Positions 1 through 64,000 of a stretch of 64,000 bases of DNA are shown here, one piece after another (positions within the stretch are counted from its first letter, which is position 1; every line of letters starts with the position of its first letter). This DNA is from Candidatus Marinacidobacterium sp. Its GTDB lineage: Bacteria > Acidobacteriota > Vicinamibacteria > Marinacidobacterales > Marinacidobacteraceae. The stretch lies in contig CBDHFO010000010.1 of the NCBI GenBank assembly GCA_965262645.1, positions 418 through 64,417 on the forward strand. The letters are read 5' to 3'. Under the pieces are notes generated by a model that searched no databases, was not told the DNA's origin, and saw only the letters and a program-made list of their open reading frames with translations. Position numbers and translations under genes: made by a program.

Positions 1-584
1 GTGGGCGTCCTGAGACCCCTCAGCGGATTCGGCGCGAGAAGGAACTCGCCCCGCTCGTCTCTGGACTTGGCAGCCCAGTTGAGCACGGCGATCAGAAACT
101 TCAGGTCGTGCTCGATGGTCCGGTTGGACACCGGCCTCCCGCTTGGTCCGACCTTGCCCGACCGCCGCGCCCGGATGAACCGGTCCCAGTCGCGCTGGGA
201 AAGTGTCTCGGGACTGCGGCCCCTTCCGAAGAACCGGACGAACATCCGCGTCGCCGCCCGGTCGGACCGTTGAGATGTCTCCGCCTTGGTGGGCGTCACC
301 TCTTCACCGTAGATTTCAAACAGCTTCTCCAGGGTGAGCGGCTCGGGCTCGGCTTCCGTCTTGCCGTTCAGGTCCGGGGCGACGAAGCCTGCCGCGAACT
401 CGTCCGCTTGCCGCTTCGCCCTCACCCAATCGCGGTGCCCCAGCGACCGGGTAAGCCTGCGCCCGTTCTCGCGCCACTCAATCTGGTATAGGCCGGTCTT
501 GGCGTCGGGGAACACCCTCACCCGGTTCCGGCCCCATTCGCCGGCGCCGTAGGAGCGCCGACTTCGTTTCGTGCGTGCCATCAT
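1..584 (-). CDS. Tyrosine recombinase/integrase (element A), 5' part; runs off the left edge
   Basis: The minus strand from 584 reads MMARTKRSRRSYGAGEWGRNRVRVFPD..., close paralogue of the complete integrase at 5490-6656. Confidence 0.9.
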   Translation of the reverse strand, partial: MMARTKRSRRSYGAGEWGRNRVRVFPDAKTGLYQIEWRENGRRLTRSLGHRDWVRAKRQADEFAAGFVAPDLNGKTEAEPEPLTLEKLFEIYGEEVTPTKAETSQRSDRAATRMFVRFFGRGRSPETLSQRDWDRFIRARRSGKVGPSGRPVSNRTIEHDLKFLIAVLNWAAKSRDERGEFLLAPNPLRGLRTP

Positions 585-850
585 TCGATTCCTCTCGTGA
601 TGGACTGGGCGGAAAAGATCGCAACCTTCGGTAACACAATAGGTTAGCGTACATCGCACTGAGTGCTGTATCACTTCAGATACCCGATTCTGTGCTGGAA
701 TCCATGCGACTGCATCGGAAGTCGCCGGACGGGTTTCGTGCGATTCGAGCGAGCCATAGGGTCTGGGCCGCCGTCGAGACGGCGTGGGCGCTGGCTCGTA
801 GCACCATTGGGTTTGGTCCTCCTTCCGTCCGGGTTGGGAAGGGGGCTCGA

Positions 851-893
851 CCCCGGCCTACGGGACGGTTTGAAACCGTCCCGTAGGCCGGGG
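851..893. repeat. Perfect 43-bp palindrome, REP-like (GTAG type)
   Basis: CCCCGGCCTACGGGACGGTTT-G-AAACCGTCCCGTAGGCCGGGG, 21-bp arms. Confidence 0.8.
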
Positions 894-1105
894 GGACCGG
901 CGCCGAGGCGGCGGGAGCACGGCCGCACGCATACCGCCGGTCCAGGGCTCAGGCCGGCAAAGCACCTCAGCAGACTGGGTGAACCGGGGCTCCGGGGCGG
1001 GCGGGGTGGAAGAGCCATTCGAGGCCGCCGCCTGCTCCATCGGCCTTGGTCTGGCGGGCCACCGATGCAGCCCGCCGGTCGCGCCGCCTTCGAGACTGCG
1101 TTGCC

Positions 1106-1202
1106 GCTGGCTTGAGCCACGCTACGGTGGCTAAGCCAGCTTACCCTTTGTGGGTACAAAGGGGCTGACGAGGGGTGGCGTCCGCCCCCCTTCGATCCCC
1201 CC
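1106..1202 (-). other. oriT-like site (ColE1/MOB-HEN type)
   Basis: Inverted repeat GCTGGCTT...AAGCCAGC. Minus strand GTAAGCTGG^CTTAG matches the ColE1 nic CTGG^CTTA. Homologous to other copies in the window. Confidence 0.7.
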
Positions 1203-1431
1203 GGAATGCGCGCGCTCCGTCGGAGGTCGCGGGCGTGGTTCGCGCCCCTCGTGTCGGCAAGTCCTGATGGCCATCAGCCATCGCCGCCTCGAACCGACTC
1301 GCTCCGCGAGCGTGCCCTCCCTTTGGACCGGGTCTGGACGGAGGCCGCTTTCTGCGGATATCTTCACGTCCTGCTCGGCAGCGAAACAAGGCGCTGCCGA
1401 GATCCCAGCCCCCCTTCCCTGAAACCCCTCC

Positions 1432-1680
1432 ATGGCCCGGTGCTCCGTTGAAGGCTGCGACCGCCAGTCGAAATCCCTCGGCTACTGTCGTGCCCACTAC
1501 CAGCGCTTCAAGAAGGGCAAGCCGCTCGACGATCCGCCGTTGCGCCAGGAGTGCTCGATCAAAGGGTGCAGACGAATCCACCACCGCGACACCTTCTGCG
1601 ACCCCCACTACGAGCAGTACCGCGAGGTGGTGAAGGCGCTCGACGAGGCGAGAGAGGAGAGCTCGGCGCTGTTTAGCTGA
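1432..1680 (+). CDS. Small protein with two Cx4C...CxxH putative zinc-binding repeats
   Basis: CSVEGC...YCRAHY and CSIKGC...FCDPHY; ATG start. Confidence 0.7.
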   Translation: MARCSVEGCDRQSKSLGYCRAHYQRFKKGKPLDDPPLRQECSIKGCRRIHHRDTFCDPHYEQYREVVKALDEAREESSALFS

Positions 1681-1840
1681 TCTCCTTCCAGCTTGGGATT
1701 GCTGGAGGGGAGGACTGTCCTCGCGCCCGCGAGGCGGGCCGTCTGCTGGTTGGCCGCAGCGAACCAGTAGTATACCTTGTTGCAGTCCCAGATCCCTCTC
1801 CCAATCCAAAAGACCCCATCGAGAAAGGTGCTCATCCGAG

Positions 1841-2236
1841 ATGCGAATCGTCGCCATTCTTCCCCTGCTTCTCACCACTGGCTGCGCGACCCTGTTCAAC
1901 GAGGGAACGAAGTCGGTCGCAATGTCATCCAACCCCACCGGGGCCGAAGTGTGGATTGACGGCGCCCGGCGAGGGACGACACCTATTTCACTCGATCTGA
2001 ACAACCACACGAGCCACACGGTCGTGTTTCGCCAAGAGGGACATCAGGAGGTAACGTGCCAGCTGACCACGTCGGTCGGTGCCGGGTGGGTGATCCTGGA
2101 TGTACTCGGAGGGCTGGTCCCCGTCATCGTCGACGCGGCTACGGGGAAGTGGAACAGCTTGGACCAAGGCGTGTGCAACGTCGTGCTTCCGGCAGCCCGA
2201 GGGACGAACTGGGAAGAAGATAAGAAGTCCTACTAG
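1841..2236 (+). CDS. PEGA-domain lipoprotein
   Basis: Lipobox LTTG-C; SNPTGAEVWIDG...GTTP PEGA signature; C-terminal WVILDVLGG..IVDAATG.W. Confidence 0.85.
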   Translation: MRIVAILPLLLTTGCATLFNEGTKSVAMSSNPTGAEVWIDGARRGTTPISLDLNNHTSHTVVFRQEGHQEVTCQLTTSVGAGWVILDVLGGLVPVIVDAATGKWNSLDQGVCNVVLPAARGTNWEEDKKSY

Positions 2237-2449
2237 GACCCGGTTGGTAGCTCAGCTCGGCCGCCGGTGCGGGTCTGTTTGTGTCATCCGGCGCCTTTTG
2301 CCGTTCCTTGGCCCATGAGTGTCTTCGGGTGGTTGACGCTACCGGCCCGCTGATCTGCGGAGGAAACCGAGTCCGAGCCCGACGAGGACGGGGGTTTGGG
2401 GCGGGCGGTGCACCTCGCCGCCCGCCGCTCCGGCAGCGGGGCGAAAAAG

Positions 2450-2820
2450 CCGGGGGTCCAAGGGGGGCGGAGCCGCCCCTTGCCAGAGCGCGAATGTTTT
2501 ACATCGCGTAGGCTGGCTTACGCACCTTAGGAGCGTGAGCCAGCCCTCGGCGGAGCCGCCGAAACCGCCTCCCGGGTCGCCGGCCGGAACAGCGTCCACC
2601 GGGCCGTCGCCGGCAAGCTCCCCGGCCTCTTGGCCGCCAGCACTCAAGGACGGCGCGCCGACGTACCCCGGCGCTCCCGCCACCCGGTCGCATTTCGCCC
2701 TACCCGTACCCCTCCGGTACCGGAGATCGTCGATCTGGGGCGATCCTACGGCCCGTATCTACCTCGAAATGTGCGTGGACCGCCGGGAAAACGGCCTCCG
2801 AGCTCTTCGCGGAGGCGACC
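2450..2820 (+). other. oriT module (nic, IR and ~270-bp conserved tail)
   Basis: GTAGGCTGG^CTTA at ~2508-2520, IR GGCTGGCT...AGCCAGCC, and a tail ending CCCTACCCGTACCCCT...GAGATCGTCGATCTGGGGCGATC. Homologous to 10870-11270. Confidence 0.7.
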
Positions 2821-2822
2821 GC

Positions 2823-3986
2823 CTATCGCTGCGTGACGTACTCGCTCCACGCCTGCATGACCTCGGCGCGGCGCTCCAGCAGGTCGGAGCGCTGATACGC
2901 CTGAACGACCTGGCTGCGCGGGACGTGGGCGAGGCAGGCTTCGGCGACCTCGGCAGGGACGCCCGACTCGGCCATCCACGACCGCGCGCTCGACCGGAAC
3001 CCGTGAACCGTCGAGGCGACTCCGGCGCGGCGAAGCACGCGCCCCGGCGCGTTCCTCGGCAACACCCCGCCGGTCCTCGACGGAAACACCAGCGACGATT
3101 CGGGAGACAGCGCCCGCGCCCGCTCAAGCACCTCCAGCGCGCCCGTGCTCAACGGAACGGAGAACTCGCGCCCGGCCTTCATCCTCGACGCCGGGATCGT
3201 CCACACGCCCGCCCCCAAGTCGATCTCGTCCCAGCGCGCCCCGCGCGCCTCTCCGGCCCGCACCGCCGTCAACGCGATCATCTCGACGCACAGCGCCGCC
3301 GAGGGATGTATGTACCTGACCCGGCGGATCGCCCCGAGCGCCGCCGCGACCTCCCGGTGCGGAAGCGCGCGGTAATGCCTCGGCGCGTTGCCGTTCGCCC
3401 TCGGCAGCGCCACGACCGCCCGGTCCACCGGGTTGTCCGGGCGGAGGTTGTTCCCAATGCACCAGCGGAAGACGGCGGAGATCCGGTTCCGGGCCTTCCG
3501 GCCGGCGGCGGGCTTCGAGTTCCAGATCGGCGCGAGGCACCCCAGCACGTCCGCGCTCGTGATCCGGTCCACCGGCTTGTCAAGCAGGGGCGCGGCGTGG
3601 AGGCGGAACGTGGACTCCCATTGCTCGGCCATCGTGCTCCCGGCCTTCCAGCCGTCGCGGTGCAGCTCGATGGTGCGTTCGGCGGCCTCGGCGAACGTCG
3701 GGACGCCGCGCCCGCGCGGGTCCCCGCCGTGGCGGACCGCCCGGCTGTTGTCCAGCGCCTTCCGGCGCGCCTCGGCGAGCGTGATCTCGGGATACGGCCC
3801 GAGCCCGACCGAGGTCAGCCGCCCCTCGATCCGAAGGCGCTGGCGCCACGTCCTGCTGATGCGGCCGGTTTTCGTCCGGTGCACCCGGAGGCTCAGTCCT
3901 CGCCCGCCTCGCCCGTCGCCGTAGACGCCGGGACGGTTGACCGTGCGCACGAAGGCGGCGGTGAGCGTCCTGGGTCGCTTCGTCAT
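2823..3986 (-). CDS. P4-like tyrosine integrase with N-terminal arm-binding domain
   Basis: N-terminal arm domain (GLSLRV...GLGPYPEITLAEAR); catalytic R (AVRAGE), K (RMKAG), HGFR, LAH, QAY. Confidence 0.93.
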   Translation of the reverse strand: MTKRPRTLTAAFVRTVNRPGVYGDGRGGRGLSLRVHRTKTGRISRTWRQRLRIEGRLTSVGLGPYPEITLAEARRKALDNSRAVRHGGDPRGRGVPTFAEAAERTIELHRDGWKAGSTMAEQWESTFRLHAAPLLDKPVDRITSADVLGCLAPIWNSKPAAGRKARNRISAVFRWCIGNNLRPDNPVDRAVVALPRANGNAPRHYRALPHREVAAALGAIRRVRYIHPSAALCVEMIALTAVRAGEARGARWDEIDLGAGVWTIPASRMKAGREFSVPLSTGALEVLERARALSPESSLVFPSRTGGVLPRNAPGRVLRRAGVASTVHGFRSSARSWMAESGVPAEVAEACLAHVPRSQVVQAYQRSDLLERRAEVMQAWSEYVTQR

Positions 3987-4354
3987 GGGTTCCTTCCCTG
4001 AGGTTGTATCACTTATTGCAACACTACACACGGAAGAATACACCGGATGGCGGCAGACCGCAAGGGACGTGGAGATTACCGTAAATGCCGATAAACCAAC
4101 GTACTACAGGATGTTACTGGACTACTGGAGGACGGCTATGGATCGTGTTGGAAGATGGCAAGGCAGTTCGTGATGGACTGCACGATCTGCGCGACGGAAA
4201 CTTCGCGGAGAGAAGCCGTATCCGCCAGAAGGAAGGGATCGGAGCGCGTGGTATCCTCCCCGAAATGGAGGCGGAGACGAGCTGTCTGGCAGCCGATCCG
4301 GAGCGTCACGATCATCGAGTGTGAAGCGGTGACTTGAAGGCGGTTTTCGACGCA

Positions 4355-4870
4355 CCCGATGCCGATCCAGAGGCGCACATGTGACATCGGAGTCGATGTG
4401 CAGGAAAACGCGTTTCGGACGTGCACGGCACCGGTTCCGCAAGTTGCGGAACGGCTTGGGGTTGTGCCACGGCCATCGGAGCGGCGAGGCCGAGCGGGAC
4501 CTCAAGGCCGTGGACGGGAGTGACCCCCCATCTCGGCATGCCTCGATCGGCATCGGGGAGGATGGCGATGTGCATCCCCATCTTCCCCTACGCTGCGGGG
4601 TCACTCCCATCCAGCAGTCCCGTGCGGGAAGGCCACGGCGAGCCGTGACGGGGGCTCGTCCCGGTCTTGCTGGGCGATGCCGAACAGCCCGACGGCCACG
4701 CGGTCGGCCAACGGGTCCTCCTCCGCCTAGAAGCCGCGCTCGACACCCTTCCGGGACGGATCGCTGGTTCGGGAGCGACCCCTGGTCGGCAGGGGCGAGG
4801 GTGTGAAAACACGCTCGGCGCTATGCCGCACCGAGCCCTCGGCGAGGGGGGTCGCTCCCGCCACGGCCGG
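4355..4870. repeat. Conserved structured non-coding block, copy A
   Basis: 4355-4670 aligns with 7932-8250 and 4750-4865 with 10300-10410; nested inverted repeats GGGAG(T/C)GACCC...GGGTC(A/G)CTCCC. Confidence 0.7.
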
Positions 4871-5354
4871 TGCGGCCGGTCCGGCAACCGACGGGCGGGC
4901 CGCATGGCCGCAGGACGTTGCGGGCGCGGCGGATACGCGCCCGCCGCCATGTGAATCGCCGGAGCGCAGAATCGTGAAACGACCCCCCGTGTCGTTTTCA
5001 CGCTCCAGTGCGGCCCAAGTCGGAGCGGTCGGGCACCGTCCAACCCGCCTCCGGCGAATGCACCCATTGTCCGCGGCACCCGCGTTCCGCCCACACTCCG
5101 TGGGGTGCCGGACTGACCGGCCTCCAAGACGAAAACAGCGCTTCGTGGCTCGGACGGCGGGCAAGCCCGAAGTGTCTCCACGGTTGGTCGGGCCAACCGG
5201 CCCACACGATTCGCGGCAAGCACTACTGCGTCGATGGCGATGGAGTTTCAACGGCCTCCAGGCGGTCGAAGTGACCGCCGACGGCGCCTTGGACCCCGCT
5301 GCCGAGAACCGCCCGCAGGGTGTCGTCGGCGACCGCTTCGAGGGGCGTCCCCAA

Positions 5355-5397
5355 GGCTGGCTCCTGACCCGGTATTGGCCGGGAGCCAGCCTACCCC
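5355..5397 (-). other. Left half of an oriT split by element B (attL)
   Basis: IR GGCTGGCTCC...GGAGCCAGCC followed by TACCCC, where homology to intact oriT copies stops. It resumes at 14582. Confidence 0.75.
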
Positions 5398-5489
5398 ACA
5401 AATGCTATGAAGTCTGCATCTTACTGTAGAGTTTGGAGTTACAGGCTTGGCGGTCCTGATTCCCGCCGATTGGTTACCGCCGATTCGGA

Positions 5490-6656
5490 TCAGGCCCGAC
5501 CGTTGCGGCGGCGGTTGTCCAGAGCCTTCCTGAGTTGTACCGCGTCGGGTTGCTGATAGCAGCGCAGCACCGTCTGAGCCTTCTTCCAGCCGCCAAGCTC
5601 GCAAAGCACCTTGAGCGGCAGGTCCATGAGATCGGAAGCGAACTTGCGACGGAGCGAGTGCCAGCCCCGTCCCCGCCTCGGCTCCAGTCCCGCGAGGGTC
5701 TCCGCCTTCTTCCACCACTTGTGGGCGGCAACGCGGCTCATGCAAAGCGTGGCATCCCTCGGCGACGGCAGCACCGGGCCACTCGTGGTTCCTTCGCTCC
5801 TGCTTCGTGCCTCTTCCAAGGCGGCGACCGCCTCGGCGGTAAGGGGTGTTACGTGCTCGTAGCCGGTCTTCTCGTGCTCCGCGCGCCACCGGACCTCGCG
5901 GCCCTCGATGTCGATGTCATCCCAACGGAGCTCGCGGATGGCACCGATCCGGTGCCCGGTCTCGTGCGCGAGCACGAGCGCGACATGGAACCGCCAGCCG
6001 ACCTGCCGGGAAACCCCGAGCAGCGCCTGGTATTCGTCCTCGGTGAGGACGACCCGGTTGGGATTCTTCTCCTTGGGCTTTCTGAGGCCCTTGAGCGGGT
6101 TGGAGTCGAGGAGCAGCCGTCCGTGTTCGTCCCTTGACCTTGCGGCCCAGTTGAGCACCGTCATCAGGAACGTCAGGTCCCATTCGATCGTCCGGTTGCC
6201 TACGGGCTTGCCCGAGCGTCCGGCCCTGCCCGCGCGCCGTTCCCGGATGAACCGATCCCAGTCGCGCTGCGACAGTGTTTCGGGTCTTCGGTCCCGTCCG
6301 AAGAAGCGGAGGAACATCCTGGTCGCGACCCGGTCGCGCTGGCGCGTCCGTCTCCCCTTCGTGGGCGTCACCTCTTCGCCGTAGATGTCAAAAAGCGATC
6401 CCAGCCTGAGCGGCTCGGGCTCGGCTTCGGCCTCGCCGTTCAGGCCCGGCCCCGCGAAGCCCGCGGCGAACTCGTCCGCTTGCCGCTTCGCGCGCGACCA
6501 GTCGCGGTGTTTGAGGGACCGGGTGAGCCTGCGCCCGTTCTCTCGCCACTCGATCTGGAAAATGCCGGTCTTGGCATCCGGAAACACCCGGACCCGGTTC
6601 CGGCCCCATTCGCCAGCGCCGTAGGAGCGCCGACTTCGTTTCGTGCGTGCCATCAT
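5490..6656 (-). CDS. Tyrosine recombinase/integrase (element B)
   Basis: R (GHRIGAI), K (HEKTG), HSLR, GGW, catalytic Y (RCYQ). The start MMARTKR is inferred from the paralogue at 584. Confidence 0.93.
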   Translation of the reverse strand: MMARTKRSRRSYGAGEWGRNRVRVFPDAKTGIFQIEWRENGRRLTRSLKHRDWSRAKRQADEFAAGFAGPGLNGEAEAEPEPLRLGSLFDIYGEEVTPTKGRRTRQRDRVATRMFLRFFGRDRRPETLSQRDWDRFIRERRAGRAGRSGKPVGNRTIEWDLTFLMTVLNWAARSRDEHGRLLLDSNPLKGLRKPKEKNPNRVVLTEDEYQALLGVSRQVGWRFHVALVLAHETGHRIGAIRELRWDDIDIEGREVRWRAEHEKTGYEHVTPLTAEAVAALEEARSRSEGTTSGPVLPSPRDATLCMSRVAAHKWWKKAETLAGLEPRRGRGWHSLRRKFASDLMDLPLKVLCELGGWKKAQTVLRCYQQPDAVQLRKALDNRRRNGRA

Positions 6657-6979
6657 TCGATTCCTCTCTTGATGGACTGCACGATCTGCGCGAAGGAATC
6701 TCGCTGGACGAAGGCGGCTTGACCAGTGCGATACCCGCGCTGTTGGCTTCTCGAAAGCGATGGAGGAGCGCTGCCGGAAGCCGGTCCGCGTCCGGGACGG
6801 CACCGGACGGCTCGGGACTATGGCCCGCATACGCGACTTGACGCCGCCGAAAGCCCTCTTCCGATTCTGTCGGCAGTGACAACCTCCACGGTTCTCGGTC
6901 CCGACCACGGAACCAGGGTGCGCCCGTGGGAATTGGGAACCCTCATGTACTGCAAAGCCCTCGACCAACGGCGGCCTTG

Positions 6980-7915
6980 GTGATCGACCATCTACAGGGG
7001 CGCGAGAAGGCGCTGGAGCCGTTCGGCTTGACGGGCCGCCGCGCCGAGTGGATCGCCTTGGCGAGCCTGCACGGAGGCGTGTTCACCCGCAAGCAGTTCT
7101 CTGCGTGGCTCGGGGTCAGCCGCTTCACGGCGCTCCGGTTCGTGCAGGGCCTGAGGGACCGAAGGCTGGCCGCCGAGGAGATGGTCGGAGACCTGAAGGT
7201 CTGCCGGATCTGCGCGCGCGGCATCTACCGCGCACTGGGTGCCGAAGGCGTGCGCCACCGGAGGATCACCTCGCCCGAGGTGGCCATGCGCCGCCTGCTC
7301 TCGTTCGACTACGTGATCGAGCACACCGGCCTGCCCTGGCTGCCCACCGAGCCGGAGAAGGTCGCCGCGTTCGAGGTGCTCGGCATCGGCCGCTCGCTTC
7401 TGCCCGTCCGGGTCTACCGGGGCGCGGCTAGCGGCGCGCGGCGGTACTTCCCCCGCGGGATGCCCGTGGCGCTGGACTCCCGCCGCGCCGTGTTCGTGCA
7501 CGCCGATCCCGGCTACGATACCTCGACCGCGCTCCGCTCGTGGCGGGATCGGCACCATGGGCTATGGGAAGCGCTGAGGGAGCAGAGCCTGTCGGTCGAG
7601 GTCGCCGGGGTCGCAGGCGGCCGGAGGGAACTCGAACGCGCACGGACGATCCTGGGAAACTGGGTCGGCGCCGCTACCGCCCAAGAACCCAACCAGCAAC
7701 CCAAGACCATCGCAGCCGTCCGGCGCGAGATTGCGCGCGTCGAGAATGCCATCCGGGGAATGGACGACGCGGCGGTCAAGGAATTGGGCGGTCTCAACGG
7801 CTGCCTTCACCGCCTCGTTGAGATGAGGGCTCTGCTCCGATCGGCCCTCCCCGGAGGAATGATCCACGGCTATTCGGTATGGGTTTCGAGCCGCTTCTCC
7901 GGGGGCGGGATTTGA
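6980..7915 (+). CDS. Conserved hypothetical protein with N-terminal winged-helix-like region; possible replication/regulatory protein of the element
   Basis: Divergent from the integrase. Motifs H(G/S)GxFTxxQ, IYRxLG.E..RHRR, RLLxxDYV, LPTE.EK, RYF recall an ICE-associated hypothetical family (recalled, not searched). Confidence 0.7.
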   Translation: MIDHLQGREKALEPFGLTGRRAEWIALASLHGGVFTRKQFSAWLGVSRFTALRFVQGLRDRRLAAEEMVGDLKVCRICARGIYRALGAEGVRHRRITSPEVAMRRLLSFDYVIEHTGLPWLPTEPEKVAAFEVLGIGRSLLPVRVYRGAASGARRYFPRGMPVALDSRRAVFVHADPGYDTSTALRSWRDRHHGLWEALREQSLSVEVAGVAGGRRELERARTILGNWVGAATAQEPNQQPKTIAAVRREIARVENAIRGMDDAAVKELGGLNGCLHRLVEMRALLRSALPGGMIHGYSVWVSSRFSGGGI

Positions 7916-7931
7916 CCGCCCATGGGCGGGT

Positions 7932-8250
7932 GCCGTTGCCGATCCAGAGGTGTCCGTCAGACATCGGGGTCGTTGTGCACGAGAACCGCGTCCGGACGGG
8001 ACACACCGCCGATGCCGCAAGTTGCTGGCGTACTTTCGTTTGTGCCGAAGCCGCCGGGGCGGCCGTGACGCGCGGGCGCTTGCGGCCGTGGACAAGCGAC
8101 CCACCTGTTCGGCATGCCTCATACGGCACGGCGACGGCTGGGATGTGCACTGCCATCCCACCCGCCCGTGGGGTCGCTCCCGGTCCATCAATCCCGTGCG
8201 GGAAGGCCAATCGGTGTGCCGGGACGGGCACGTCCCGATTTGTCGGCCCC
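7932..8250. repeat. Conserved structured non-coding block, copy B
   Basis: Aligns with 4355-4670, e.g. GCCGATCCAGAGG, GACATCGG, CCGCAAGTTGC, TCGGCATGCCTC, TCCCGTGCGGGAAGGCCA. Confidence 0.7.
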
Positions 8251-8312
8251 GGCCGTGGCTCACGTCCGGTGTGGCCCGGCAATTCGTCGTTGCGCCCGCC
8301 TCGCGACTCCAT

Positions 8313-10010
8313 CTACGAGGTCCGGTTCCGCTGGTGCAGGCCGACGAATCCGACGATGACGCGTTCGTTCTGCTCGTCCCAGGCGAAGGCGATCCGGATC
8401 GTGTGGTGCGGGTCGTGACTGGTCCCCTTGCCGAGGTGGGCCGCCAGCTCCCATGCCGTTCCGTTGACGCGGGTCCGGTACCAGTCCCGGAACCGTCCCA
8501 TCGTGGCGGCGGACGTTTTCGACTTGTAGAACCAGCCCGGACAGGTTTCCCCGATTCGATCGGTCGGGCCGTTCCGGTATGCCGTGGCGAGCCACGCCAG
8601 CGCGTCGAGCACCTCCGGGGGGTTCACGAACGGCGTGTCCTCGTTCGAGCGGGAGTTGAGCTTGATGAGCAGCCTGTCGGGGAACATCTCACGTGCTTGG
8701 GCGATGGCCTCGCGAACGCTCCCCACGGGCTCTGCGGCCACCGGCTCTCCGTCGTGCACCCGGGCCTTCCTGCGTTCTTCGATGTAGGCGCGCCTCCAGT
8801 GCTCCTCCATCCTCCGGCTGCGCAACGCCTCGTCCCGGATCCGCCCGGCCTCGTCGTCTCTCTGCGTCTTCTCCGCCCGGAGTGCCCGGTTGTCCTCTTC
8901 GAGGCGCTCGCGCTCGCACCGTAGGCCCTCCACTTCGAGCAGGACGGATTTGTCCTCGTTCACGGTCGATCCCGAGGCGGGTTCGGTCGCCGCATCGGCA
9001 CCGTCCGCCGCCCCGGGCGCCGGGCGCGCCTCCACGGCGTCAGCCTCATTCCCGGAGGCGTCCTCGTCCGGCGGGTCGGGCTGGGCAACGCGCTCCCGCC
9101 ACGCATCGACCGCCGCGAGAATGGCGTCCTCGCACTCGCGGCGCTGTACGGACCGCTCGAGCTCCTCGGCGCGCGAGGAGGCTTGGGGACGAATCGGCCC
9201 GTACGCCTCGAAGCTGACTTCCAGGTAGATGAGGAACGGGAGTGCCGAGTCGGTCAGCGCGGGCCGGTCCTCGACCAGTCCCGGCCAGGGATCCGGGTCG
9301 ATCCCGAGGTAGCGGAGTTCCTCGCCGAACCGCTCGCGAAGGGAGCGGCAAAGGCCCACGATTTGCTCCCGGCACCAGCCGAGGAGTTCGCGCTCCTTCG
9401 CGTGCCGGATGTCCTCCATCCACTGGATGAGGGTGTCGGCTTCCTCCCACTCGGGCGCGCTGGGCGGGAGATCCCCCAGGAAGTCGAGCCAATCCTGGAA
9501 GAGCGGGGACACAAGCGGCGGTGGTGCGGGAAAGCGCCGGGCGAGAAGGCACAGCATCAGCCCGGCGGACTCGCGGTCCACCGCGTCGTCGACCGCCGCC
9601 AGTGCCTCGCGCTCGCTCCGCCATTCCTCGCGCGTCCAGAAGGAATCGAATCGCGCGTCGGGTGGCTCGGGCACGGGCATGCCCCGGCTTGCAAGGCGCG
9701 CGGCGGTCCGGTCGCGAAGCGCGTCGTGCGAGTCCACCCAAGCATTGAGAACGGCGCGGGCGAGGTCCTGATCGTGGTGCTGGATCGCCTCCATTACGGG
9801 CTGGAGGAGCTTGGGTCGGGGCGCGCGGCTCGCGTCCCGGTATCCGTCCACCCGAAGACGCCGCAGTGCAGCCCCGCGTTGTCGGCGAAGCGCCTTGCAC
9901 TCGGAACGGTGCTTGAGGGCGCGCCGCACCACACGGCGGCGGAAGTCCTCGCTGAAAAGGGGGAAGAGCTCGCCGGGAGTTCTCGGTTGAGTCGTAGGCT
10001 CGGTAGTCAC
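8313..10010 (-). CDS. Coiled-coil protein with C-terminal RelE-like candidate nuclease domain
   Basis: 565 aa, GTG start with AAGGAG RBS; C-terminus HLGKGTSHDPHHTIRIAFAWD...VIVGFVGLH. Confidence 0.7.
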   Translation of the reverse strand: MTTEPTTQPRTPGELFPLFSEDFRRRVVRRALKHRSECKALRRQRGAALRRLRVDGYRDASRAPRPKLLQPVMEAIQHHDQDLARAVLNAWVDSHDALRDRTAARLASRGMPVPEPPDARFDSFWTREEWRSEREALAAVDDAVDRESAGLMLCLLARRFPAPPPLVSPLFQDWLDFLGDLPPSAPEWEEADTLIQWMEDIRHAKERELLGWCREQIVGLCRSLRERFGEELRYLGIDPDPWPGLVEDRPALTDSALPFLIYLEVSFEAYGPIRPQASSRAEELERSVQRRECEDAILAAVDAWRERVAQPDPPDEDASGNEADAVEARPAPGAADGADAATEPASGSTVNEDKSVLLEVEGLRCERERLEEDNRALRAEKTQRDDEAGRIRDEALRSRRMEEHWRRAYIEERRKARVHDGEPVAAEPVGSVREAIAQAREMFPDRLLIKLNSRSNEDTPFVNPPEVLDALAWLATAYRNGPTDRIGETCPGWFYKSKTSAATMGRFRDWYRTRVNGTAWELAAHLGKGTSHDPHHTIRIAFAWDEQNERVIVGFVGLHQRNRTS

Positions 10011-10619
10011 TGGGGGCAGCTCCTTGCCAGGAATGAGTCTCTCGCCCTCCACCCGGAGGGAGAGGTGCGCCAACGGAGGGAGGCGGCGGTCTCCGCCGCT
10101 CCCCATGTCCGACCAAGATTCGGCGCATTTCACGCTCCTCGGCAAGATCGGCCCCGCGAGCCGAGCCGGCCCACCCACCCGATGGCGCGGTGCAGCAAGG
10201 GCGGAACGGTGGCGCCGTTCACGGGCTGGAGGTCACCGGCAGTGGCCTTCAAACCATCCGCGCGGCCGCCATCCGCGGGTCTCGGGCCGCCTTCCCGAGC
10301 AGGGATCGCTGGTCTGGGAGCGACCCGAGAGGGCGGGGCCGGGGGTGCGCAAACGCGCCCGGCCCCGAACCCGTAGCAGGCCCTCGGACTGCCGGGTCGC
10401 TCCCAGCCCCGTCCGACTGAGCCCCGCGGCCCCGGCCGCCTTGGGACAGCGAGGTGCAAAGCCTTCGCGCACAGCAGCTTCCGCCGCCCCGCCGGTGCGC
10501 ACGTCCGGGGCGCCAGGGTGCGCATCGGTACCCCTTGTCGATTTCGCGGGCGTATACGGCCATGACCCACGGCGCCAGAGGTGCGCAAATCATTGGTGGA
10601 GGACTCCCGCGAGGCGAAC

Positions 10620-10854
10620 CGTCCGCCATGTGTCGGCGCGTTGCATCAGCTCCGGCTGGTCGGCGAGCCCGGAGCGCCCTCTCTCGATGACGACCAGGTG
10701 GGCGACGACCTCGACCGCCTCGGCAGCCGCCTTGTGGCCGCCGGCGCACCAGATCCGACAGCGTCAAGCCCGCCGAGCGCGCCTTGGCGTGCCACTCGGC
10801 ACGCTCCGCGTCGCTCACGCGGACCTTCACCCACACGGCGCGTCCAGGGCTCAT
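10620..10854 (-). pseudogene. mobC: mobC (RHH relaxosome accessory) remnant with internal deletion
   Basis: VWVKVRVSDAERAEWHAKARSAGLTLSDLVRR, then in another frame AAEAVEVVAHLVVIER; next to an oriT. Confidence 0.75.
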
Positions 10855-10869
10855 GACGCGCCGTTGGCG

Positions 10870-11270
10870 AAGTAGGGGTCTGAGGGGGCACAGCCCCCCG
10901 CCAGCCTCCGCAGGGGACGCACGGAGTGTGGCCCCAAGGAGTATGCTGGCTCTACCGCCTTAGGGTGCCAGAGCCAGCCCTGCGGACGGCCTCCGGCACG
11001 CCTCTCCGGGGACCGGCCCGGACAGCAGCCTCCGGGCCGTCGCGGGCAAGTTCCCCGGCCTCTTGGTCGCCAGCCTCACAGACGGCGAGGGCGACGGTTG
11101 CCCCGTCACTCCTCGGCGACGGCGGCGCTCTCTCCCGCGCCGCCGCGGTTCCGCCCCTACCCGTACCCCTCGGAGACCCAAGATCGTCGATCCTGGGCGA
11201 TCATTCGGCCCGTAGGTTACCCGAATAGCCCCCAGCACGCCCGAAAACGGCCTCTGAGCCCGTCACGCCC
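10870..11270 (+). other. oriT module of element B
   Basis: CGGAGTGTG...GTATGCTGG^CTCTA resembles ColE1 GGAGTGTATACTGG^CTTA; IR GCTGGCTCT...AGAGCCAGC; tail includes AGATCGTCGATCCTGGGCGATC (11181-11202). Confidence 0.72.
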
Positions 11271-11570
11271 GGTGGGACGGCATCGAGGCGACCACCACCC
11301 TGCGAGTGTGGTCGTCCCAGAAGTAGTAGATGCGTCAGGCACCGCCTCGGGTCCCGGGTGTTCGTGCCGTTCTTGATGTGCCAGTCCACCGTGTGACGGC
11401 GGCCGTTCCAAGTGCAATCGAAGGAGTCGCCTCCACACGGGAGATTGGAGACGCCCTCGCCAATGTCGCCGATCCGCCCGTGGAGATCGGAAACCCCACC
11501 CCGCAAGCGTCCATCCCGGTACTCGCGTCCTAGCCAACTCAGGCACCTAGCCAACTCAGGCACCGCGCCG
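11270..11570 (-). pseudogene. Fragment of the same C-terminal domain family as 8313-10010
   Basis: LSWLGREYR...WHIKNGTNTRDPRRCL, frameshift, IYYFWD...VVVASMPSH. Confidence 0.6.
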
Positions 11571-11839
11571 CCAAGCCCACGATCTGAAACTCGGCGCTGT
11601 TCAGCTCTCGCCGCGCCGATCCCGTAAGCGAGATCCGGCCCGCGAGATTCTGGTCGCACCACGGAGCACCCCGAGCTTGACGGCGCCGGACGGCATGGAC
11701 CCGAAGCCGCAAGACGCTGCCTCGTCAGCGGTTGGATGTCGAGCGACATGTGAATCGCTGGAGCGCTAAGGCGTGAATCGGACCCCCAGTTTGTTTCACA
11801 ACGCAGTACGGGCGTGACGCGGCGCCTTCATGGCATCCT

Positions 11840-12200
11840 GGAGGCTCGACCTCCCGGCCCGCCACTGTCACCCGGCGCTGGTCGTAGCGGACGCGGACCT
11901 CGCCGAGCGCGACGCCCTCGGACTGGGCCTGATGCCGGAGCGCCGCGCGGACCCTCGCCACAAGCTCGGTCGGCGAGACCGGCTTGACCATGTAGTCGGC
12001 CGCACCAAGCTCCCGTAGGTCAGCCGTCGGCCAGTTGGCCGCATCGAGCGCCTGGCCGTCGGCCGCCGGGAGCGTGAAGGTGAAGCGCGCCGAGGCCCGG
12101 CCTTCAGCTCTCGGCGCGAATGCGGCCGTCGAGCAACTGGACGAGTCCCTTCAAGATCGCCAGGCCAAGCCCCGCGCGCCACCCACCCCTCGGGTCGGCG
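11840..12200 (-). pseudogene. Histidine kinase C-terminal and response-regulator fragments
   Basis: GLGLAILKGLVQLLDGRI...RFTFTLP and GAADYMVKPVSPTELVARVRAALR. Confidence 0.65.
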
Positions 12201-12336
12201 CGCTCGCGGAAAAAGGTGCGGGCGCTGGTCGGGGGTGTTGGGGGCGGAGGAGGGACCGAACCACTTCTGACCGGTGTATCTTGGTGTTAGCTGTGGAACG
12301 TCCAGCGGACACGGCCCACTCACAAGGAGGAGAGCA

Positions 12337-12834
12337 ATGAAGAGGCTTATCATCTTCACCATGCTGTTGGCGGCGTGCGAGCCCGCGACCGTCTCAGACG
12401 CAGTGCCGAATGTGGACCCCGAAGCCGAAGCGACGGCAATGGCGATCGAACATGCAATCGCGATCCGCAACCTTCGGGCCGAAGCCCCGCTCGTGGCCGT
12501 GGTTACCACCGATCCATCCCTGACGAACGCTCTGAAGCGCCGTGGGCTGGTGGTGCGAACCGAGTCCGCCGAGACGTGCGAGCCCGGCGAAGTCGTCGAG
12601 ATGGATGACGGTCCCGTCCAGCTATCGCGGTGCATCATGATCGAGGGCCTGATAGAGCTTTCCGCATCGGTCGAGGCCCGCGGCGATGACGGCTGGTGGG
12701 TCAAGGTGGTCGAGCGGACTTCCGTCGGCGGTGTGGACAGTTATTCACACTGGAGCACCTACGCCCTTCTCGTTGAACGGCGCGATGGCGAGTTTGACGC
12801 GACGCTTGATCCGAACTGGGGCACCGAGACGTGA
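12337..12834 (+). CDS. Hypothetical lipoprotein
   Basis: AAGGAGG RBS; MKRLIIFTMLLAA-C lipobox. Confidence 0.8.
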   Translation: MKRLIIFTMLLAACEPATVSDAVPNVDPEAEATAMAIEHAIAIRNLRAEAPLVAVVTTDPSLTNALKRRGLVVRTESAETCEPGEVVEMDDGPVQLSRCIMIEGLIELSASVEARGDDGWWVKVVERTSVGGVDSYSHWSTYALLVERRDGEFDATLDPNWGTET

Positions 12835-13313
12835 GGGCCGCAATGGTGATCTTTGCGTTGCTGGGGGTTCCCTTCAGCGCGCCGGCGCCGGTGCCCGTAC
12901 CCCAGGACGTGTGTAGCGGATTCCGGGAGGTGACCCTGAGCTCCTGCGCATCCATGAGCCACGACAGATGGCTGGTCTACACGGCGTACTGGCGAATGGG
13001 TAGCAGCTACTGCAGAACTGAGAAATCGAAGTTCGACGACGCCTGGTCAAACGACCGATGGGTGATCTTTGGGGACGGGACGAAGTGGGATCCGGAAACC
13101 GGGCGCGTCAAGAGGATCGGGGGGTTCCACGAGCGGAGCAGTCACAGATCGGGGGTGACCAAGTTCACCTCGGACGACAAACAGATGCAACTCGCCATCC
13201 ACGAATCGCTCCATCACAGGTACAGGGCGTGGAACGAATTCCGGGTGAAGCGCGAGATCAAGAAGCTGATGGACCGGCTCTGCATCCCCCGGGGCCAGGT
13301 CATCAGTTTCTGA
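12831..13313 (+). CDS. Secreted protein with HExxH zinc-metallopeptidase-like motif
   Basis: Signal peptide; AIHESLHH; 4-bp overlap with the upstream gene. Confidence 0.65.
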   Translation: MRAAMVIFALLGVPFSAPAPVPVPQDVCSGFREVTLSSCASMSHDRWLVYTAYWRMGSSYCRTEKSKFDDAWSNDRWVIFGDGTKWDPETGRVKRIGGFHERSSHRSGVTKFTSDDKQMQLAIHESLHHRYRAWNEFRVKREIKKLMDRLCIPRGQVISF

Positions 13314-13761
13314 GCTTCGGTTGCTCGCGCGGGGCAGGCTTTCCGGCCCCCGGCGGATGGAAAGCCGCCGGGGGTCGTGCTTCAGGGGGGGATGGTTGCT
13401 GGTTGGCTGTCAGGCAACCGGGTCCCCTTCGTCCGTCGGCACCACCCAGCGCCAGCTTGCCTCGGGATCGCGCGTGACCTCGTTCTTCTCCTCGAGGCGC
13501 GCCAGGAGCGCCGACACCGAGGTGGCGAAGTTTCTGCGAGTCGGTTTGGACGCCGCCGGCGATCAGGGCTTCGGCGATGTCCCTGGGCCAGTGATGGCCC
13601 CGGGTTGTCCTTCAGGAACATCAGGAGCGCCTCACGGTGGTTCATGCCCTCGTACTGCCGGTCATCGGCCGCTTGGGAGGCCTCAGCGGCCGCAGGAGCC
13701 ACGTCGATGACAACGGTGGTCCGCCGGGAGGCTTATCTCCCGGGCGGACGGGCCGGAACCC

Positions 13762-13965
13762 TCAGTTCACCCCAGGGCGGCAAGTAGCAGATGTACTCGT
13801 ACTCATCCCGTCGCACACCACGTCGAGGAAGCAGAACCATCCGTCCCCCTGGATGCGTTCGCCATATGTGCAGTCGGATCCCCTGCAGGCCGCCGACGCC
13901 GGCGTGGTTGTCCCGCCAAGCATGACGACGAGCAGGGCGATCGCTACGGTGAGCAACTTCTTCAT
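13762..13965 (-). CDS. Small secreted Cys-rich peptide
   Basis: AGGAGG RBS; MKKLLTVAIALLVV...ASA signal; mature part Cx4C...WxCFx4CDx9C. Confidence 0.75.
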   Translation of the reverse strand: MKKLLTVAIALLVVMLGGTTTPASAACRGSDCTYGERIQGDGWFCFLDVVCDGMSTSTSATCRPGVN

Positions 13966-14419
13966 GATGTCCTCCTGTGAGTGTTGGCCCGCCCGCCGGG
14001 CGCTCCCGTGACTAGAAGATCGGGAGGAACAGGTCCGCCGGGTGGTTGAGTGTCCCGAACGGACGCGCCAAGAATCGGGTTGGGGGCCACGGGCCACTCC
14101 CGGGATACTGACCACGGCGGTTAGTCGTGCGGTGGCTCCGGTGGGTGGGGAACGGCTCCTTGGAGATCCGCGGCTGACCATCCAGTCCGGGCCACAGCTA
14201 CAGGATGCGGTCCCACGCCGAGCTCTCCAAGGCGATCCATGCGACCGCCGCCCGATCTGACGCTGGACGCGCGGCGCGACGATTCATCGCCGGGCCGCAG
14301 AACCTGGACAGCTCGTTTTAGCGCATCCCTGACCGGGTATGGGGTCGGCGGCGGAACGGGCGTACTGGGCTCGGCCTAGTCCTTGGAGGAGCTACCCGGG
14401 CGGCCTCTAACGGCATCGA

Positions 14420-14581
14420 CCTGATCGGTCCGTATTCCCGCCGTTTAGTCCTGCATTCCGGCTATTTCAGGACGGCGAAATCAGATAATTCTCCAACGGC
14501 AAGTGCGGCAGATCGTGCAGCCCTGATTGAACTTACGTGATTTCTTGCCGTGATTTGGGCCTTTAGTGTTCCGCCTACCCC
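14420..14581. promoter_or_regulatory. Right end (attR) of element B
   Basis: Arm-like GCGGGAA/GCCGGAA repeats, CTGCACGATCTG box and core GCCTACCCC. Inverted homologue at 32920-33075. Confidence 0.65.
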
Positions 14582-14890
14582 GTGTATAACACAGGGGCTG
14601 CCGAGGGGCGGCCCTGCCCCCCTTCGATCCCCCCGAGAATCGCGCTCCCGCGGACTGCGCGGGAAGCGTACTCGCCGCCCTTCCATCTTTGCGGCGCGGC
14701 CTGTTGCCCAGCGCCGCAACGTCAAGGTCACTGCGCGCGTCACATGGGCCGAGCTCTCCGACTGGCGGACCATGGCCGCCAGCCGACGGCGTTCCGCTCT
14801 CGGCGCTGATACGCCGGGCCATGGCGCGCACGAGGACCTGGACTGCCCCCGGCGGACGAGGTTGAGCCCCGAGCGCGACCGGCAATCATT
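14582..14890 (+). pseudogene. mobC: Right half of the split oriT plus frameshifted mobC
   Basis: GTGTATAACACAGGGGCTGCCGAGGGG...CCCCCCTTCGATCCCCC parallels 1148-1202; then RNVKVTARVTWAELSDWR, frameshift, GVPLSALIRRAMARTRTWTAP. Confidence 0.7.
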
Positions 14891-15152
14891 CCTATCTGGG
14901 CGGCTTCCGGTACCTTTCCTCGATCGCCAACGCGCAGACCTGAGGCCCGCCAGAAGGGGAGCGCCAAGAAGGTGATGCGCGATCCGCCGCGCTCATCGCC
15001 TAAGCACTTGGTCCAGTTGTTGCCTCCACCAGGACCGGCAGCCTGCGCGGAAAGTACAGGCGGCGGCTTCTCAGCCGCCCGGTAGTTCCGATGGCTACGA
15101 TGCCTGACTGACGTTTCGCGTGGACCGAGGTTGCGACTGCCGAAGCAGCCAA

Positions 15153-16427
15153 TCAGCGGTTCGGACAACGCGCGTGCCTGGGGTAGAACCAGCACCGGGC
15201 ACCCGCGCTAACCAGCATGTCTCCGATGGCAGACAACGTCGACACCCATTCCTGACGGCCCTCACGCTCCGGCGGCTGATTGCGCCAAAGGTCATAGGTG
15301 CTCAACACCTCCTGTAGGACCGAGCCCAGGGCCATCCTTGCGTTAACATCCGCGCCCGCTTCGATCAGCATGCGCGCGAGCGGAATCGCATTAGCTGGAT
15401 CCGAAGCAGGCCTATCCCCGTAGGGGGGGGAATGGACGGTTGCCGACAAGACCGGCACACCGAGTGGCGCATAGCTTACGTCCGCTCCAGCGCCAATCAG
15501 GATCTCGGCCATACGAATGTCGTCCTCGATCACCGCCGCTCTGAGAGGTGACCGGCCATCCCTTCGATCGGTTGTTGCGTTTACATCCGCGCCAGCCTCG
15601 ATCAGCAGCTCCACTATCTCCACATTTGATGCTTCCACCGCATGAAGGAGCGGCGTGGCCCGATGTTCATACGAGTCGCCGTCGGACACAGTCGTGGTTA
15701 CTCGATCACGGGCATTCACGTCCGCACCAGCCTCGATCAGGATCTCCGCTACCTCCGTATGCCCTCGGCCAGCCGCCCAGTGAAGCGCCACATAGCCACC
15801 ATAGCCACTCGGGGCGGGAGCATTCACATCCGCGCCTGCCGCGATCAGGGTCTCGACTAGTTCCGTACTCCCAGCCTCAGCGGCCCAGTGCAACGCGACA
15901 ATTCCGCTCTCGTTTGGCGCGTTCACGTCAGACCCCGTCTCCAAGCAAATCTTCACAACTTCAATGTCGGCGGACACGACAAGACCGGGCCATCCCCCGT
16001 CACACCCCGCTTCCCGACGCGATTCCGCATCCGCTGCCATCCGTTCGACTCGATTGAGAATCTGGAGGGCCGCTGTATAGTGCTCGCCCTCCCGACCCGT
16101 GACTTCCAAATAGCGTACGGCCGAAGTCTCCGCTCTGGCATGAAGTCCGGCTCCCAACGCCGCTTGGGCGTCCCGGAACCAGAAAGTGTGCGGAATCTCC
16201 AAATTGGATTCCTCGCCCAGGGTACGAACTGATTCCAACGCTGCAATGGCCGCGTGGTAGTCGCCACTGGCGATGTGCTCTTCGGCTTGGAGCAGGTACC
16301 GGTCCATCTGGATGGCAGGCGGCAGGTCTTGAGCGAAGGCCGGGGCCGGATCGTTGACCACCGCGAGGAGCCCGACCAGAATCAAGAAGGGAACCGAGGG
16401 TGCGCGTGCGAAGCTCGTCGTCATCAT
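15153..16427 (-). CDS. Secreted ankyrin-repeat protein with N-terminal TPR-like helices
   Basis: Signal peptide AFA-Q; about six repeats of type ALHWAA...LIxAGADVNA. Confidence 0.9.
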   Translation of the reverse strand: MMTTSFARAPSVPFLILVGLLAVVNDPAPAFAQDLPPAIQMDRYLLQAEEHIASGDYHAAIAALESVRTLGEESNLEIPHTFWFRDAQAALGAGLHARAETSAVRYLEVTGREGEHYTAALQILNRVERMAADAESRREAGCDGGWPGLVVSADIEVVKICLETGSDVNAPNESGIVALHWAAEAGSTELVETLIAAGADVNAPAPSGYGGYVALHWAAGRGHTEVAEILIEAGADVNARDRVTTTVSDGDSYEHRATPLLHAVEASNVEIVELLIEAGADVNATTDRRDGRSPLRAAVIEDDIRMAEILIGAGADVSYAPLGVPVLSATVHSPPYGDRPASDPANAIPLARMLIEAGADVNARMALGSVLQEVLSTYDLWRNQPPEREGRQEWVSTLSAIGDMLVSAGARCWFYPRHARCPNR

Positions 16428-16608
16428 TGGAGTACCGTTCCTTGAGATTGGGCAGCCACGACCGCTGACCGGGCAACATATCAACCTGCCTTATTCAGGG
16501 ACATGACCACTGGCAAGAGTCTAACAGGGTCGGCAAGCGTTCGGAAACTTCAGACCGTGCTACATGCGAAAGCGAAGGAAGAACCCGGACGGCGATTTCA
16601 CGCCCTAG

Positions 16609-18210
16609 GAGCTTGCGCCCCAGAAAACCGCAGCGGCTATCTTTTGAGGTAGCGAAGGCATTATGAAGAGTCTGCGGCCTGCCGAGGGGGGTCAATGGGA
16701 ACGACGTTCCGACCGTACCAGCCGGATCAGATGCTGCTGCTCCCGCAGGATCTTCGGGAGTGGGTTGGGGAAGGGCACCTGGCGCACCATGTGAGCGACC
16801 TGGTGGACGCGCTGGATCTGAGTCCGTTCTACACGCCGTACGAGGGGGACGGGCGGCGCAACTCGCCGTACGATCCGCGGATGATGGTGAAGGTGCTGGT
16901 CTACGGGTACGCGACGGGCACCTTTTCGTCGCGGAAGCTGGCGAGGAAGCTGGAGGAGGACATCGCGTTTCGGATGCTGGCGGCCGGCAACTTTCCGCAG
17001 CACCGGACGCTGTGCGAGTTTCGGCGCCGCCATCTCGAGGATTTCGGGGCGGTGTTCGCGGAGGTGGTTCGCCTGGCGCGGACGATGGGCCTGGCGGGGC
17101 TTGGCAGGGTCTCGGTGGACGGGACGAAGGTCCGGGCCAACGCGAGCAAGCGCAAGGCGATGAGCTACGGGCGGATGGCCAGGGAGGAGCGCCGGCTGCA
17201 AGCGGAGATTGCGGGGCTGCTGGAGGAGGCGGAGGCGGTCGACGCAGCGGAGGACGCCCAGTACGGGGAAGACGTTCGGGGCGACGAGTTGCCGGAGGAG
17301 CTCAAGCGGCGCGAGGACCGGCTGGCGGCGATCCGGGAGGCGAAGGCCCGCCTGGAGGCCGAGCAGAGGGCGAGGGACGACGCGCGGGGCCGCAAGCCGG
17401 GACAGAAGCGCAACCCGAAGGGGGGCAGGCCCTACAAGCGGGAGTACGGCGAGCCGGACGAGACGGCGCAGAGCAACTTCACCGATCCGGAGAGCCGGAT
17501 CATGAAGACGAGTTCGGAGGGGTTCCAGCAGAGCTACAACGCGCAGATGGCGGTAGAGGGGGAGAACCAGCTGGTGGTGGGGACAGCGGTGACGGACAAC
17601 GCGAGCGACCAGGGCCAGCTGGTCCCGATGGTCGACGCGGTGGCGGAGACGTGCGGTGAGACGCCGGCGCAGGTGCTGGCGGACGCGGGCTATTGCAACG
17701 AACCGGACCTGCAGGCGCTGAAGGAGCGGGACATCGACGGGTATGTGGCTCTGGGCCGGGAGGGCGGGACCGCCCCGGCCGTTGATGCGGACGAGCACCC
17801 GGCGAAGGTGCGCATGGCCGAGAAGCTGGAGAGCGAGGAGGGCCGGAGGCGGTACGCGCGCCGAAAGTGGATGGCGGAGGCGCCTGTCGGCTGGATCAAG
17901 GAGGTGATGGGCTTTCGACGATTCAGCTTCCGGGGCCTCGAAAAGGTGCAGGCCGAGTGGACCCTCGTGTGCCTCGCCCTCAACGTCAAGCGGATGCACA
18001 CCCTTCAGGCCGCATGAGCCGACAATCGTTGCCCCGCAACTGCGGCCCCCGGGCCTCCCACCGGCCTCCTGGACCCCGATTTGGCGCTACGCTGCCTTCC
18101 CGGCCCGTCAGCGGCCCCGGATCCCTACCTCTCTCTCCCCGAATCTCTCTGGCCCGCAGCGGCCCTCCCGTCTTCCCGTCACGCCCGTTGCGCTTCCAAG
18201 GCGCAGACTC
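16609..18210 (+). mobile_element. IS1182-family element; transposase 16695-18017
   Basis: Ends GAGCTTGCGC / GCGCAGACTC, CTAG on both sides; PYDPRMMVKVLVYGY...SSRK, VDGTK, TDPES, ADAGY motifs. Confidence 0.9.
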
Positions 18211-18214
18211 CTAG

Positions 18215-19718
18215 CAGGCCGTGGAAGAAGTGGCCCGCCGGGGAGCCGGTTGCAAGAGCGACAAGGACCGCGTGAGCGAGGTGTTCTTGTGCAAGAGGTG
18301 GCCTGAGAGGCGTAGGCAGCCGCGGTTTGGGCCCAGGAGGCCGAGGATGCGCCCGATTTGGCCAAGAAAGGCCGAGAAGTTGCGTGCGGAGGCGTCCGCG
18401 AGAGCTGCGGACGCTGCCGCGAGGCCCTGCAGGCCACGCGGGGTGCCGAAGCCGAAGAGGCTGCGCATCACCAGCGAAAGGTTGAAGGCGGCGGCGTGAA
18501 CGAGCATCCGTTTTCGGATCTCATTGTGCCCGCGTACGTGGACGCGGCGCAGCCCTCCGCTGCCGAGCAGGTGCGCGAACGTCCGCTCCAACTTCTCCCC
18601 GCGCTCGCGCAGCAGCCGCTTCCCGCGCTCGCCCCGGATGCGGCGGCGGTTGCCGTACGTCGCCTTCTGCGCGTCCCCTTGCCCTTCCACTTCCGGCGGC
18701 CCCGGTTCGGCTCGCTCACATAGCTCCGCAGTCCCCGCTCCGACACGCCCGTCATGGTTGCGTTCGAGTGGTAGCCCTTGTCGCCCACCAGTTCCTTCGG
18801 CCCCGCTCCCACCTCGGCCAGCTGGTGCTCGGTCTCGTCGAGCGTCACCGGCAGCGACGCGGTGTCGCCGCCGTCCATCGTCTGCACCGTCACCCCGGCC
18901 ACCGCGCCGCTCTCCATGTCCACCCCCACCTCCAGCTTGTGCGCGAGGCGGGTGCGACCGTCCTTCATCTTCGTGATCCGAGCCTCCGGGTCGTGCGGAT
19001 GCTTCCAGTCCTTGTTCGACCCCTTCTTCGGGCGCTTGCGGTCCAGCCTGGCCAGATCGTCGCGCGTCGGCGTCTCAATCCCCAACGCCTCCGCCAGCTT
19101 TTCGAGCCACGCGTCGTACTCCGTCCCGTCGTCACGCCTCACGATCGCGCGCATCGCCGCGTTCGCCTCCAGCGTCGTCGAATCCACCCCCACGGTCTTG
19201 CCTTTCAGCAGCCCCGACTCCTGCAGCCGCTCCAGCACCCAGCCGAACACGGCCCCGTGGGCCTCCAGGCTCAGCCGCTTGCGCGTCTTCGACAGCGTGG
19301 AATGCTCCGGCGGCGTCTTCGCCAGACCGTAGCCCAGAAACTCCCGCAGCGAGATCGAGTCCCTGCACCGCCACGCGATACCCCGCTCCGAGCCGATCCC
19401 CTCCAGGTATCCCACCATCAGCATCCGGAAGTACACGCCCGGTGCAAGGCCCGGCCGGCCCATCCGCGCCGCGTAGAACTCCCGGCACGTCTCCTCCGCG
19501 AACTCGTCGAAGCCACTCTTGCGCAGCAGCTTGTCCAGAGCCGCGTAGAACGGGTTGTCCAGCGCCCCGACCGCGCTGGCCGCGATGAACAGCTCCTTCT
19601 GCCGATCACTGGGCATCTTGCCTATCGCCATCGCCGTCACCTCTCGCTGAGGTCCTTGTGTCCTCCTAATTTAACTCCTTCCCAAGGACCTCGTGGGGCG
19701 GACTTTATCCACGGACTG
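18215..19718 (-). mobile_element. IS1182/IS5-like element; transposase frameshifted (19640 to ~18211)
   Basis: IRs CAGTCCGTGGATAAAGT / CAGGCCGTGGAAGAAGT; CTAG flanks; GVDSTT, DPEAR, DKGY; C-terminus in another frame near 18690. Confidence 0.85.
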
Positions 19719-19722
19719 CTAG

Positions 19723-21110
19723 TCGATAAGGTATGGCGGGAGGACTTCCTGCTGGCGGCATGGGCGCTGGTCCGGCGCAACGGCGGAGCGGCTGGAGTGG
19801 ATGGTGTGACGGTCGCGGATGTCGTGGTGCATGAAGTGGAGCGCTGGGTCGGGGAACTGTCGCGGGACCTGAGGGAAGGCACCTACAAGCCGAGTCCGGT
19901 GCGACAGGTGCTCATCCCGAAGAAGAAGCCGGGGAAGTTCCGTCCCCCGGGCATCCCATGCCTGAGGGACCGGGTTGCGCAGACGTCGGCGATGCTGGTG
20001 CTGTCGCCGATCTTCGAGGCGGACCTGGAGCCGGAGCAGTACGGATACCGGCCGGGACGAAGCGCCAAGGACGCGGTCAGGCGGATCCACCGCCTGCTGC
20101 ACACGGGCCGCAACGAAGTGATCGACGCGGACCTCTCGAACTACTTCGGCGAGATACCGCACGCTGAGTTGATGAAGAGCATCGCGCGGCGCGTAAGCGA
20201 CGGACGGATGCTTGGACTCATCAAGGCGTGGCTGGAAATGCCGGTGTTAGAGGAGGACGGTAAGGGCGGCACGCGCCGCACGAACCGGGCGCGAAAGGAA
20301 AGGAGGGGGACTCCGCAGGGAGCCCCGATCTCGCCGCTGTTGAGCAACATCTACATGCGGCGGTTCATCCTTGGCTGGAAGGCGCTGGGTCATGCCCGGC
20401 GCTTTGGTGTGGAGATCGTGAACTATGCGGATGACTTCTGTGTGCTCGGGAAGGCCCCGGCGGCGGAGATGCTGGCGGTGGTCAACCGGCTCATGGAACG
20501 ACTAAAGCTACCGGTCAACGCGCGGAAAACCCGATGCCTCCGATGCCCCGAGGAGCCCCTTGAGTTCCTCGGGTATTGCATCGGCTGGAACTATCGACCG
20601 AAGGACGGGAGCCGGTACATCGGCACACGGCCGAGCAGGGCGAGCGTTCAGAGCATCTGCCGCAGGATCAGCGAGCAAACGGACTACGGATATGGATGGC
20701 TGGAAGCTGAGGAAGTCGTAGGACGCCTGAACCGGATGATGTCGGGATGGGCGAACTACTTCAACCTCGGACAGATCGGCCCAGCATACAGGGCTGTGGA
20801 CCGGCATGCGATCGGGCGGCTGCGACGGTGGTTCTGTCGGAAGCACAAGGTGCGATCGGGGGGATACGTGCGTTTTCCCGACCAGCGGCTGTGGAAGCAC
20901 CACGGCCTTACGCGCCTGGGGCTGACGACCATGTACCTTCCGTGGGCGAAGGCGTGATCCCAACTGAGAGCCCGGTGCGGGAAAACCGCACGCCGCGTTC
21001 GACGAGCAGGGGCTGGAAACGGACCTATGGGAGACGAACTATGCACCGACGCGAAAGCGTGCGGAGGATGCCGTGTCCCCTAAGGGCACCGCGCCAGCCC
21101 TTGACTCTAC
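19723..21110 (+). mobile_element. 5'-truncated group II intron; RT/maturase 19723-20957, domains V-VI 20965-21110
   Basis: GIP..RDR, DADL..YF, GTPQG, YADD; DV GAGAGCCCGGTGCGGGAAAACCGCACGCCGCGTTCG; end CTCTAC. No endonuclease domain evident. 5' part lost at the IS boundary. Confidence 0.9.
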
Positions 21111-21129
21111 CGTGATTCCCAACGCTCAT

Positions 21130-21350
21130 TCCTTGCCAGCCCGGCGGTGCCGCCGAGAAACGCTTCTCCGGGCACGGCCGGGAACAGTGCCCACCGGGGC
21201 GTCGCGAGCAGCTCCTCGGCGCCGCGGTCGCCAGTCTCTTTGGCGGCCAGGGCGCGGATCCCGGCGCTTCTGCGCGCGGGCGCGTTCCGCCCTGCCTCCC
21301 CTACCCCCTCGGGAACCCGAGATCGTCGATCCTGGGCGATCCTGCGGCCC
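21130..21350 (+). repeat. Tail of an oriT module (nic missing)
   Basis: Close inverted homologue of 28253-28435; contains GAGATCGTCGATCCTGGGCGATC. Confidence 0.75.
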
Positions 21351-22998
21351 GGCGGGCTTCGCTCGGCGAGCCGAACCTCAGTGGCCCCGAGCCACCATCC
21401 TCCCGAACCGTGCTGAGCAGCATCGGGAAACAGCCTGTAAATGGTAACACCGAACTCAAGCATCGGGAACACTGAGTCTTGTCCAACGGCATGTGAGCCT
21501 GAACGGGGATCCGGTTTCCAGCGGGGAGTGAGCCTGAAGCGCGGGGCGAAGAGATCATTGGAGGATGATCGTGACACTTCGCACCGAACGGATACGGACC
21601 CTCGACCGACTCCGCGCCTTTCTTGAGGGCAATGAAGCCGCGGACTTCCAGCCCACCCACCGCGACTCCGCGTACGCCCTCGTGCGCCGGACGCTGGTCC
21701 GCTTCGAGTACCATGGCCTCGGGAAGCCGGCCAAGGGCCTGGTGAAGCGGTACATCGAGAAGGTGACCGGCTTCTCCCGGTCCCAGGTCACCCGCCTCAT
21801 CCGGCAGCACCGCCGGACCGGACACATCCGCGACCACCGCGGGAAGCCCCCGGCCAACGCTTTCGCGCGCCGCTACACCCCCTATGACGCGGCCCTCCTG
21901 GCCGAGGTTGACGAGGCTTTCGGCCAGCTCTCCGGACCCGCGACCAAGGTGATCCTGTGGCGCATGTGCCATGTCTACGGCGACGCGCGCTTCGAACGCC
22001 TCGCCCACATCTCGAACGGCCACATCTACAACCTCCGCAAGAGCCGGGCGTACCGGACCGGCCGCCTGACCCTCCGCGAGACCCGGTCCACGCCCGTGGG
22101 CTTCGGGATGCGCCGCAAGCCGCGGCCGGACGGAAGGCCCGGCTTTCTGCGCGTCGACACCGTCCACCTCGGCGATCTGGGTGGCCGCAAGGGTGCCTAC
22201 GTCATCAACGTCGTCGACGAAGTCACGCAGTTCCAACACCTTGGAGCCGTCCCGCGCATCACCCAGCAGTTCATGGTCCCCGTGCTGAAGGACCTCATCT
22301 CCGCCTTCCCCTTCACCGTCCGGGCCTTCCACGCCGACAACGGCTCCGAGTACATCAACCGCGAGGTCGCCGACCTGCTCAACCGGCTCCACATCCCCAC
22401 TTTCACCAAGTCCCGGCCCCGCCGCTCGAACGACAACGCCCTCGTCGAGTCCAAGAACGGCTCCATCGTCCGCAGGTGGCTCGGCCACATCCACGTCCCC
22501 CACGATCTCGTCCCCCAGGTCGACGCCTTCCTCCGGGACAGCCTCTGCCCCCTCCTCAACTTCCACCGGCCCTGCCTCTTTCCCACCGAGGTCACCAGCG
22601 CCAGCGGCCGCGTCAGGAAGACCTACCGGCAGGACGATGTCGCCACACCCTACCAGCACTTCAGATCGCTCGCCGGCGCCGAAGACTTCCTCCGGCCCGG
22701 CGTCACCTTCGAAGCCCTCGACCAACTCGCTTCCACCACCTCCGACCTCGACGCCGCCAAGGCCGTGCAATGCGCCCGCGATGCCCTCTTCCGTGCCATC
22801 GGCCAGGCCAGAGACTCCGCCGCATGAACCCCTCTCCGCCGGCCGCAGGCTCACCGGTGACCCTCCCGCGTCTCCGGTATCCGCTCGCTTACCGGTTGCC
22901 TCTCTCCGCTGTTCAGCGGATAATGACAAACACTTCAACTGCCACCTGCCTCGTGCCTGGGGCTCGTCCCTCGCCCTTCAGCCCTCCCCGCGTTCAGG

Positions 22999-24260
22999 CT
23001 TGTCTGTCCTATTTCAACCTTCTCTCCAAGGTTTGGGTTTCCGGGCCCGCAAGGGAGAGCCCGGCCCTTCGGCGCCCCGCGGGGCGCCGAAGGGGGACGG
23101 TGGTCGGGCCGTTTCAGGCTTGGCCGTGAGGGGCCGCAGATGAGTTTGGTCGCCACCGTCCTTCCCTACGTCCTGAATGGATACCTGAGCATCAAGGCTC
23201 GCATGACAAGCACAGGAGAGGGGAAGACATGACCCACCATACCGTCGGGATCGACATCTCGAAAGCCCGGCTCGACGCCTACGCCGCCCCCGAGGGCCGG
23301 GCGGCTCGGTTCTCGAACGATGCGGCCGGGTTCCGGAAGCTGATCGCCTGGATCGGCCCCGAGGCCGTCCGCGTCGCCTACGAACCCACCGGGCCCTTCC
23401 ACCGCGACTTCGAGGATGTCCTGCTGAAGGCTGGACTTCCGCTGTACGCGATCAACCCGTACCAGGTACGGTGCTTCGCGCGCTCCCAGGGACGCCGCGC
23501 CAAGACCGATGCCGTTGATGCCCGGACGCTGGCGACGATGGCGGGGGCAATCGACGATCTGCGCCCGACCCTGGCGAAATCCCCGACCCAGCGGGATCTC
23601 ACGGAACTGCAGATGGTGCGCGACTCGCTGGTCGCGGACTGGACCGCCATCGGCAACCGGGGCAAGCATTTGCGCCACGCCCGGGCCAAGTGGTTCAACA
23701 AACTCCGGCTGGCACAGATCAAGCGCCAGCTGAAGGGCGTGGACGCCGAGATCCAGAAGCTGCTTCGAAGCGATGGGACCCTGGACCGCAAGTCGGAGAT
23801 CCTGACCTCGATCCCCGGCATCTCCACTCTCACCGCTGCGGGGCTGATCGTCCACATGCCCGAACTGGGCACCATGACGGGCCCCCAGGCCGCCAGCCTC
23901 GCTGGGCTGGCGCCGGTGACGCGGGAGTCCGGCATATGGCAGGGGCGCAGTTTCATCCAGGGAGGAAGGGACAAGGTCCGGCGGCTCCTCTACATGCCCG
24001 CCCTCTCCGCGATCCGCTGCAATCCCGACCTCAAGCGGAAGTACCAATCGCTCCTCGACGCCGGCAAGCCGCCCAAGGTCGCCCTCACGGCCGTCATGCG
24101 GAAGCTCATCGTCCTGGCCAACGTCCTCGTCCAGCAGGATCGCCTCTGGACGCCGAAGCCGCAGCGGGCTGCCTGACATGCGCTCTCGAGGCATCGCCCC
24201 GCGCCGCCAGACCTCCGAGCGAATCGGCTCCCAACACTGGTCCCTTGACACATGGATACT
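22999..24260 (+). mobile_element. IS110-family element (copy 1); DEDD recombinase 23229-24176
   Basis: GIDISK, EPTG, KTDAVDA, RESG; CT core at 22999-23000 and 24259-24260; TTGACA near the right end. Confidence 0.92.
23040..23220 (+). ncRNA. Bridge RNA of IS110 copy 1
   Basis: Target loop TTTCAGGCT (23112-23120) / AGATGAG (23138-23144) matches flank GTTCAGG-CT-CATCT. Donor loop ATGGATAC (23177-23184) / GACAAG (23205-23210) matches circle junction ATGGATA-CT-TGTC. Confidence 0.88.
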
Positions 24261-24289
24261 CATCTCCGTGTTGGAAATGACTCACTGCT

Positions 24290-24430
24290 GCTCCGGTCGT
24301 CGTTCCGCTATTGGGCCGCCGAGGAAACGGACCACCCGCGCGAGGTCGTGGCGGCGGCGCTGGCGCACGCTGTCCAGAACGAGGTCGAGGCGGCGTACCG
24401 TCGCAACGATCTGTTCGGGGAATTGCCGGG
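24290..24430 (+). pseudogene. C-terminal fragment of a P4-like integrase
   Basis: RSSFRYWAAEETDHPREVVAAALAH...VEAAYRRNDLF. Confidence 0.7.
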
Positions 24431-24625
24431 GACCGAGAGGTGGGCGGCTGGCAGTCGGGCCGCTCAAAACGAATCGGCTGTCGTTCTCAGCCGACGGTCC
24501 AACTGCCATCCGTGGGTGGTCCCATCGCGGAGCCCAGCCGCGAACCCGTCGAGGCGCTGGACGGCCCTGGGGTCCATTTGCGCGGTTCAGTTCGGGCTCA
24601 CATCTTCCCCCCCACTTTCCTCAAT

Positions 24626-26389
24626 CCCCCCATATTCACGAGCGGTCTGGAAGCGAGGTGACGTGAGGCGGCAAGTGCTTTAGATTCAATGCGTTACAGG
24701 GAATCGCGAGCACCTGCCAGCCATCACGTCAAGGGTGAAGATAATGGATGCGCCGTTCAGCTTCAACAGGTCGATCAGGATCGGGTCCCGCCGGGACCGG
24801 ATCACGGGGGATTCGGGGGCTCTGACGGGGCGCGAGCTGCTGGGGCGCAGCAGGGTGGCGCGGTTTCTGGCGAACGGGCTGCCGGACAAGCGGGACGGGC
24901 GCCGGATCCGGCATTCTCAGAAGCGGCTGGCGCGGACGCTTCTGCTGCTGGCGGGGCAGGGCCGCCGGGACCACGGCGACGCCACGGAGCTGCGCGACGA
25001 TCCGGCGCTGCGGCTGGCCACGAGCGACCGGGCGGGTACGGCTCCGCTGGGTAGGGGCGGGCGCCTGCCGTCGCAGCCGACGCTGTCGCGGCGGGTGGCG
25101 GAGTGGTCGGCGAAGGAGGGCGTCGAGGTGCTGCGCGAGGGGTTGCAGCGGCTGGCGGGGTGGCGGCTGAAGGCGATGGGCGGGTGGCGGCGCCCGGAGA
25201 CGCTGGTCATCGACATCGACAGCCTGCCGGTCGAGGTCCACGGGGAACAGCCGGGCAGCGCGTGGAACGGCTACTATCGCCGGCGCGTGTATCATCCGAT
25301 CGTGGCGGCGGCGGGGGAGACGGGCGACATCCTGGACCTGCGGCTGCGCGAGGGGCAGGTCCACACGGCGGACGGCGGGCTGGAGTTCGTGATCGAGGTG
25401 CTGGAGCGGGCGGAGCGGCATCTGTGCGGCAACGCGGCCGGGCGCTTCGACGCGGGATATCCCGGCGAGCCGCTGATGGCGGCGCTGGAGGAGCGGGGCA
25501 CGCACTATGTGGCCCGGGTGCGCAACAACGCCGTGCTGAAGCGCCTGGCGCTGCCGGCCATGGACGCCGTGGTCTGGGATGCGCTGAACAACGGGGCGCC
25601 CGCCGGCGGCGAGCCCCGCACCTGGGTCCGCGAGTCGTCCTACCGGGCCGGGTCGTGGTCGCGTTCCCGCAGGGTCGTGCAGGTCGTCGTCGAGCGGCCG
25701 GGCGAACTCATCCCCCGATGCTTCGGGCTGCTGACTTCGATGTCCTCGGAGGAGATGTCCGGCGAGGATCTCCTGGCTCTGTACCGCAAGCGCGGCAAGG
25801 CGGAGGGCCACCTGGGCGAGCTGATGAGCGTCGTCGCCCCGGCCCTGTCGTCCACGTCGCGCCGCAAGAGCCACTACCGGGGCAGGGAGATCAGGAACCG
25901 AGAGAAGGGGGTGGACCCCTTCGCGTGCAACCAGGTGCGGCTGCTGCTCGCCGGCTTCGGCTACCAGATCATGCATGTCCAGCGCGCCTTGCTGGAGCGC
26001 GCGACCGGCACCGGCTGGAGCCTCCGGCGCCTCGCCGAGCGCGTGCTCCGCGCCCCGGCGCGCTTCACCGTCTCGGGCCGACGGATCACGATGACCACCG
26101 GAGGCGCGTCGGCGCACTGGCGCATGCTCGCCCGCGGACTCGCGACCCTGCACGGGCCCTCCGGATAGCGCGGCCGCCGCCCAAGCGCCGAACCCTTTCC
26201 CGGCCCCGGCGGCCGCAAGGATGCCGAGGTGTCTCCAAGCGCCGGAAACAGGCCGAAAAACTACTTCATTCGGACTCGAAACGCCTGTTTTTGGGCCCCC
26301 GGAACCGCCCCGACCCGCCCTCGGGGGTTGTGAGAGGCCCCTCAGCCCCCTACCTTGCCCTCGACTCGGGAATTCATGAATAAGGCAGG
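24626..26389 (+). mobile_element. IS1380-family element; transposase 24735-26168
   Basis: IRs CCCCCCATATTCACGA / CCTGCCTTATTCATGA; 6-bp TSD CTCAAT; TGDSG, SQPTLSR, DIDS, HGEQ, YRKRG..E. Confidence 0.88.
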
Positions 26390-26403
26390 CTCAATAGTGC
26401 TAG

Positions 26404-26712
26404 GTGCGAAGAATGACAATCACAGAGCATGACCTAGAACAAATCCGGGCACTAATCCGGGAAGAGGTTTCGGCGTCAGCTGGCTCGATGAACGAATGGG
26501 ATTTCAGAGCGAAGCGCCACAGTACCTGGGCCGCCATGCTCCGGCGAACTCTGCCGGCTATGGGTTTGCTGACGGTTGTGGCGCTTCTCGCCATGTGGAA
26601 AGCCGTAGACGCGGCGTCTTACGTGGCTGTTGCGATTGCCGGGGCTTACGCGTCCGCGTCCTTCCAAGCAGCTACCAAGAAGCAAAGCGTCTTGACGGGC
26701 TTCTCCGTGTAG
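26404..26712 (+). CDS. Small hypothetical membrane protein (two TM segments)
   Basis: Two hydrophobic stretches; ATG at 26413. Confidence 0.5.
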   Translation: MRRMTITEHDLEQIRALIREEVSASAGSMNEWDFRAKRHSTWAAMLRRTLPAMGLLTVVALLAMWKAVDAASYVAVAIAGAYASASFQAATKKQSVLTGFSV

Positions 26713-26919
26713 CGGGGGTGTCTTGGTCACGGAGGTCCGTCCTCTCGTTGGCTGGCGGTCAATTTCGCATGGGCTTCGATTGGGTGGAGCATCTCGCGGG
26801 CCGGAGGGTGCTCCGATGGCTTGATTGGACATGCCGAAGCCTGTGACGGGGCTCAGGAGGCCGTTTCCGGGCGCAGCGGGGGCTTTTTGGGTAGCCTGCC
26901 GGCCGTAAAATCGCCCAGG

Positions 26920-28252
26920 ATCGTATGTGGACGCCCCGAAGTGGGCAAGCGCGGATTCAGAACCGAGTTGGTGGCAGTTGGCCAAGTACTGTCGTATGTC
27001 CGGCCTCTTGATGCAGCGCTGTTTGGCTGCGGGCCCGTATGGTGTTCGTGAGAATCGGATCCAATTCGACGATGCGGGCTCAAAGGCCCTCGATCCTGGT
27101 CTGGTTTTTCCGATCCCGTCTTGTCGACCGTTTGCCCTTACCCGTTCCTGCGTCCTGCTAACCAACACCTCCCGACTGCTTCTTCGCTTTTCGCTTCTCT
27201 CCTTTCGCCGCCGGTCAGGCGGCAGTGCGAACCCGGTAGGTCTCCTTCGTCGTCGTCAGTGCCCAGACCCTCCGCGCCGTCCTGTTGGCGAGCGCGACCG
27301 CCACCAGCTTCTTCGGCTTGCGTGCCAACATCCCGGCCAGCCACGGATCCGTGATCTCGCTGCGCCGGCTCGCCTGCTGAACGACCGCCATGGCTCCCGT
27401 GATCAGGAGCCGCCTGAGATCGCGCTGGCCCATTTTCGAGATCCCGCCCAGCCTCGGCTTGCCTCCGGTGGTGTGCTGCCGCGCGGCACGAGACCGAGCC
27501 AAGCCGAGAAGTCGCGCCCGCGCCGGAAGCTCTCCATCGGCGGTGCGAAGGCCTGCAACGCCATCGCGGTGACCGGCCCGATGCCCGGGATCGTCATCAG
27601 CCGCGCCGTCTCTTCGTTCTCCCTCGCGCTCGTCCGGATCTTCAGGTCGAGTGCGTCGATCTTGTCGTTGAGCTCGTCGATCCGCCCGAGCAGCAGCCCG
27701 CCCAGTTCGGCGACCGCCTCCGGCAGGCCACAGTCCCCGTCTTCGAGCACCGCGGCCAGCTGCCCGATTCGCGCCCTGCCCTGGGGAGCGACAACGCCGT
27801 ACTCGGCGAGGTGGCCCCGAAGCGCGTTGATCGTCTGCGTGCGCTGGCGCACCAGAAGGTCACGCGTGTGAAAGAGCATCCCCTGCGCCTGCTGCGCCTC
27901 GGTCTTGACCTCCACGAAGTGCATGGTCGGACGCTGGGCCGCTTCCGTGATCGCCTCTGCGTCGGCCGCGTCGTTCTTGTGCCTCTTGACGAATCGCCAC
28001 CGTACACCCCGGTTGCGAGGCGAGAAACCTCAGCAGCCTCCCGCGGCTCAGCTTCCGGCGGAAGGCCACCGACCCGTCCGCTCTCGCCCCGTGCACCTGA
28101 AAGCTCCGCTTTGCCAGATCGATCCCGATGATGCTAACCTCTTCCATGTGGATGTCTCCTCCCTGTGATGGTCAGACCTCTCAAGGTCGCAATCCCTTCA
28201 GTACCATCATGGCACATCGCGATGCCGCCGGGAGGGGGCGTCCACTCCATCG
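26920..28252 (-). mobile_element. IS1111-group (IS110 family) element; transposase pseudogene 27215-28147
   Basis: Sub-terminal IRs TGGACGCCCC / GGGGCGTCCA; core CGAT at both junctions; GIDLAK, KNDAADA; internal deletion and frameshift. Confidence 0.88.
26960..27150 (-). ncRNA. Bridge/seek RNA of the IS1111-like element
   Basis: CCAGGATCGA (27090-27099) and ATCGTCGA (27066-27073) flank a hairpin and match the two strands of target ATCGT-CGAT-CCTGG. ACATACGA (26992-26999) matches the donor end. Confidence 0.82.
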
Positions 28253-28540
28253 ACGATCTCGGGTCCCCGAGGGGTAGAGGCAGGGCGGAACGCGACCGCG
28301 CGCAGAAGCGCCGGGATCCGCGCCCTCGCCGCCAATGAGACTGGCGACCGCGGTGCCGAGGAGCTGCTCGCGACGCCCCGGTGGGCACTGTTGCGGGCGG
28401 TGCCCGGAGCGATTCTCGGCGTCACCACCGGGCTGGCTTGAGCCACGCTAACATGGCTAAGCCAGCCTACCCCCCGTGGCCACACTTCGCGCGTCCCTGG
28501 AGGGGCTGACGAGGGGCTCCGCCCCCTCGACCCCCAAAGG
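28253..28540 (-). other. oriT module; its tail continues at ~26845-26919 beyond the IS1111
   Basis: GTAGGCTGG^CTTAG on the minus strand; IR GGCTGGCTT...AAGCCAGCC at 28431-28467. Confidence 0.72.
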
Positions 28541-29034
28541 TCCCGCGCCGAGGCGCGCAGGATCGCAGGCGACGGGTTTCAACTGGCCGTAACCCAACCG
28601 AAAGCGCGCCAGCGACATGGAACGGCCGGGGCCGTGTCCGGCCGAACGGCGATTTCGTGTCCGGCGACCCCCAAACTGCCGCTCAATGGTCAGTGCTTGG
28701 GACATGGCCCCACCCCAATTCGGTGCTGAGCGGCGTGGCCCTGCTCGCGCACCTGCTCAGTCCGACTGACCTTCCGCCCCGTGACGCTGGCATTCCGACC
28801 GCAAGAATGGGGGTAGGACACGCCGGGACTCCTGGATGGGTCCCATACAGCCGGGTGGTAAGGTGCTGTTGGACTCCATGTTACCGGCCATGCAAAATTG
28901 CACAGAAGTGGCCGTCGAAAATGTCAGATGTGGGCAGGGTGACGGAGCGATGGCAGCGATGCGGGGTCCGGGTGTCGATGAGGGTTCCCGGCGGGTTCCA
29001 TACGATGGCGTCTCCACCGAACGGAGGAGACGCG

Positions 29035-30075
29035 ATGATCGGGAGAGAGACACGGGTGCTGCTGCGGCACTATCTGGAGCAGGGGATGAGTAAGGCCGCG
29101 ATCGCGCGGCAGGTCGGGATCAATGCGCGGACGGTGTACCGCTGGATCGCGGCGGGACAACTGGACCGGGAGCTGGACGACGGGGCGGTCAGGTACGGAC
29201 CGAGGCCTTCGCGGCCCTCGAAGCTGGATCCGTACAGGGGGATCATCGACACCCGTTTGGCCGAGTATCCGGAGCTCAGCGCCGTTCGACTGTTCAACGA
29301 AGTTCAGGCGGCGGGCTATCCGGGCGGCTACGGCCAGGTGAAGCGCTACGTGCGGGAGGTCCGGCCCCGGCCCCCGGAGGAGCCGGTGCAGCGGTTCGAA
29401 ACCCCTCCGGGCCACCAGGCCCAGGTGGACTTCGCGGAGTTCCGGCTGCCGTGGGGCAAGCGGTACGCGCTGATCGTGGTGCTGGGCTACTCGCGGCTGG
29501 TGTGGGTTCAGTACTACGAGCGCCAGACGATGGCGGTGGTGATGCGGGGGCTGGAGTCGGCGTTCCGCTACTTCCGCGGCGTGCCCTCGGAACTCCTGTT
29601 CGACCAGATGAAGGCGGTCATCATCGAGGACGGCCGAGGGAAGGGCGGCCGGCTGGTGGAGAACCGGGAGTTCCTGCGCTTCAGCGTCCACTGGGGCTTC
29701 CGCATCCGGGCGTGCCGCCCCTACCGGGCCCAGACGAAGGGCAAGGTCGAGCGGCTGGTCAGCTACATCCGGAAGAACTTCTTCTACGCCCGGGTCTTCG
29801 GGTCGGACGATGACCTCAACGCGCAGGTGCTGCTGTGGCTCGACACCGAAGCCAACGTCCGGATCCACGGGACGTTGAAGGAGCGTCCGACCGACCGGTT
29901 CGAGGCGGAGCGGCCTCACCTAATGCCTTTGCCCCCTTGGCCTTACCGGTCGGTGGCTCCCCGGCCCGTGGAGCCAGCGCCAGAGCGGGCTGAGGGGGCG
30001 GCGTTCCCTCCGCTCGTCGAGGTCGAGCGCCGCCCGCTGGCCGAGTACGCCCGGATCGCAGGAGGAGCACCGTGA
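29035..30075 (+). CDS. istA: IS21 transposase
   Basis: RFETPPG.QAQVDF, LGYSR, FDQMK, QTKGKVER. Confidence 0.92.
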   Translation: MIGRETRVLLRHYLEQGMSKAAIARQVGINARTVYRWIAAGQLDRELDDGAVRYGPRPSRPSKLDPYRGIIDTRLAEYPELSAVRLFNEVQAAGYPGGYGQVKRYVREVRPRPPEEPVQRFETPPGHQAQVDFAEFRLPWGKRYALIVVLGYSRLVWVQYYERQTMAVVMRGLESAFRYFRGVPSELLFDQMKAVIIEDGRGKGGRLVENREFLRFSVHWGFRIRACRPYRAQTKGKVERLVSYIRKNFFYARVFGSDDDLNAQVLLWLDTEANVRIHGTLKERPTDRFEAERPHLMPLPPWPYRSVAPRPVEPAPERAEGAAFPPLVEVERRPLAEYARIAGGAP

Positions 30076-30890
30076 GGCCGCCATCGCGCAGGGAGCGCAT
30101 CGCGGCCCAGCTCGCCGACCTCAAGATGCCCGGCGCGCTCGAAGCTCTGGACGAAGTGCTCGCCGGGGTCGACGGCGGCGGGACGACCGGCGGCGAGGCG
30201 ATCGAGCGCCTGCTGGCCGCCCAGATCGCGCTTCGCAACAGCCGGCGCCTCGAGGCGGCCATGCGCTCCAGCCGACTGCCGTACGTCAGGACGCTGACGG
30301 ACTTCGACTTCGCCTTCCAGCCCTCGATCAAGCGCGAGCAGATCGACGCGCTCCACGAACTCGGCTTCCTGGAGCGCAAGGAGAACGTGGTCTTCCTCGG
30401 TCCGCCCGGCGTCGGCAAGACGCATCTGGCGATCAGCCTCGCGATCACGGCTGCCGAAAGCGGGCGCAAGATCTACTTCGGGTCCCTGACCGACCTGGTC
30501 GACTCCCTGGAGGAGGCCAAGGCCGCCGGCCGGCTCGACCGCCGCCTCAAGACTCTCACCTACCCGGCACTCCTGATCGTTGACGAGATCGGCTACCTGC
30601 CCGTGACCCAGAGCGGCGCGGTCCTCTTCTTCCAGCTCGTCAACCGCCGCTACGGACGGGCCTCGACGGTGCTGACCTCGAACAAGGGCTTCGAGGAGTG
30701 GGGCCGCATCCTCGGCGACGAGGTCATGGCCGCCGCGCTGCTGGACAGGGTGCTGCACCGCTGCCACATCGTCAACATCCGGGGCAACAGCTACCGGATG
30801 CGCCGCCACGCCGAGCTCTCGAGGGCGATCCATCCGAGCGTAAACCGAAGACATACTGAACACCCCGCCTCCGGGGAGCCGGTCTCATGA
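30072..30890 (+). CDS. istB: IS21 helper ATPase
   Basis: GPPGVGKTH, LLIVDEIGY, TSNK, LLDRVLH. Confidence 0.95.
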   Translation: MRPPSRRERIAAQLADLKMPGALEALDEVLAGVDGGGTTGGEAIERLLAAQIALRNSRRLEAAMRSSRLPYVRTLTDFDFAFQPSIKREQIDALHELGFLERKENVVFLGPPGVGKTHLAISLAITAAESGRKIYFGSLTDLVDSLEEAKAAGRLDRRLKTLTYPALLIVDEIGYLPVTQSGAVLFFQLVNRRYGRASTVLTSNKGFEEWGRILGDEVMAAALLDRVLHRCHIVNIRGNSYRMRRHAELSRAIHPSVNRRHTEHPASGEPVS

Positions 30891-31211
30891 GGGTCACCAG
30901 GCACTTGGCGGGCTGCCCCGCGGAGGGAGCGGAGCGACCGGAGCGGGGCAGCCCGCGAAGTGCGACATTTTCAATGGCCAGAAGTGTGACATTTTCGATG
31001 GCCATTGACACTCCAAGTCTGCGGAGCGATGGGGGAGAGCGATCGGGGTTGGTTCGGTGCTCCGGGACCCACGCCCCGGTCTCATCCGACCCAATCTCCC
31101 CCGAGCTGCCCGCTCCCGAAAGGCCGCGTGCTCCTGCTCTCGCTTGACATTACCCTACCCGGTTACCCATCCTGCTTTGCGAGGAGCCCGCATACCTCGT
31201 ACAGTTGCTAG

Positions 31212-32917
31212 CCTGAATTTCTCACAGCAATAAGGTGGCACCGGCCTCCGGAGACTGTTAAGTTTATGTGGGTCAATAACTTGACAGTCACCACACCGGA
31301 GGACCGATGCCGACACAGTGTAGACCCGTTTCGTTCGGACTTCAAGGGTGCCAGGGCCGGAAGGTGACCGCCGCGTTCGACGGCGGCTCGATCACCTCGA
31401 ACGCGGGAGCCCTGTTGCTGCGGGGGATCGACCGCTCGATCGGGCTGTTCGACCGGGTGGCCGCCTGCTTCACGGACCGGCGCGATCCGCGTCTGACGGA
31501 GCACTCGGTGCGCACGCTGGTCGCGCAGCGCATCACCGGCATCGCCCTGGGATACGAAGACCTCAACGACCATGACTTCCTGCGGCACGATCCCCTGCTG
31601 GCCCTGTTGTCCGGCAAGCTCGGGGGAGGGCGCAAGGGCTGCGCGGCGCTGGCGGGCAAGAGCACGCTGAACCGCCTCGAGCACGCACCCGGGGACGGGA
31701 GGCCGGGGCGGTATCACAGGATCGCCCATGACCCCGGGGCGCTCCAGGCGCTGCTCACCGAACTGTTCATCGAGTCCTGGCCGGGACGGCTGCCGCCGTC
31801 GCGGCTCGTGCTCGACATCGACGCGACGGACGACAAGGTGCACGGCCGCCAGGAGGGCCGCTGCTTCCACGGCTACTACGGCCACCACTGCTTCCTGCCG
31901 CTCTACGTCTTCTGCGGCTCGCACCCGCTGTGCGCCGTGCTCCGGCCCGGCAACTCCGACCCCGCCGCGGGCGCGGTCGACGAACTCGCCCGCATCGTCG
32001 CCCGGCTCCGCCGCCGGTGGCCCGGGCTGGGGATCCTGGTGCGGGCCGACTCCGCCTACGCCCGCGAGGAGATCATGGCCTGGTGCGAGGACAACGGCGT
32101 GGACTACGTCATCGGCGTCGCCCGCAACGCCCGGCTCGCCCGGAGAATCGCGCCGGAACTCCTCGCCGCCCGGGTCGAGTCGCGGGGCCGCCGCCGCCCG
32201 GTCCGCATCTACGAGGAGTTCGCCCACTCCACCCGGAGGAGCTGGTCCCGCCCGCGCCGCGTCATCGCCAAGGCCGAGCATCTGCCCGGCTAGGCCAACC
32301 CCCGCTTCGTCGTCACCTCGCTCCCGGAGACCGTCTGCCCCCGGACCGTCTACGAGCGCGTCTACTGCCCCCGGGGCAACGCCGAGAACGCCATCAAGGA
32401 GCAGCAGCTCGACCTGTTCGCCGACCGGACCTCCGCCACCCGTTTCCCCGCCAACCAGCTTCGGCTCCTCTTCTCCGCCTTCGCCTCCATCCTCATGGCC
32501 GCGCTGCGCCGCGCGCTCCCCGGCACCGGGCTGGCCCGCGCCACCGCCGGCACGCTGCGCCTGAAGCTCCTCAAAATCGGAGCGCGCGTGATGGTCTCCG
32601 CGCGCAGGGTCAAGGTCGCCATGGACTCCGCGCATCCCTCCGCCTTCGCCTTCGCCCGCGTCCACGCCCGATTACCCGGGTAGAAACCGCGACCCCCGGA
32701 CCGCGACTCCCGCCGCTTCCCCGCGCTAGAGGGACCGGTCTGCCGGCTCGCCCCGCCGGGATCCGCCAACGCCGCGCACACTCCTCCCCGGGCGCCTCTC
32801 CGCCCCGCATCCGACTATGACGGCCCGATATTTCGCCTCATAATGGCCCCGCCACTCGCGACGGCTCGTCAAGTCACCCGCCAACCACCGCCAACCGGCT
32901 CGTGTGAGAAATCCGGG
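31212..32917 (+). mobile_element. IS1380-family element; transposase 31307-32683 broken by TAG at 32291
   Basis: IRs CCTGAATTTCTCA / TGAGAAATCCGGG; CTAG TSD; AAG-to-TAG change relative to the paralogues. Confidence 0.92.
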
Positions 32918-32919
32918 CT

Positions 32920-33075
32920 AGGCGTAGAACTGGTGGTGTGGATTCACGGCAAGATATCGTCCAAGTTCAACTGGGACTGCACGATCTGCCGTTCTTGCCG
33001 TTGGCACATATCTGGTTTCGCCGTACCAAATTAGCGGGAAAACGGCATCAAATAGCGGGAATTCGGATCGTATCT
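32920..33075. promoter_or_regulatory. att-like end homologous (inverted) to 14420-14578
   Basis: TCACGGCAAGA...AAGTTCAA..GGGACTGCACGATCTGCCG...TTTCGCCGT...TAGCGGGAA twice. Confidence 0.65.
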
Positions 33076-33351
33076 GTTCCGGGTCGGCCGCCCGCCTCAA
33101 GTCCCCCCGGCTTGGCTCCTGCCGATCCGCCGTGACGGGGTCCACTCCGTATGGGCGCGGTGAGCGGCCCGTCATCTGAGCGAGCTCGTCCGACGATCCG
33201 CCTCTCGAGTGGATTGCGCCGACTGCGCGCCTACGCGACGGCTCTTGTGCAAGAGGAGAGCGTACGGCGCACAACGTCGGCCTCGATTTCGGGCGTGATC
33301 CGGCCTCGCGGATGGCCGGGCCGGTGTTGGGCGCCGATCTGACCGGCCGAG

Positions 33352-36117
33352 CTACGCCCCTCCACTATCCCGCCGAAAGTTGCCCGCGCCGTCGTTTCTC
33401 CAGATCAGATCCGTCCACTCGTAGTCGTCAACCGCGATATCCAGATCGCCATCCGCGTCCACGTCGTAGACGCGCAGCCACCGAATCCTGCCGGCCTGGT
33501 CGTCCCGGTGCTGGGGAATCGAGGAGGGCGTAGCGTCTGTGAACTGCCTGCCGTCGGCGTTTTCCAAGAGCTGTACATAGTAGCCCTGGTGAAAGTCAAT
33601 ATGTGTCCCGTCACCCGTTCGGTTGACCACGATGTCCCTGTCGCCATCCCCATCGATGTCGCCGACGTCCAAGTCGAGGATGACCCCATGTCCAGGAACT
33701 TCCGGCAGAACCGAGCCCTTCGAGACGCTGTAGCGCCCGCTCTCGTCTCCCCAAAGGATGAGAGTCTTGCCGCCTTCGTGCTCGTGGCCGCCAATCAGGA
33801 GGTCCGCGTAGCCGTCGCGATCGACGTCAGCCAGTTCGGTCGAAAGTATGAACCCGTGGAGTTCTTCGACGTCTGCTCCCCGGGAGAAGGATCCGCTGCC
33901 ATCGTTCATCAGGAATCGCGGAGACCCTGGTGGATCGGATAGGAATACGTCCACATCCCCATCCGCGTCGATGTCGGCCGATGCGCCAAAGTTGCTGCCG
34001 GCAAGGGAGCCCAACCGCTGGCCCTGTGCATACCCGCTTTCCGACGACAGCACGATGTAGGGCGGCTCGCCGGACCAATTGGCATTGCCGGTTACGAACA
34101 CGTCGATGAGACTGTCGCCGTTATAGTCGCCGGGCAGTGCCTTCGTCGCCGAAACCAATGCGGGTGCGCTTCCGTCCATGAATTCCGGAGCGAACGAGAA
34201 ACTCCCGTTGGTGTCGGCGACGTAGAGTTCCGCCGTCAGGGGGGCGCCGGAGTCTTCTCGGGGCGCATAGAAGATGTCGACCTTGCCATCGCCATTGAAA
34301 TCGCCGTATGCCCAGGCATCGGCCCATCCGGCCCTGCCGGCTCGCACGGCGGAATGATCGATCCGGAACGGAGGATGTTGCAGCGAATGAGATGTGCCGT
34401 CGTCCACAGAGTAGTTGGGTGGAATGACTTCGTGCTGGAACTTGCCCGCGCCGTCGTTCTTCCAGATGAGTTGGCGTGACGCTTCGTCGTCGACAATGTC
34501 AGGATCGCCATCCTCGTCGATATCGAAAACGCGCAGCCAAGTAATCCAGTTCTCGTCTGAGTTCTGGTTGTCCAGAAACAGCTGTTCCGTCTGATCGACG
34601 AAGCTGCGCGTCCCGGTCTGCTGCAACAGCTGCACATAATAGCCTTCATACGGTGTGGGAGAGCTACCCGTGCGATTCAGGACGATATCCCTGTCGCCGT
34701 CTCCGTCCGTATCGGCCACGTCGATGTCGACAACGATGCCGTGACCTTGGACTCCCGGCAGGATCGTAGCGCTCAGCGTACTGAAGACGCCGCTCTGATT
34801 TCCCCAGAGTATCTGCGTGGAGAAGTTCTCGTGTTCGTGGCCCGCCACCAGCAAGTCCACATAACCATCGCGGTCGACGTCGACAAGCTCGGCTGTGAAT
34901 ATCCCCTCATGGGGACCGATCCCTTCGATGCGCGCCCAGTCCCTGGTGAACGAGCCGGCGCCGTCGTTGAGCAGGAAGAACGGGCCCCCGAAGGCGTCCG
35001 CGACGAAAACGTCGAGGTCGCCGTCGGCGTCGATGTCCGCGGACGCGCCGCCGTGATGGAAGCCGATGATGCTGTCCAGTCCCTCCGCCTGCACATATCG
35101 GCTGGCTGACGACAGAATTGCGTACGGCGCCTCTCCGGGAAACGGGGGATGGTCGTAGCCGTGGCCTAGGACGAAGACATCAGGCCTTCCGTCGCCGTTG
35201 AAGTCTCCCGGCAGGGCCTTGCGCGGGTGCACGGCGGCGGGCGGATTCGACCCGAAGAACCCGGCATCGAGTGCGAAACCGCCCATCCCGTCACTGATGT
35301 ACATCTCCGCGGGGAAGCGGTTGCGTGATCCGTCCAAAGGCGAATAGAAGATGTCGGTGCGTCCGTCTCCATTGTAGTCCGCGTACGCTATGGCGGAAGC
35401 CCCATCCCTCCCCTCGCGGATGTGCGAATGGGCGACATGGAGCCCGGCGAACTGAAGTGTGTGCGACGTGCCTTCGTCCACCGCGAAGTTGGGCGGAATA
35501 TTGGGCGGAGCGACGGTCACGGTCGCGCTTCCGGTGACTCCGGCGGATGTTGCCGCAATTGTTGCTCGGCCTGCGCTCCGAGCCCGCACAAGGCCGGTGG
35601 AATCGACGGGCGCCACGTCCTCGCTATCTGAACTCCAGACGAACGCGCTTCCGGGAACGGGATTGGCATTGGCATCCCGAGCCTCTGCAGACAAGCGAAC
35701 TGTGTCGCCGACTACAAGAGAAGCGGTTCGTGGCGCGACAGCGACGGAAGCAACATCCTGGCGAACCGTGATCTGTGCGCCGTCCGAGGCGCTTCCCGCG
35801 CTTGCGGTGATCGTCGCCGTCCCCACGGCGACCGCGCGCGCGAGGCCGGACTGGTCTACCGTGGCAATCGAGGGATCCGAGCTCGCCCAGGTCACGGCGA
35901 CCCCGGACATGGGCCAGCCCTGCTGGTCGCGCACTTCCGCCGTCAATCGCGACGTCTCCCGGAGCGCCCTGAACACGACGGTCTCGGGCGTCACGACCAC
36001 TGTAGTAGGCACGAGCGAGACCGGCGGAGTCGGTTCGGTCGCCGGAGCATCGCCACAGGACGAGCCCAAGACAAGGACAACAAGGGACAGCAGAATCCGG
36101 TATCGATTGGCGACCAC
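33352..36117 (-). CDS. Lipoprotein adhesin with Ig-like (Big_2) domains and duplicated FG-GAP/VCBS beta-propeller
   Basis: Lipobox GSS-C; WASSDPSIATVD; many DxDGDGDxD repeats; two halves begin PPNFAVDEGTSH and PPNYSVDDGTSH. Confidence 0.9.
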   Translation of the reverse strand: MVANRYRILLSLVVLVLGSSCGDAPATEPTPPVSLVPTTVVVTPETVVFRALRETSRLTAEVRDQQGWPMSGVAVTWASSDPSIATVDQSGLARAVAVGTATITASAGSASDGAQITVRQDVASVAVAPRTASLVVGDTVRLSAEARDANANPVPGSAFVWSSDSEDVAPVDSTGLVRARSAGRATIAATSAGVTGSATVTVAPPNIPPNFAVDEGTSHTLQFAGLHVAHSHIREGRDGASAIAYADYNGDGRTDIFYSPLDGSRNRFPAEMYISDGMGGFALDAGFFGSNPPAAVHPRKALPGDFNGDGRPDVFVLGHGYDHPPFPGEAPYAILSSASRYVQAEGLDSIIGFHHGGASADIDADGDLDVFVADAFGGPFFLLNDGAGSFTRDWARIEGIGPHEGIFTAELVDVDRDGYVDLLVAGHEHENFSTQILWGNQSGVFSTLSATILPGVQGHGIVVDIDVADTDGDGDRDIVLNRTGSSPTPYEGYYVQLLQQTGTRSFVDQTEQLFLDNQNSDENWITWLRVFDIDEDGDPDIVDDEASRQLIWKNDGAGKFQHEVIPPNYSVDDGTSHSLQHPPFRIDHSAVRAGRAGWADAWAYGDFNGDGKVDIFYAPREDSGAPLTAELYVADTNGSFSFAPEFMDGSAPALVSATKALPGDYNGDSLIDVFVTGNANWSGEPPYIVLSSESGYAQGQRLGSLAGSNFGASADIDADGDVDVFLSDPPGSPRFLMNDGSGSFSRGADVEELHGFILSTELADVDRDGYADLLIGGHEHEGGKTLILWGDESGRYSVSKGSVLPEVPGHGVILDLDVGDIDGDGDRDIVVNRTGDGTHIDFHQGYYVQLLENADGRQFTDATPSSIPQHRDDQAGRIRWLRVYDVDADGDLDIAVDDYEWTDLIWRNDGAGNFRRDSGGA

Positions 36118-36130
36118 GCCGTGCTCCTAA

Positions 36131-37836
36131 CCTGAATTTCTCAAAGCAATAAGGTGGCACCGGCCTCCGGGGACTGTTAAGTTTATGTGGGCCAATAACT
36201 TGACAGTCACCAAACCGGAGGACCGATGCCGACACAGTGTAGACCCGTTTCGTTCGGACTTCAAGGGTGCCGGGGCAGGAGGGTGATGGCCGCGTTCGAC
36301 GGCGGCTCGATCACCTCGAACGCGGGAACCCTGTTGCTGCGGGGGATCGACCGCTCGATCGGGCTGTTCGACCGGGTGGCCGCCTGCTTCACGGACCGGC
36401 GCGATCCGCGTCTGACGGAGCACTCGGTGCGCACGCTGGTCGCGCAGCGCATCACCGGCATCGCCCTGGGATACGAAGATCTCAACGACCATGACTTCCT
36501 GCGGCACGATCCCCTGCTGGCCCTGTTGTCCGGCAAGCTCGGGGGAAGGCGCAAGGGCTGCGCGGCGCTGGCGGGCAAGAGCACGCTGAACCGCCTCGAG
36601 CACGCACCCGGGGACGGGAGGCCGGGACGGTATCACAGGATCGCCCATGACCCCGGGGCGCTCCAGGCGCTGCTCACCGAACTGTTCATCGAGTCCTGGC
36701 CGGGACGGCTGCCGCCGTCGCGGCTCGTGCTCGACATCGACGCGACGGACGACAAGGTGCACGGCCGCCAGGAGGGCCGCTCCTTCCACGGCTACTACGG
36801 CCACCACTGCCTCCTGCCGCTCTACATCTTCTGCGGCAAGCACCCGCTGTGCGCCGTGCTCCGGCCGGGCAACTCCGGCGCCGCTTCGGGCGCGACCGAA
36901 GCGCTCGCCCGCATCGTCGCCCGGCTGCGCCGCCGGTGGCCCGGGCTCGGCATCCTGGTGCGGGCCGACTCCGCCTACGCCCGCGAGGAACTGCTGGCCT
37001 GGTGCGAGGACAACGGCGTGGACTACGTCATCGGCGTCGCCCGCAACGCCCGGCTCGCCCGGAGAATCGCGCCGGAACTCCTCGCCGCCCGGGTCGAGTC
37101 GCGGGGCCGCCGCCGCCCGGTCCGCATCTACGAGGAGTTCGCCCACTCCACCCGGAGGAGCTGGTCCCGCCCGCGCCGCGTCATCGCCAAGGCCGAGCAT
37201 CTGCCGGGCAAGCCCAACCCCCGCTTCGTCGTCACCTCGCTCCCGGAGACCCTCTCCCCCCGGACCGTCTACGAACGCGTGTACTGCCCCCGTGGCAACG
37301 CCGAGAACGCCATCAAGGAGCAGCAGCTCGACCTGTTCGCCGACCGGACCTCCGCCACCCGCTTCCCCGCCAACCAGCTCCGGCTCCTCTTCTCCGCCTT
37401 CGCATCCATCCTCATGGCCGCGCTGCGCCGCGCGCTCTCCGGCACCGGCCTGGCCCGCGCCACCGCCGGCACGCTGCGCCTGAAGCTCCTCAAAATCGGA
37501 GCGCGCGTGATGGTCTCGGCGCGCAGGGTCAAAGTCGCCATGGACTCCGCGCATCCCTCCGCCTCCGCCTTCGCCCGCGTCCACGCCCGATTACCCGGGT
37601 AGAAACCGCGACCCCCGGACCGTGACTCCCGCCGCTTCCCCGCGGCGGAGGGACCGGTCTGCCCGCTCGCCCCGCCGGGATCCGCCAACGCCGCGCACAC
37701 CCCTCCCCGGGCGCCTCTCCGCCCCGCATCCGACTATGACGGCCCGATATTTCGCCCCACAATGGCCCCGCCACTCGCGACGGCTCGTCAGGTCGCCCGC
37801 CAACCACCGCCAACCGGCTCGTGTGAGAAATCCGGG
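36131..37836 (+). mobile_element. IS1380-family element; intact transposase 36226-37602
   Basis: Same IRs as the 31212 copy; flanks CTAA / CTAG. Confidence 0.93.
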
Positions 37837-38996
37837 CTAGGTTCTTGGCCCGGAACGGCGGCATCAATAGGAAGACTGGGTGGGGTGTCAATGGGGATCG
37901 GAGAAAACCAACCTGCGGGGAGAAATCAAGCGAAAATGGAAGATCATGTAACGGGCCTTTTGCCTTCTCGCAGGTTGCTCTGGAATCCTCGACGGCGTTG
38001 GATCCCGAGAGTTCTTCTGGCCAAAGCGCATCGCGCCGTCATCGCCGCAGTCAGTATGTTTGGGTTAGTTGCATGGGCGTGGGGCTGTGGCGCCGATACC
38101 ACGGGACCGGAACCACCGCCGCCACCCCCAAACCGGGCACCGACAGCATTCGGTTCAATTCCGCCCTTAACCGTCACTGCCGGAGAGACGGTGACCACCG
38201 ACGTGGCATCGTATTTTCGCGACCCTGATGGGGACGCGCTGACCTACTCGACGATGACATCACATGCCGGGACGGCTTCACCCACGATTACCGGAAGCAG
38301 CTTGACCATTGCCGGGGTATCACCAGGCACGGCAACGGTCACCGTAACTGCGCGGGATCCGGGCGGTCTGACAGCAACACAGAGCGCCGCCGTCACGGTG
38401 GCACGTCCGAACCAGCCACCGGTTGTTGTGGGGACGATCCCGCCGCCAACTGTTGTAGCGGGTGAAACAGTCACGGTCGTCTTGTCCGAGTATTTCAGTG
38501 ATCCGGACGGGGACACTTTGACCTACGCGGCCTCGACTTCCGACCCGGCGATCGCCTCGCCCACGACTTCGGAAGGCACTTTGACGATCGCGGGTGTAGC
38601 ACCGGGAACTGCGACGGTCACAATTGTGGCGCGGGACCCCGGCGGACTCTCGGTTCAGCAAAGCACCGCAGTGACCGTAGCCAGCCGAATCACTGCGGTC
38701 ACTGTCTCACCCGCCGCAGACACAATAGTGACGGGCGACACGTTGCGACTGACAGCTAGGGCGGTAGATGCGGCCGGGCAAACAGTGACGACGGCCGTAG
38801 TCTCGTGGGTTTCCAGCGATACCTCGGTGGCTGAGGTGGACGCTTCAGGATTGGTCCGGGGTGTTTCAGAAGGCGTGGCGACAGTCTCCGCAGCAGCAGG
38901 GAGCGCACGAGGCACGGCGGAGATCAGGGTGTTCAGCCCGGATCGGGCCGCCCTTGTGGCGCTATACCGTGCGACAAGCGGAGAAAACTGGTCTAG

Positions 38997-40687
38997 CCCG
39001 GATTTCTCAAACGCATAGGAAGGCACCGGCCTCCGGGAGCTGTTAAGTTTATGTGGGGCAAGAACTTGACAGCGACGACACCGGAGGACCGATGCCGACA
39101 CAGTGTAAACCGCTTTCCTTCGCATTTCAAGGGTGCCAGGGCCGCAGGGTAGCGGCCGCGTTCGACGGGGGCGCGATCACCTCGAACGCCGGAGTGCTGC
39201 TGCTCCGCGAGATCGACCGTTCGGTGGGGCTCCTGGACCAGGTGGCAGGTTGCTTCACCGACTACCGCGATCCCCGTCTCACGGAACACTCGGTCGGGAC
39301 GCTGGTGAGGCAGCGCGTCATGGGCATCACCCTGGGATACGAAGACCTCAACGACCACGACCAGCTGCGGCACGACCCTGTTCTGGCCCTGCTCTCCGGC
39401 AAGCTCGAGGGACATCGGAAGGACTGTGCGCCGTTGGCGGGGAAGAGCACCCTGAACCGGCTTGAACACGCGCCCCCGCGTGGCGAGCCGGGCCGCTACC
39501 ACAGGATCGGCCATGATGCGGACGCGCTGCAGGCCGTGCTGCTCGAGTCGTTCATCGACTCCTGGAAGGGCGGGCGGCCGTCGCGCCTGGTGCTCGACAT
39601 CGACGCGACCGACGACGAGGTCCACGGGCGCCAGGAGGGCCGCTTCTTCCACGGCTACTACGGCCACTACTGCTTCCTGCCGCTCTACATCACCTGCGGC
39701 GGCCGCCCGCTCTTCGCCCAACTGAGGCCGGGCAACGCGGATCCCGCCGGAGGCGTGACCGGGCCGCTGGGCCGCATCGTCGAACGGCTCCGGGAGCGGT
39801 GGCCGGGACTGGAGATCCTGCTTCGGGCCGATGCCTCCTATGCCCGCGAGGAGATCCTGGCCTGGTGCGAGGGCAACGGCGTGGACTACGTCATCGGCCT
39901 GGCCCGGAACTCGCGGCTCGTCGAGAAGATCGGCTGGGAGCTGGCCGACGCCCAGGCGGAGGCGAAGCGGCGGGGCCGCCCGGCCCGCCGGTTCAAGGAG
40001 TTCCTCTACGCCACACTCACAAGCTGGTCCCGCAAGCGCCGGGTCGTCGCCAAGGCCGAGCACCTGCCCGGCAAGGCCAACCCGCGCTTCGTGGTCACCT
40101 CGCTGCCCGACACCTTCTCGGCCCGGACCGTCTACGAGCGCGTCTACTGCCCGAGGGGCAACATGGAGAACACGATCAAGGAGCAGCAGCTCGATCTCTT
40201 CTCCGACCGGACCTCGGCGTCGCGCTTCGCCGCCAACCAGCTCCGGATCCTCTTCTCCGCCTTCGCCTCGATCCTCTTCGTTGCGCTCAGGCGTGCGCTG
40301 CACGGCACCCGCCTGGCCCGCGCCACCGCCGGAACGCTGCGGCTCAAGCTCCTCAAGATCGGCGCCCGCGTCACGGTCTCGGTGCGAAGGGTCAAGGTCG
40401 CCATGGACTCCGCACACCCGTCGGCCGCCGCCTTCGCACGCGTCCACGCCCGATTGCCAGGGTAACGACTCCACACCCCCTTCGAGACACCCGTTCCAGC
40501 CGATCCTCCGGGGACCACTGCGCCGCAGGACCAAAAAAGCTCGCTCAGGCAGCGGTTCCCGCTACTCTGGCCCCCCGAAAACACGGCCGCAGAGCCGCTT
40601 GCTCCTGCTCCACCTGCTCCCTCGGCAGAAACTCGGCCCCAACGCTGCCCCCAAAGCCCTCAGCGGTGACTGTGTGAGAAATCCGGG
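38997..40687 (+). mobile_element. IS1380-family element; transposase 39092-40465
   Basis: Perfect IR CCCGGATTTCTCA; CTAG TSD; paralogue of 36226-37602. Confidence 0.93.
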
Positions 40688-41538
40688 CTAGCAGCGATAA
40701 CTGGCTGACAGATTTGCCATTGGAGGACTGGCACGGAGTATCAATGAACACTGGCGGCCGTGTGCGGATCCTGAATCTCGTCACTAACGGCTTGGCCGGT
40801 CCGATTCCTCCGGATATCGGAGCCCTGACCAAACTGGAGTCGCTGGGCTTGGCTGACAACAACCTGACAGGTCCGATTCCCCCGGAAATCGCAAAGCTGC
40901 TCGAATTAAAGGTCTTGTGGCTCCATTTGAATAACCTGACAGGTGAGATTCCCCCGGACATCGGAACTCTGACGAACCTAGAGAGCCTGTTACTAGCCCT
41001 CAACAACCTGACGGGCCCGATTCCCCCACAACTCGGAAACCTGATCAACCTGCGGACATTGGTCCTCGCCGACAACGCCCTGACGGGCCCGATTCCTCCA
41101 GAACTCGGAAACCTGATCGAATTGACGCACTTGTGGCTCCAGGGAATCGCCTTGACGGGTCCGATTCCGTTGGAACTCAGAAACCTCACCGCGCTCAAAT
41201 CCTTCCTCTACTATAACACCAGCCTTTGCGTTCCCGACGACGACTCCTTCCGCACATGGCTGAATAACATCCCGGACCACCAGGGAACCGGAGTAGACTG
41301 CAAGGCATCTAGTGGATTTCGCGACGATTTTTCCTCCTCGGCAAGTCTTTTCAACTGGACGCTAAAGGGTGCACGTGCCACCATATCCGATGGTGCCCTG
41401 AGTCTGACAGAAGACAGCACTTCATGTGCCAGTGCATTTAGAGATCACGACGGGAAAGGCTGGGATGTAAAGGAGCTGCGGATGCGTGCAGCCAGCACTG
41501 AGAGCATCGGTTTGGTAGTGTTGCGCTTCGACGTAGAT

Positions 41539-43284
41539 GAGGTAGGGCCAAAAGGTGTGTAAAAGGAGAGACGGCGTACCTTTCAATCGGTGACATCACT
41601 CACACGAGCCGGGGAGGAGACCCCGGGAAAGGAACGCCGTCTCATGAAGGAAGCTACGCAGGGAAGCAGGTGGAAGTCCAGTGATGTGTGGGAGACGCTG
41701 GAGCAGATGGTGCGGGGGAGGGTGCAGGAGTTCATCCAGGAGATCCTGGAAGACGAGGTCACGGAGTTTCTGGGCGGCCGGGCGAAGTCGCAGCGCAGGG
41801 CGTCGGTCGAGGGCGGGCCGAAGGGATACCGCAACGGGTACGGGAAGCCGCGGAATCTGACGTTGGCCTCGGGGACCGTGGAGGTGTGCCGGCCCCGGGT
41901 CCGCGACGTGGAGGAACGGTTCGAGAGCCGGGTGCTGCCGCTGTTCGCGCGGCGGACGAAGGAGGCGGCCGAGCTGGTGGTGCAGCTGTACCTGCACGGC
42001 CTGGCCGAGGGGGACTTCGAGTTGGCCCTGCGGGGTCTGCTGGGGGACGGGGCGCCGCTGTCGAAGTCCACGGTGCGCCGCCTGCGGGAGCGGTGGGTCG
42101 CGGAGCACGCCGCGTGGGAGCGCCGCTCGCTCGCGGGCCGGGAGCTGGTCTACGCCTGGGCCGACGGGATCTATGTGAAGGCGGGCCTCGAGAAGGACAA
42201 GGCGGCCCTGCTGGTCGTGATCGGAGCCATGGCGGACGGCACCAAGGAAGTCCTCGCCGTGGCGCCGGGCTTCCGCGAGTCGGCCGAGTCGTGGGCCGCG
42301 GTGCTGCGGGGCCTCAAGGCCCGGGGGCTCGGCGTGCCGAAGCTGCTGGTGGCCGACGGCAACCTGGGCATCTGGGCGGCGGCCCGGCAGGTGTGGCCGG
42401 AGGCCGGGGAGCAGCGGTGCTGGAACCACAAGATGGCCAACGTCCTCGACCGTCTGCCGAAGCGCGAGCAGGCGGAGGCGAAGCGGCGGCTGCGAGAGGT
42501 CGTGTACGCGGAGTCGAGGGCCGGGGCGGAGAAGGCTCGCGACGCCTTCGGGGACCGCTACGGCGACACGTATCCCAAGGCGGTCGAGATCCTGGCCGGC
42601 GACTGGGGCCGGATGACTGCGTTCTACGACTTCCCCGCCGGGCACTGGAGGCACCTGCGCACGACGAACGTGGTCGAAAGCCCGTTCGCGGCGGTGCGGC
42701 TGCGCACGTCGGCCGCCAAGCGGTTCAAGAGGGTCGACGGCGCCACGGCGCTGATCTGGAAGCTCCTCATGGTCGCCGAGAAGCGGTTCCGGAAGCTCAA
42801 CGCCCCCCACCTGCTACCCGGGGTGCTCGCGGGCAAGCGGTACGCCGACGGCAAGCCCGTCCCCGCACAGGAACAGCGCGCGGCCTGACGACGGTCCACG
42901 AACCCCGGTCCGTCCAGCGCGGGCCGCCGAAGGACGGGGCGCACCAGAGCCGCCCGGGGGACCGTCGCGGCAAGACTCCGAGCCGCCAACATCGCCCGAT
43001 CGCCAGCGAATGGCCGGTTCCCGGCGAATCCGGCCCGCAGAGGCCCGAGAATCCGTCCCCAGAGGCCGCCCGCTTGCCTTCGGCCTACCCTTACCCCTCG
43101 GCAAATCCGGTCATTCGCTCCCACGCATGCCGTCGCAACCTCTCGTTCTCACCTTGATTGTCGCTCGATAGCGGACACCCCCGGCTGGCCAGAACGAAGA
43201 AGAAAGACTATCCTGAACAGACTACCAAACGTCACCGAACGGGGTCACGCCCGCCGACGTTTACACACTTTTTGCCCCAACCTC
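41539..43284 (+). mobile_element. IS256-family element; transposase ~41644-42888
   Basis: IRs GAGGT(A/T)GGG(C/G)CAAAA(G/A)GTGTGTAAA; 8-bp TSD ACGTAGAT; RNGY, WADG, QRCWNHK, LRTTNVVES. Confidence 0.93.
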
Positions 43285-43709
43285 ACGTAGATTCAACAAC
43301 CACATTCGATGCGTTGTTTGGCAACACACCAAGCGTGTTTAATACCAACAATTTCTATTTCCGACGTAACAACGTAGTCCAAGAGCGCGGGTATTTCTCT
43401 GCGATTGATGTTGCACCTCGAGAGTTCATGGATTTCTCCCTCAGTGTCGATCAAGGGGTAATCACGGTGCACGTAGGGGATCAACTTATTTTCCGCACTG
43501 CGGAGTTTGGTAGCCCTCGAATAGTGAATTACGGAATGGCTGTTTGCTCAACAACAGATGATAGACATCGATCTGGCTTGTTCGACTGGTATGAAGCGAA
43601 CAACTCTCGTAGTAGTGTGGGTGCCGAGTTGCCAATGGAACGAATCGAAAGCGTTCGTGACTCGCCCATAAGACAAGGCGTAGAGTTACGCCGCATAAGC
43701 TTATCAGAC

Positions 43710-43855
43710 GAGGTAGGGTCAAAGGGTGTGTAAAAGGAGAGACGGCGTACCTTTCAATCGGTGACACCACTCACACGAACCGGGGAGGAGACCCCGGGAA
43801 AGGCACGCCGTCTCATGACGGAAGCTACGCAGGGAAGCAGGTGGGAGTCCAGTGA
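43710..43855 (+). mobile_element. Left end of a second IS256 copy (truncated)
   Basis: Near-identical to 41539-41684. Confidence 0.85.
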
Positions 43856-43877
43856 CAGTCTTGTCCAACGACAAATG

Positions 43878-45139
43878 AGTATCCATGTGTCAAGTATTCG
43901 GTCTGGAGTGACTCCGGACTGAGGCGTGGCACGCCGGTGTGAGAGGAGCGAAGGTAGCCATGTCAGGCAACCGCAGCCGACTGCGGTTCCGGGGTCCAGA
44001 GGCGGTCCTGCTGGACAAGGACGTTGGCGAGGATCACGAGCTTCCGCATGACCGCCGTGAGCGCGACCTTCGGCGGCTTGCCGACGGCAAGCAGGGCCTC
44101 GTATTTCCGCTTGAGGTGGGGATTGCAGCGGATCGCGGCCAAAGCGGGCATGTAGAGCATCCGCCGCACCTTCTCCCTTCCGCCCTGGATGAAGCTGCGC
44201 CCCTTCCAGGTGCCGGACTCGCGGGTAACCGGCGCCAGCCCAGCGAGGCCGGCGGCCCGGGGCCCGGTCATCGTACCGAGTTCGGGCATGTGGACGAGCA
44301 GCCCCGCGGCGGTGATGCCGGAGATGCCGGGGATCGAGGTGAGGATCTCGGTCTTGCGTCTCAGAAGCTTCTCACTTCGGAGCAGCTTCTGGATCTCGGC
44401 GTCGACATCCTTCAGATGGCGCTTGATCTCGGCCAGCCGACTGTCGTGGATCCCCTTGGCCAGAGGATATCGCAAGTTCTTGCTCCGGTTGATGATGGCA
44501 GTCTTCTCTGCGATCAGCGCATCGCGCACCAACTGCAGTTTGGAAAGCTCACGCTGGCTCCGGGACTTGCCCCGGGTCGGGCGCAGATCGTCGATCGCGG
44601 CCGCCATGACTGCCAGCGTGCGTGCGTCGATAGCGTCCGTTTTGGCGCGCGGTCCCAGCGACCTGGCGAAGCACCGGACCTGGTAGGGGTTGATCGCGTA
44701 CAGAGGAACCTCCGCCTTCAACAAGGCTTCCTCGAAGTCGCGGTGCCACGGGCCAGTGGGCTCGTAGGCGACCCGGTCGAGCTCTGCCCCTATCCAGTTG
44801 ATCAGCTTCCGGAACCCGGCCGCGTCGTTCGCAAAGCGGGCGGCCTTGGCTTGGGGTGCGGCGTAGGTGTCGAGTCAGGCTTTCGAGATGTCGATCCCGA
44901 CGGTATGGTGGGTCATCTTCCCTTCTCCTGTGCTTGTCATGCGAGCCATTATGCTCAGGTATCCATTCAGGACGTTGGGAAGGACGGTGGCGACCACACT
45001 GCTATACGGCCCGTAGACGGCCAAGCGCTAGACGGCCCGACCACCGCCCCCCTTCGGTGCTCCCGCGGGAGCACCGAAGGGCCGGGCCCACCCCACGGAC
45101 CCGGAAATTCAAATCTAGGGGTGAAATGGAACAGACAAG
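43878..45139 (-). mobile_element. IS110-family element (copy 2); recombinase pseudogene 43963-44916
   Basis: Paralogue of copy 1; codon 14 is TGA (CGG in copy 1); CT core at both junctions. Confidence 0.9.
44925..45105 (-). ncRNA. Bridge RNA of IS110 copy 2 (different target guides)
   Basis: Same scaffold and donor guides as copy 1; target guides TCTAGCGCT (45024-45032) / ATAGCAG (44999-45005). Confidence 0.85.
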
Positions 45140-45974
45140 CCTGGGCGGGGAGCCGGTTTCCAGCGAGAGATGAGCCCGAAGCGCGGGGCGAAGAGATCAT
45201 TGGAGGATGATCGTGACACTTCGCACCGAACGGATACGCACTCTCGACCAGATCCGGGCCTTCCTGGACGGTAGCGAGCCGACGGACTTCAGGTTCGGCG
45301 GCAGGGACTCCGCCTACGACTTCGTCCGCCGGACGCTGGTCCGCTTCGAGTTCCATGGCCTCAAGCGGGATGAAAAGGGCCTGGTAAAGCGCTTCATCGA
45401 GAAGGTGACGGGCTACTCGCGGTCCCAGATCACCCGCCTCGTCAAGCAGCACCGCCGGACCGGGGGGATCCGCGACCACCGCAAGAAGCCCCCCGCCAGG
45501 CCCTTCGCGCACCGCTACACCGACCTTGACGCCGCCCTGCTGGCCGAGGTCGACGAGGCCTTCGGCCAGCTCTCCGGACCCGCGACCAAGGTGGTCCTGT
45601 GGCGCATGTACCATGTCTACGGCGACCGGCGTTTCACACGGCTCGCCGGCATCTCAGGAGGCCACATCTACAACCTCCGCAGCAAACCGGCTCACCGCCT
45701 ATGGTGAGCAGTGCCCTGCGGAGCTCCGACGCTGAACTCCACCAAGTGAACCCGAAGGACGTTGACCGTCTGGGTGCGCTGGCGCACCAGAAGATCAGCG
45801 TCACTACATTGCATGGTCGGTCGCAGCGCCGCTTCCTGAATCTCCTCCGCGTCCCCTGCGTCGTTTCTCTTGCCTCTTTACAAAGGGCTTCACGTACGTC
45901 GGACGAACAGTCTCACTTCGCTGCCGAGGGTCATGACCTCTCGGCCCCAATAGTGGGCGCTACACTAGGACTAG

Positions 45975-47631
45975 GAGTCTGCGCCGCAGAAAACCGCAGC
46001 CGCTATCTTTAGAGGTAGCGAAGACATTTGGAAGGTTTGCGGTTGACCGAAGGGGGGGTCAATGGGAACGACGTTTCGTCCGTACCATCCGGACCAGATT
46101 CTGATGCTGCCTCCAGATCTTCGGGAGTGGGTGTCGGAGGGTCATTTGGCGCACCATGTGAGCGACCTGGTGGACGCGGTGGACCTGAGCGCGTTCTACG
46201 CGCCGTACCGTGGGGATGGGCGGCGCAACTCGCCGTACGATCCGCGGATGATGGTCAAGGTGCTGATCTATGCGTATGCGACGGGCACCTTCTCGTCGCG
46301 GAAGATGGCGAAGAGGCTGGAGGAGGATGTCGCGTTTCGGATGCTGGCCGCGGGGAACTTCCCGAAGCACCGGACGCTGTGCGAGTTCCGCAAGCGCCAT
46401 CTTGGGGATTTCCGGGCGGTGTTCGCCGAGGTGGTGTTGCTCGCACGGGCCTTGGGGTTGGCCGGGCTTGGCAGGGTATCGGTGGACGGGACGAAGGTCC
46501 GGGCCAACGCGAGCAAGCGCAAGGCGATGAGCTACGGCCGGATGGTGAAGGAGGAGCCTCGGCTGGAGGAGGAGATCCGGGCGCTGAAGGCGGAGATTGA
46601 GGCGCTGGTGGAGAAAGCCGAGGCGGTGGACGAAGCGGAGGACGAGCGCTACGGCGAGGAAGCTTGCGGAGACGAGCTGCCGGAGGAGCTGAAGCGGCGC
46701 GAGGACCGGCTGGCGGCGATCCAGGCGGCGAAGGCGCGTCTGGAGGCCGAGCAGAGCGCGATGGACGACGCGCGGGGCCGCAAGCCGGGACAGAAGCGCA
46801 ACCCAAAGGGAGGCCAGCCCTACAAGCGGAAGTACGGCGAGCCGGACGAGAAGGCGCAGAGCAACTTCACCGATCCGGAGAGCCGGATCATGAAGACGAG
46901 TTCGGAGGGGTTCCAGCAGAGCTACAACGCGCAGATGGCGGTGGAGGGGGAGAACCAGCTGGTGGTGGGGGCCGAGGTGACGGACAACGCGAGCGACCAG
47001 GGCCAGCTGGTCCCGATGGTCGACGCGGTGGCGGAGACGTGCGGCGAGACGCCGGAGCAGGTGCTGGCGGACGCAGGCTATTGCAACGAACCGGACCTGC
47101 AGGCGCTGAAGGAGCGGGACATCGACGGGTATGTGGCTCTGGGCCGGGAGGGCGGGACCGCTGCGGCCGTTGATGCGGACGAGCATCCGGCGAAGGCGCG
47201 CATGGCCGAGAAGCTGGAGAGCGACGAGGGCCGGAGGCGGTACGCACGCCGAAAGTGGATGGCGGAGGCGCCTGTCGGCTGGATCAAGGAGGTGATGGGC
47301 TTTCGACGATTCAGCTTCCGGGGCCTCGAGAAGGTCCAGGCCGAGTGGACCCTCGTGTGCCTCGCCCTCAACGTCAAGCGGATGCACACCCTTCAGGCGG
47401 CATGAGCGGCCGCCCCGGCCATCCGCAACCTGGCCGACTGAGCCTCCGCGGACCTTCCGGCACGCCGAAAACGCCGCCGATCCCCGAATACCCACCGAAT
47501 TCGACAGTCGAACGACTCGTGCGACCCGAAACCGCTGATTCCCCATCGAACTCGCAGAGGACCTCGGCACCGAAGTCACGGTCCACCCGGTCGGCCACCT
47601 CCGCACGCTGTGCGTTCTAGGGCGCAGACTC
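45975..47631 (+). mobile_element. IS1182-family element; transposase 46062-47405
   Basis: IR GAGTCTGCGC / GCGCAGACTC; CTAG flanks; paralogue of the 16609 copy. Confidence 0.92.
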
Positions 47632-47866
47632 CTAGGGCGACGTCTACGATGGGGTGGTCGAGCATGGTCGGGGGTTTTCCTGATCAAAGGGTCTTCGGAT
47701 GCTGAATACTCCAAACACAATATAGCGGGGTCTCTCGAGCCGATTGCTGAGGCGACCCGAATGTCAATCCTGCTCTTACGTTATGGTCATGTTCGGATTC
47801 ACACATGGCCTCTCCCGAACTCATGCGATCACATGCCCCTTGGCCACCTTAGCCCGGAGACCGTCA

Positions 47867-48337
47867 ATGACCCTGTTCGCCAACGCGTTGGGCGATGCAC
47901 TCCTTGCCTTCGGCCGCCTTCTCGCCGCCGATCCGATAGCCACCCGCGCTACCCTTCCCCGAACCCCTGGCGTCTATCTGTTCACAGAACCCGGAACGGG
48001 ACATCTATACGTCGGCCGGACACGCAATCTCCGTGGGCGGATCGCCGAACATTGCCCTGGGGTCATCCCGCGATCATCGGTGCCCCCGGCGACCTTCGCC
48101 GTCAGGATCGCTCGCGAGAGCACCGGGCTTGGACCTACCTACCAACGCCGCGGGGGCCTCCGTGACCTGTTCGCCAACAACCCGGAATGGCGCGAAGCGG
48201 TCGCATTGGCGGTTGCCCGAATCCGCGAAATGGAAGTTCGCTTCGTCGAGGAGTCCGACCCACTCCGTAGTGCTCTCCTCGAGCTAATGGTGGCTGCCGA
48301 GTTGCAGACCCGCTTTAACAGTTTCGAGACGACCTGA
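47867..48337 (+). CDS. GIY-YIG nuclease family protein
   Basis: PGVYLF...LYVGRTRNLRGRIAEH...LLE...FN. Confidence 0.85.
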   Translation: MTLFANALGDALLAFGRLLAADPIATRATLPRTPGVYLFTEPGTGHLYVGRTRNLRGRIAEHCPGVIPRSSVPPATFAVRIARESTGLGPTYQRRGGLRDLFANNPEWREAVALAVARIREMEVRFVEESDPLRSALLELMVAAELQTRFNSFETT

Positions 48338-48499
48338 CCCACTTCCCGCACGAGGCGCCCAACCGGTCGATCAGCCGAACGGGATGGTCTGGCAGCACTA
48401 TGAAGATGCTGCCGTCCAGCACTATGGGAGGAGGCTGCGGCCAGTCTCCCGGCGGTGGATCCAATACTCTCCCACCTTGCCGATCACGTCTTGGCAGAG

Positions 48500-48776
48500 C
48501 TAGTCCTTCTTCCGGGATGGTGTCGGTCGAGGAATCCGCCGAAACTCCACGATCGCGTTGACATCCACGGCGAGGTCCTCGAAGTCGGGGCGGGTCTCAA
48601 GCTGACACTCCCTAAGGACACTGCCGATGCCACCGACCACCATTAGCCCCCCGGCGCTCATAATCGAACCAGTTGAGTAGCGTCCAGATCGGCATACGAA
48701 CCGTTCCGCCATGATGTACGATCTCGCGGACTACCTCCAGCTTCGTCTTGCCCTGCGCTCTGCGGGAAGAATCCAT
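48500..48776 (-). pseudogene. Frameshifted fragment of a conserved hypothetical domain
   Basis: TLLNWFDYERRGAN, frameshift, IGSVLRECQLETRPDFE. Confidence 0.4.
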
Positions 48777-48970
48777 TAAGCCTCTCCTGTGGGTGAACGG
48801 AACTCCGACGCTGACGATTCCCGGCCCTCGGGGCAAGAGCCTCAGGGCTGCCCAACGAAGGCTACGGAGTACGACCGCGACCGATTATGATTGTACTTCC
48901 ACCGTATGCTCATCTTCCACGTCATTGGAAGAGCTGTGATGAACGGAATCATGCGAAGCGAGGCCTAGTG

Positions 48971-50095
48971 ATGCGTGTGTTCATATCGTCCGTGATACGA
49001 GGTATGGAGCCCCATCGGGCCGCAGTCTCCGATGCGGTCGCGTCTCTGGGCTACGCCGTGATCCGGTCGGAGGAATTCGGACCATCGACCGATACGCCCC
49101 GTCGGGCGTGCTTGCAGGCCGCGCGGACGGCAGACCTGACCATCGTGCTTCTGGGAGCGACCTACGGCCAACCGCAGAGTTCAGGTCTCTCGGCAACGCA
49201 TGAAGAGTTTCGCGAGGCTTGCGACCACGGCACGGTAGCCGTCCTGGTCCAGAGCGACACGGACCCAGAACCGCGACAGCGAGAGTTTCTGCGAGAGGCG
49301 CAGGATTGGGCTACTGGTCGGCTAACTGACACGTTTTCCGGCCCGGACGACTTGAGGTCTAAGGCCACCAGGTTGCTTCACCAGCATGCGCTCCGCCAGC
49401 AAAGCGGCCCACTGGAGCCGTCGGAGTTGCTCGAGCGGGCCCGATCGTGGCTTCCGCGTCATCGGCAGCATTCTTCTCCTCGGCTCCACGTGATCGTCAC
49501 GGGAGGCCCACGCCAAGAACTCATTCCGCCTTCGAAGCTCGATGATCAGCAGTTCTCTGGGCCAATCATGCAGCAAGCTCTGTTCGGAACTGAACCGGTC
49601 TTTACTCCCGGGCATGGAACTAGGACGGTGTTGGGGCGGGGACACCTTCGCCTGGAACAGGACGGTGCCACGATCGTGTTAGCTGAGGACGGGACAGTCG
49701 CGGTAAGCGTGCCCGCCATGCGACGTGACTGCGAAACCCGACTGGGCCTTCCAGTGCTCATCGAGGAGGACATACGAAGTGCACTTTCGGCGGCACTCGG
49801 GTTCACCGGCTGGTTTCTGGATAAAGTCGATTCACTCAGGCGTCTTTCCCACATTGTGGTCTTGGGAGCGATTGAGGGCGGATCGGTCCATGGATGGCGA
49901 ACGCGAGCCGAACACGCTGCCAACCCACACCAAATGACCATGTCCATGCACCAACGCGATCTCGTAGTCGTCCCGGAGGAACCGGTTGTTCGACCTCGCG
50001 CTCATCTCACCGCGAACCGAGATCAGCTCGTTGAGGACCTGCTTGCACGCCTCCGCCGAGAGGTACGCACGCCACCCGCTGGGACCATCCTGTGA
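48971..50095 (+). CDS. DUF4062-domain protein
   Basis: MRVFISS...C...LLGATYG....GLSATHEEFREA signature. Confidence 0.85.
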   Translation: MRVFISSVIRGMEPHRAAVSDAVASLGYAVIRSEEFGPSTDTPRRACLQAARTADLTIVLLGATYGQPQSSGLSATHEEFREACDHGTVAVLVQSDTDPEPRQREFLREAQDWATGRLTDTFSGPDDLRSKATRLLHQHALRQQSGPLEPSELLERARSWLPRHRQHSSPRLHVIVTGGPRQELIPPSKLDDQQFSGPIMQQALFGTEPVFTPGHGTRTVLGRGHLRLEQDGATIVLAEDGTVAVSVPAMRRDCETRLGLPVLIEEDIRSALSAALGFTGWFLDKVDSLRRLSHIVVLGAIEGGSVHGWRTRAEHAANPHQMTMSMHQRDLVVVPEEPVVRPRAHLTANRDQLVEDLLARLRREVRTPPAGTIL

Positions 50096-50129
50096 ACCTG
50101 CGGCGGTGGCGAAACGGACGTGCCTTCGA

Positions 50130-50897
50130 ATGCGTGATTTGAGGGAGTTGGATCGGGCCCGTGAACGCTGGCGACTCATGCGCCGACGGCTGGGCCAGAG
50201 TGCAGATGCCGAACACGGGTCCTTGGGACTGGCCCGCCGGATGGAGAGCCTTTCGGCACGCCTCTTGATCCTCCCAGGTGACCCGTTCGCAACTGATCTG
50301 TCCTTTGACGAAGAGTTCTGGGGATGGTGGACTAAGGATGGGCCGTCTCCCTTCGGAACTCACGTTCAATGGACTAACACCAAGCCGACCGTCGATGCTG
50401 CGGTGAAGTACGAACGACGCTCGGAGAAGTGGACCACCTACCTCGGCCTGCATCGGCATGGCGGTGTCGAGGTTGGCTTCGATCCGTCCTGGTCGGATGA
50501 TCGGGGAACGCGGTTTTTCGGACTCCTTCACACAGTCGGGCTGGTCTGGATCGGTGCCTCGACTCAAGCCGAAGCAGTGGATCGTTTTGGCCTCGTCGGT
50601 CCTTGGGAGCTGACCCTAGTCTTCCACCAGACGGAAAACTCTTATCTCGCCGGTTTCGGAATCGGGTGGCGAGAGCCGCATCGCGGTGGTGGATGGGGTC
50701 TCCGGCCGCAACAGGAGCCCCATATCATGATTCGGCGGGAGCTGGATGCCTTCCCGGAATCTGAGAACGACGTCCGAGACCTCGCGTTTGACGTCGGTGC
50801 TCGGATCGAGGACGCTTGGGGAGTGAAGTATCGCCGGTTCCTCGATAGGGACGGGGACATGAAGGGGAAGTTCAACCCACGGCGATGGGCCTTGTGA
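50130..50897 (+). CDS. Hypothetical protein co-oriented with the DUF4062 gene
   Basis: Globular-looking 255-aa ORF; start uncertain. Confidence 0.65.
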   Translation: MRDLRELDRARERWRLMRRRLGQSADAEHGSLGLARRMESLSARLLILPGDPFATDLSFDEEFWGWWTKDGPSPFGTHVQWTNTKPTVDAAVKYERRSEKWTTYLGLHRHGGVEVGFDPSWSDDRGTRFFGLLHTVGLVWIGASTQAEAVDRFGLVGPWELTLVFHQTENSYLAGFGIGWREPHRGGGWGLRPQQEPHIMIRRELDAFPESENDVRDLAFDVGARIEDAWGVKYRRFLDRDGDMKGKFNPRRWAL

Positions 50898-50997
50898 GGG
50901 AATCCCTGCGTCATCCTTGGCACCGACGATTCGCAACCGATCGCCGACCACAATCCGCCGGGTCACAGGCACGCGATGTAAAGTTGAATTCACTTAA

Positions 50998-51908
<911 letters not shown>

Positions 51909-52094
51909 TGGAAGCAGATGGGCGATACGTTGGCACCCTTTTTAATACCCGTAGGCCGGACGCCTTCGGCCCGGATGGCCTCGTGGCCTACATCGACGAC
52001 CACGAACTCGGCACACAACGTGTGGTCGTGGTTCGCATCACCTCCATCGCGCCCGCGGTGGAGAACTAACCCACCCTTCACGGGAGCTACAGAG

Positions 52095-52328
52095 ATGAAA
52101 TCGTTCACCATGGGATTCCGCGCGCTGTCCGGTGTCGTCGCCTTGACGATGGCCCTGTTCGCAACCAGCGGGCTCTTCCCCGCCACGGCGGTCTGCCAGG
52201 AAGGCAACTGCGTGGGCAGTGGCATTACCTACGACGATAGGGACGACGGGTCGACTTGGGTCTGCTTCGAGGAACTCAGTTGCGACGAGGGCGACATTAC
52301 CGGCGAGGACGTGTGCTTCATGCAGTAG
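52095..52328 (+). CDS. Small secreted Cys-rich peptide
   Basis: Signal peptide ...PATA; Cx4C...WxCFx4CDx9C, as in 13762-13965. Confidence 0.72.
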   Translation: MKSFTMGFRALSGVVALTMALFATSGLFPATAVCQEGNCVGSGITYDDRDDGSTWVCFEELSCDEGDITGEDVCFMQ

Positions 52329-52469
52329 TAGGCCGGAAGGCCGGCGCACGTTGCTGACAGGTGGCTCGGCGAGAGGCGGTTCACGTCTCTCGCCGAGTCC
52401 TCTGACTGTGGAGGAGGAGATGCGTACCGTCATCCGAAGGAGCAATCCCATGATGATCCGTCTAGCTAG

Positions 52470-54184
52470 TTCCCGTCCGTAAACTCCTAAGTCGTTGTCA
52501 CCATTGGCGAAACAGGGACGGGAGGACGGTGGATCGGGTGGAATGGGGTCGGGCAATCGGTTATCTTTAGTCATACGATAAGGGTTTGTGCCGACGCCAG
52601 GGGAGTTGCCGATGCGTGCAAGACGGGCACCGCAGCGGAGTCTTTTCGATGCCGGATATCCTGATCACGACATGGGGCGGGCGCTGGCCCTGATGTCGAG
52701 GCTTCTGGATGAACACCCGGAGTTCCTGGAGTGGATCGCCGCGGACGTGGACCGGGGGGCCGCGTCGTCCGTGGGCCGGCGCGGCTTGCCGTGCGAGGTG
52801 ATCCTGCGCTACGGGATCCTGAAGCATCTGTGGCAGTCGGACTACCGGGAACTGGAGTTCGCGCTGGTCGACTCCGTCTCGGCGAGGCGCTTCACACGCG
52901 TCGATCCGCTGCGGCCCCCGAAGCGCTCTGCGCTGCAGCGTTGCATCGGGGCTGTTCGGGCCGAGGTATGGGAGCGGATCAACCGGGTCCTGCTGGGCCG
53001 GGCCCGCGACGACAAGCTCGAAGCGGGCCGCAAGGTGCGCATCGACAGCACCGTGACCGAGACGCATATCCTGGATCCGAGCGACAGCCAGCTGCTGTAC
53101 GACGCGGTGCGCGTGCTGTCCCGGCTGCTGGCCCGGGCCCGGGAGAAGTTGGGACCCGATGCCTTCCCCTTCCACGACCACCGCCGGGCGGCGAAGCGCA
53201 AGAAGTGGAAGATCCCCAAGGCGCGGATGAAGCGTAAGGTCAAGCTGTACCGCGAGTTGCTGGCGGTCGTGCGGCGGACGCTTCGGTACGCCGATGGTGC
53301 CCTGGCGGCGGTCGAGGGCCGTGACGAGCCGTGGCTGGATGACTGGCGCACGCAGGTCGCACACTACCGGGACCTGGCCGGGGCGGTCGTCCGCCAGACG
53401 GTACGCCGGGTGCTGAAGGGCGAGACGGTCCCCGCGGAGGAGAAGGTGGTGAGCCTGTTCGAGCCCCACACCGACATCATCCGCAAGGGCGGGCGCCGGG
53501 TTCAGTACGGACACAAGGTGAACCTGGGCAGCGGCGCGAGCGGTCTGGTGTTCGATGCCGTGGTCGAGGCGGGCAATCCGGCGGACAGCTCGCGCTGTCT
53601 GCCGATGATCGAACGGCACGCCGCGATCTACGGGTCGGTGCCGGAGCAGGTGGCGTGTGACGGGGGCTACGCCAGCAAGGCCAATCTGGCGGAGGCGAAG
53701 GCTCTGGGAGTGCACGACATGGTCTTCCACAAGAAGAAGGGCCTCAAGACCACGGACATGGCCTCGTCCCCACGGGTCTACGGGCGGCTGAGGAACTTCC
53801 GGGCCGGCATGGAGGCCGTGGTCTCGTACCTCAAGCACTGCTTCGGCCTCCGCCGGTGCAACTGGCGGGGACTCGAACACTTCCGGGCCTACGTCTGGTC
53901 GGCCGTCGTCACGCACAATCTCTGGGTGATCGCGCGTCGCAAGTTGAAGTTGAAACCGGCCTGAACCGGCAACGGGCCGCTTCCGCGGCACCCGCCGATC
54001 CCGGTTCAGCCGAACCGGCTGGCCTCGCATCCCCCGAATCCGGAGAAAAAGCCACTTTGACGACCCGCCACGGCGGAAAACCCGTCTGATCGGCCCATTT
54101 GCGCCCTAAACCGCCTTCCCGCCCCAAGAAACACCGAACCCTGCGCGGCCTTGAGTGCCTCCGACGACAGAAAACGGACAAGAA
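52470..54184 (+). mobile_element. ISNCY/IS5-like DDE element; transposase 52612-53964
   Basis: IRs TTCCCGTCCGT / TTCTTGTCCGT; CTAGCTAG on both sides; RIDSTV, VSLFEPHTDII.KG, CDGGY, FRAGME. Confidence 0.88.
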
Positions 54185-54192
54185 CTAGCTAG

Positions 54193-55030
54193 GCGAGCGG
54201 CGCAAGCACGACCGCTAGGACGCCGAGGAGTTGGCGCGGCTGTACCGGGCAGGAGAGCTGGTGACGATCCGGGTGCTGACGGAGCGGGAGGAACGGGTGC
54301 GCGATCTGGTGCGCTGCCGGGGAACGTTTCAGCGGGAGATCCTGAAGTCGCGCCACTACATCCTCAAGTTCCTGGCACGCCGCGGTCTGGTCTACCGGGA
54401 GGGCAAGAACTGGACGGCAGGCACATGATGTGGCTGCGGGCGATCCAGCGTGACGCGGTTCTCGAGACCGAGGACCAAGTGTTCTTCGGCGAGTATCTGG
54501 CGCTGCTGGACTACAAGCTGGACCGCCGCGACGAACTGGACCGCCAGATCGGAGTGCTCCCGCTGGACCCGTCCTACAAGGAGGCGGTGGGCCGGCTGTG
54601 CTGCTTCAAGGGGATCTCGACTCAGGCGGCGATGGTGCTGGTAGCCGAGATCGGTGACTTCCGGCACTTCGAGCACCCGGGCAAGCTGATGGCCTATGTC
54701 GAGTTGGTGCCGAGCGAGCACTCGAGCGGGGGCACGAGGCGGCAGGGCTCGACTACGAAGGCGGGCAACAGCCGGGTCCGGCATGTGCTGGTGCAGGCGG
54801 CGTGGACCTACCGGTTCCGCCTCGGCGAGGGGCGGTGCTGAAGCGACGCCAGGAGGGCCAGCCACCGGACGCCGTCGCGCACAGCTGGAAGGCGCAGCAC
54901 CGACTCCACAAGGTGTTCAAGTGGCTGGCGTTCCGGAAGAACAACCAGATCGCGGCGGTGGCCGTGGCGAGGGAACTGGCGGGGTTCGTGTGGGTGCTCA
55001 TGCCGGAGAGCGCGGTAGAGGATCGAAGCA
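54193..55030 (+). pseudogene. IS110-family transposase remnant (5'-truncated, frameshifted)
   Basis: DAEELARLYRAGEL, AEIGDF, LVPSEHSSG, TKAGN, VAVAREL. Confidence 0.8.
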
Positions 55031-55039
55031 GGGCAGCGT

Positions 55040-55116
55040 CTTCGCTCCGCGCTTTGGGCTCATCTCTCGCTGGAAACCGGCTCTCCGCTTGGACTCATTT
55101 GTCGTTCGACAAGACC
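55040..55116 (-). mobile_element. Isolated, unoccupied left end of the ISNCY-like element
   Basis: Matches 43857-43879 joined to 45140-45195 without the IS110 (...GGA-CT-CATTTGTCGTTCGACAAGAC). Confidence 0.8.
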
Positions 55117-55196
55117 CCAGGTTGACGTTTCAAGAGAACAGCTTAGCTTCTGTGGTTATGAACGGACTGCCCCCATCAAGGAACGCCTAGAATAGA

Positions 55197-55811
55197 ATGG
55201 CTAACAAAAGGCTTTTCGCGCCAATCCCGACTTCAGGTATTGCGTACTTCATGTTCTCAGCGCCCATTGATCAATCTAGCGAGCAGGCCTTGATGGCGAC
55301 CTGTCATGAAATGATAAACAAGAAGATCAGTACGATCTACTTGATGATCTCCACGCCAGGCGGTGCGGTGGTTAGCGGCATCAATCTCTACAACTTCCTT
55401 CGCGCATTGCCTATCAGGCTCATCACCCATAACATGGGCTCTGTTGATTCTATCGGCACTGTTGTCTTCTTGGCGGGAAGCGAAAGGTACGCTTCTCCAC
55501 ATACAACGTTTATGTTTCATGGAGCGGCCCGCAACGTCAAGGGATCGGTGACGCGCGAGGCTCTCGAAGCACATCTCGAAGCCCTTGCTGCCGATCAAGA
55601 GAAGATAGCGTCCGTCATCCGAGAGCGAGCAAGGTTTCGAAACCCGGAAGATGTGTCCTTGCTCTTCCGAACGCAATCCACTCATGGAACTGATTTCGCG
55701 CTATCTCATGGGATCATTCACGGTGAACGTCGTGCTAACATCCCTAAAGGCGCGCCTATCGCCCACTTTGCCCGTAACACTAAGGGCAACGAGGGGGGAC
55801 GAGGGGGTTGA
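55197..55811 (+). CDS. Stand-alone ClpP-like serine protease
   Basis: ISTPGG.V..G..LYN.L, VDSIG (Ser), FMFH (His); visibly lower GC. Confidence 0.85.
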   Translation: MANKRLFAPIPTSGIAYFMFSAPIDQSSEQALMATCHEMINKKISTIYLMISTPGGAVVSGINLYNFLRALPIRLITHNMGSVDSIGTVVFLAGSERYASPHTTFMFHGAARNVKGSVTREALEAHLEALAADQEKIASVIRERARFRNPEDVSLLFRTQSTHGTDFALSHGIIHGERRANIPKGAPIAHFARNTKGNEGGRGG

Positions 55812-56099
55812 TGATTGGCCCGTTCCCTTTGGAGCCACCTCAACTCCGACAGCACATTCTCAAGGCGCTCCTCCAGGACGCCAGTCTGCCTCTGGGCGTC
55901 GTTATGGTTCACCGTCCGCTCGTCGTAACCCTTGAGACAGCCTCTTCGGCGGACGGCACCAAGCGACCAGTACCGCTCCCTTCGCCGCGGCGGTCTCACC
56001 CAGCTCAACGACCGCCTCCGGCAGGGCAGAGTCCCCGTCATCGATCGACGAAGACCATGGCGTCGCATACCTCCCCGGTGCTCCGGTCCACAACGGGGA

Positions 56100-56980
56100 T
56101 CTTGGGGCCCGCGTAGTCGACGAACGCCTTCTCGCCCGCCTGGTAGACCTGTCGCATGACCACGTCGAGCTGCTCCCGTCACGCCCTGTAGCGCTCGCAG
56201 AACCAGCTGTACTGGTGGCCGTTCTGATGAACCGTGCGGTACTCGAGCCACAACAGCTGCAGCGTCACGCCCTTGTGGCGCTGAAGCTCCCGGTGGACGT
56301 GTCCCCAGTCCGGCTCCGGCCGGGGCACCCGCGACGGCAGCGGGGCCGGGAACAGCGCCGCCTCCAGCCCGGCGTCGTCCAGCCCCTCCGGCAACGGCCA
56401 GGAGAGCCCGCTGCGCTTGCCCACCGCACGTGGTCGCTTACCGTGCTGTTGGCGATCCCGAGCGACGTAGCGATCTCGCGGTGGCTGCGCCCGATCTCGT
56501 ACTTCAGGCACAGCAGTTCTCGAATCTTCCGCATGGACAACCTTCTCTGTGACACCCTCTTCCTCCTCGTCTCAGGGGACCTCGGCGAGGATGGAAGAAG
56601 GCGTCGCTATAACAGATTCTCCAGCGCTCCTACTCGCTCGCTCCAGGGTGATCGGCATGCTCTGGAATCGGTGATCGGCATGAAATGGAATCACTGATCG
56701 GCATGCGCCGGAATCAGCAGTAGAGGCCGTCCGAACCCCTTCGCCCTACCTCTACCCCTCTGCAAAACCGGCCCTCGACTGTCCCCGCAACACACCCGAC
56801 AAGACCCCGGCACTCGACGGGGACCCACTCCAACCCCTACACTCCAACCCCTACACTTCAACTCCGAAAACCCGAACCCTCAGCGCCCCTATGGACCTCC
56901 GCTCTCTCCAAGTGATCGGCATGCTCCGGAATCGGTGATCGGCTTGTCGGAACTGGTGATCGGCATCGTCGGAATACGCA
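56100..56980 (-). pseudogene. istA: IS21-family remnants: istA 5' fragment and two ends with GTGATCGGC repeats
   Basis: MRKIRELL...PDWGHVHREL..KGVTLQLLWLEY; ends TGCTGATTCC (~56719) and TGCGTATTCC (56980). Confidence 0.8.
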
Positions 56981-57099
56981 GCGTAACAGGTTCGGCCACC
57001 TGGTGTACTTCATGACGTCCGACGGGGGTCTTGAGTCACGCCTGGAGGAAGCCAAGTAGGCACGACCAGCGGCTGGCCTCCGGTGCTCGGCCCCGATCA

Positions 57100-57560
57100 C
57101 GGCGGTCGACCTGATCTTCCGCTCCGAGACGACTTCCGGAAGACTCCCGCCCAGGCGTTCAGCGAGCCACGCTCCTGATGGAGAGAGTGATGACGGCAGC
57201 ACGGTAGTCCCGGTCCGGGTCACGAGATCGAGGGGGGTATGCGCGTCTACCGTCGTCAGGGCCTCAATCCGAACATCCCGGCGATCACTGCGCCACAGCC
57301 GGTGTGGCTCCCCCAGGATCAACTCGAGCGCGGGAAGCAGGTGTACTTCCTCCGGGGCCCTGTCCGAAAGGATGTAGCGCAAGTACACGAAAGCGTGGTA
57401 GAGAACCTCGTCACGCGGCGCGGTGCTGACCGCGTACCGCCCAGCACCCGTTTCCCCGACCGAGAATGGGGGGGCAGTCGCCGACTCGGTTAGTTCTCGA
57501 AGCATGCCGTCGAACTGGTCCGCGCCGAACTTGCGCGTGACCAGTTCGACGGCCCGCCGA
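57100..57560 (-). pseudogene. DUF2357-like (McrBC-associated) fragment
   Basis: VELVTRKF...FDGMLREL...LYHAFVYLR...ILGEPHRL resembles DUF2357 N-terminal regions (recalled). Confidence 0.45.
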
Positions 57561-57707
57561 GGTGGCGCAGTGGAGCAATACAACGAGGCGGTTGACCAGC
57601 ACAATACCATCGCAGCACGCTACAACTCTCGATGCGATCAGTTCAGCTACTGGCCACTTGCACATACCGTACTTGTACACTCCGGACGGGCGGGATGCTC
57701 ACAACTC

Positions 57708-58535
57708 CTATAGTGTGGTACGGCAGTACGCACCCATTCCATCAACGATCCTATCCATTGTGTCCAGGCAATACTCGACGAATTCACTTGACATGTAGAA
57801 GATCCATGGGGTGCCGCCGGACTCCGCTTTCGAAAACCAACCCGTCCAGTTGTTGTGACCCATTTGTTTACCGAAGCGTCTCCGCGCTTCAGGGGGCCAT
57901 TCCAAGCCACCGTGAAACATCTTGTTCCGATAGGCGAACAGCGCTGACAGTGTTTGCTCTAGATCACTAGGCAAATGCGGCGTCACGTCGAGAGCATCGG
58001 CCATTTGCATTATGCCCTTGACCACATCCTTGCTGTAGCGTTTGCCCTTCAAGACAAAGCGACAGTCCCATTGGTTTTTGTTCGCGTGTTGCCATCGTTC
58101 GTGCTTGGTTGGTGGCGAATCGTTATGCCCTATCTCGCGTTCGATGTATCGGAATAGTTGAACAAACACGGACTCGGTGAACGGAGCGATGAGGCCCACC
58201 GCGGCCATGCTGTGCACGGCGTCCATGTACACACTATCGTGCAAGTGATCGATCCAATCGTCAATAGCGCGTTCACTGCCATGCTCGCGCGCCGCTTCCC
58301 CGAGCGCATGGACTGTACGCAAGGCCTCTGCTTCTTGCTCAAGGTTACGCGTCAACAGCGCACGCATGGCGAGCAGTTGCGACTCATAGTCCAGAACATG
58401 GGGGTCTTCCGCATCCGCTGGGATAAGGAGCATTCCCAGAGCTAGGTCGCGGTCGGATACCTCTTCCATCCCCATACCCGGGGGGATGTCCAAGCCCCCC
58501 AAGGGGTCTGAGGCGGAGGTCCGATTGCGTGTCAT
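57708..58535 (-). CDS. HEPN-motif protein (candidate RNase effector)
   Basis: Alpha-helical; FTES near the middle and YRNKMFHG (Rx4H). Confidence 0.7.
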   Translation of the reverse strand: MTRNRTSASDPLGGLDIPPGMGMEEVSDRDLALGMLLIPADAEDPHVLDYESQLLAMRALLTRNLEQEAEALRTVHALGEAAREHGSERAIDDWIDHLHDSVYMDAVHSMAAVGLIAPFTESVFVQLFRYIEREIGHNDSPPTKHERWQHANKNQWDCRFVLKGKRYSKDVVKGIMQMADALDVTPHLPSDLEQTLSALFAYRNKMFHGGLEWPPEARRRFGKQMGHNNWTGWFSKAESGGTPWIFYMSSEFVEYCLDTMDRIVDGMGAYCRTTL

Positions 58536-58580
58536 GGTTGCCCTCTCAAGTCTTGTGAAAGGGAGGTGAGGAAGCAGCGG

Positions 58581-60728
58581 CTACTCGTCCGGCCCCTCCA
58601 GCTGCTTCAGGATCGCCGCGAGCTTATCCCTCGTTCGCTCGATCCACGCTTCCAAGGCGTCCCACTCTCCGTCGTCTTCGGGATCCCAACCCTTGCGGAC
58701 AGCCATGGTAAATCCGCTCTTCGCATTGCGCTGGACGTACTTGTCGGAAGAATCGATGCGCTCGTCCCTAAGCTGGCTTTCAATCCGCCTCGACGCGCTG
58801 ATCATCCTCGATGTCCGCGCTTCACTGGGCTCACTATCGGTTCGGCCGTACATCCATAGGTAACCTGCGTTGCCGAGGTAGATTGCGACCCCATCGCCGA
58901 ACTTGTTGAACGGAGCTGTCCACCGGGTCACACCGGCACCACCGGTCCAGAGAGGGCTGCGTCGCAACTTCCGAAGCCTCTCATTCGGCTCCATGGGTCC
59001 GTGCTCCCACGGCCACACCCGGATGGCCCGCTCCGCCAAGTCCTTGGATCTGCGCACCAACGTAGCTTCGTCCCAATTTGTCTGTTCACCCAGACCCCTG
59101 GTCAATCCTATCGGGCTCTTCCGGTACCATTCCTTCTTCTCGTTGAACGGCCGGTATTCCCCCGGCGCACCGTCGACACCGCCGACCACGGCCAGGTTGG
59201 CGAGCCGGTAGCGCCATGCCACATGTACTTCGTCGGCGTCCGGTCCAATTGATTCGCGCCAGGCGTCAGTAAGCCGCATCGGCATCACCCGTTGGGTCCA
59301 AAGACCGTCACGGCTCGGTGCTTCGTCCTCATCTTCGGCCTCCATCAGCGCGCATAGCACCGCCAGGCGCGCTCTCTTGCCAAAGTACACGCCCCGAGTG
59401 CGGATCCCGTAGGCGACATCCTCATCGCGGGGTACGCCCACATCTTGCCGACGTAGCCCGCGGATGCGGTTGATCCAATGGTCGGAGTAGACCTCGGGAT
59501 TGACGGGGTCTCGGGCGGCAAGGCGCGCAAACGCGGTGTTGAGTCCAGCGGTTTGATTGGCGAGCCACAGGCGGGTGATCCAGATGCTGACCGCTTCAAA
59601 CACCCTTGCGGTTTGCTCAACGGTCGAAACCGCATCCCCGTCGGGACTCAGCTCATATAGCAGGCGCAGAGTGAATGGTCGGTGAGTGTCGATGCCCATC
59701 GCCCGCAGGTGCTGGAGCGGGGACTCGATCGCGTCCTCCGGGTGTCGTCCGGCGGTGCCGGTGAGCATCCCATAGAGACGGGCGAGGCGCGCAAGTTCGC
59801 GGAACAGTTTCTGGCGACGCTTCCGCTCGTCCCACCCCTCCATGATGGCCCACCGGCGGAATACCTCGTAGGTCTGCTCGATCGCTCGAATCTTGCCGGT
59901 GCGCCAACGCATGAGGTCGCGCAGGAAGACATCAATCGGCCGCGAGGAATGGTGGGCGGAAAGCGCCTTCTCGATGTCCAGCCAATACTGCTCGTACATC
60001 TCCTGCTGCACAGAGTCGGGGAGGCCCATGAGCAGCCAGTTCTTGACCTTCTCACTCTCGGTCAGGGGCAACCCGGTGGCGTTCAGGCTCTCGAATATCT
60101 GCTGGGGATCGTCGTTCGCACCCACCCCCAGACTGACGACCCGAAAGCGCTCGAGTCCGGTCATCAGCTTGTCGGGACCGTAGCGACCGACCAGGTCGCG
60201 AACCGCGCGCCAAGCATTTGTGACCGCTCCATCGCCGTCCGGCTTGCCCCGCAGAATACGGACATATTCCTCCTCATCGCCGATTTGAAGGCGAAGTTTC
60301 CGTCGCTTCTTGGACCGCTCCACTCTCGGGTTCCTCAGCAGATCGCCGATGTCTTGCCGGGTCCACTCGCCGTACCGGTCACCATCGCCCATCGAGCCGG
60401 CGATGCAGGCGAGCAAGAGGCTCACCGTAGTCAACCGCTGCTGACCGTCCACAACGCGCTCCGTCGTGGGCACACCAGGGGGCTGTCCCGGCGGGCAGAA
60501 AGTGATCAGCGATCCGCCGTAGTGAGCTCTCTCCGGGTCGGCGGCGTCGGAGATCGACACCAAGTCCTCGATCAGCCGCCTAACGTCCGCCTCGCCCCAG
60601 CAGTAGCGACGTTGCCACTTGGGAACGTGGTACTGGACCTTACCGTCGAACAGGTCGAGGAATCCTACTTCGTCGGCTTGCACCCGAGTTGTCGCTCCCC
60701 TTGGTGCCCGGTTAGCCTTGTCGGGCAC
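58581..60728 (-). CDS. GmrSD-like protein (DUF262 + degenerate DUF1524) with C-terminal extension
   Basis: VPKWQRRYCW, VVDGQQRLTT, IFESLNATG; the EH motif is replaced by TQRVMP. Confidence 0.88.
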   Translation of the reverse strand: MPDKANRAPRGATTRVQADEVGFLDLFDGKVQYHVPKWQRRYCWGEADVRRLIEDLVSISDAADPERAHYGGSLITFCPPGQPPGVPTTERVVDGQQRLTTVSLLLACIAGSMGDGDRYGEWTRQDIGDLLRNPRVERSKKRRKLRLQIGDEEEYVRILRGKPDGDGAVTNAWRAVRDLVGRYGPDKLMTGLERFRVVSLGVGANDDPQQIFESLNATGLPLTESEKVKNWLLMGLPDSVQQEMYEQYWLDIEKALSAHHSSRPIDVFLRDLMRWRTGKIRAIEQTYEVFRRWAIMEGWDERKRRQKLFRELARLARLYGMLTGTAGRHPEDAIESPLQHLRAMGIDTHRPFTLRLLYELSPDGDAVSTVEQTARVFEAVSIWITRLWLANQTAGLNTAFARLAARDPVNPEVYSDHWINRIRGLRRQDVGVPRDEDVAYGIRTRGVYFGKRARLAVLCALMEAEDEDEAPSRDGLWTQRVMPMRLTDAWRESIGPDADEVHVAWRYRLANLAVVGGVDGAPGEYRPFNEKKEWYRKSPIGLTRGLGEQTNWDEATLVRRSKDLAERAIRVWPWEHGPMEPNERLRKLRRSPLWTGGAGVTRWTAPFNKFGDGVAIYLGNAGYLWMYGRTDSEPSEARTSRMISASRRIESQLRDERIDSSDKYVQRNAKSGFTMAVRKGWDPEDDGEWDALEAWIERTRDKLAAILKQLEGPDE

Positions 60729-60782
60729 CCGAGCAGTATCACTTGGCTGATCACTATAGTACTATTCTGAAAACGCCCACCG

Positions 60783-62483
60783 TTACGAACCGCTGGTCCA
60801 AGGCCACAGGCGTAGCGCCTTCTGCGCCAACTCGTCTGCGCGCCGCTTGATGGCGGCATCGTCCCACTTGGGGAGGTCGGCGAGTCGCCGGGTCATGAGT
60901 ACCGAGCTTTTCTGGTAGGTCTTCTTTTTCTTCTCGAACGAATGGTTGCTCAACGTAGACCCCCAGCTTGGGCCGCAGAGAGTCAGATTCCCGAGTCGGT
61001 GGATGTGCTGCTCGTAGATCTTGTCCGCCCGCTCGCCCAGATCCCTGCGCCAGTCCTGGTTCAGTGTCTGCGGCATGATGTGTTCAACTGTGAGACGGTC
61101 ACATGGCGGGGCTTCCCCGCGTTGCTCCCGATGCATGATCGCACACAGCACGGCTCTTGTGACCCCCGTGTCCCTTCCCCCGTATTTGGATGTCAGCCGG
61201 ACTCCCTCGCTCACCTCAGAGTCGCTTGGCACGGCGATGCGTTCGTCGCGGATTCCGGTCATCCGCCCAATCCAGAACTGGGCGCGGTCCGGTTCGCCAG
61301 CGGGGGCGCTCGCGTGGGCCAGTTCGGCGAACGCCTTTCCCAGACCGGTGAACGAGCGGCCAGCAAGCCAAGCTCGGGTGATCCAGCTGCTTACTGCGCG
61401 GAGGGTGGGGACGAGCCATGTCGCCTCTGGATCACGTTCTTCTCCCCGATGCGCGTCCCAGAGAAGGCGCAGGGTGAACGGGCGGTGGGCATGGATCCCG
61501 ATCGCACGCAGGTGGCGCAACTCCCGCTTGACAGCGCCGGACGGCTGCTTGGTGGCAGTACCAGTCAGTTGACCGTACAGGGCTGCCAGACTCGCGAGCT
61601 CGCTACACAGTTCGGGACGGCGTTTCGGGTCGTCGCGCCCCTCAAGAATCGCCCATCTTCGGAATTCGTCGTAGGTCCGGTTATGCGCAACCAGCCTGCC
61701 GGTGCGCCACCGCATCACGTCGCGCAGGAACACGTCGATCCGGGCCGCATCACGACGTGCGTCCAGTGCGCTCTCAATGTCCAGCCAATGCTCGTCATGT
61801 AGCTCATTCTGGACTTCCTCTGATAGGCCCATCAGAAGCCAGTTCTTGACCTTCTCACCCTCGGTCAGCGGCTTGCCGGTGGCGTTCAGGCTCTCGAATA
61901 TCTGCTGCGCGTCGTCACGGGCTTCCAGTCCGATGGTGATCACGCGCAGACGATGGAGTCCCTTGATCAGCGACTCGACGTTGCCGGGGTCCACGTTTCG
62001 CCTCACGATCCGCCATGCCCTGGCCACGGCCCCGTCACCGGATTTGGGAGAGTCGCGCTCGATGATCCGGCGGTACTCCTCTTCGTCACCGTCCTGCAGC
62101 CGGAGCTTGCGCCGTCTATCTTCCTGCCTCTTCGGATTGGTGAGCAGGTCAAGCCTGATGCCTTGGCTGGTCAACTCCCCGCACTTGCCGTCGCTGCCCA
62201 GAGTCTCTGCGATGCAAGCGAGCAGTATGCTCACGGTGGTGAGGCGCTGCTGGCCATCAACGACGCGATGGACCTTCACTACGCCGGAGCGCTCCAGTAT
62301 CGTAATCATGGTACCGCTGTAGTGAGGTCGTGCCTGGTTCTCGGCGTCCGCGATCGCCAGCATGTCGTCCAACAGGCGACGAATCTCCGTCTCTCCCCAC
62401 CGATAGCGGCGCTGCCACCTTGGCACGAGGTACTGGACCTGCTGGTTAAAGAGGTCGAGGAAGCGGATTGCCTTTGCCTTCAT
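60783..62483 (-). CDS. GmrSD-like type IV restriction protein (DUF262 + DUF1524)
   Basis: VPRWQRRYRW, VVDGQQRLTT, IFESLNATG, TVEHIMPQ...LGNLTL. Confidence 0.92.
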   Translation of the reverse strand: MKAKAIRFLDLFNQQVQYLVPRWQRRYRWGETEIRRLLDDMLAIADAENQARPHYSGTMITILERSGVVKVHRVVDGQQRLTTVSILLACIAETLGSDGKCGELTSQGIRLDLLTNPKRQEDRRRKLRLQDGDEEEYRRIIERDSPKSGDGAVARAWRIVRRNVDPGNVESLIKGLHRLRVITIGLEARDDAQQIFESLNATGKPLTEGEKVKNWLLMGLSEEVQNELHDEHWLDIESALDARRDAARIDVFLRDVMRWRTGRLVAHNRTYDEFRRWAILEGRDDPKRRPELCSELASLAALYGQLTGTATKQPSGAVKRELRHLRAIGIHAHRPFTLRLLWDAHRGEERDPEATWLVPTLRAVSSWITRAWLAGRSFTGLGKAFAELAHASAPAGEPDRAQFWIGRMTGIRDERIAVPSDSEVSEGVRLTSKYGGRDTGVTRAVLCAIMHREQRGEAPPCDRLTVEHIMPQTLNQDWRRDLGERADKIYEQHIHRLGNLTLCGPSWGSTLSNHSFEKKKKTYQKSSVLMTRRLADLPKWDDAAIKRRADELAQKALRLWPWTSGS

Positions 62484-63132
62484 GGTGGGTGTGCGAGTCG
62501 CTCCTCGTCCGTGGCTGCTTGCCCGGGCGGTGTGGAGCTCTTGGCCAGTGACAGGTTGGTGTCCACCGCTGCACGAGGCCGATCCGCACCGGGAAGATGT
62601 GGAATACTAGCTTCGGTCGGATTCGGCACAAAGTCAAGCGCCGACTGAGGATTGGGCCCGCTGGGCGCCCCGCCCTCCGGTTCTGTTGTTCATGGAGGGA
62701 AGCAAGCGCCCCGGAAAACCATCGCGGTTTCTCCGGATGGGGTCGCGTGGCCGGCGCCGGCCATCCTGAGCTATGTTGAGTACCCGTTACCGAGGCCGAC
62801 CCGACCGCCGAGCCATATGCTTCCAGCGGAAACAAGCGTCGGCCAGCCCGCACAGCTCCCTCCAGCGGCTTCGAAAGCGGCAACCGGGCTGCAAGAGCCA
62901 TGCCGCGCAACCAAAACCTGCCTCCGGAACCGCACTCGCTTTGGGAGTTAGACATGGCTCGTGAGTTCGACCGGGACCAACTGGTGGAGGAGGAAGGCAT
63001 TCTTCGCGGAAAGGAAGGAAGCCGAGGAGGAGCGATCTCCTTGACACGCCCTCCGCCCCCGCCATCTTGCCTTGGGTGGCGGACGGTGCATCGGGCGAGC
63101 ACGGAAGTGACCCGCGATCTAATCATGGAAGG

Positions 63133-63330
63133 ATGAGAGAGATGATTCGAGCGCTGGAGGTCCAGGCACGTGAGGGGCGAAAGATCTGGCTCGGGTACTC
63201 TGACGGATCTGCGGGGGAAGTCGATCTGTCGGACCTCTCGGGCCGGGGCGTGGGACTACGTTGGCTTTTCGAAGGTGTCCATGTCGCTCCACACGGTGCG
63301 GTCGCGTGGAACGCCGAGATCGAGAGATAA
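63133..63330 (+). pseudogene. DUF2442-like antitoxin remnant
   Basis: IWLGYSDGSAGEVDLS...VAWNAEIE; shorter than typical. Confidence 0.65.
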
Positions 63331-63375
63331 TGACACTTAGAGATGGCTCCACACCATTGCAACCCGAGGTGCGCG

Positions 63376-64000
63376 ATGAGGGTGTTTGACAAGATCGAAC
63401 AGCTGGCCAGAAAAGCACTTAGAGGCGGTTACATATTCCGCGGCGAGCCGAAGTGCTACCCGCTGGTGTCCTCCAGCCTGCGCCGCGAGTTCCCGGACAT
63501 CGCGCATCAGCATTTTCATTTAGATACGGTACAGGACGAGATGTTAGACGCGGTGAAGGACTTCGTGGCCGACGGCGACAAGGAAGAGCTTCTGTCGCAA
63601 CTACAACACTACGGCTACAGCACGAATCTGATCGACTTCACCACGGACTACCTCATCGCGCTGTTCTTCGCATGCGACGGCCATGTGGAGCACGACGGGA
63701 GGGTCGTCCTGTTGACGCAGTCCGACCATCCCACATTCAAGCCTAAGCATCCGGATAACCGTGTGATCGCGCAGAAGAGCGTTTTCGTCACTCCTCTGGA
63801 CGGCGTTGTCGAGCCAAGCGACATCGTCGTCATACCGAGTAACCTCAAGCACGCGATCTTGGGCTATCTCGACGCGTGCCACGGCATCACTACCGCGACG
63901 GTCTACAACGACCTCCACGGATTCATGCGCCACCATAAGGTCCACCGAAGCGCGTACGCAGAGTTCTACGCCGGCATCACCCATCAGCTCGATGGCAACA
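63376..64000 (+). CDS. FRG-domain protein; runs off the right edge
   Basis: YIFRGE, LQHYGYSTNLIDFTTDYLIALFFAC, NRVIAQKSVF. Not in the supplied ORF list because no stop lies in the window. Confidence 0.9.
   Translation, partial: MRVFDKIEQLARKALRGGYIFRGEPKCYPLVSSSLRREFPDIAHQHFHLDTVQDEMLDAVKDFVADGDKEELLSQLQHYGYSTNLIDFTTDYLIALFFACDGHVEHDGRVVLLTQSDHPTFKPKHPDNRVIAQKSVFVTPLDGVVEPSDIVVIPSNLKHAILGYLDACHGITTATVYNDLHGFMRHHKVHRSAYAEFYAGITHQLDGN

Follow-up and report, generated by a model that had tools for sequence, protein, structure and literature searches.

The analysed window is a 64,000-nucleotide stretch of a contig of Candidatus Marinacidobacterium sp. (C10), which is crowded with insertion sequences. 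Close to its first letter, an integrative element of reduced gene content abuts the 5' end of the integrase gene of another mobile element, hereafter called int-A (Table 1). Exact copies of the 13-bp sequence TCGTGATGGACTG are found at 595-607 and 4168-4180, the former separated by 10 bp from the start codon of int-A (ATG, position 584, minus strand), as a sequence-only reading of this DNA had claimed; a third copy with one mismatch is present at 6667-6679. The inserted element comprises 3,573 bp between crossovers (4180-607), and once it is removed in silico, the rejoined flanks align with the paralogous, uninterrupted sequence upstream of int-A', in agreement with the empty site proposed in the same reading. 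Along 703 bp, the right flank (4172-4859) is also 72% identical to the DNA that runs, without interruption, upstream of int-A in locus L269, and its collinearity with int-A loci that lack an insert extends over 470-703 bp, at 70-72%. A shared word of at least 13 letters occurred in 17 of 1000 shuffles, and the repeat alone is therefore modestly above chance. It becomes a convincing att pair because 194 bp separate the core from the integrase ATG downstream of it, a distance that is kept at 192-196 bp in 61 of 62 ends among the matches listed.

At the integrase-proximal end, the host half CAGTCC (4175-4180) is followed by a 5-nt overlap (4170-4174) and the element half GAACTG (4164-4169). The distal end consists of the element half CAGTCC (602-607) and the same overlap (597-601), followed by the host sequence GAGAGG, which is ribosome-binding-like, and the int-A start. 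One copy of AAGTGATAC is present inside each element end, and these copies are likely to represent arm-type integrase sites, as predicted from their positions and conservation.

Table 1. Features of the inserted element and of its int-A surroundings (positions in the window; att, attachment site; a dot denotes a feature without strand).
Feature	Position	Strand	Evidence or remark
Reduced integrative element	595..4180	-	Bounded by direct repeats; paralogues match the empty site
387-aa tyrosine integrase, IntSXT/P4 type	2823..3986	-	PF13356, PF22022 and PF00589 above cut-off
Integrase-proximal att site	4164..4180	-	Same position and element half in 61/62 ends (among the matches listed)
Integrase-distal att site	595..607	-	Detected, along with 13 other ends, by the far-end profile
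AAGTGATAC, far-end copy, likely bound by the integrase as an arm-type site (putative function)	668..676	-	Conserved across nine aligned far ends
AAGTGATAC, second copy, upstream of the integrase start (putative function)	4006..4014	-	
82-aa Cys/His-rich cargo ORF	1432..1680	+	Near-identical ORF in L280
131-aa PEGA-domain cargo protein, lipoprotein-like N-terminus	1841..2236	+	Pfam PF08308, E 2e-8
Non-coding block common to 13-15 other loci	1095..1250	.	Putative transfer-origin region
Second shared non-coding block, likely second transfer-origin remnant (putative role)	2390..2815	.	
Target box GCAGATCGTGCAGTCC of the int-A host element	4175..4190	-	16 bp; upstream of 42/45 int-A starts
Host integrase int-A, 5' part	1..584	-	Open through residue 333, at the contig end
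22-codon xis-like gene remnant	4170..4237	-	tblastn, residues 111-132, E 9e-5
Neighbour int-A' element	5389..14581	-	GCCTACCCC repeats at 5389-5397 and 14573-14581; two empty box copies (6674-6689, 14508-14523)

Catalysis by tyrosine integrases relies on R-K-H-x-x-R-H-Y residues, and in the ORF at 2823-3986, R243, K270, H328, R331, H354 and Y364 can be read in the expected motifs. Its Arm-DNA-bind_3, Phage_int_M and Phage_integrase domains were detected with Pfam E values of 1.6e-12, 1.5e-15 and 2.5e-19, respectively, and on the basis of these domains and residues the ORF is assigned to an intact P4/IntSXT-type tyrosine integrase. We take PF13356 to be the DUF4102 domain of Smyshlyaev et al. 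2021. The closest relatives among the matches listed come mostly from genomes titled Gemmatimonadota, including several Ca. Palauibacter; relatives from plasmids reach at best 42% identity, and those from viral contigs only 40% or less. The genome titles, two sponge-metagenome runs and general knowledge of these bacteria suggest a sponge-associated lineage. The earlier proposal of a P4-type integrase element located away from tRNA genes was borne out by the three Pfam domains and by the absence of tRNA or tmRNA genes in the window; there were no Rfam matches below E 0.6 in positions 1-12000. A tRNA or ncRNA target was thus rejected for this window. A dusA-type target, suggested by the letters ATGGACTG, a dusA-type motif, was also dropped, as the flanks correspond to the xis/int-A junction.

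The element has its own integrase and att-bounded ends, two of the features expected of an integrative mobilizable element (IME), alongside a relaxase or an oriT usable in trans and excision to a circle with transfer. Fuller relatives, such as L154, harbour alpA, HTH, mobC and mobB genes, all of which are absent from this copy, and no match to mobC, alpA or mobB was found inside 595-4180. Excision would therefore need a factor supplied in trans or be rare; candidate sources of such a factor are alpA genes with 39% identity on contig C17. The counterpart of the first shared non-coding block in L003 lies between alpA and mobC, and for this reason the block is likely a transfer-origin region. The second block resembles the DNA just upstream of a mobC-like gene at 10249-10854. 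Both blocks are oriT-like by position only. Across 55 genomes of the order, a DNA search for the far end detected this copy alone.

We collected relatives of the integrase from metagenome contigs (best 80 of 522) and from genome contigs (76 loci, best 80 of 398), and also sought them in 28 genomes of the family and in viral contigs. Those with at least 70% identity and with the N-terminus present gave 62 distinct upstream regions, belonging to this element and 61 relatives. As the relatives represent the best 80 of 398 and the best 80 of 522, the proportions of targets given below are those of a sample. The core, consisting of the host half, 5 nt and GAACT, is present in all but one of these 62 ends (among the matches listed), and upstream of the core point nothing element-like is common to the 62 sequences. 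With a profile built from nine far ends, we identified 14 distinct far ends, 10 of which are paired with a near end and four unpaired; the pairs indicate element lengths of about 2.4 to 9.9 kb. The 5-nt overlaps are identical in 8 of the 10 pairs (this element, L133, L134, L137, L141 (by eye), L146, L147 and L160) and off by one base in the other two (L130 and L197). These alignments suggest that what the integrase likely recognizes is not a tRNA gene but a short, nearly palindromic core of approximately AGTYC-N5-GRACT. Because the host half GAGAGG is a poor core match at our locus, recognition probably extends beyond the 6-bp halves.

The profiles also bear on the possibility that the element is an assembly artefact or a chance repeat in a repeat-rich metagenome contig. 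The abundance of insertion sequences in the contig would favour such an origin, as would the segment 4220-4330, which is uncovered by contigs at 99% likeness in four runs. We nevertheless regard it as very improbable, given that the inner element sequence is unchanged in runs of two studies, that both ends fit profiles from other genomes and that other int-A loci run collinear with the empty site for the 470-703 bp mentioned above.

Among the matches listed, 51 of the 62 ends fall on the 'PPEL' codons of leucine-rich-repeat (LRR) genes (24 sense, 27 antisense), and translation of each of these 51 host flanks yields an LRR unit. For most insertions in the sense direction, the upstream part of the gene stops a few codons past the junction (e.g. 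PPELGTHLPV, then a stop codon). The remaining ends in the same set correspond to the int-A box in six cases, to other genes in four cases and to the sequence without a core; in these class calls, L133 and L137 were counted as other and L006 as LRR. No tRNA-like flank was found for the 61 mapped cores (among the matches listed), the flanks having been classed by translation and motif. Insertions within genes are in themselves common, since 43.4% of mapped islands are located within coding sequences (PMC12424338). The more surprising of our results is that the wider clade targets LRR genes, and the literature searched, mostly outside subscription papers, yielded no description of LRR or box targeting by such integrases.

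The 16-bp box interrupted at our locus precedes 42 of 45 distinct int-A starts. A 138-aa xis-like ORF, with a weak HTH_17 match (E 0.013, below cut-off), ends over the box in 12 of these 42 cases; the other 30 boxes are devoid of an in-frame xis-like ORF, two of them being cut by contig ends. The box is nearly invariant with and without this ORF and is therefore kept as DNA. On these alignments, it is a conserved cis site, which also forms the 3' end of the xis-like gene where the latter is intact. In this genome, no match to a full xis was obtained at E 1e-3. The DNA upstream of the box is int-A element backbone, and an insertion sequence remnant at that place was unsupported.

A second copy of the box forms one half of an imperfect palindrome, beside arm repeats that are also present at int-A 3' ends. 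In all four co-oriented pairs tested, a direct repeat of 9-12 bp is found beyond the palindrome and beyond the int-A 3' end, which puts the palindrome within int-A elements, some 50 bp from their far end. The second box copy has the host crossover repeat on one side and the host arm repeats on the other. Applied to the window, these repeats delimit the neighbour int-A' element (5389-14581). Three loci (L148, L269 and L279) do not follow the predicted orientation of far-end box and int-A. Integron attC and dif-like sites are candidate types for a palindrome of this sort; both were dropped, as the direct repeats position it inside int-A element ends.

Box users amount to seven, namely 6 of the 62 near ends (among the matches listed) and L167, which is known by its far end alone. 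In a careful tree of 59 integrase rows, the seven make up one side of a single branch, with an ultrafast bootstrap of 98, an SH-aLRT of 92 and recovery in 99% of 200 bootstrap trees. The trees were built without the three short ORFs L135_323, L197 and L182. A quick tree with two distant outgroups gave a support of 80 for the box group and an unsure root. A derivation of box use from LRR use is a candidate direction of change. The integrase of our element groups with that of L127 (82/85), with which it shares 88% identity. L127 occupies the same position in another genome, where it splits an intact xis-like gene, with an overlap that matches that host type. Two of the seven box users are inserted at the xis/int-A junction, and five in the second, far-end box copy of int-A elements. 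The box users are kin rather than independent cases; their flanks nonetheless all differ. Int-A is present in the five tested genomes (5/5) with box-type relatives.

These data refine the claim that the target is a conserved box upstream of an integrase gene. The box itself withstands scrutiny: it precedes most int-A starts, L127 uses the same position and the whole branch (7/7) inserts in it. The target is not specifically upstream of an integrase, because five of the seven insertions are in the far-end copy and the wider-clade ends are mostly in LRR codons (51/62, among the matches listed). Integration of homologues at tRNA genes, which would have refuted the earlier reading, was seen for none of the 61 mapped cores (among the matches listed), and the box is the target of the box branch, not of the wider clade.

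That the box is merely core-like, and the insertion an off-target landing of a low-specificity integrase with no special relation to its host, appears unlikely. Such an origin would be in line with the 4 of 62 ends (among the matches listed) that are neither LRR nor box, with the variable overlaps and tolerated mismatches and with the abundance of core-like words in this genome (21 AGTYC-N5-GAACT and 196 CAGTCC-N5-GA). It does not account for a well-supported branch in which seven of seven members, in different genomes and with five different overlaps, have 16 bp of target in common, i.e. beyond a 6-bp half, and none is in LRR. Moreover, about 20 alignment columns set box users apart from LRR users.

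The location of the element between the box and the int-A start might also be that of a regulated switch: the element would be kept at the xis/int-A junction, and its excision would restore int-A expression and license movement of the host, as proposed for helper-embedded satellites. Excision would indeed restore the box exactly, the int-A start and its ribosome-binding-like sequence are intact, L127 occupies the same position in an intact xis-int module, and the box is conserved even without xis. However, only 2 of the 7 box-type insertions occupy the junction, 42 of 45 int-A starts are free of an insert, and an unrelated IS1595 is inserted at the same xis/int-A junction in L271. In addition, the host copy retains only the 22-codon xis remnant and the guest is devoid of alpA, no sigma-70-like promoter was found in 500-4500, and the int-A C-terminus lies beyond the contig end. 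The contigs of four runs, which drop rare variants and show presence alone, contained no circle joint, i.e. no joint going back 3,573 bp. Candidate circle or excision joints from 593-597 to 4171 were rejected: other letters separate their sides, which are 20-30 letters long, and they are therefore most likely other int-A copies. With a host lacking xis, a guest lacking an AlpA gene and no circle joint in these four runs, a dedicated int-A switch is not supported, and we hold it to be quite unlikely. The depth of the element relative to that of the right flank is about 100 versus 17-41 (X1) and 4 versus 2 (X2), values that do not represent a copy number.

We consider it fairly probable that the locus harbours a reduced element with a relaxed-core P4/IntSXT-type integrase, of which one subclade parasitizes the 16-bp cis box of int-A elements; the element probably exploits repeated sequences as a parasite, rather than serving as an on/off switch. 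From the established biology of tyrosine integrases, the enzyme would bind arm sites in its own ends and cut on either side of the 5-nt overlap, with a preference for matching overlaps, and any host sequence with a similar core and overlap might be accepted as a target. Multi-copy, dispensable targets would be provided by LRR units for most of the clade and by the int-A box for this branch. The box may be a protein-binding site of the host element. The insertion described here leaves int-A with its start and ribosome-binding-like sequence while removing the box and everything upstream. Insertions at the junction would thereby part int-A from its upstream signals and those in the far arm would part the host core from the host arms, and either would silence or immobilize the host copy until the guest excises. 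The guest would gain a multi-copy, dispensable landing site among mobilizable elements. In the larger part of the clade, the same core chemistry would operate on the LRR 'PPEL' codons, and the genes would end up truncated or split.

LRR genes of sponge symbionts play a role in symbiosis. A tentative extension of the parasitic reading, which we deem possible though doubtful, is that a P4-type family of sponge symbionts uses eukaryote-like LRR repeat units as att sites and thereby reversibly cuts and shuffles host-interaction proteins, one branch having become a recombinational lock on a co-resident element via its att arm and xis/int box. Should the elements be active, they would offer a direct, testable route to the truncation and rearrangement of sponge-symbiont LRR genes. 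With about 20 residue differences between the two groups of users, the clade would in that case also represent a natural series for the study of target change in a tyrosine integrase.

The element is a genuine IntSXT-type integrative element with unusual, repeated targets. As described in PMC8138268 (Smyshlyaev et al. 2021), the IntSXT subgroup comprises the P4, Sf6, epsilon15 and SXT clusters, which insert beside tRNA, guaA and prfC genes. Our element resembles that subgroup by its N-terminal PF13356 arm-binding domain, by an att site beside the 5' end of the integrase gene and by the AlpA gene of its fuller members. The integrases of this group have been portrayed as harmless, inserting next to conserved genes; unlike the clusters presented there, the clade inserts inside LRR coding units, on either strand and at 51 sampled sites, and its box branch targets a putative recombination or regulatory box of another mobile element. 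Insertion at the end of a tRNA or tmRNA gene, which characterizes the P4 cluster in the narrow sense, is not found here.

Other systems share some of these traits. As described in PMC5704250, IME_oriT targets the nic site of oriT, and other IMEs target conserved ICE genes, in Firmicutes. Like them, ours is a tyrosine-integrase element in a conserved cis site that would block its host until excision. In contrast with IME_oriT, the target is not a nic site but, in Gemmatimonadota-related genomes, a box that a non-conjugative integrative element carries at its xis/int junction and again in its att arm. According to PMC10111431, helper-embedded PICIs target prophage late genes and carry phage-satellite genes. 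The likeness to them resides in one integrase clade that is repeatedly nested in another element, with excision restoring the host locus, any regulatory coupling being hypothetical here. Unlike PICIs, the element is devoid of phage genes, its cargo amounting to two small ORFs, its site is not a prophage late gene, and no phage genes were found among the ORFs scanned in the int-A host element. PMC5812530 reports that Tn916 needs no homology in the overlap and prefers AT-rich DNA; the many target sites and tolerated overlap mismatches of our clade are reminiscent of the Tn916 and CTnDOT integrases, whereas 8 of 10 paired ends have identical overlaps here, and the targets are GC-rich, with defined motifs. 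Lastly, as in the tandem accretion of CIMEs and IMEs covered by PMC5704250, the newcomer integrates at the end of a resident element. Accretion as presented there uses the resident crossover core, whereas the insertions in int-A elements are located about 50 bp inside that core or at the start of the resident integrase gene.

Another mobile element can occupy the same junction as the guest element. At one other locus (L271:1700-4290), an IS1595-family element lies exactly between the box, i.e. the conserved target site upstream of the host-element integrase gene int-A, and the start of int-A. At position 4190 of the window, loose ends from four sequencing runs (X1-X4) run on into sequence of the intact-xis type, where the window has a remnant of this xis-like gene. 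The guest element may be present in other int-A copies of these runs.

Two int-A relatives at 68-72% identity (L085 and L087) have tRNA-like sequences at their ends, the tRNA identity being judged by eye, whereas the group at 74-83% identity ends at varied non-tRNA sites. In genome G064, int-A is highly multi-copy, with 28 matches. Additional far-end palindromes of int-A elements were found (see table), with the three on contig C11 in direct orientation and none on the 4.5-Mb contig C17 of the same genome.

C17 harbours at least six paralogues of the element integrase (42-48% identical). Dispersed repeats of the GGGAACGCCGACCTC type adjoin several of them, and two are near-identical, yet their flanks differ. 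Together, these sequence features suggest that integrase clades beyond that of the element also target repeats.

Within the element's clade, single LRR genes hold two elements head to head, as seen from integrase pairs at L135, L128, L134 and L158; at L135 the spacing between them is one 72-bp repeat. A non-LRR gene is occupied at an identical position in two Palauibacter genomes (L133:9800-16160 and L137:9800-19200), and the two integrases belong to separate branches of the integrase tree.

Coordinates of integrase paralogues, palindromes and repeat-protein genes in the source genome (G000)
Feature	Location	Coordinates
Integrase paralogues	G000:C17	near 2052678, 1726132, 4379137, 4454198, 3220164, 49780
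Additional far-end palindromes of int-A elements	window	32974-32989
Additional far-end palindromes of int-A elements	G000:C11	377, 3130, 14628
LRR repeat block, 'PPEL'-type units unoccupied	window	40767-41190
Ankyrin-repeat protein gene	window	15153-16484

Follow-up and report, generated by a model that had tools for sequence, protein, structure and literature searches.

The closest described counterparts of the locus analyzed here are the MOB_C transfer systems of CloDF13, ICEKp1, HPI-ECOR31 and pMET1. The available text of the respective sources gives the nick site as GGGTG/GTCGGG in CloDF13 (PMC5935869) and as GGTTG/GTCGCG in ICEKp1 (PMC7755788), and the gene order oriT-mobB-mobC with ardC for pMET1, CloDF13 and HPI-ECOR31 (PMC2262945). 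In the sequence records of pMET1 and CloDF13, these nick sequences lie in both inverted-repeat arms, with spacers of 77 and 67 nt. The non-coding block studied here resembles these origins in its (G)CGACC...GGTCG(C) arms (~60-77 nt apart across the systems) with a nick-like site on both strands, in its position after a VirB (MPF-T) operon and before the coupling gene, in a nearby ardC and in an associated Replic_Relax-like protein. Here, the core GGTCG(C) occurs in both arms around a 60-73 nt spacer, so that each arm carries G^GTCG with different flanking bases (GGGG^GTCGCT versus GG(G/T)TG^GTCG). The similarity is confined to this arm core of only 5-6 bases, which counts against an oriT; moreover, variable coded repeats accompany the core here, and the single relaxase of the MOB_C systems is replaced by two Replic_Relax-like proteins that fall below Pfam and NCBIfam thresholds.

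The TraX protein of pAD1 likewise has an N-terminal winged helix and, according to the available part of its description, binds direct repeats at a distance of 70-120 bp from the nick (PMC12857230); in the present block, s2 and s3 are ~95-125 bp away from the left arm. TraX combines binding and cutting in a single protein, whereas here binding specificity (ORF311) and catalytic residues (c10) appear to be split between two genes. In the pWBG749 family, as far as the available text of the source describes it, an accessory factor sets the oriT subtype, specificity switches repeatedly and non-conjugative elements carry oriT mimics (PMC8136818). A specificity factor, repeated switching and mimics would recur here, with unrelated proteins. 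The pWBG749 factor SmpO is a small ribbon-helix-helix protein, whereas the factor here is a 311-aa relaxase-fold protein and its carriers are integrative elements. Finally, iOriT islands and relaxase-less IMEs are described, in the accessible portions of two sources, as carrying an integrase plus oriT, or oriT plus an accessory factor, with mobilisation in trans (PMC5704250; bioRxiv 10.64898/2026.01.13.699239); the Vibrio MGIs and Guedon et al.'s classes IV and V are the nearest likenesses to the window, which has integrases and a putative oriT and no relaxase or mating-pair genes. Such islands are known from enterobacteria, vibrios and firmicutes, and those portions yielded no counterpart of a tail-to-tail double-origin cassette with cargo in between. 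Full-text searches covering the main text of mostly open-access papers found no account of the present ICE family. We consider the block a likely MOB_C-like oriT of this family, and its copies in the window likely hitch-hiker origins on reduced elements.

Block copies and their genomic setting

The window (the whole 64,000-nt stretch analyzed) contains one ~290-bp block family in four full copies, two per strand, and one fragment. The first-pass annotation had reported two repeat matches (4355-4670 with 7932-8250, and 4750-4865 with 10300-10410), both of which are real in re-run alignments (4356-4663 versus 7933-8237, 72% identity, E 9e-33; 4758-4869 versus 10303-10415, 73% identity, E 9e-8). 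The nhmmer copies assign both to the single family, and the "second stem", rather than being a further part of one block, turned out to be the 3' half of another family copy on the minus strand (A2 and B2). The features are as follows.

2826..3986, minus: tyrosine integrase int1 (arm-binding type; Pfam PF00589, PF22022, PF13356), adjoining copy A
4354..4632, plus: block copy A1, putative oriT of TGTGCAC repeat type, ORF311 absent upstream (nhmmer E 2e-59)
4373..4426, plus: A1 repeats s1 (inverted, 4373-4381), s2 (4395-4403) and s3 (4418-4426), predicted ORF311 sites
4519..4605, plus: A1 inverted repeat AGTGACCC (4519-4526) / GGGTCACT (4598-4605), with s4 inside at 4567-4575
4618..4632, plus: A1 terminal motif TCCCGTGCGGGAAGG, where conservation ends
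4633..4746, no strand: 115-bp spacer connecting two blocks tail to tail
4746..5017, minus: block copy A2 (nhmmer), TTCAC type, orphan (no ORF311); arms 4849-4856 and 4774-4781; repeats 4995-5003, 4972-4980, 4949-4957 and 4801-4809
5493..6656, minus: tyrosine integrase int2, of a family present at the end of full ICEs
6980..7915, plus: ORF311, N-terminal winged helix and weak PD-(D/E)xK-like domain
7913..8206, plus: block copy B1 (nhmmer), TGTGCAC type with some GGACAC sites; repeats 7950-7958, 7972-7980, 7996-8004 and 8142-8150; arms AGCGACCC (8095-8102) / GGGTCGCT (8171-8178); terminal motif 8192-8206
8316..10106, minus: cargo gene of 597 aa between B1 and B2, no Pfam family
10290..10574, minus: block copy B2 (nhmmer), TGCRCAC type, orphan; arms 10394-10401 and 10319-10326
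11681..11820, minus: fifth block, 5' half only, with TTCAC type repeats and without the inverted-repeat core (nhmmer E 3e-7)

Gene content bears out the earlier remark that copy A lacks the upstream gene at 6980-7915, namely ORF311. By analogy with the known sites, nicks in A1 would fall at 4599^4600 (plus) and 4525^4524 (minus), both arms of this copy differing from the consensus; in B1 they are predicted at 8172^8173 (plus) and 8101^8100 (minus). The arm pattern occurs four times in the window, against 0.01 times per Markov-resampled window. The spacer between tail-to-tail blocks is homologous in many other loci, so the double-block cassette is inherited. The members of convergent pairs always differ in repeat type, which is weak evidence because the homologous spacer shows that the pairs share ancestry. 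With ARAGORN, the window yielded neither a tRNA nor a tmRNA.

Across related loci, the block directly follows the ORF311 stop codon in 77 of 80 cases, and in 58 of 80, mostly in VirB-type ICEs, the next gene is the virD4 coupling gene, matching the MOB_C arrangement of an oriT upstream of a VirD4-type gene and after the MPF operon. The slot lies downstream of the virB operon, between virB8/ORF311 and virD4, and recurs in a divergent ICE on the chromosome of this genome as well as in distant soil-type ICEs; in full ICEs the GGAAGG of the terminal motif takes the ribosome-binding position of virD4. The 222-aa upstream gene is VirB8; its initial grouping as a paralogue of ORF311 came from an artefact of clustering. 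In this genome c10 was found only in three chromosomal ICE copies, within which no MOB_P relaxase was found.

Repeat specificity and the two relaxase-like proteins

The block bears four 9-bp repeats at fixed spacing, which resemble each other more inside one copy than across copies (0 of 2000 permutations). Repeat type agrees with the recognition-helix class of ORF311 in 70 of 72 pairs, with repeat and helix classes defined post hoc, and a single out-of-sample pair (L321, n = 1) fits the same match. The tree of the ORF311 C-terminal domain forces at least 2-4 changes per repeat type, and the direct repeats, which are unable to pair, vary together and follow the protein helix. The ORF311 of the window has a helix of type R-F, which its sequence suggests is cognate to TGTGCAC, and is predicted to act as a specificity factor. 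The c10 helix is nearly invariant.

The C-domain of ORF311 is PD-(D/E)xK-like without the PD and with H or Y in place of the first E, and its best fold match is weak (SdaI, Z 7.1, VIA-align). In c10, a conserved and distantly Replic_Relax-like protein of the ICEs, H, PD and E are retained without variation in 41 rows; the E-x-D motif is missing its second acidic residue. Alignment of a Replic_Relax profile gives E 4e-5 for c10, with H, PD and E aligned, and E 6e-4 for ORF311. A direct comparison of MobC with c10 gives E 0.045, no better than a VirB11 control (E 0.046), and PF13814 matches one of 41 c10 members at E 0.03. At Pfam and NCBIfam cut-offs neither protein's domains belong to a family, Foldseek searches of PDB and BFVD gave no match at E 0.001, and a PDB sequence search with c10 returned only MarR-type winged helices. 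Homology of c10 to MOB_C would be transitive only. ORF311 is probably an inactive, same-fold relative of the relaxase. The predicted complex of c10 with ORF311 scored 0.00 and was counted neither way.

These same features could serve replication: the block would then be the replication origin of the excised element, with iterons for ORF311 as Rep and hairpin priming of the IncQ ssi kind. The 23-bp spacing of repeats (s2 and s3 in A1) and the location of the block right after a binding-protein gene are iteron-like, and the stem shows strand bias. The Replic_Relax family also includes replication proteins, which favors replication. A RepB' primase encoded in the chromosomal ICE (PF16793, E 3e-23) does so too and counts against an oriT. 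We nevertheless regard a replication origin as unlikely: the aligned copies contain no AT-rich unwinding segment, the slot between virB8/ORF311 and virD4 is fixed, the arm core matches MOB_C nick sites, and the primase was not found in five incomplete genomes with a sponge-type ICE, a search with no positive control. Of the first-pass suggestion of a single-strand DNA origin or promoter, the DNA origin is retained, a conjugative oriT being likelier than either of the functions then named.

It is also improbable, in our judgment, that the block is the same oriT with ORF311 as an atypical relaxase like TraX and with another job for c10. The winged-helix and restriction-like architecture of ORF311 does resemble that of TraX as given in the available part of the TraX source (PMC12857230), and mini-elements of the order ORF311-block-virD4-int2 (L056-L064), in which no c10 was found within the flanks examined (<=6 kb), resemble mobilizable elements with VirD4 and a MOB_C relaxase, so far as these are covered in the accessible text of PMC5704250. 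The residues described above speak for c10 instead, and in distant soil-type ICEs c10 adjoins an ORF311-like gene, followed by the inverted repeat.

Inverted repeat and pairing of its arms

Within the block lies an inverted repeat that hardly varies, AGCGACCC-N~68-GGGTCGCT, and the compensated stem claimed at first reading, in which copy A has its own pair of arms where B has the consensus pair, is real. The long stem and the 3-pair terminal hairpin are together 96.9% paired across 77 aligned copies, and two-sided changes in 7 of the 16 stem and hairpin pairs were matched in none of 500 shuffles. The inner hairpins fared unevenly: CCGAT/ATCGG and GATG/CATC are paired family-wide in only 62% and 68.5%, respectively, and TGCC/GGCA in 83%, largely through G-T, while the terminal TCCY-N3-5-RGGA forms a Watson-Crick pair at a variable position in 73 of 77 copies. 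The left 190 bp have no conserved fold (none with RNAalifold; z = +1.3/+0.7 in B1), and what they conserve is the repeats at fixed spacing. Pairing between the arms would matter, most probably through a hairpin of single-stranded or extruded DNA. Non-coding character, linkage to elements and selection on stem pairing, all proposed by the first-pass annotation, are supported.

The uncharacterised ncRNA that it had also proposed is not supported, and the block is not a new RNA class. As a structured RNA, or as a virD4 leader or operator through whose repeats ORF311 would autoregulate while the stem acts in the transcript, the block remains quite improbable. The stem does covary and folds strongly (z down to -5.7), GGAAGG closes the block where virD4 begins, and the minus strand is the more stable one in 72 of 92 cores under RNA parameters, which would permit an antisense RNA. 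Nevertheless, only one long stem covaries; the consensus amounts to a 13-bp stem and a 3-bp hairpin, leaving two thirds of the block without consensus structure. Sense-strand mismatches in the stem comprise 0 G-T versus 21 A-C, with no G-U pairs on this strand. Rfam 15, searched at the gathering score and up to E 5, gave nothing for the block (best E 0.86 within 4000-12000 and E 1.8 on the block), no sigma-70 site turned up when 4100-5500 was scanned, and the whole block is kept in many copies without virD4 behind it. Words were shared at 0.07 with the assembled contigs of one metatranscriptome run, mostly of relatives. A decayed protein gene, although many frames stay open (215 of 462) owing to the high G+C, is rejected as highly improbable, given that 276 of 289 indels between nearest neighbours break the frame (13 are multiples of 3), period-3 power is 0.17 in the block versus 8.1 in ORF311, and no shared frame is present.

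Proposed transfer mechanism and distribution

For the conjugative oriT, the sequence features suggest the following course. The winged helix of ORF311 would bind its cognate repeats, and c10, licensed by ORF311, would cut one of the inverted-repeat arms at GG^GTCGCT, with nicking possible on either strand; VirD4 and the VirB channel would then export the DNA. Reduced elements retain integrase, ORF311 and block (B1) or integrase and block only (A1, A2, B2). For c10 and the channel they would depend on a resident ICE, and this genome has an ICE with c10. Two blocks of unlike type on one element would broaden the range of helpers. More tentatively, and at somewhat less than even chance, the whole may constitute a split MOB_C-like relaxosome: a conserved nickase acts on an invariant two-armed nick site, a dead paralogue serves as swappable address adaptor, a few of its helix residues encoding at least 10 repeat sequences, and parasitic islands carry their own adaptor or stack origins of different address tail to tail around a cargo slot exchanged by nick-to-nick recombination. 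With similar reserve, this relaxosome may belong to an ICE family that is widespread among Acidobacteriota, Gemmatimonadota and other bacteria of sponges and soil and is invisible to current relaxase profiles. Of 8 grouped events in chimeric blocks, 5 have the crossover in the left arm, against 8% under the null, which favors an oriT; once the virD4 side is taken into account, the majority of crossovers map to the interval from right arm to terminal motif and not to the predicted nick, which counts against an oriT.

The analysis puts forward candidates for the oriT, the relaxase and the specificity factor of a conjugative element family whose transfer proteins are recognised by no profile library used. 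If the reading is true, a 22-base pattern would flag mobilisable islands in poorly tractable phyla, the helix-to-repeat code predicts that a five-residue swap equals an origin swap, and orthogonal transfer origins might become possible for DNA delivery into uncultured symbionts. A tblastn search of PLSDB with ORF311 and c10 gave no plasmid match. Among metagenome matches selected by the pattern, ORF311 lies upstream in 9 of 61 and virD4 downstream in 2 of 70; most have no recognisable ICE gene nearby, which counts against an oriT. By record titles, the ICE family reaches Gemmatimonadota, Acidobacteriota, Gammaproteobacteria and Chloroflexi, and of 401 genomes sampled from the host phylum, 20 contain the core pattern, with as many as 17 occurrences in one genome.

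Block copies and genomic context

Both repeat matches noted in the first-pass annotation are real, at 72-73% identity in a self-comparison of the window. Searching with a profile of 80 homologous blocks recovers four complete copies of this repeat of about 290 bp and one 5′ fragment, so the "second stem" reported there belongs to the same family, being the 3′ half of a minus-strand copy.

Block copies found by profile search
4354-4632, plus strand: full block copy A1
4746-5017, minus strand: full block copy A2
7913-8206, plus strand: full block copy B1
10290-10574, minus strand: full block copy B2
11681-11820, minus strand: block 5′ fragment

Copy A (A1 and A2) and copy B (B1 and B2) are each a tail-to-tail pair of blocks. 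Immediately before copy A, positions 4168-4202 hold the leftover of a small gene found upstream of int2, the tyrosine integrase family at the end of full ICEs, and copy A therefore derives from an int2-type element. A second int2-type integrase (75% identity) lies at the window start (3-584, minus strand).

The block is non-coding, as first proposed: a frame is kept by 13 of 289 indels, and period-3 power is 0.17 versus 8.1 in the adjacent winged-helix gene ORF311 (6980-7915, plus strand), which rules out a decayed protein gene. The inverted repeat AGCGACCC-N~68-GGGTCGCT forms the block's constant part, joined in the sponge-type and marine ICE families by a terminal TCCY-N3-5-RGGAAGG. In six distant soil-type ICEs, the same slot holds an inverted repeat of the form CGAC(C)...(G)GTCG (two recognized by script, four by eye), in some cases with a shorter spacer. 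At L052:7118-8474, an insertion-sequence gene interrupts the block at about position 185, at the left arm of the inverted repeat.

Among 7996 scored candidates, 686 are relatives of ORF311, and the 120 relatives listed all lack both a functional name and a Pfam domain. Among the 80 best loci in the genome collection, 77 have a whole or partial block directly 3′ of the ORF311 stop; of the three exceptions, two end within ORF311 and one has a truncated ORF311. A VirD4-type coupling gene follows the block in 58 of the 80, as counted from the locus map. The full element order is virB4-B9-B10-B5?-B6-B8-ORF311-[block]-virD4-virB11-small gene-ardC-c10-c11-xis?-int2, where c10 encodes a Replic_Relax-like protein. 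Three database proteins (P0141, P0150, P0198) are fusions of ORF311 with ArdC-family domains, and at one locus (L114) ORF311 is in frame with VirB8.

Reduced forms of the element
ORF311-block-virD4-int2: L056-L064
int2-ORF311-block>cargo<block: window copy B; L051-L054, L068, L070
integrase-ORF311-block: L315, L322
integrase-block only: window copy A; L053, L157, L177, L207, L218, L219

An invariant-core pattern chosen independently of ORF311 occurs in 20 of 401 host-phylum genomes (0 for the reversed-pattern control), with 17 matches in this genome, and in at least 124 metagenome stretches and 2 viral contigs. Sixteen genomes have an ORF311 match below 1e-50, and 15 of these contain the pattern. 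Using profiles biased to the sponge-type family, ORF311 was found upstream of 12/31 genome and viral matches and 9/61 metagenome matches, and virD4 downstream of 11/31 and 2/70, respectively; many matches are orphans.

Repeats and the ORF311 recognition helix

Each block carries 9-bp repeats (s1-s4), three direct and one inverted; s2 and s3 are 23 bp apart in 64 of 77 copies, s3 and s4 145-151 bp, and s4 lies within the large inverted repeat. The repeats are more similar within a copy than between copies (0/2000 permutations in each of 6 comparisons), and the direct ones, although unable to pair, vary together within a copy. Four repeat types follow the turn and recognition helix in the neighbouring ORF311, with misfits in 2 of 72 pairs, the classes having been defined after the helix alignment had been viewed.

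Repeat types and ORF311 helix classes
TTCAC: helix HPEQ, 15 pairs
TGCRCAC: helix HH(E/D), 18 pairs
GGACAC: helix H(R/H/N), 10 pairs
TGTGCAC: helix R(F/W), 27 pairs

A later, unused locus (L321) fits these classes, its ATTCACA repeat accompanying an HPEQ helix; more distant ICEs couple new helices with new repeats. A C-terminal-domain tree that leaves out the helix requires, on its well-supported branches, no fewer than 2 to 4 changes for each type; the match therefore does not stem from single inheritance. Many copies also contain a second, TGCCGATC-like motif, twice direct and once inverted (columns 36-46, 174-184 and 233-244 of the block alignment A5; 4360-4368, 4482-4492 and 4548-4556 in A1), possibly representing sites for another protein.

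Likeness to MOB_C origins and alternative readings

The block resembles MOB_C origins in both sequence and position. The nick site is given as GGGTG/GTCGGG for CloDF13 (PMC5935869) and as GGTTG|GTCGCG for ICEKp1 (PMC7755788); in pMET1, the ICEKp1-type nick sequence forms both arms of an inverted repeat lying upstream of mobB, and the spacer between them measures 77 nt, compared with 67 nt in CloDF13 and 69-73 nt in the four window copies. An oriT-mobB-mobC arrangement with two nick sites within an inverted repeat is described in PMC2262945. Precedents are likewise reported for an accessory factor determining oriT subtype (PMC8136818) and for integrative elements carrying oriT only (PMC5704250; bioRxiv 10.64898/2026.01.13.699239). 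Judged from sequence, the block is probably an oriT, putatively working like those of MOB_C systems. We also lean towards a fuller model, in which ORF311 would bind the repeats, c10 would cut at GG^GTCGCT (in B1, 8172^8173 or 8101^8100), DNA would be exported through VirD4 and VirB, and the gene-poor elements of the window would be mobilised in trans.

A profile built from 10 Replic_Relax proteins matches true MobC (E 2e-7) and c10 (E 4e-5), the H, PD and E residues being kept in c10 and invariant in 41 rows; the direct MobC-c10 alignment (E 0.045) is not better than a VirB11 control. The c10 helix is nearly identical across all repeat types, and in soil-type ICEs c10 adjoins an ORF311-like gene, both directly before the inverted repeat. 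The three copies of a chromosomal ICE are the only places in this genome where c10 is present, and no PF03432 relaxase was found inside them. The profile also aligns with ORF311 over 200 columns (E 6e-4). That ORF311 is itself the relaxase is unlikely: the catalytic strand FxExDxGTE of the profile reads FV(H/Y)ADPG in ORF311, and PD is absent. The relaxase TraX is described as winged-helix and restriction-like, with bound repeats at a distance of 70-120 bp from the nick (PMC12857230); in the ORF311 AlphaFold model (pLDDT 82), residues 1-90 form a MarR-like winged helix (Z 8.6), and the C-domain most resembles restriction-type nucleases, though weakly (SdaI, at Z 7.1 and rmsd 4.4 over 123 residues; NucS; McrC).

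The chimeric block L107 matches one parent as far as the left arm and another beyond it. The left arm is overlapped by 5 of 8 top crossover events, grouped post hoc, versus 8% under the null (p about 1e-4), as expected if recombination proceeds from nick to nick. Most block-virD4 exchanges map to the stretch separating the right arm from the terminal motif; this motif is therefore a second candidate for the cut site or merely the last conserved stretch; crossovers beyond the right arm run counter to a simple nick picture. A replication origin, a reading favoured by the RepB′ primase of the chromosomal ICE, is improbable for a block of such MOB_C likeness.

Across 77 aligned copies (76 at <93% identity out of 110 full-length matches, plus B2), pairing reaches 96.9% in a long stem and a 3-pair terminal hairpin taken together, and two-sided changes occupy 54 cells versus 10 in shuffles. 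The two-sided stem change claimed for copy A holds; the claim of kept inner hairpins stands in part, two of them pairing in only 62-69% of cells across the family. No consensus fold was found in the remainder of the block, and Rfam gave no match to the block. At the 13 central stem positions in 92 distinct cores, the sense strand has 21 A-C mismatches, spread over 18 cores, and lacks G-T; the column count of the stem alignment includes one G-U cell. The mismatch pattern speaks against an RNA read from the sense strand and points to hairpin formation on the opposite one. RNA may be made in antisense; an RNA or operator is, despite the covarying stem, an improbable reading of the block.

The chromosomal ICE and other mobile DNA

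The chromosomal ICE of the block family (G000:C17, about 3160500-3179300; L325) encodes AlpA, RepB′ primase, two ArdC, c10, virB genes, ORF311, block, virD4 and virB11, and its block repeats are of a fifth type, TTYATTCG. Near-identical copies lie near 1-16000 and 4470000-4491000; the three may partly be assembly duplicates. The block core also occurs on small contigs encoding MOB_P-type relaxases (C12:13814-13934 and C13:10633-10754), and such plasmid-like elements may therefore carry it as a second origin. Relaxase matches recur at even intervals within each of the small contigs C1-C9, C12 and C14-C16, which suggests that small plasmids are present as multimers in the assembly.

A second, unrelated repeat family of about 300 bp (10875-11267, 2508-2811, 21135-21351, 28249-28534, 1106-1146) has one copy directly upstream of a NikA-like mobC gene (10704-10854, PF21983); many PF03432 relaxases lie on small contigs of the genome, and these repeats may be a family of MOB_P-type oriTs. 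Group II intron pieces (RF00029, RF02003; 50998-51142 and 51741-51882, minus strand) and a reverse-transcriptase-like ORF (19656-21110) are surrounded by many insertion sequences.

What the first reader, a model, noticed from the sequence alone, without database searches (positions are those of the whole stretch)
5355..14640. Tyrosine-integrase element that integrates into the oriT of a related element
Seen: GCCTACCCC is duplicated at 5389-5397 and 14573-14581. Joining the outer flanks gives AGCCAGCCTACCCC-GTGTATAACACAGGGGCTGCCGAGGGG...CCCCCCTTCGATCCCCC. This reconstitutes an oriT like the intact copy at 1106-1202, followed by mobC. The core abuts the ColE1-type nic. Established: IMEs that integrate into ICE oriTs are known in streptococci. 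Inference: this integrase family (paralogues at 1-584 and 5490-6656) targets MOB-HEN oriTs. The insertion disables the resident oriT and adds a new one (10870), allowing nested accretion.
Basis: partly seen in the sequence, partly recalled or inferred. Interest (0 to 1): 0.85.

Follow-up and report, generated by a model that had tools for sequence, protein, structure and literature searches.

The report
Integrase element inserted in transfer origin
A 9.2-kb mobile element with its own integrase has inserted into the likely transfer origin of another mobilizable element in a sponge-associated Gemmatimonadota genome, a habit so far described in streptococci and staphylococci.

Summary
GCCTACCCC stands at 5389-5397 and 14573-14581. 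The joined outer flanks match, end to end, a profile of 24 intact copies of a ~100-nt hairpin-rich motif (57 bits; 0 of 200 control joins hit).

The motif lies directly upstream of mobC plus relaxase at three chromosomal loci and in a related genome, so it is oriT-like. A frameshifted mobC follows the right half.

The 9,184-bp insert carries a tyrosine integrase beside attL, conserved arms, an internal second oriT-like copy with a mobC fragment, and no relaxase.

Two other genomes hold complete elements (8.0 and 8.9 kb) splitting the same motif at the same position. Three to four further loci show the left junction alone. An uninterrupted paralogue of the target exists on another contig.

Only the closest integrase clades use this site. 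Other clades sit in mobC, relaxase and integrase genes, in tRNAs or elsewhere. The relaxase is distantly MbeA-like but not HEN-type. The nic site is unknown. The part shared with small Mob plasmids stays intact at attR, so loss of oriT function is not shown. No excision junction was seen in reads.

This is a new variant of a known kind (the IME_oriT elements of Firmicutes).

The parts
5356..5390 (+). Hairpin 1 of the target oriT-like motif (left half, retained at attL)
   Evidence: Pattern match. Profile positions 1-42 at 5356-5397. Hairpin 1 has a different inner stem in 24 of 24 intact copies yet still folds.
5389..5397 (+). attL copy of the 9-bp direct repeat GCCTACCCC (crossover segment)
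5398..5489 (-). Integrase-proximal arm of the element (P arm) with repeated AATCGGCGG-type motifs
   Evidence: Conserved in the downstream flanks of homologous integrases up to the core, after which the flanks diverge (read by eye).
5490..6653 (-). Tyrosine integrase int1 (387 aa)
   Evidence: PF00589 E 3.2e-20. 2746 relatives at E<=1e-20 among 8000 scored; the named ones are mostly Gemmatimonadota or Palauibacter.
6926..7915 (+). orf329, unknown function, weak winged-helix hint
   Evidence: Below Pfam cut-offs. No NCBIfam hit. Atlas neighbours are unnamed. Homologues lie in C17 about 2.6 kb upstream of T4CP-like ORFs.
7933..8237 (+). Conserved apparently non-coding module (copy of 4356-4663)
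   Evidence: 72% identity. No Rfam match.
8313..10178 (-). orf621, unknown function (cargo)
   Evidence: High GC3 frame. No Pfam or NCBIfam family. Unique in this genome.
10747..10854 (-). N-terminal fragment of a mobC gene, downstream of the internal oriT-like copy
   Evidence: tblastn 61% over residues 1-36, E 6e-7
10873..10978 (-). Internal intact oriT-like copy carried by the element
   Evidence: Profile positions 1-95, 48.3 bits
10941..11267 (-). About 300-nt module that precedes hairpin 1 in several copies (homologous to 2508-2811 and 28249-28470)
12337..13313 (+). Two small cargo ORFs (a 165-aa ORF whose N-terminus I read by eye as a lipoprotein-like signal; orf160)
   Evidence: ORFs and GC3. 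No Pfam family.
14426..14572 (+). Integrase-distal arm (P' arm) with repeated ATCACG-type motifs
   Evidence: Homologous to 32944-33070, to C11:3080-3170 and to the attR arms of L033 and L042.
14573..14581 (+). attR copy of the 9-bp direct repeat
14582..14643 (+). Right half of the target oriT-like motif (hairpin 2, CTGCCGAGGGG box, hairpin 3, C-run)
   Evidence: Profile positions 34-105 at 14573-14643, 39.1 bits
14703..14856 (+). Frameshifted, truncated mobC pseudogene of the target element
   Evidence: tblastn E 1.3e-7 and a second frame. The intact counterpart in G017:C33 is 73% identical in DNA.
28432..28544 (+). Intact, unoccupied oriT-like copy that holds the same 9-mer
1106..1210 (+). 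Intact oriT-like copy A
   Evidence: 74.1 bits
2442..2544 (-). Intact oriT-like copy B, downstream of the P4-type integrase int2 (2823-3986)
   Evidence: 65.5 bits. Pfam Arm-DNA-bind_3, Phage_int_M and Phage_integrase.
3..584 (-). int1', a paralogue of the integrase, cut by the contig end

Best explanation
Window 5398-14581 is a 9,184-bp integrative element (counting one repeat copy).

How it most likely works:
- Its tyrosine integrase (5490-6653) recombined an attP site with a 9-bp identity segment, GCCTACCCC. That segment lies at the junction between the large hairpin 1 and hairpin 2 of a ~100-nt oriT-like motif.
- The motif belongs to a mobC-relaxase mobilization module of integrative mobilizable elements in this Gemmatimonadota lineage.
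- Integration leaves hairpin 1 plus the core at attL. It leaves the core plus hairpin 2, the conserved CTGNC-AGGGG box, hairpin 3 and mobC at attR.
- The element has no relaxase. It carries a second intact oriT-like copy with a mobC fragment, so any transfer would depend on relaxases supplied in trans or on riding with its host element.

Shown here: the split, its recurrence in other genomes, the position of the motif upstream of mobC-relaxase, and an uninterrupted paralogue of the target.

Inferred: that the motif is a working oriT, that the integrase is the agent, that the element can still excise, and what the insertion does to the host's transfer.
For: - Repeat and flank reconstitution.
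- The integrase lies 93 nt from attL and has an intact PF00589 domain.
- The arms are conserved among homologues up to the core and diverge after it.
- Complete elements in other genomes are flanked by the two halves of the same motif. L033 is 8,007 bp with a 9-bp repeat. L042 is 8,939 bp with an 8-10-bp repeat. Their joined flanks score 62.8 and 67.6 bits.
- The left junction alone appears in L032 and L097, and more weakly in L133 and L167 (E 0.006-0.009).
- The core variant matches the oriT variant in each clade.
- The motif lies directly upstream of mobC plus relaxase at C17:1723932, 2054938 and 2274038 and in G017:C33.
- An uninterrupted paralogue of the target with a homologous left flank (86% and 75%) lies on C11.
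- A mobC pseudogene follows attR.
- Contigs of public runs bridge attL (5000-5547) and attR (14526-15000) without differences. These runs may be the source sample.
Against: - No read or contig shows the empty site or a circle junction. Power was low: contigs drop rare forms and raw-read depth was about 0-5.
- An intact copy with the identical 9-mer at 28465 is unoccupied.
- In the L042 clade only 1 of 6 genome copies, and none of about 7 metagenome copies read by eye, lies in the motif.
- Four loci (L026, L029, L030, L035) share the core and the hairpin base but then have a different upstream sequence. Their right ends were not found.
- oriT function rests on position and architecture only. 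No similar sequence was found in 72,556 plasmid records.
- The target's own mobC is broken and no relaxase follows it, so the host module is a relic.
Confidence: 0.8

Rival explanations
1. The insertion is real and integrase-mediated, but the target motif is not an origin of transfer. It would be another conserved backbone feature of these elements, for example the mobC promoter or operator, or a protein-binding hairpin. It would be used simply because it is conserved and multi-copy.
For: - No nicking data exist.
- Hairpin 1 and the core are absent from the small Mob plasmids of the same genome. These share only the right-hand part: an inverted repeat, the CTsGCC.rGGGG box and a C-run (the profile gives no hit on plasmid contigs).
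- No annotated plasmid resembles the motif.
Against: - The motif sits immediately upstream of mobC-relaxase at 3 chromosomal loci and in G017.
- Conserved inverted repeats with variable, still complementary inner stems (24 of 24 distinct) are what I recall of Mob-type oriTs.
- From recall, oriT and mob promoters commonly overlap, so the two readings do not exclude each other.
Confidence: 0.13
2. A transposon-like insertion that made a 9-bp target-site duplication, not site-specific recombination.
For: From recall, 9-bp duplications are typical of several transposon families. The window is full of insertion sequences.
Against: - I noted no transposase gene inside the element (Pfam on 6 of its ORFs) and no terminal inverted repeats in the repeat scan of 1-20000.
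- An integrase with conserved arms lies at one end.
- The same repeat sequence is found with related integrases in independent genomes. L097 shares the window's. L032 and L033 share theirs.
Confidence: 0.03
3. Relaxase-mediated recombination between two oriT copies (cointegrate formation) produced the arrangement.
For: From recall, relaxases of several families can recombine oriT copies. The genome holds 21 profile hits and 41 relaxase-domain matches.
Against: That route would leave a whole hybrid oriT at each junction. Here each junction joins half a motif to an AT-richer arm that is conserved among integrase elements.
Confidence: 0.02
4. Assembly artefact in a repeat-rich contig: the flanks and the insert are not truly contiguous.
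For: Small contigs of this assembly are head-to-tail repeats. The window contig is rich in repeats. Logan contigs break near 14526-14535.
Against: Contigs of other runs bridge both junctions exactly (records 9, 16, 17, 24). The same architecture occurs in two other assemblies.
Confidence: 0.02

Closest known systems
IME_oriT elements of streptococci and Staphylococcus aureus (Libante et al. 2020, PMC7563843; abstract and sections 13 and 20 read, plus passages found with 'tyrosine' and 'direct repeat')
   Same: - Small integrative elements bounded by direct repeats.
- They insert into the oriT, in a stem-loop upstream of the relaxase gene, of another integrated mobile element.
- Some copies sit at other sites, as here.
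- Nesting inside another IME is reported.
   Different: - The phylum differs (Gemmatimonadota against Firmicutes).
- The target relaxase is a PF03432, distantly MbeA-like protein with a MobC partner, not MobT/Rep_trans.
- The window's element has no relaxase of its own, whereas IME_oriTs encode a Rep_trans relaxase.
- Excision and transfer were shown by experiment there, and not here.
- Supplementary tables of that paper could not be seen.
IMEs that insert into conserved genes of ICEs of the Tn5252 superfamily (mentioned in PMC7563843, section 20)
   Same: Integrases aimed at conserved backbone genes of other transferable elements. Sister clades here split mobC, relaxase and integrase genes in the same way.
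   Different: Different hosts, targets and integrases. Known to me only from that passage.
ColE1 MbeA / MbeC mobilization system (MOB-HEN)
   Same: A MobC-type accessory gene is followed by the relaxase, with the presumed oriT just upstream. MbeA is the best NCBIfam match of the relaxase over its whole length (E 1.7e-30).
   Different: The score is 107 bits against a cut-off of 500. Motif III keeps the histidine pair (HVHV) that MbeA lacks according to PMC3447787 (passage read). No DNA similarity to plasmid records was found.
Genomic islands with P4-type integrases
   Same: The window's second integrase (2823-3986) has the Arm-DNA-bind_3, Phage_int_M and Phage_integrase domains. It heads int-module-oriT-mobC-relaxase units in this genome.
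   Different: That integrase is not the one that made this insertion. The finding's integrase has no recognised arm-binding domain.

Membership tests
Tyrosine recombinase / phage integrase (PF00589) | Catalytic domain recognised above the curated cut-off | tested here: met
   73 bits against a cut-off of 27.1, E 3.2e-20, residues 202-370
Tyrosine recombinase / phage integrase (PF00589) | Catalytic Arg, His-x-x-Arg, His/Trp and Tyr residues | tested here: inconclusive
   Candidates (HETGHR, WHSLRR, GGW, RCY) were read by eye in the translation. They were not aligned to a reference structure.
Site-specific integrative element | Direct repeats at both ends, integrase next to one end, and outer flanks that rebuild an uninterrupted target | tested here: met
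   An uninterrupted paralogue lies on C11.
Site-specific integrative element | Excised circle (attP) and empty site (attB) detectable | tested here: inconclusive
   No such joint in 3 contig sets and one raw-read run at depth about 0-5
Integrative mobilizable element (IME) | Own oriT and, usually, own relaxase | tested here: inconclusive
   An internal oriT-like copy (48 bits) and a mobC fragment are present. No relaxase is present. Relatives such as L033, L081, L095 and L096 carry mobC and relaxase directly upstream of the integrase.
IME_oriT family of Firmicutes | Rep_trans (MobT-like) relaxase, and a target oriT of a MobT-encoding ICE | tested here: not met
   The element has no relaxase. 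The target is associated with a PF03432, MbeA-like relaxase. It works like an IME_oriT but is not a member.
oriT of a Mob module | Lies immediately upstream of the accessory and relaxase genes, with conserved inverted repeats | tested here: met
oriT of a Mob module | Nicked by the cognate relaxase; sufficient in cis for mobilization | not testable with these tools
   Needs bench work
MOB-HEN (ColE1 MbeA) relaxase family | Motif III without the two conserved histidines | tested here: not met
   The relaxase reads ...HREHGDGVHVHVL.... The criterion is taken from PMC3447787 (passage).
MOB-HEN (ColE1 MbeA) relaxase family | Reaches the curated NCBIfam score for MbeA | tested here: not met
   106.6 bits against 500

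The most novel reading that the evidence does not exclude
The integrase belongs to a large radiation in sponge-associated Gemmatimonadota. Its clades have each been retargeted to a different conserved motif of the integration and mobilization backbone of related elements:
- the hairpin junction of the oriT;
- the QIARW codons of mobC;
- relaxase genes;
- the catalytic-tyrosine codons of other integrase genes.

On this reading the elements live mainly inside one another as nested hyperparasites, and hairpin 1 serves as a landing pad that leaves the minimal oriT usable.
Probability: 0.4. Interest if true: 0.75.

Novelty: new variant of a known kind. Interest (0 to 1): 0.58.

Why it matters
Mobile elements that choose the transfer origin of other mobile elements as their home have, in the papers I read, been described and tested only in Firmicutes. 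Three full-text searches listed no such description for Gemmatimonadota or Palauibacter.

Here the same strategy appears in an unrelated phylum, with a different relaxase type. It sits within an integrase family whose sister clades target other backbone genes of the same elements.

If the elements are active, this gives a natural series of closely related integrases (74-95% identical) with different, short and definable target sites. That would be useful for studying how integrase specificity evolves, and how nested elements help or hinder each other's transfer in uncultured symbionts.

Tried and rejected
- tRNA target: none in the window.
- Known RNA family: no Rfam match at E<=1 in 1-20000.
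- Similar oriT in 72,556 plasmid records: only two chance-level matches (E 1 and 4).
- Solved relaxase relatives: none at E<=1.
- Cargo proteins orf329 and orf621: only unnamed neighbours in the Atlas and no NCBIfam family.
- Reads: no joint from 5397 to 14582 and no back-joint. Four other joints, with 20-24 letters on the short side, look like related copies from the community and were not used.
- A share of sequence words in marine, coral and sponge metagenome runs was not used to name a habitat.
- Consensus folding of the MAFFT alignment caught only the conserved base of hairpin 1 and hairpin 3. I therefore folded the inner stems one by one.
- My first regular expression for the distal arm had the wrong spacing and found nothing useful. 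The corrected one found 10 places.
- A loose hairpin expression gave three false positives (L054, L071, L094). I reclassified them by eye. The aragorn parse missed two tRNA flanks that I had read by eye.
- The careful tree did not finish, so the quick tree is what I cite.
- I could not find the ColE1 nic sequence in the passages of two papers.
- The regular expression matched 8 of 16 mobC-upstream regions. It was too narrow for the chromosomal copies and two plasmid types, which show the box by eye.


Full report
WHAT IS THERE

The window is bases 418-64417 of a 66-kb contig (C10) in a 4.93-Mb, 17-contig assembly with 65% G+C. Relatives of its proteins that carry a name are mostly called Gemmatimonadota or Candidatus Palauibacter, and come from metagenome bins.

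The 9-mer GCCTACCCC stands at 5389-5397 and 14573-14581. It occurs a third time at 28465-28473. As a bare repeat this is only mildly unusual (0.46 expected; 2 of 100 shuffles reach three).

THE MOTIF

The left repeat ends a 35-nt perfect-base hairpin (GCTGGCT...AGCCAGC, 5356-5390). That hairpin occurs five times in the window and nine times in the genome, against none in shuffles. Reading the copies side by side shows a ~100-nt motif with these parts, in order:
- hairpin 1;
- a short YTACNC(C) stretch;
- hairpin 2, in a short or a long form;
- an almost invariant CTGNC-AGGGG box;
- a G/C hairpin 3;
- a C-run.

I aligned 24 intact copies from this genome and from other genomes. The inner stem of hairpin 1 differs in all 24, yet keeps a median of 6 further pairs (mean z -2 against shuffles). 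A profile built from the 24 finds 21 places in the genome: 13 on the large contig, 5 on C10 and 3 on C11.

THE SPLIT

Window 5356-5397 matches profile positions 1-42. Window 14573-14643 matches positions 34-105. The overlap is the repeat. When the outer flanks are joined (inside a script only) they match positions 1-104 at 57 bits, E 5e-17. None of 200 control joins at the same spacing gave any hit.

An uninterrupted paralogue of the target exists on contig C11. Its left flank is 86% identical over 263 bases, then 75% identical, and it runs straight through hairpin 1, a core-like stretch and the right half.

The right flank has a 73% identical counterpart in a genome of the same genus (G017:C33). 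There the motif is whole and is followed by an intact mobC.

WHY THE MOTIF IS ORIT-LIKE

- The genome holds 41 matches to the relaxase domain PF03432 and 40 to MobC.
- At three chromosomal loci the motif lies directly upstream of mobC, which is followed by a 515-residue relaxase.
- That relaxase is 63-70% identical to relaxases in many of the fetched loci.
- Right of the split copy lies a frameshifted mobC remnant at 14703-14856 (E 1.3e-7). No relaxase follows it.
- The relaxase's best curated family is ColE1 MbeA over its whole length (E 1.7e-30). However, the score is 107 bits against a cut-off of 500, and motif III keeps a histidine pair. MbeA lacks that pair according to a passage of PMC3447787. 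The module is therefore distantly MbeA-like and not of the HEN type.

THE INSERT

Next to attL lies a 387-residue tyrosine integrase (5490-6653, minus strand; PF00589). Its gene ends 93 nt from the repeat. The rest of the insert holds:
- orf329;
- a conserved, apparently non-coding module;
- orf621;
- a second, intact oriT-like copy (10873-10978, minus strand, 48 bits), followed by the first 36 codons of a mobC;
- two small ORFs;
- a distal arm.

No relaxase is present.

Three complete elements (window, L033, L042) share only the integrase and the arms; their cargo differs. In several relatives (L033, L081, L095, L096) mobC and relaxase stand directly upstream of the integrase. The family therefore includes true mobilizable elements, and the window's copy looks like a derivative without a relaxase.

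DOES THE INTEGRASE FAMILY AIM AT THIS SITE?

I fetched 80 genome loci and 80 metagenome loci. In the genome set, 88 integrase 3' ends were found and 82 had at least 158 nt of flank. The arm after the stop codon is conserved for about 90-100 nt. Then comes a clade-specific core, and then unrelated flanks.

My classification used blast, the profile and eye. Related bins repeat some loci, so the rows are not independent.

| Flank class | Copies of 82 | Loci |
|---|---|---|
| Canonical hairpin-1 junction | 4 | L032, L033, L042, L097 |
| Core plus hairpin base, then a different upstream sequence | 4 | L026, L029, L030, L035 |
| Inside mobC | 6 | L031, L036, L039, L040, L044, L085 |
| Against a reversed integrase gene | 7 | L054, L061 (two copies), L062, L065, L070, L093 |
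| Against a forward integrase gene | 3 | L051, L081, L095 |
| Inside relaxase genes | 3 | L041, L057, L072 |
| At a tRNA (integrases 67% identical to the query) | 2 | L036 (second copy), L069 (second copy) |
| Unclassified | 53 | (not listed) |

L033 and L042 have both ends in the locus. L033 has a 9-bp repeat around 8,007 bp. L042 has an 8-10-bp repeat around 8,939 bp. Both have oriT halves outside.

In every split copy the break falls right after AGCCAGC-NTACNC(C). The core variant equals the variant of the oriT it sits in.

In the metagenome set, 69 integrase 3' ends were found. The two assessable integrases that are 90% identical to the query (L133, L167) abut hairpin-1-like sequence (weak profile hits, E 0.006-0.009). 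Others lie in mobC (3), in relaxase genes (4), against integrase genes (about 18 rows, some being the two faces of one junction) or at tRNAs (about 6, at 68-72% identity). These counts are by eye.

On a quick tree (the careful search did not finish) the oriT label needs at least three changes:
- The window groups with L097 and L026 (support 99).
- L032 groups with L033 (support 96).
- L042 lies in a separate clade (support 99) whose other five members have the same core in unrelated flanks.

SISTER SPECIFICITIES

- In L031, L036 and L039, elements of 4.3-5.0 kb split mobC with a 10-bp repeat. Residues 1-76 or 1-77 lie on one side. Residues 66-72 onward, plus the relaxase, lie on the other.
- In L061 and L046 the distal junction abuts the last codons and the arm of another integrase gene. 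The proximal junction abuts the rest of that gene.

Together with the window these show a guild of elements that insert into one another's backbone.

WHAT REMAINS OPEN

- Nic site. It is unknown. I could not verify the ColE1 nic in the passages I read.
- Effect on the host oriT. The small Mob plasmids of this genome lack hairpin 1. Upstream of mobC they share an inverted repeat followed within 2-3 nt by a CTsGCC-rGGGG box and a C-run (8 of 16 regions by a narrow expression, more by eye). In the chromosomal motif this shared part is hairpin 2 to the C-run, and all of it stays at attR next to mobC. If the nic lies there, the insertion does not destroy a minimal oriT and the element simply sits at its trailing side. 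If the nic lies at the hairpin-1 base, the insertion separates it from its recognition repeat. 'Disables the resident oriT' is therefore not shown.
- Activity. It is not shown either. Four runs gave no empty-site or circle joint, although contigs bridge both junctions exactly. An intact copy with the same 9-mer at 28465 is unoccupied.
- Status of the host module. It is a relic: mobC is broken and there is no relaxase.

SETTING

The window is a graveyard of mobile DNA:
- A second element (608-4167, bounded by a 13-bp repeat at 595-607 and 4168-4180) carries a P4-type integrase and two oriT-like copies. It has inserted 11 nt upstream of the start of the truncated paralogous integrase at 3-584.
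- Stretches of 4168-4997 are homologous, in the same order, to pieces of the 9.2-kb element's interior. The target oriT therefore lies beside, or within, a relative of the inserted element.
- IS110, IS21 and DDE-type transposase genes fill 16-33 kb.

COMPARISON AND VERDICT

The behaviour matches the IME_oriT elements of streptococci and S. aureus. Of those 64 elements, 53 lie in the oriT of MobT-encoding ICEs, in a stem-loop thought to hold the nic. They excise and transfer with their own Rep_trans relaxase (PMC7563843: abstract and sections 13 and 20; supplements not seen).

Here the phylum, the relaxase type, the accessory protein and the motif are all different, and the window's element lacks a relaxase. 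It works like an IME_oriT but is not a member of that family.

The three full-text searches listed no description of such elements in Gemmatimonadota.

I rate it a new variant of a known kind, of moderate interest. The wider retargeting pattern of the integrase family is the more novel lead.

Noticed in passing
window 595-4180: A second nested element of about 3.57 kb is bounded by a 13-bp direct repeat (595-607 and 4168-4180). It carries a P4-type integrase (2823-3986), two facing oriT-like copies, a zinc-finger ORF and a PEGA lipoprotein. It is inserted 11 nt upstream of the start of the truncated integrase at 3-584. The flanks line up with the uninterrupted sequence at 6657-6701.
   Followed up: partly
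L031, L036, L039 (also L040, L044, L085, L135, L136, L160): A sister clade of the integrase splits mobC genes at the conserved QIARW codons with a 10-bp repeat. The elements are 4.3-5.0 kb and leave the relaxase on the far side.
   Followed up: partly
L061, L046, L065, L070, L093, L139, L142 and others: Another clade sits tail to tail against other integrase genes of the same family. The junction falls at the codons around the presumed catalytic tyrosine (CYQ).
   Followed up: partly
window 4356-4663, 7933-8237, 4758-4869, 10303-10415, 4945-4997, 11744-11796: A conserved, apparently non-coding module with strong inverted repeats is shared by the element, by the DNA left of the target, by C11 and by elements in other genomes. 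It has no Rfam match and its function is unknown.
   Followed up: no
genome contigs C1-C9 and C12-C16: The small contigs are head-to-tail repeats of mobC-relaxase units, with periods of about 4.4 to 27 kb. They are either concatemeric small plasmids or an assembly effect.
   Followed up: no
window 32944-33070, and C11:2811-3170: Two further relics of the same element type. One is a distal arm cut off by a DDE transposase element. The other is an internally deleted integrase followed by a distal arm.
   Followed up: partly
whole genome (C17:14343, 3177713, 4489150): No VirB4 (PF03135) or PF02534 coupling protein was found in the 90%-complete genome. Three copies of an 803-aa ORF with a TraG-D_C domain lie about 2.6 kb downstream of homologues of the element's orf329.
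   Followed up: partly
window 6336-6669 and 10678-11011: In the metagenome contig sets these two stretches have word depths of 3700-6300 and 575-1050, against about 40-85 for the rest of the element. The two stretches are the integrase 5' end and the internal oriT-like copy. Both sequences are therefore highly multi-copy in that community.
   Followed up: no
window 15153-16484 and 16695-32700: An ankyrin-repeat protein sits just right of the target. It is followed by a run of IS110, IS21 and DDE-type transposase genes, several of them broken.
   Followed up: no

Follow-up and report, generated by a model that had tools for sequence, protein, structure and literature searches.

A predicted bridge-RNA IS110 element with guides matching its own insertion site in the inverted repeat of an rve-type insertion sequence of Candidatus Marinacidobacterium sp.

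The window, i.e., the whole analysed stretch of 64,000 nucleotides from a contig of Candidatus Marinacidobacterium sp., contains at positions 23001–24260 an intact IS110-group insertion sequence with an open reading frame. The best explanation of the locus as a whole is an intact bridge-RNA IS110 element, whose guides match its own site in the inverted repeat of an rve-type insertion sequence and whose mechanism would resemble that of IS621; a probability of about 0.85 is assigned to this reading. An earlier sequence-only reading had proposed an intact IS110 recombinase together with a bridge RNA directed at the inverted repeat of a different IS, and this proposal is supported by both sequence and comparative evidence. 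The span given there, 22991–24283, does hold the element, but it also takes in both halves of the target. In the following list, and throughout the text, LTG and RTG denote the left and right target guides, and LDG and RDG the left and right donor guides.

21470–24289, plus strand: host element, an rve-type (DDE) insertion sequence with the IS110 element nested inside, delimited by empty-site joins
21470–21504, plus strand: left-hand inverted repeat of the rve IS, with no insertion, in which the target recurs in a weaker form (guide match 11/14)
21565–22827, plus strand: 420-aa transposase of the host IS, of the rve type (Pfam rve)
22992–23000, plus strand: left target half GTTCAGG with the core CT (22999–23000), inner part of the right inverted repeat of the host IS, 8/9 identical to LTG
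23001–24260, plus strand: IS110-group element (copy 1), 1,260 bp including one CT core
23001–23228, plus strand: left non-coding end encoding the predicted bridge RNA (fold and consensus structure)
23041–23095, plus strand: predicted 5′ stem-loops of the bridge RNA, including a perfect palindrome at 23065–23094 (fold and inverted-repeat search)
23096–23160, plus strand: predicted target-binding loop, with outer stem, LTG (23112–23120), distal hairpin and RTG (23138–23144)
23161–23226, plus strand: predicted donor-binding loop, with LDG (23176–23184), hairpin and RDG (23204–23210)
23229–24176, plus strand: IS110 recombinase, 315 aa, with catalytic D9, E52, D94, D97 and S234 (Pfam, NCBIfam and PDB matches)
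24177–24260, plus strand: right end of the element, with the −35-like TTGACA (24245–24250) and the core CT (24259–24260)
24261–24289, plus strand: right target half CATCT (24261–24265), together with the 29 bp at the outer end of the host IS right inverted repeat
43878–45137, minus strand: copy 2 of the IS110 element, 1,260 bp, about 81% identical to copy 1, inserted into the left inverted repeat of the second rve copy (copy B)
43972–44916: broken recombinase gene of copy 2, with a premature TGA at codon 14
45024–45032 and 44999–45005: LTG and RTG of copy 2, respectively
45207–45701: truncated second rve copy (copy B), a transposase fragment

The boundaries of the IS110 element were placed at 23001 and 24260 because of the duplicated CT core (22999–23000 and 24259–24260), the guide matches and the alignment with copy 2 and with differently flanked relatives. 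The non-coding ends comprise 228 nt on the left and 84 nt on the right, and no terminal or subterminal inverted repeats linking the two ends were present among 25 of the 27 inverted pairs. Pfam searches with the 315-aa recombinase revealed DEDD_Tnp_IS110 (PF01548, 1.3e-23) and Transposase_20 (PF02371, 1.3e-18), and the protein comprises the N-terminal DEDD (RuvC-like) and C-terminal Tnp domains that membership of the IS110 family requires; the NCBIfam model NF033542, “IS110 family RNA-guided transposase”, matched it with 197.9 bits (cut-off 140), and the sequence matches in the PDB include ISCro4 (9t56, 9e-32) and IS621 (8wt6, 3e-29). The residues named as catalytic in IS621, D11, E60, D102, D105 and S241 (Hiraizumi et al. 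2024, PMC11208158), are all kept, and correspond to D9, E52, D94, D97 and S234 in an alignment with chain 8wt6_A, the numbering of which runs 2 ahead of that of the paper.

The limits of the host element are indicated by two joins. A paralogous empty site on contig C11 connects window position 21469 directly to 24290, and one contig of sequencing run X9 connects 21468 to 24290 with one letter in between. When the right end is rejoined and its reverse complement is compared with the left repeat of the rve IS (21470–21504), approximately 28 of 36 positions agree, counted by eye, which indicates that the flanks of the IS110 element belong to the rve-type IS upstream and form its right inverted repeat. 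Since the target lies in this repeat, the IS110 element is nested in another IS, 29 bp from its tip, and the target occupies a subterminal position, approximately 25–38 bp from the tip, and not the terminus.

The target had been assigned earlier to the right inverted repeat of an “ISNCY-like” element; it does lie in a right repeat, that of the rve IS, but subterminally, and the “ISNCY-like” name is weakly supported by sequence comparisons. The host transposase matched Pfam rve slightly above the cut-off (5.5e-8, 33.4 bits, cut-off 32.6), and its matches to IS481 (54.5 bits, cut-off 224) and IS3 (38.7 bits, cut-off 160) in NCBIfam were both sub-threshold. NCBIfam and the labelled protein matches revealed neither a match to a curated ISNCY model nor closeness to named ISNCY members; plasmid proteins labelled “ISNCY family transposase” match the host transposase at only 27–28% identity, and its best match (48.5% identity) is labelled just “integrase”.

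The leader preceding the recombinase gene has a predicted fold of −112.9 kcal/mol (z −3.26), and none of 200 shuffled sequences was as stable. The RNAalifold consensus of seven sequences consists of two modules, each with a stem, an internal loop and a hairpin; applied to 14 distinct leaders, this structure leaves 97.3% of 476 cells paired, compared to 37–56% when the partners are slid by 1–3 columns. Compensatory changes occur in three pairs and most stem pairs never vary, so the support from covariation is thin. All four guides are readable in the sequence, as had been stated. LTG TTTCAGGCT (23112–23120) agrees with the left flank GTTCAGGCT (22992–23000) at 8/9 positions, and RTG AGATGAG (23138–23144) is the exact reverse complement (7/7) of CTCATCT, composed of the core at 24259–24260 and the adjacent 24261–24265; the latter pair was also picked up by an unguided repeat search, as 11 nt with 91% complementarity. 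The donor guides likewise fit the element’s own end junction, LDG AATGGATAC (23176–23184) corresponding to the right end ...ATGGATA-CT at 8/9 positions and RDG TGACAAG (23204–23210) to the reverse complement of CT-TGTCT at 6/7. The CT core is common to all four pairings.

Relatives of the element were drawn from other genomes and from metagenomes, using a genome search plus a pattern scan of metagenomes. In these relatives, LTG matches the own left flank at 7–8 of 9 positions in 10 of 11 distinct rows (cross controls averaged 4.6/9, n = 139), and RTG matches the own right flank at 6–7 of 7 positions in 4 of 5 distinct rows (cross controls averaged 4.0/7, n = 62). If the agreement between guides and flanks were due to chance, the leader would be a mere structured 5′ UTR; G+C-rich DNA folds easily, and an Rfam scan of 20000–28000 at E ≤ 1 gave no match on the leader, its sole match being a piece of a group II intron. 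The estimated joint chance, calculated with this genome’s base composition and, for the target, at fixed loop positions, is however about 3e-8 for the target guides and about 6e-7 for the donor guides; moreover, the guides fall exactly in the internal loops of the conserved two-module scaffold and, as described, track their own flanks in the distinct relatives. Practically no credence is given to the chance explanation.

The comparison of relatives indicated a constant scaffold with varying target loops. The column majority fraction is 0.49 for LTG and 0.62 for RTG, and 0.84–0.94 for the donor loop and the stems; in 14 relatives, 9 of the 10 columns of the LDG loop never vary. Relatives that share this scaffold have widely differing target words; in G014, for example, these are the arms of a palindromic repeat of about 90 bp, the motif of which gave 22 matches versus 5 for a reversed control. 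Among the loci compared, a tblastn search with the rve protein matched only the window loci L002 and L007 and revealed no relative beside an rve gene outside the window, and a Pfam search of 58 flanking ORFs of 110 aa or more near relatives L001, L003, L004, L008 and L009 detected no family at E ≤ 1e-5. Since no relative outside the window was found to adjoin an rve gene, IS-end targeting is a property of the present guides of this lineage and not of the clade. The left flank of relative L018 was considered as an rve left repeat and rejected; tblastn found neither an rve nor an IS110 protein there, and the neighbouring gene encodes an AAA_15/DUF2813 ATPase. The related-locus search of the genome contigs returned a single truncated relative.

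The occupied site scores 13/14 to the guides, and five other rve repeat ends of this genome score 10–12/14 and are all empty. No intact site within one mismatch of the guide-predicted 14-mer occurs in the 4.9-Mb genome, and 19 sites occur at two mismatches. The blastn-short search for further copies of the repeat in the genome returned the self match and copy B only, and two other genomes contain rve relatives whose right repeats are uninterrupted and retain the target motif. The element could be a genuine bridge-RNA IS110 whose location in an IS end is incidental, the 14-bp word simply happening to occur in the rve repeat, with no specialisation; this would agree with the quite different targets of same-scaffold relatives such as those in G014, with the occupation of just 2 of the 10 rve ends examined and with the seventeen two-mismatch sites located outside rve ends. 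It is quite improbable, being opposed by the two separate insertions into the right and left repeats of two diverged rve copies, at a homologous position and in the same orientation, by the location of the target word within the conserved part of the repeat in the rve copies of three genomes, and by published accounts in which repeat-end targeting is already established for the IS110/IS1111 family.

By analogy with IS621, the guide-directed IS110 element proposed here would be excised as a circle, the joined ends of which would place the right-end −35 (TTGACA) beside a weak left-end −10, and the bridge RNA would be transcribed from there; recombinase tetramers loaded with this RNA would bring the junction of the circle together with the 14-bp target, GTTCAGG-CT-CATCT, and CT would be the point of recombination. 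The target-loop guides fit both sides of the insertion site and the donor-loop guides the own right-end/left-end junction, and the target lies in the conserved inner part of the rve IS inverted repeats. Nesting provides the IS110 element with a multi-copy and mobile landing site, and the element can probably travel as a passenger of the host IS.

The TTGACA hexamer, noted earlier as expected of a junction promoter, is indeed present at 24245–24250, 8 bp before the right core CT, and it was found in all four right ends scored, though the surrounding right-end sequence varies. The −10 that the joined ends would supply reaches 3/6 in this copy at any spacing of 16–19, and 4/6 with a 17-nt spacer in the G014 relatives. 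A contig from an RNA library of another study covers 23029–23166 with one letter differing, and two short RNA-library contigs lie on 23170–23221; such libraries can contain DNA, and these contigs are only a hint of transcription of the leader. In RNA run X20, near-identical cover did not extend over all of the recombinase gene or all of the rve IS, which is evidence for neither side.

Copy 1 might also be a dead footprint, i.e., a past RNA-guided insertion that is now immobile as a result of a weak junction promoter or lost host factors. Consistent with this are the weak −10, the presence of one intact IS110 copy only in a genome that is 89.9% complete, the state of the sister copy, which is already a pseudogene, and the read joints, since those listed included neither a circle junction nor a right repeat precisely empty of the element. 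Conversely, the reading frame is open and retains all five catalytic residues, the guides and scaffold are intact and fit the site at 13/14, contigs of run X5 from another study span 22998–24268 with no differing letter, and an RNA-library contig lies on the leader; loss of mobility is considered unlikely, albeit worth keeping in mind.

Both the kind of element and the habit of targeting the end repeats of other transposons are already known. IS1383 reportedly has the inverted repeats of IS1384 as its specific integration site in Pseudomonas putida H, as described by Mueller, Lauf and Herrmann in 2001, and IS4321 and IS5075 are said, following the work of Partridge and Hall in 2003, to target the 38-bp terminal repeats of Tn21-family transposons. 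The element studied here resembles IS1383 in having the inverted repeat of another insertion sequence as its specific target, a likeness taken from the title of the IS1383 paper; the host, the host IS and the sequences are all different. With IS4321/IS5075 it shares a fixed position and orientation in a transposon terminal repeat and an element-encoded guide RNA, which is predicted in the present case. Papers on IS110/IS1111 elements list the IS1383 work among their references (PMC11208160 and PMC11187229). IS4321 and IS5075, members of the IS1111 group, possess subterminal inverted repeats and encode the guide (seekRNA) downstream of the gene (Siddiquee et al. 2024, PMC11187229), whereas here the leader is upstream of the gene and no such repeats join the ends.

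The recombinase domains and catalytic residues are like those of the IS621/IS110-group bridge RNA system (Durrant et al. 2024, PMC11208160; Hiraizumi et al. 2024, PMC11208158) and of ISCro4 (PDB code 9t56), although the protein similarity is distant (E about 1e-29 to 1e-31). As in IS621, the leader is located upstream of the gene; the predicted RNA consists of a 5′ stem-loop, a target-binding loop and a donor-binding loop; LTG reads as the left target does on its top strand, and RTG is the complement of the right target; all four pairings include the CT core, the right end contains a −35 box, and the natural target is a repeated sequence. Unlike in IS621, the end repeat of a different IS serves as the target, the RTG match comprises 7 nt and the junction −10 is weak.

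A survey of genome copies for the same target, suggested previously, revealed one other copy in the same repeat position, but the guides of this copy 2 match its own site at only 4/9 and 4/7, no better than chance. The two insertions, copy 1 in the right repeat of rve copy A and copy 2 in the copy B left repeat, occur at the homologous CT (n = 2), and both point toward the tip of the repeat, i.e., they have the same orientation relative to it. The suggestion that the element parasitises “ISNCY-like” ends is accordingly borne out by one guide-matched insertion, while the guides of the second, at the same repeat position, do not match. Because of this mismatch, own-guide targeting does not account for every insertion here. 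A half-site explanation for copy 2 was discarded, since neither half matches. The mosaic test of copy 2 (identity in 100-column windows) revealed no clear recombinant block, with overall identities of 80% to copy 1 and 77% to relative L024; the target-loop window alone is nearer to L024 (91% versus 86%), which is not decisive. In the natural reprogramming pair ISEc11/ISXne4, the guide of each element fits its own site (PMC11187229); close relatives share a scaffold and differ in the target-matching stretches there as well as here, but the copy 2 guide, unlike those of the pair, does not fit its own site.

The donor ends are identical in both copies, over 16 nt on the right and 7 nt on the left, and so are the donor guides; therefore, the RNA of one element could take the circle of the other to its own target. 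Delivery of copy 2 in trans to the rve repeat, by a bridge RNA and recombinase of the copy 1 type, is suggested tentatively, as a possibility that is more doubtful than not.

The locus offers a clean natural example in which all four bridge RNA guides can be read against an identified target; as such, it is one more case of an RNA-guided IS nested in the end repeat of another IS, and it opens no new question. Its description as a candidate programmable tool is true, but equally true of any intact IS110 element. Nesting in the IS end may disable the host IS or let the IS110 element ride it, and the small clade represents natural reprogramming of the target loop upon a constant donor loop. The mismatch of copy 2 is relevant to the question of natural trans action, i.e., of one element's bridge RNA acting on a related element. 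If copy 2 was delivered in this way, the own guides of a copy need not predict its location, and IS110 lineages with a common donor loop would form a natural guild, in which the target loop of one member would place its relatives, even defective ones.

The insertion of the IS110 group at window 23001-24260 (copy 1) carries a recombinase gene:

23229-24176, + strand: IS110 recombinase ORF (948 nt, 315 aa)

The product contains the Pfam domains DEDD_Tnp_IS110 (1.3e-23) and Transposase_20 (1.3e-18) and matches the NCBIfam model "IS110 family RNA-guided transposase" (197.9 bits, cut-off 140); in a sequence search it also matched the solved bridge recombinases ISCro4 (9t56, 9e-32) and IS621 (8wt6, 3e-29). 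The alignment to 8wt6 places D9, E52, D94, D97 and S234 at the positions of the DEDD residues and the serine that PMC11208158 names as catalytic in IS621 (the 8wt6 chain numbering is offset by 2 from that of the paper), and the recombinase of copy 1 looks intact.

The left flank ends in ...GTTCAGG-CT, with the core at 22999-23000; the element begins with TGTCTGTCC from 23001 and ends in ...TTGACACATGGATA-CT, with the core at 24259-24260, and CATCTCC opens the right flank from 24261. Exactly these two ends are common to relatives with unrelated flanks, so the element is placed at 23001-24260 (1,260 bp, counting a single core). The limits proposed in the sequence-only reading, 22991-24283, enclose this element, but their outer parts are the two target halves. 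None of 25 of the 27 inverted pairs found joins the two ends of the element, which, together with the long upstream non-coding end, assigns it to the IS110 and not the IS1111 group, as these are distinguished in PMC11187229.

The 228-nt left non-coding end (leader, 23001-23228) has a predicted fold of -112.9 kcal/mol (z -3.26), and 0 of 200 shuffles were equally stable. RNAalifold with seven relatives indicated two modules, each with an internal loop set between an outer stem and a distal hairpin, the same layout as that of the bridge RNA target-binding and donor-binding loops described in PMC11208160. The modules contain four guides:

23112-23120, + strand: left target guide (LTG) TTTCAGGCT, 5' loop strand of the first module, identical at 8/9 positions to the left flank with its CT
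23138-23144, + strand: right target guide (RTG) AGATGAG, 3' loop strand of the first module, exact complement of CT-CATCT
23176-23184, + strand: left donor guide (LDG) AATGGATAC, second module, 8/9 match to the right end of the element
23204-23210, + strand: right donor guide (RDG) TGACAAG, second module, 6/7 complementary to CT-TGTCT

The pairing of the RTG with the right flank was also recovered unprompted by a general inverted-repeat search; at the genome composition (67% G+C), the probability of a chance match is ~3e-8 for the target pair and ~6e-7 for the donor pair. The sequence-only reading had called all four guides readable, as they are at these match levels, and its core interpretation, an IS110 recombinase with guides programmed against the repeat of another IS, is supported by the sequence and by the comparison with relatives.

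The IS carrying copy 1 (the host IS) encodes its own transposase:

21565-22827, + strand: rve-type DDE transposase (Pfam rve 33.4 bits, cut-off 32.6)

A paralogous sequence on C11, another contig of the same genome, has none of this block, window 21469 being followed there directly by 24290, and a contig from sequencing run X9 runs across that junction with one intervening letter; the host IS plus its passenger therefore spans 21470-24289. The left repeat (21470-21504) agrees with the rejoined right end at about 28 of 36 positions, counted by eye, and GAGCCTGAAC forms the inward end of both repeats. Copy 1 is located inside the right repeat, 29 bp from its tip, and the 14-bp target corresponds roughly to repeat positions 25-38. 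With 1-3 changes, the target word recurs in repeats that are not interrupted: those of two rve copies on C11 (74% identical) and of rve relatives from two other genomes, and the one at the left end of the host IS itself. The occupied site scores 13/14 against the guides and the empty sites 10-12/14; the genome contains no other intact site within one mismatch of the guides' target. The name "ISNCY-like" for the host IS was not confirmed, since among curated NCBIfam models its transposase matched IS481 and IS3 only, both below threshold, and the ISNCY label was found only on plasmid proteins 27-28% identical to it.

The motif GAGCCTGAA occurs twice in direct orientation in the left end of the host IS (21494-21504 and 21530-21540), and a truncated second rve-type copy (rve copy B) has the same doubled arrangement; these motifs may be transposase-binding sub-repeats, and the outer one is overlapped by the IS110 target. 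Of a third rve-type copy there is a truncated left end on its own (~55040-55125, - strand), uninterrupted at the IS110 insertion position. The host IS inserted into a sequence (24290-24400) that is itself multi-copy, with 72-85% identity at six other genome places (C11 12005-12109, C11 13239-13345 and four on contig C17), and the ORF 24252-24683 has no Pfam match. The window is a dense mobile-element patch. The host IS is immediately preceded by a group II intron (18768-21110), with an ORF containing RVT_1 (5e-32) and GIIM maturase domains (Pfam) and an Rfam Intron_gpII match at 20966-21110 (30.2 bits, where the gathering score is 40). On the downstream side, ~450 bp from the host IS, an IS1380-family transposase is encoded at 24735-26168 (NCBIfam 245.3 bits, above the cut-off of 180; Pfam DDE_Tnp_1_4). 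A third IS110-family recombinase gene, an unrelated one, is present as a fragment at 27403-27924 (- strand; Transposase_20 2e-10); BLAST with the element as query did not match it.

A protein search of 61 related genomes yielded five with a match at E<=1e-40, the window's own counted; one further locus came from genome contigs and 11 metagenome loci from a conserved-scaffold pattern. Among 14 distinct leaders, the structure is paired in 97.3% of 476 cells, against 37-56% in controls with the partners displaced by 1-3 columns; the majority of stem pairs are invariant, compensatory change occurs in only three, and the case for the predicted structure leans more on conservation than on covariation. 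Sequence variation is concentrated at the expected guide positions, the majority fraction being 0.49 at the LTG loop and 0.62 at the RTG loop versus 0.84-0.94 elsewhere, with 9 of 10 columns of the donor LDG loop invariant. For the LTG loop, the best ungapped match to the element's own left flank is 7-8/9 in all but one of 11 distinct rows, and the mean over 139 cross pairings is 4.6/9 (the highest value, 8, comes from related lineages whose flanks are similar). For the RTG loop, four of five distinct rows reach 6-7/7 with their own right flank, as compared with a mean of 4.0/7 over 62 cross pairings. These tallies omit rows with the flank absent from the contig or N-masked, and the RTG tally omits the right ends of the related genome G014, where locus L009 matches at 6/7 by eye.

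G014 (loci L004, L008, L009, L010-L015) contains three IS110 relatives with 66-68% protein identity. They occupy arms of a short palindromic repeat, and the word that they target forms inverted pairs ~77 nt apart (22 matches versus 5 in a reversed control). At another relative's locus (L018:1440-1700, - strand), an IS110 stump with the full leader and a few codons adjoins an AAA_15/DUF2813 ATPase gene. Over the donor-binding loop (23119-23225), the contigs of sequencing runs X5, X6 and X9 add up to a depth ~5-30 times that of neighbouring bins, and loose contig ends at 23131 and 23219 continue into other target loops and other coding starts; the communities appear to host many relatives sharing the donor loop, with other targets.

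In its recombinase domains, catalytic residues, end layout, two-module leader and guide matches, the element has the sequence-level features of the IS110 group, and it is predicted to work like IS621. Use of another mobile element's end repeat as a target is an established habit, which copy 1 shares with IS1383 and IS4321/IS5075. IS1383 reportedly integrates into repeats of IS1384. IS4321/IS5075 integrate into Tn21-family repeats, according to PMC11187229, where natural retargeting between the close relatives ISEc11 and ISXne4 is also described.

As for expression, the TTGACA reported at the right end is present, and it is perfect in 4/4 elements scored; a matching -10 in the left end of copy 1 reaches only 3/6 at every spacing of 16-19 nt. 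One promoter-like site was found within 22800-24400, versus 0.1 expected:

22896-22924, + strand: sigma-70-like site TTGCCT-17-GATAAT (9/12), within non-coding sequence towards the 3' end of the host IS, pointing into the leader

In an integrated element, transcription from this site could run on through the bridge RNA. Metatranscriptome contigs from another study cover 23029-23166 (with one letter different), 23170-23210 and 23186-23221; the leader including the target loop is present in that library, which only hints at transcription, as such libraries can contain DNA.

A BLAST search against the genome revealed one further copy:

43878-45137, - strand: copy 2, ~81% identical to the element

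Copy 2 lies within the left repeat of rve copy B (protein 76% identical over residues 1-165), at the homologous CT and pointing to the repeat's tip like copy 1; since one copy occupies a right repeat and the other a left repeat, they represent separate insertion events. Its target guides, TCTAGCGCT and ATAGCAG, differ from those of copy 1 at 4/9 and 3/7 positions, with the adjoining stems 94% identical, and match its own flanks at 4/9 and 4/7, making it the sole outlier in both flank tallies. The RTG of copy 2 agrees at 7/8 with that of the lineage of loci L020/L024 (by eye) versus 4/8 with that of copy 1. A sliding comparison found no clear recombinant block in copy 2. Of three candidate explanations, delivery of copy 2 in trans by a bridge RNA of the copy 1 type ranks first; it would be feasible because donor guides and ends are identical in the two copies and a bridge RNA supplied in trans is reported in PMC11208160 to work. 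Ranked second is replacement of the target loop through recombination with another lineage. Drift of the guides once the gene broke is ranked third; the recombinase gene of copy 2 has a TGA at codon 14. The interest of the locus lies chiefly in copy 2, which occupies a site that its own guides do not explain.

Follow-up and report, generated by a model that had tools for sequence, protein, structure and literature searches.

An IS110-group element at its sister's insertion address, carrying a bridge RNA programmed for a different target

Two IS110-group elements occupy homologous positions, in the same orientation, in terminal repeats of one insertion sequence (IS) family in the window, a 64,000-nucleotide stretch of a Candidatus Marinacidobacterium sp. 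assembly (GCA_965262645.1, contig CBDHFO010000010.1). The first, copy 1, fits its site with its own bridge RNA guides, whereas the second, copy 2, carries target guides that call for another sequence. This target loop has cognate flanks elsewhere, the donor module is common to the two copies, and the window copy of copy 2 has private decay. We consider it about an even chance that a sister programmed for this inverted repeat provided the target loop for the copy 2 insertion. Both the borrowing event and the identity of the helper are what we infer from the evidence below. The features are listed in Table 1.

Table 1. Coordinates of the two elements, their guides, and the host insertion sequences in the window.
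Feature	Position	Strand	Details
Host rve-type IS no. 1	21478..24295	+	Left repeat empty (GTTCAGG-CT-CACAT); right repeat occupied by copy 1
Transposase of host IS no. 1	21565-22827	+	420 aa
Copy 1, IS110-group element	22999..24258	+	1260 bp; in right terminal repeat of host IS no. 1, position and orientation homologous to copy 2
Target-binding loop of copy 1	23112..23145	+	Left target guide TTTCAGGCT (23112-23120), right target guide CAGATGAGT (23137-23145)
Copy 1 recombinase	23229-24176	+	Intact, 315 aa
5' fragment of IS256-like element	43706-43855		Carries the insertion of host IS no. 2
Host rve-type IS no. 2	43860..45707	+	Left end from 43860, split by copy 2
Right target half in use at copy 2	43873..43877	-	CATTT, within host IS left terminal repeat
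Copy 2, IS110-group element	43880..45139	-	1260 bp counting one CT core; left end 45139, right end 43880
Recombinase frame of copy 2	43963..44916	-	317 codons, DEDD_Tnp_IS110 and Transposase_20; sole break is TGA at codon 14
Bridge-RNA body of copy 2 (predicted)	44917..45088	-	5' stem-loop, target-binding stem with internal loop, donor-binding stem with internal loop
Donor-binding loop of copy 2	44933..44967	-	Left donor guide AATGGATAC (44959-44967), inner hairpin, right donor guide CATGACAAG (44933-44941)
Right target guide of copy 2	44998..45006	-	TATAGCAGT; predicts CT-GCTAT(A)
Left target guide of copy 2	45024..45032	-	TCTAGCGCT; identical in contigs of runs X1, X7, and X5
Left target half in use at copy 2	45140..45146	-	GCCCAGG, within host IS left terminal repeat
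Remnant of host IS no. 2 transposase frame	45207-45707	+	166 codons
Third, empty left-repeat fragment of host IS family	55039..55116	-	GCTTGGA-CT-CATTT

To characterize the two elements, we scored their recombinases against domain models. The two domains required for the IS110 group, PF01548 and PF02371, were above their cut-offs both in copy 1 (83.9 and 67.6 bits) and in residues 15 to 317 of copy 2 (68.8 and 67.7 bits), and copy 1 also matched NF033542, "IS110 family RNA-guided transposase," at 197.9 bits (cut-off 140). The copies lie ~20 kb apart and are 82% identical in nucleotides and 78% in amino acids; the terminal 15 nt of their right ends and the first 9 to 10 nt of their left ends are the same. 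Searches by blastn and tblastn found no further copy in the 4.93-Mb assembly, which is 90% complete. The host IS, which the initial annotation had labelled ISNCY, is called rve-type here: its protein matched only rve in Pfam (33.4 bits; cut-off 32.6), and its NCBIfam scores for IS481 (54.5; cut-off 224) and IS3 (38.7; cut-off 160) were far below threshold. The initial annotation had placed copy 2 in its sister's target, and the homologous position and orientation within terminal repeats of the same IS family bear this out. The empty version of the site that it had pointed to was also found, at 55039-55116, with a further empty repeat starting at 21478. CT cores at 45138-45139 and 43878-43879 bound copy 2. 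Its flanks restore the host IS terminal repeat exactly, with clean junctions and single CT cores, and contigs from sequencing runs X1, X7, and X2 contain a joint from 43877 to 45138 that skips 1260 nt, which is the exact empty form.

In both copies, the left end contains a predicted structured RNA that precedes the recombinase and runs in the same direction. The copy 2 RNA folds at -92.5 kcal/mol (z = -3.1), and the predicted architecture of copy 1 is the same. A consensus structure from 14 relatives contains 32 pairs, 5 of them with compensatory changes. An Rfam scan of 20000-47000 at E ≤ 1 returned no bridge-RNA family, and its sole match was a sub-threshold group II intron. Guides were placed by alignment and by coordinates. 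The donor guides AATGGATAC and CATGACAAG are the same in copy 1 and copy 2, and the scaffold is common to both, as originally described. In each copy, AATGGATAC matches the right end, which reads ...CATGGATA-CT, and the reverse complement of CATGACAAG matches the left end, CT-TGTC.... Among aligned relatives, the left donor guide is invariant (14/14) and the right donor core nearly so (13/14). Divergence between the copies is instead concentrated in the guides: 8 of the 13 non-core guide positions differ, versus 19 of the 156 other bridge-RNA columns, an excess beyond chance (Fisher one-sided P = 1.2e-4). Both copies also have a perfect TTGACA located 6 to 11 nt from the right tip, a candidate -35 element for a junction promoter, and a weak candidate -10 element is predicted 17 nt downstream across the circle junction.

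The site that copy 2 occupies is GCCCAGG-CT-CATTT. Recounting reproduced the reported matches: the guides of copy 2 fit this site at 4/9 positions on the left and 4/7 on the right, and those of copy 1 fit it at 6/9 and 6/7, with three distal mismatches on the left and one on the right. Copy 1 fits its own flanks, GTTCAGG-CT-CATCT, at 8/9 and 7/7. Thus, the correspondence of target loop and flank that is required of the IS110 group is present in copy 1 and absent in copy 2, and the copy 2 loop is, as claimed, a different programme that is unfit for its site. Across the clade, 16 elements have a full nine-base left flank, and copy 2 has the worst fit among them (6-8/9 in the other 15); right-flank fits are 5-7/7 in 12 other elements, with one decayed copy at 4/7. 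The fit of copy 1 guides to the copy 2 site falls within the range of these natural cis pairs. A search of the copy 2 host genome for the predicted target, TCTAGCG-CT-GCTATA, found no site with one mismatch or fewer in 15 positions and one unrelated match with two. The same genome contains a near-cognate site, AAGAGCG-CT-GCTAT, at position 1610403 of contig C17.

These counts bear on whether copy 2 inserted itself, either off target with its own RNA or because its recombinase senses a structure in the repeat that the proteins of both sisters, which are 78% identical, recognize. Precedents for such behavior have been reported, as a target-encoded stem-loop adds specificity in ISPpu10 (10.64898/2026.03.19.712850) and 27 of 168 IS621 sites were classed as matching no guide (10.64898/2026.08.31.748434). 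However, outside the CT core the guides of copy 2 fit its site at just 2/7 and 2/5 flanking positions, fits between guide and flank are the rule among relatives, and the insertion coincides exactly with that of the sister in both base position and orientation. A half-match of the copy 2 RNA to the site was sought with all four guide arms and was not found (left donor, 1/7; right donor, 2/5; left target, 2/7; right target, 2/5), and the first 230 nt of copy 2 have no word of 7 or more bases in common with the site on either strand. We therefore regard self-insertion as very improbable.

We found that the copy 2 lineage is present outside this genome. Contigs of three other sequencing studies carry the element at ~98 to 99% identity, and the target loop has no differences from the window copy in runs X1, X7, and X5. 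The initial annotation had proposed finding other elements with this loop and reading their flanks. In X1 and X7, the right flanks read CT-GCTATT... and CT-GCTATG..., which are two different loci and match the predicted right target at 5/5 positions; this evidence covers the right half of the predicted target only. Neither right flank had a match in the window's own genome, and in X2 the element ends lie outside contig coverage. Because an identical loop is found with CT-GCTAT right flanks at two other loci, the copy 2 loop appears to be a real, working programme in its lineage. And because the lineage fits on the right side at those loci (5/5), the flank mismatch is specific to this one copy 2 insertion and does not concern the element's family.

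Copy 2 had been described as a dead IS110 with a stop at codon 14 of its recombinase. The stop is there (TGA at 44877-44875, with the remainder of the 317-codon frame open) and the window copy does carry a nonsense codon, but the lineage is alive. Codon 14 is TGG in the X1 and X7 contigs, making the nonsense codon private to the window copy, derived, and late. Intact 317-aa recombinases are found in other assemblies, including a homologue (P0002) that is 96% identical to copy 2. Because the loop is cognate elsewhere and these recombinases are intact, the window copy is best read as a decayed member of a live lineage. Besides the TGG-to-TGA change it has at least eight more private substitutions, and it would have decayed in place after insertion.

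The other contigs also bear on the integrity of the locus. An assembly chimera had been named as one way in which the reading could fail, and a consensus error in the loop between the two 82%-identical copies would be an artefact too; the locus does lie on a 66-kb IS-rich contig of a 17-contig assembly, and among the X5 contigs listed, none covers 45081-45137 or bridges the left junction (45139/45140). One X5 contig, however, spans 43749-44218 with no differences, joining the right end of copy 2 through the repeat's first 20 nt to the IS256 fragment, although run X5 may be the source sample and hence is not fully independent. In addition, the loop region has no differences in contigs from three runs, and the flanks restore the repeat precisely. 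An artefact of either kind is thus exceedingly improbable. A post-insertion recombinant, the other exception that had been raised, is likewise disfavored: the left end (45052-45140) has no differences in run X1, and copy 2 follows its lineage colinearly across the loop and the two ends, so that it is not a mosaic with a resident sister.

Next, we compared copy 2 with its wider clade. No closer relative exceeded 75% nucleotide identity among 16 genomes of the genus, 61 of relatives, and 401 of the phylum, and the best relative in a metagenome contig collection was 71% identical in amino acids. Exact-pattern scans for the copy 2 loop returned no match in either the genome or the metagenome contig collection, from which the window's own records may be absent. 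The loop has 14 of 18 positions in common with those of three relatives that target CACGGG-CT-GCTA (L013, L017, and L040) and sit in matching sites. Other members are programmed for the host IS repeat: the empty left repeat at 21478 is exactly what the guides of L035 call for, and the same position in a homologous repeat is occupied by L045, which comes from another phylum (a Gemmatimonadaceae assembly). In a protein tree of 12 full-length relatives, which excludes the partial L041, L042, L043, and L045 and also L017, copy 1, copy 2, the pair L013 and L040, and the L050 group come off a fork of unresolved order, so that the ancestral loop state cannot be polarized. Most diagnostic sites beyond the guides place copy 2 with the repeat-targeting copy 1 and L042; of the 5 within the guides, 4 place it with the CACGGG clade, in a patch of at most ~55 nt between conserved scaffold. 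Three-way informative sites suggest a mosaic history.

Another reading is that copy 2 was reprogrammed in situ. Its ancestor would have had a loop matching the repeat and inserted normally; short-patch gene conversion from a CACGGG-CT-GCTA-type relative would later have replaced the loop, and this founder would have seeded cognate copies, stayed, and decayed. The grouping of the diagnostic sites is as expected under this reading, any change of programme must occur in a copy at an old-type site, and copy-and-paste models, as reported, keep the donor in place (10.1101/2025.10.25.684509, 10.64898/2026.08.31.748434). It requires, however, that the window copy be the very founder of a lineage now seen in at least three other studies. 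At 44504 and 44798, the window copy also has derived states in common with X1 but not with X7, which nests it within the lineage and not at its base, unless it was a long-lived master copy. Moreover, this genome has no CACGGG-type donor, and with the tree unresolved, the same diagnostic pattern fits a loop change on the copy 1/L042 branch. Reprogramming in place is thus unlikely.

The reading that we prefer is a guide borrowed from a sister. Copy 2 would belong to a live IS110 lineage with a bridge RNA programmed for ...-CT-GCTAT sites, and its window copy was probably not placed by its own target loop. It would instead have entered the fixed position in the host IS repeat for which the lineage of copy 1, L035, and L045 is programmed. 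A sister's bridge RNA, or its target-loop half alone, together with either recombinase, would bring the circle junction of copy 2 into synapsis with the repeat, and insertion would follow. A sister RNA could insert the copy 2 circle because the whole clade has the same ends and the same donor-binding loop. The helper would be the intact copy 1 or a relative with a better fit to the site. Copy 1 itself may have served. The identical donor guides make the ends of copy 2 recognizable, by sequence match, to the donor loop of this co-resident element. The initial annotation had proposed natural trans-mobilization, and this proposal held in part: the donor loop and ends are shared and the copy 2 loop is cognate elsewhere, but copy 1 fits the site at only 6/9 and 6/7, and sites in the same genome that fit copy 1 better are empty, namely, the left repeat at 21478 and, on contig C11, right repeats that read GTTCATG-CT-CATCT. 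Also against borrowing, this 90%-complete assembly contains no other donor of the copy 2 type. Junction promoters, of which the outline is seen here and which were reported as circle specific in ISPpu10 (10.64898/2026.03.19.712850), would favor an element's own RNA.

The shared ends and donor loop of the clade would also allow another route, in which recombination through the common donor loop joined the circle of copy 2 to the end of a resident sister, producing a tandem from which the sister was then lost. Insertions that match one donor arm and donor-donor reactions have been reported (10.64898/2026.08.31.748434), and a figure legend describes tandem IS110 modules as common (10.64898/2026.08.14.744561). 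This route, however, needs two steps and the precise loss of the resident, which excision under copy-out models would leave in place. No remnant of a second element was seen at either junction of copy 2, and the junctions are clean, with single CT cores and an exactly rebuilt repeat. Donor-guided entry is therefore decidedly unlikely.

If the borrowed-guide reading is correct, copy 2 is a competent element that was cross-guided and not a MITE: the description of a passenger with no functional machinery of its own does not apply, as intact recombinases and a cognate loop occur elsewhere in its lineage. Extending this reading, we tentatively propose, at somewhat less than even confidence, that sisters sharing their donor loop and their ends make up a "guide commons," in which any circle can be sent to the address of any co-resident member. 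If so, an element that lacks its own target in a new host could gain a foothold with a target loop borrowed from a sister, the resident pool and not the element would determine target specificity, and the terminal repeats of a companion IS would be a shared safe harbor conserved across phyla. Copy 2 would then be the first natural footprint of this kind with an internal control, a working but unused guide.

Work to develop bridge recombinases into genome-writing tools is in progress, as is the elucidation of their natural life cycle. Trans-mobilization in IS110 is already known experimentally. Bridge RNA acts in trans in Escherichia coli assays (PMC11208160), ISPpu10 integrates an LE-cargo-RE substrate in trans (10.64898/2026.03.19.712850), trans use of the ISPpu9 transposase has been proposed for a MITE-like element with ISPpu9-like ends (MITEPpu9/ssr9; PMC12288879), and a trans-acting bridge RNA has been inferred for ~800-bp elements without the 5' region (10.64898/2026.08.14.744561). 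For bench systems and a single MITE-like element, action of the RNA in trans and mobilization of end-bearing passengers have thus been shown. We did not find natural interplay of co-resident related IS110 elements documented in the literature consulted, and the supplementary tables of PMC11208160 and of the 2026 preprints may hold mismatched or cross-guided cases. A competent element at its sister's address is a concrete, testable case of guide sharing and suggests that related IS110 elements are able to borrow each other's guides in nature. It is a caution for surveys that infer targets from an element's loop and its own flanks, and offers a possible account of how an IS110 lineage survives in hosts without its target. 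Taken as a whole, the clade spans assemblies of Acidobacteriota and Gemmatimonadota and combines a single invariant donor module with at least five target programmes, which makes it a natural collection of orthogonal target loops built on one scaffold.

The best solved relatives of these recombinases are ISCro4 (PDB code 9t56; E = 9e-32) and IS621 (8wt6; E = 3e-29). The elements described here resemble both in their two domains, in their CT cores, and in a left-end RNA that precedes the recombinase and has two internal-loop stems as well as a 5' stem-loop. As reported for IS621, the halves of the target loop read the flanks and those of the donor loop read the element ends (PMC11208160). Unlike IS621 and ISCro4, two diverged sisters here share one genome and one donor loop and have different target loops, and one sits at an address that its loop does not specify. 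Loops and target motifs in the IS621 survey mostly differ by 0 to 2 mismatches (PMC11208160), compared with 8 mismatches at 12 non-core positions for copy 2. Half-match recombination of IS621 explains insertions off the programmed target, via donor arms (10.64898/2026.08.31.748434), but none of the four guide arms of copy 2 matches its site, and a half-match by the RNA of copy 2 itself therefore fails as an explanation. Copy 2 would have in common with the passengers of ISPpu9 and ISPpu10 that a helper's donor loop recognizes its ends and that recombinase and RNA acting in trans move it to the helper's target (PMC12288879, 10.64898/2026.03.19.712850). Unlike MITEPpu9/ssr9 and the ISPpu10 cargo, however, the passenger here would be an entire sister IS that has a working guide of its own with a different programme, and therefore the mismatch would record which guide was used. 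Another difference from the bench passengers is that we infer the copy 2 event from one natural locus. IS4321 and IS5075, members of the IS1111 group of the IS110 family, home into the terminal repeats of Tn21-family transposons at a fixed position and orientation. The relation described here differs in that the host is an rve-type IS and that it is seen across phyla, in the window and in the Gemmatimonadaceae element L045.

Copy 1 and copy 2 are the sole IS110-group elements that blastn and tblastn recovered from the assembly (4.93 Mb, 17 contigs), and the stretch of contig C10 that holds them, the window, is IS-rich with 65% G+C. Each element is exactly 1260 bp long. They are 82% identical in nucleotide sequence and 78% identical in amino acid sequence, with a dN/dS of 0.26 over 314 codons; thus, they are two diverged elements and not copies of one IS. 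Both proteins contain DEDD_Tnp_IS110 and Transposase_20 domains, the copy 1 protein passes the NCBI model "IS110 family RNA-guided transposase," and the bridge recombinases of ISCro4 and IS621 come closest among solved structures.

Each element is inserted in a terminal inverted repeat that belongs to an rve-type IS (host IS no. 1 for copy 1 and host IS no. 2 for copy 2), at the identical repeat base and in the identical orientation relative to the repeat. The initial annotation had labeled this host ISNCY, which domain and family-model searches did not confirm. Eight repeat sites were read in the genome. A host IS variant has two further copies on contig C11, and none of the four terminal repeats there is occupied, though the right ones are only two positions off the copy 1 guide. 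Host IS no. 2 is truncated and sits within the 5' fragment of an IS256-like element, which its insertion cut off, so that three layers are nested: the IS256-like element, then the rve-type IS, then IS110. Its frame breaks off at ~45740, where a DDE_Tnp_1/DUF772 transposase gene is located that probably truncates it. A subthreshold match to the model of a group II intron catalytic domain lies a short distance upstream of host IS no. 1.

Mobile elements and repeat sites (window positions unless a contig is named; sites in IS110 orientation)
Feature	Coordinates	Strand	Site	Remarks
Copy 1	22999-24258	+		recombinase intact, 315 aa
Copy 2	45139-43880	-		IS110-group element
Copy 1, right-tip TTGACA	24245-24250	+		perfect
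Copy 2, right-tip TTGACA	43888-43893	-		perfect
rve-type transposase	21565-22827			420 aa
Host IS no. 1, left repeat	21478		GTTCAGG-CT-CACAT	empty
Host IS no. 1, right repeat			GTTCAGG-CT-CATCT	occupied by copy 1
Host IS no. 2, left repeat			GCCCAGG-CT-CATTT	occupied by copy 2
Host IS fragment	55039-55116		GCTTGGA-CT-CATTT	empty
Host IS variant, two copies	C11:1282-2900 and 4650-6290			76% identical
Contig C11, two left repeats			GCTCATG-CT-CATTT	empty
Contig C11, two right repeats			GTTCATG-CT-CATCT	empty
IS256-like element	41535-42888			Mutator-family transposase, 432 aa, 188 bits
Second IS256-like 5' fragment	43706-43855			150 bp, 95% identical
DDE_Tnp_1/DUF772 transposase	46062-47405	+		447 aa
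RF00029 match	20966-21110	+		30.2 bits (gathering score, 40), E = 0.023

The predicted fold of the ~170 nt upstream of each recombinase gene has a 5' stem-loop plus two internal-loop stems (-102.4 kcal/mol and z = -4.8 for copy 1; -92.5 kcal/mol and z = -3.1 for copy 2), an architecture also reported for IS621 (PMC11208160). A consensus RNA from 14 relatives has 32 pairs, five of them with compensatory changes, and places the guide segments in unpaired loops; no Rfam family matches these RNAs. The first loop of copy 1, TTTCAGGCT plus CAGATGAGT, fits the DNA on either side of the element at 8/9 and 7/7 positions, and the second loop reads the element ends. Copy 2 has an identical second loop, in agreement with the initial annotation, which had noted common donor guides. 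At the positions aligned with the first loop, copy 2 reads TCTAGCGCT plus TATAGCAGT, for a predicted target of TCTAGCG-CT-GCTAT(A). Between the two RNAs, 8 of 13 noncore guide positions differ, versus 19 of 156 other columns (p = 1.2e-4), and the 5' stem carries compensatory changes. In both elements a TTGACA stands 6 to 11 nt from the right tip, and every relative whose right end was read retains it; its position would suit a putative -35 element of a promoter that arises only when the circle junction forms.

As the initial annotation had also claimed, the copy 2 loop does not program the site that copy 2 occupies. Its guides match their own flanks at 4/9 positions on the left and 4/7 on the right, with the CT core contributing two to each count, and those of copy 1 fit the same site better (6/9 and 6/7). 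Relatives taken from the same genus, the phylum, metagenome contigs, and genome contigs were scored with one script. The left guide fit was 6 to 8 of 9 in 15 other elements with a nine-base flank (6/6 and 4/4 in two elements with shorter flanks), and the right guide fit was 5 to 7 of 7 in 12 other elements, except for 4/7 in one decayed copy, whose core is mutated. Among the relatives scored, copy 2 is therefore lowest on the left and tied for lowest on the right. Its RNA region and its site share no word of at least 7 bases on either strand, and none of its guide arms makes a half-match with the site (left and right donor arms, 1/7 and 2/5; left and right target arms, 2/7 and 2/5), as half-matches are defined in a 2026 IS621 preprint (10.64898/2026.08.31.748434). 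The poor fit and the lack of a half-match arm rule out self-insertion through base pairing or a half-match. A structural layer of recognition, or a plain off-target event, would be an improbable explanation.

We compared contigs from four public sequencing runs, belonging to four studies, with positions 43600-45400. Run X1 contains the copy 2 element at ~99% identity (11 differences in 1021 bases) and run X7 at ~98% (23 in 1070), and over both guides (44963-45079 and 44967-45079, respectively) neither differs from copy 2. Their right-end contigs run into other DNA, CT-GCTATTCTCCCT in X1 and CT-GCTATGCGAGG in X7 (IS orientation), which are two different loci; the right flanks of these elements with the copy 2 loop, flanks that the initial annotation had proposed to read, thus match the predicted right target at 5/5 positions in both. 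In addition, three relatives from acidobacterial and Gemmatimonadota-type assemblies (L013, L017, and L040) have loops (TCACGGGCT / TTTAGCAGT) with 14 of 18 positions in common with copy 2 and occupy matching sites. We conclude from these sequences that the copy 2 loop is a working program and not decay; random decay of a once-matching loop is ruled out because live relatives carry an identical loop and the scaffold is conserved. Within 44881-45002, the donor-loop region has a summed contig depth in runs X5 and X2 of ~1900 to 2900, versus ~9 to 30 over the rest of copy 2, and these contigs diverge exactly at the start of the right target guide (loose ends at 45000), indicating that relatives combining this donor module with other target loops are many and abundant in the communities.

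The description of copy 2 as dead stands for the window copy, which has a stop at codon 14, and not for its lineage. Position 44875 is T in the window and C in X1 and X7, where codon 14 is TGG instead of TGA, and a protein search found P0002, an intact 317-aa recombinase that has 96% identity with copy 2 and a Trp residue at position 14; its cluster has two further 317-aa members (contigs of 4.6 Mb, 4.2 Mb, and 0.3 Mb). At nine coding sites, all other covering runs differ from the window copy (X2 lacks cover at one), and the window state is derived at 9/9 relative to copy 1, L013, and L040. These changes (six alter an amino acid, two are silent, and one is the nonsense codon) mark the dead state as private and late, and the window copy reads as a decayed member of the copy 2 lineage. 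An in situ loop swap, with the window copy as founder of the reprogrammed lineage, is unlikely. By its diagnostic sites, copy 2 groups with copy 1 and the relative L042 outside the guides and with the CACGGG clade inside them, which fits patch exchange. That pattern agrees just as well, however, with a changed loop on the copy 1/L042 branch, and the tree leaves the branching order open; the swap also requires the single observed copy to be the founder, yet that copy has derived states in common with X1 against X7. A mosaic formed after insertion with a resident sister is ruled out, as the window copy is colinear with its lineage at the left end (45052-45140, no differences from X1), the loop, and the right end. 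So is an assembly chimera: a contig of X5, which may be the source sample, covers 43749-44218 without a difference, a stretch that takes in the IS256 fragment, 20 nt at the start of the repeat, and the right end of copy 2. None of the X5 contigs listed crosses the left junction, and an artefact is very improbable.

The copy 2 insertion point is precisely the point specified by a repeat-programmed target loop. Such loops occur in several branches of the clade (copy 1, L042, L045, and L035). L045, from a Gemmatimonadaceae assembly, is inserted (L045:1240-1310) at the same base of a terminal repeat of an rve-type IS that is clearly homologous to the repeat at window 21478-21560, so homing of IS110 to this repeat is conserved across phyla. 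The guides of L035 (L035:90-125), a truncated, distant relative (45% amino acid identity), predict TTTCAGG-CT-CACATG, which corresponds exactly to the left repeat of host IS no. 1, an empty site. All 14 aligned RNAs of the clade have an identical left donor guide, 13 of the 14 have an identical right donor core, and the element tips are common to the clade, which makes the copy 2 circle a legitimate donor for the RNA of any sister. With donor guides so uniform, donor-guided entry beside a resident sister that was then lost might be imagined, but it is quite unlikely. Three bench lines make a cross-guided step plausible: a bridge RNA acts in trans (PMC11208160), ISPpu10 captures LE-cargo-RE substrates in trans (10.64898/2026.03.19.712850), and a MITE-like element with ISPpu9-like ends is a proposed user of the ISPpu9 transposase (PMC12288879). 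Collectively, the insertion point, the donor module, and these precedents favor insertion of copy 2 by cross-guiding from a sister, to which we give about an even chance.

Copy 1 is the obvious candidate helper, being intact and 20 kb away, and its fit to the copy 2 site is within the range of the natural cis pairs scored. Sites that fit copy 1 better are present but empty, and the right guide of L045 reads CT-CATTT. The helper may equally have been an unseen sister that matches the site better. Three related IS110 copies in another genome of the genus (L003, L009, and L011) have a common conserved segment of ~60 nt upstream, which suggests that they also home into a repeated element (GGGGTCG-CT-CCCT); the recombinase frame of at least L003 contains an internal stop.

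The cross-guided reading is based on one locus and on indirect support. As far as its texts were available to us, the IS110 literature has no description of a complete sister IS, with a different working target loop of its own, at the address of another sister, and supplements may hold cases. RNA-guided IS110 recombination, modular loops, action in trans, and MITE-type passengers are already known, and a recent preprint infers a trans-acting bridge RNA for elements that lack the 5' region (10.64898/2026.08.14.744561).
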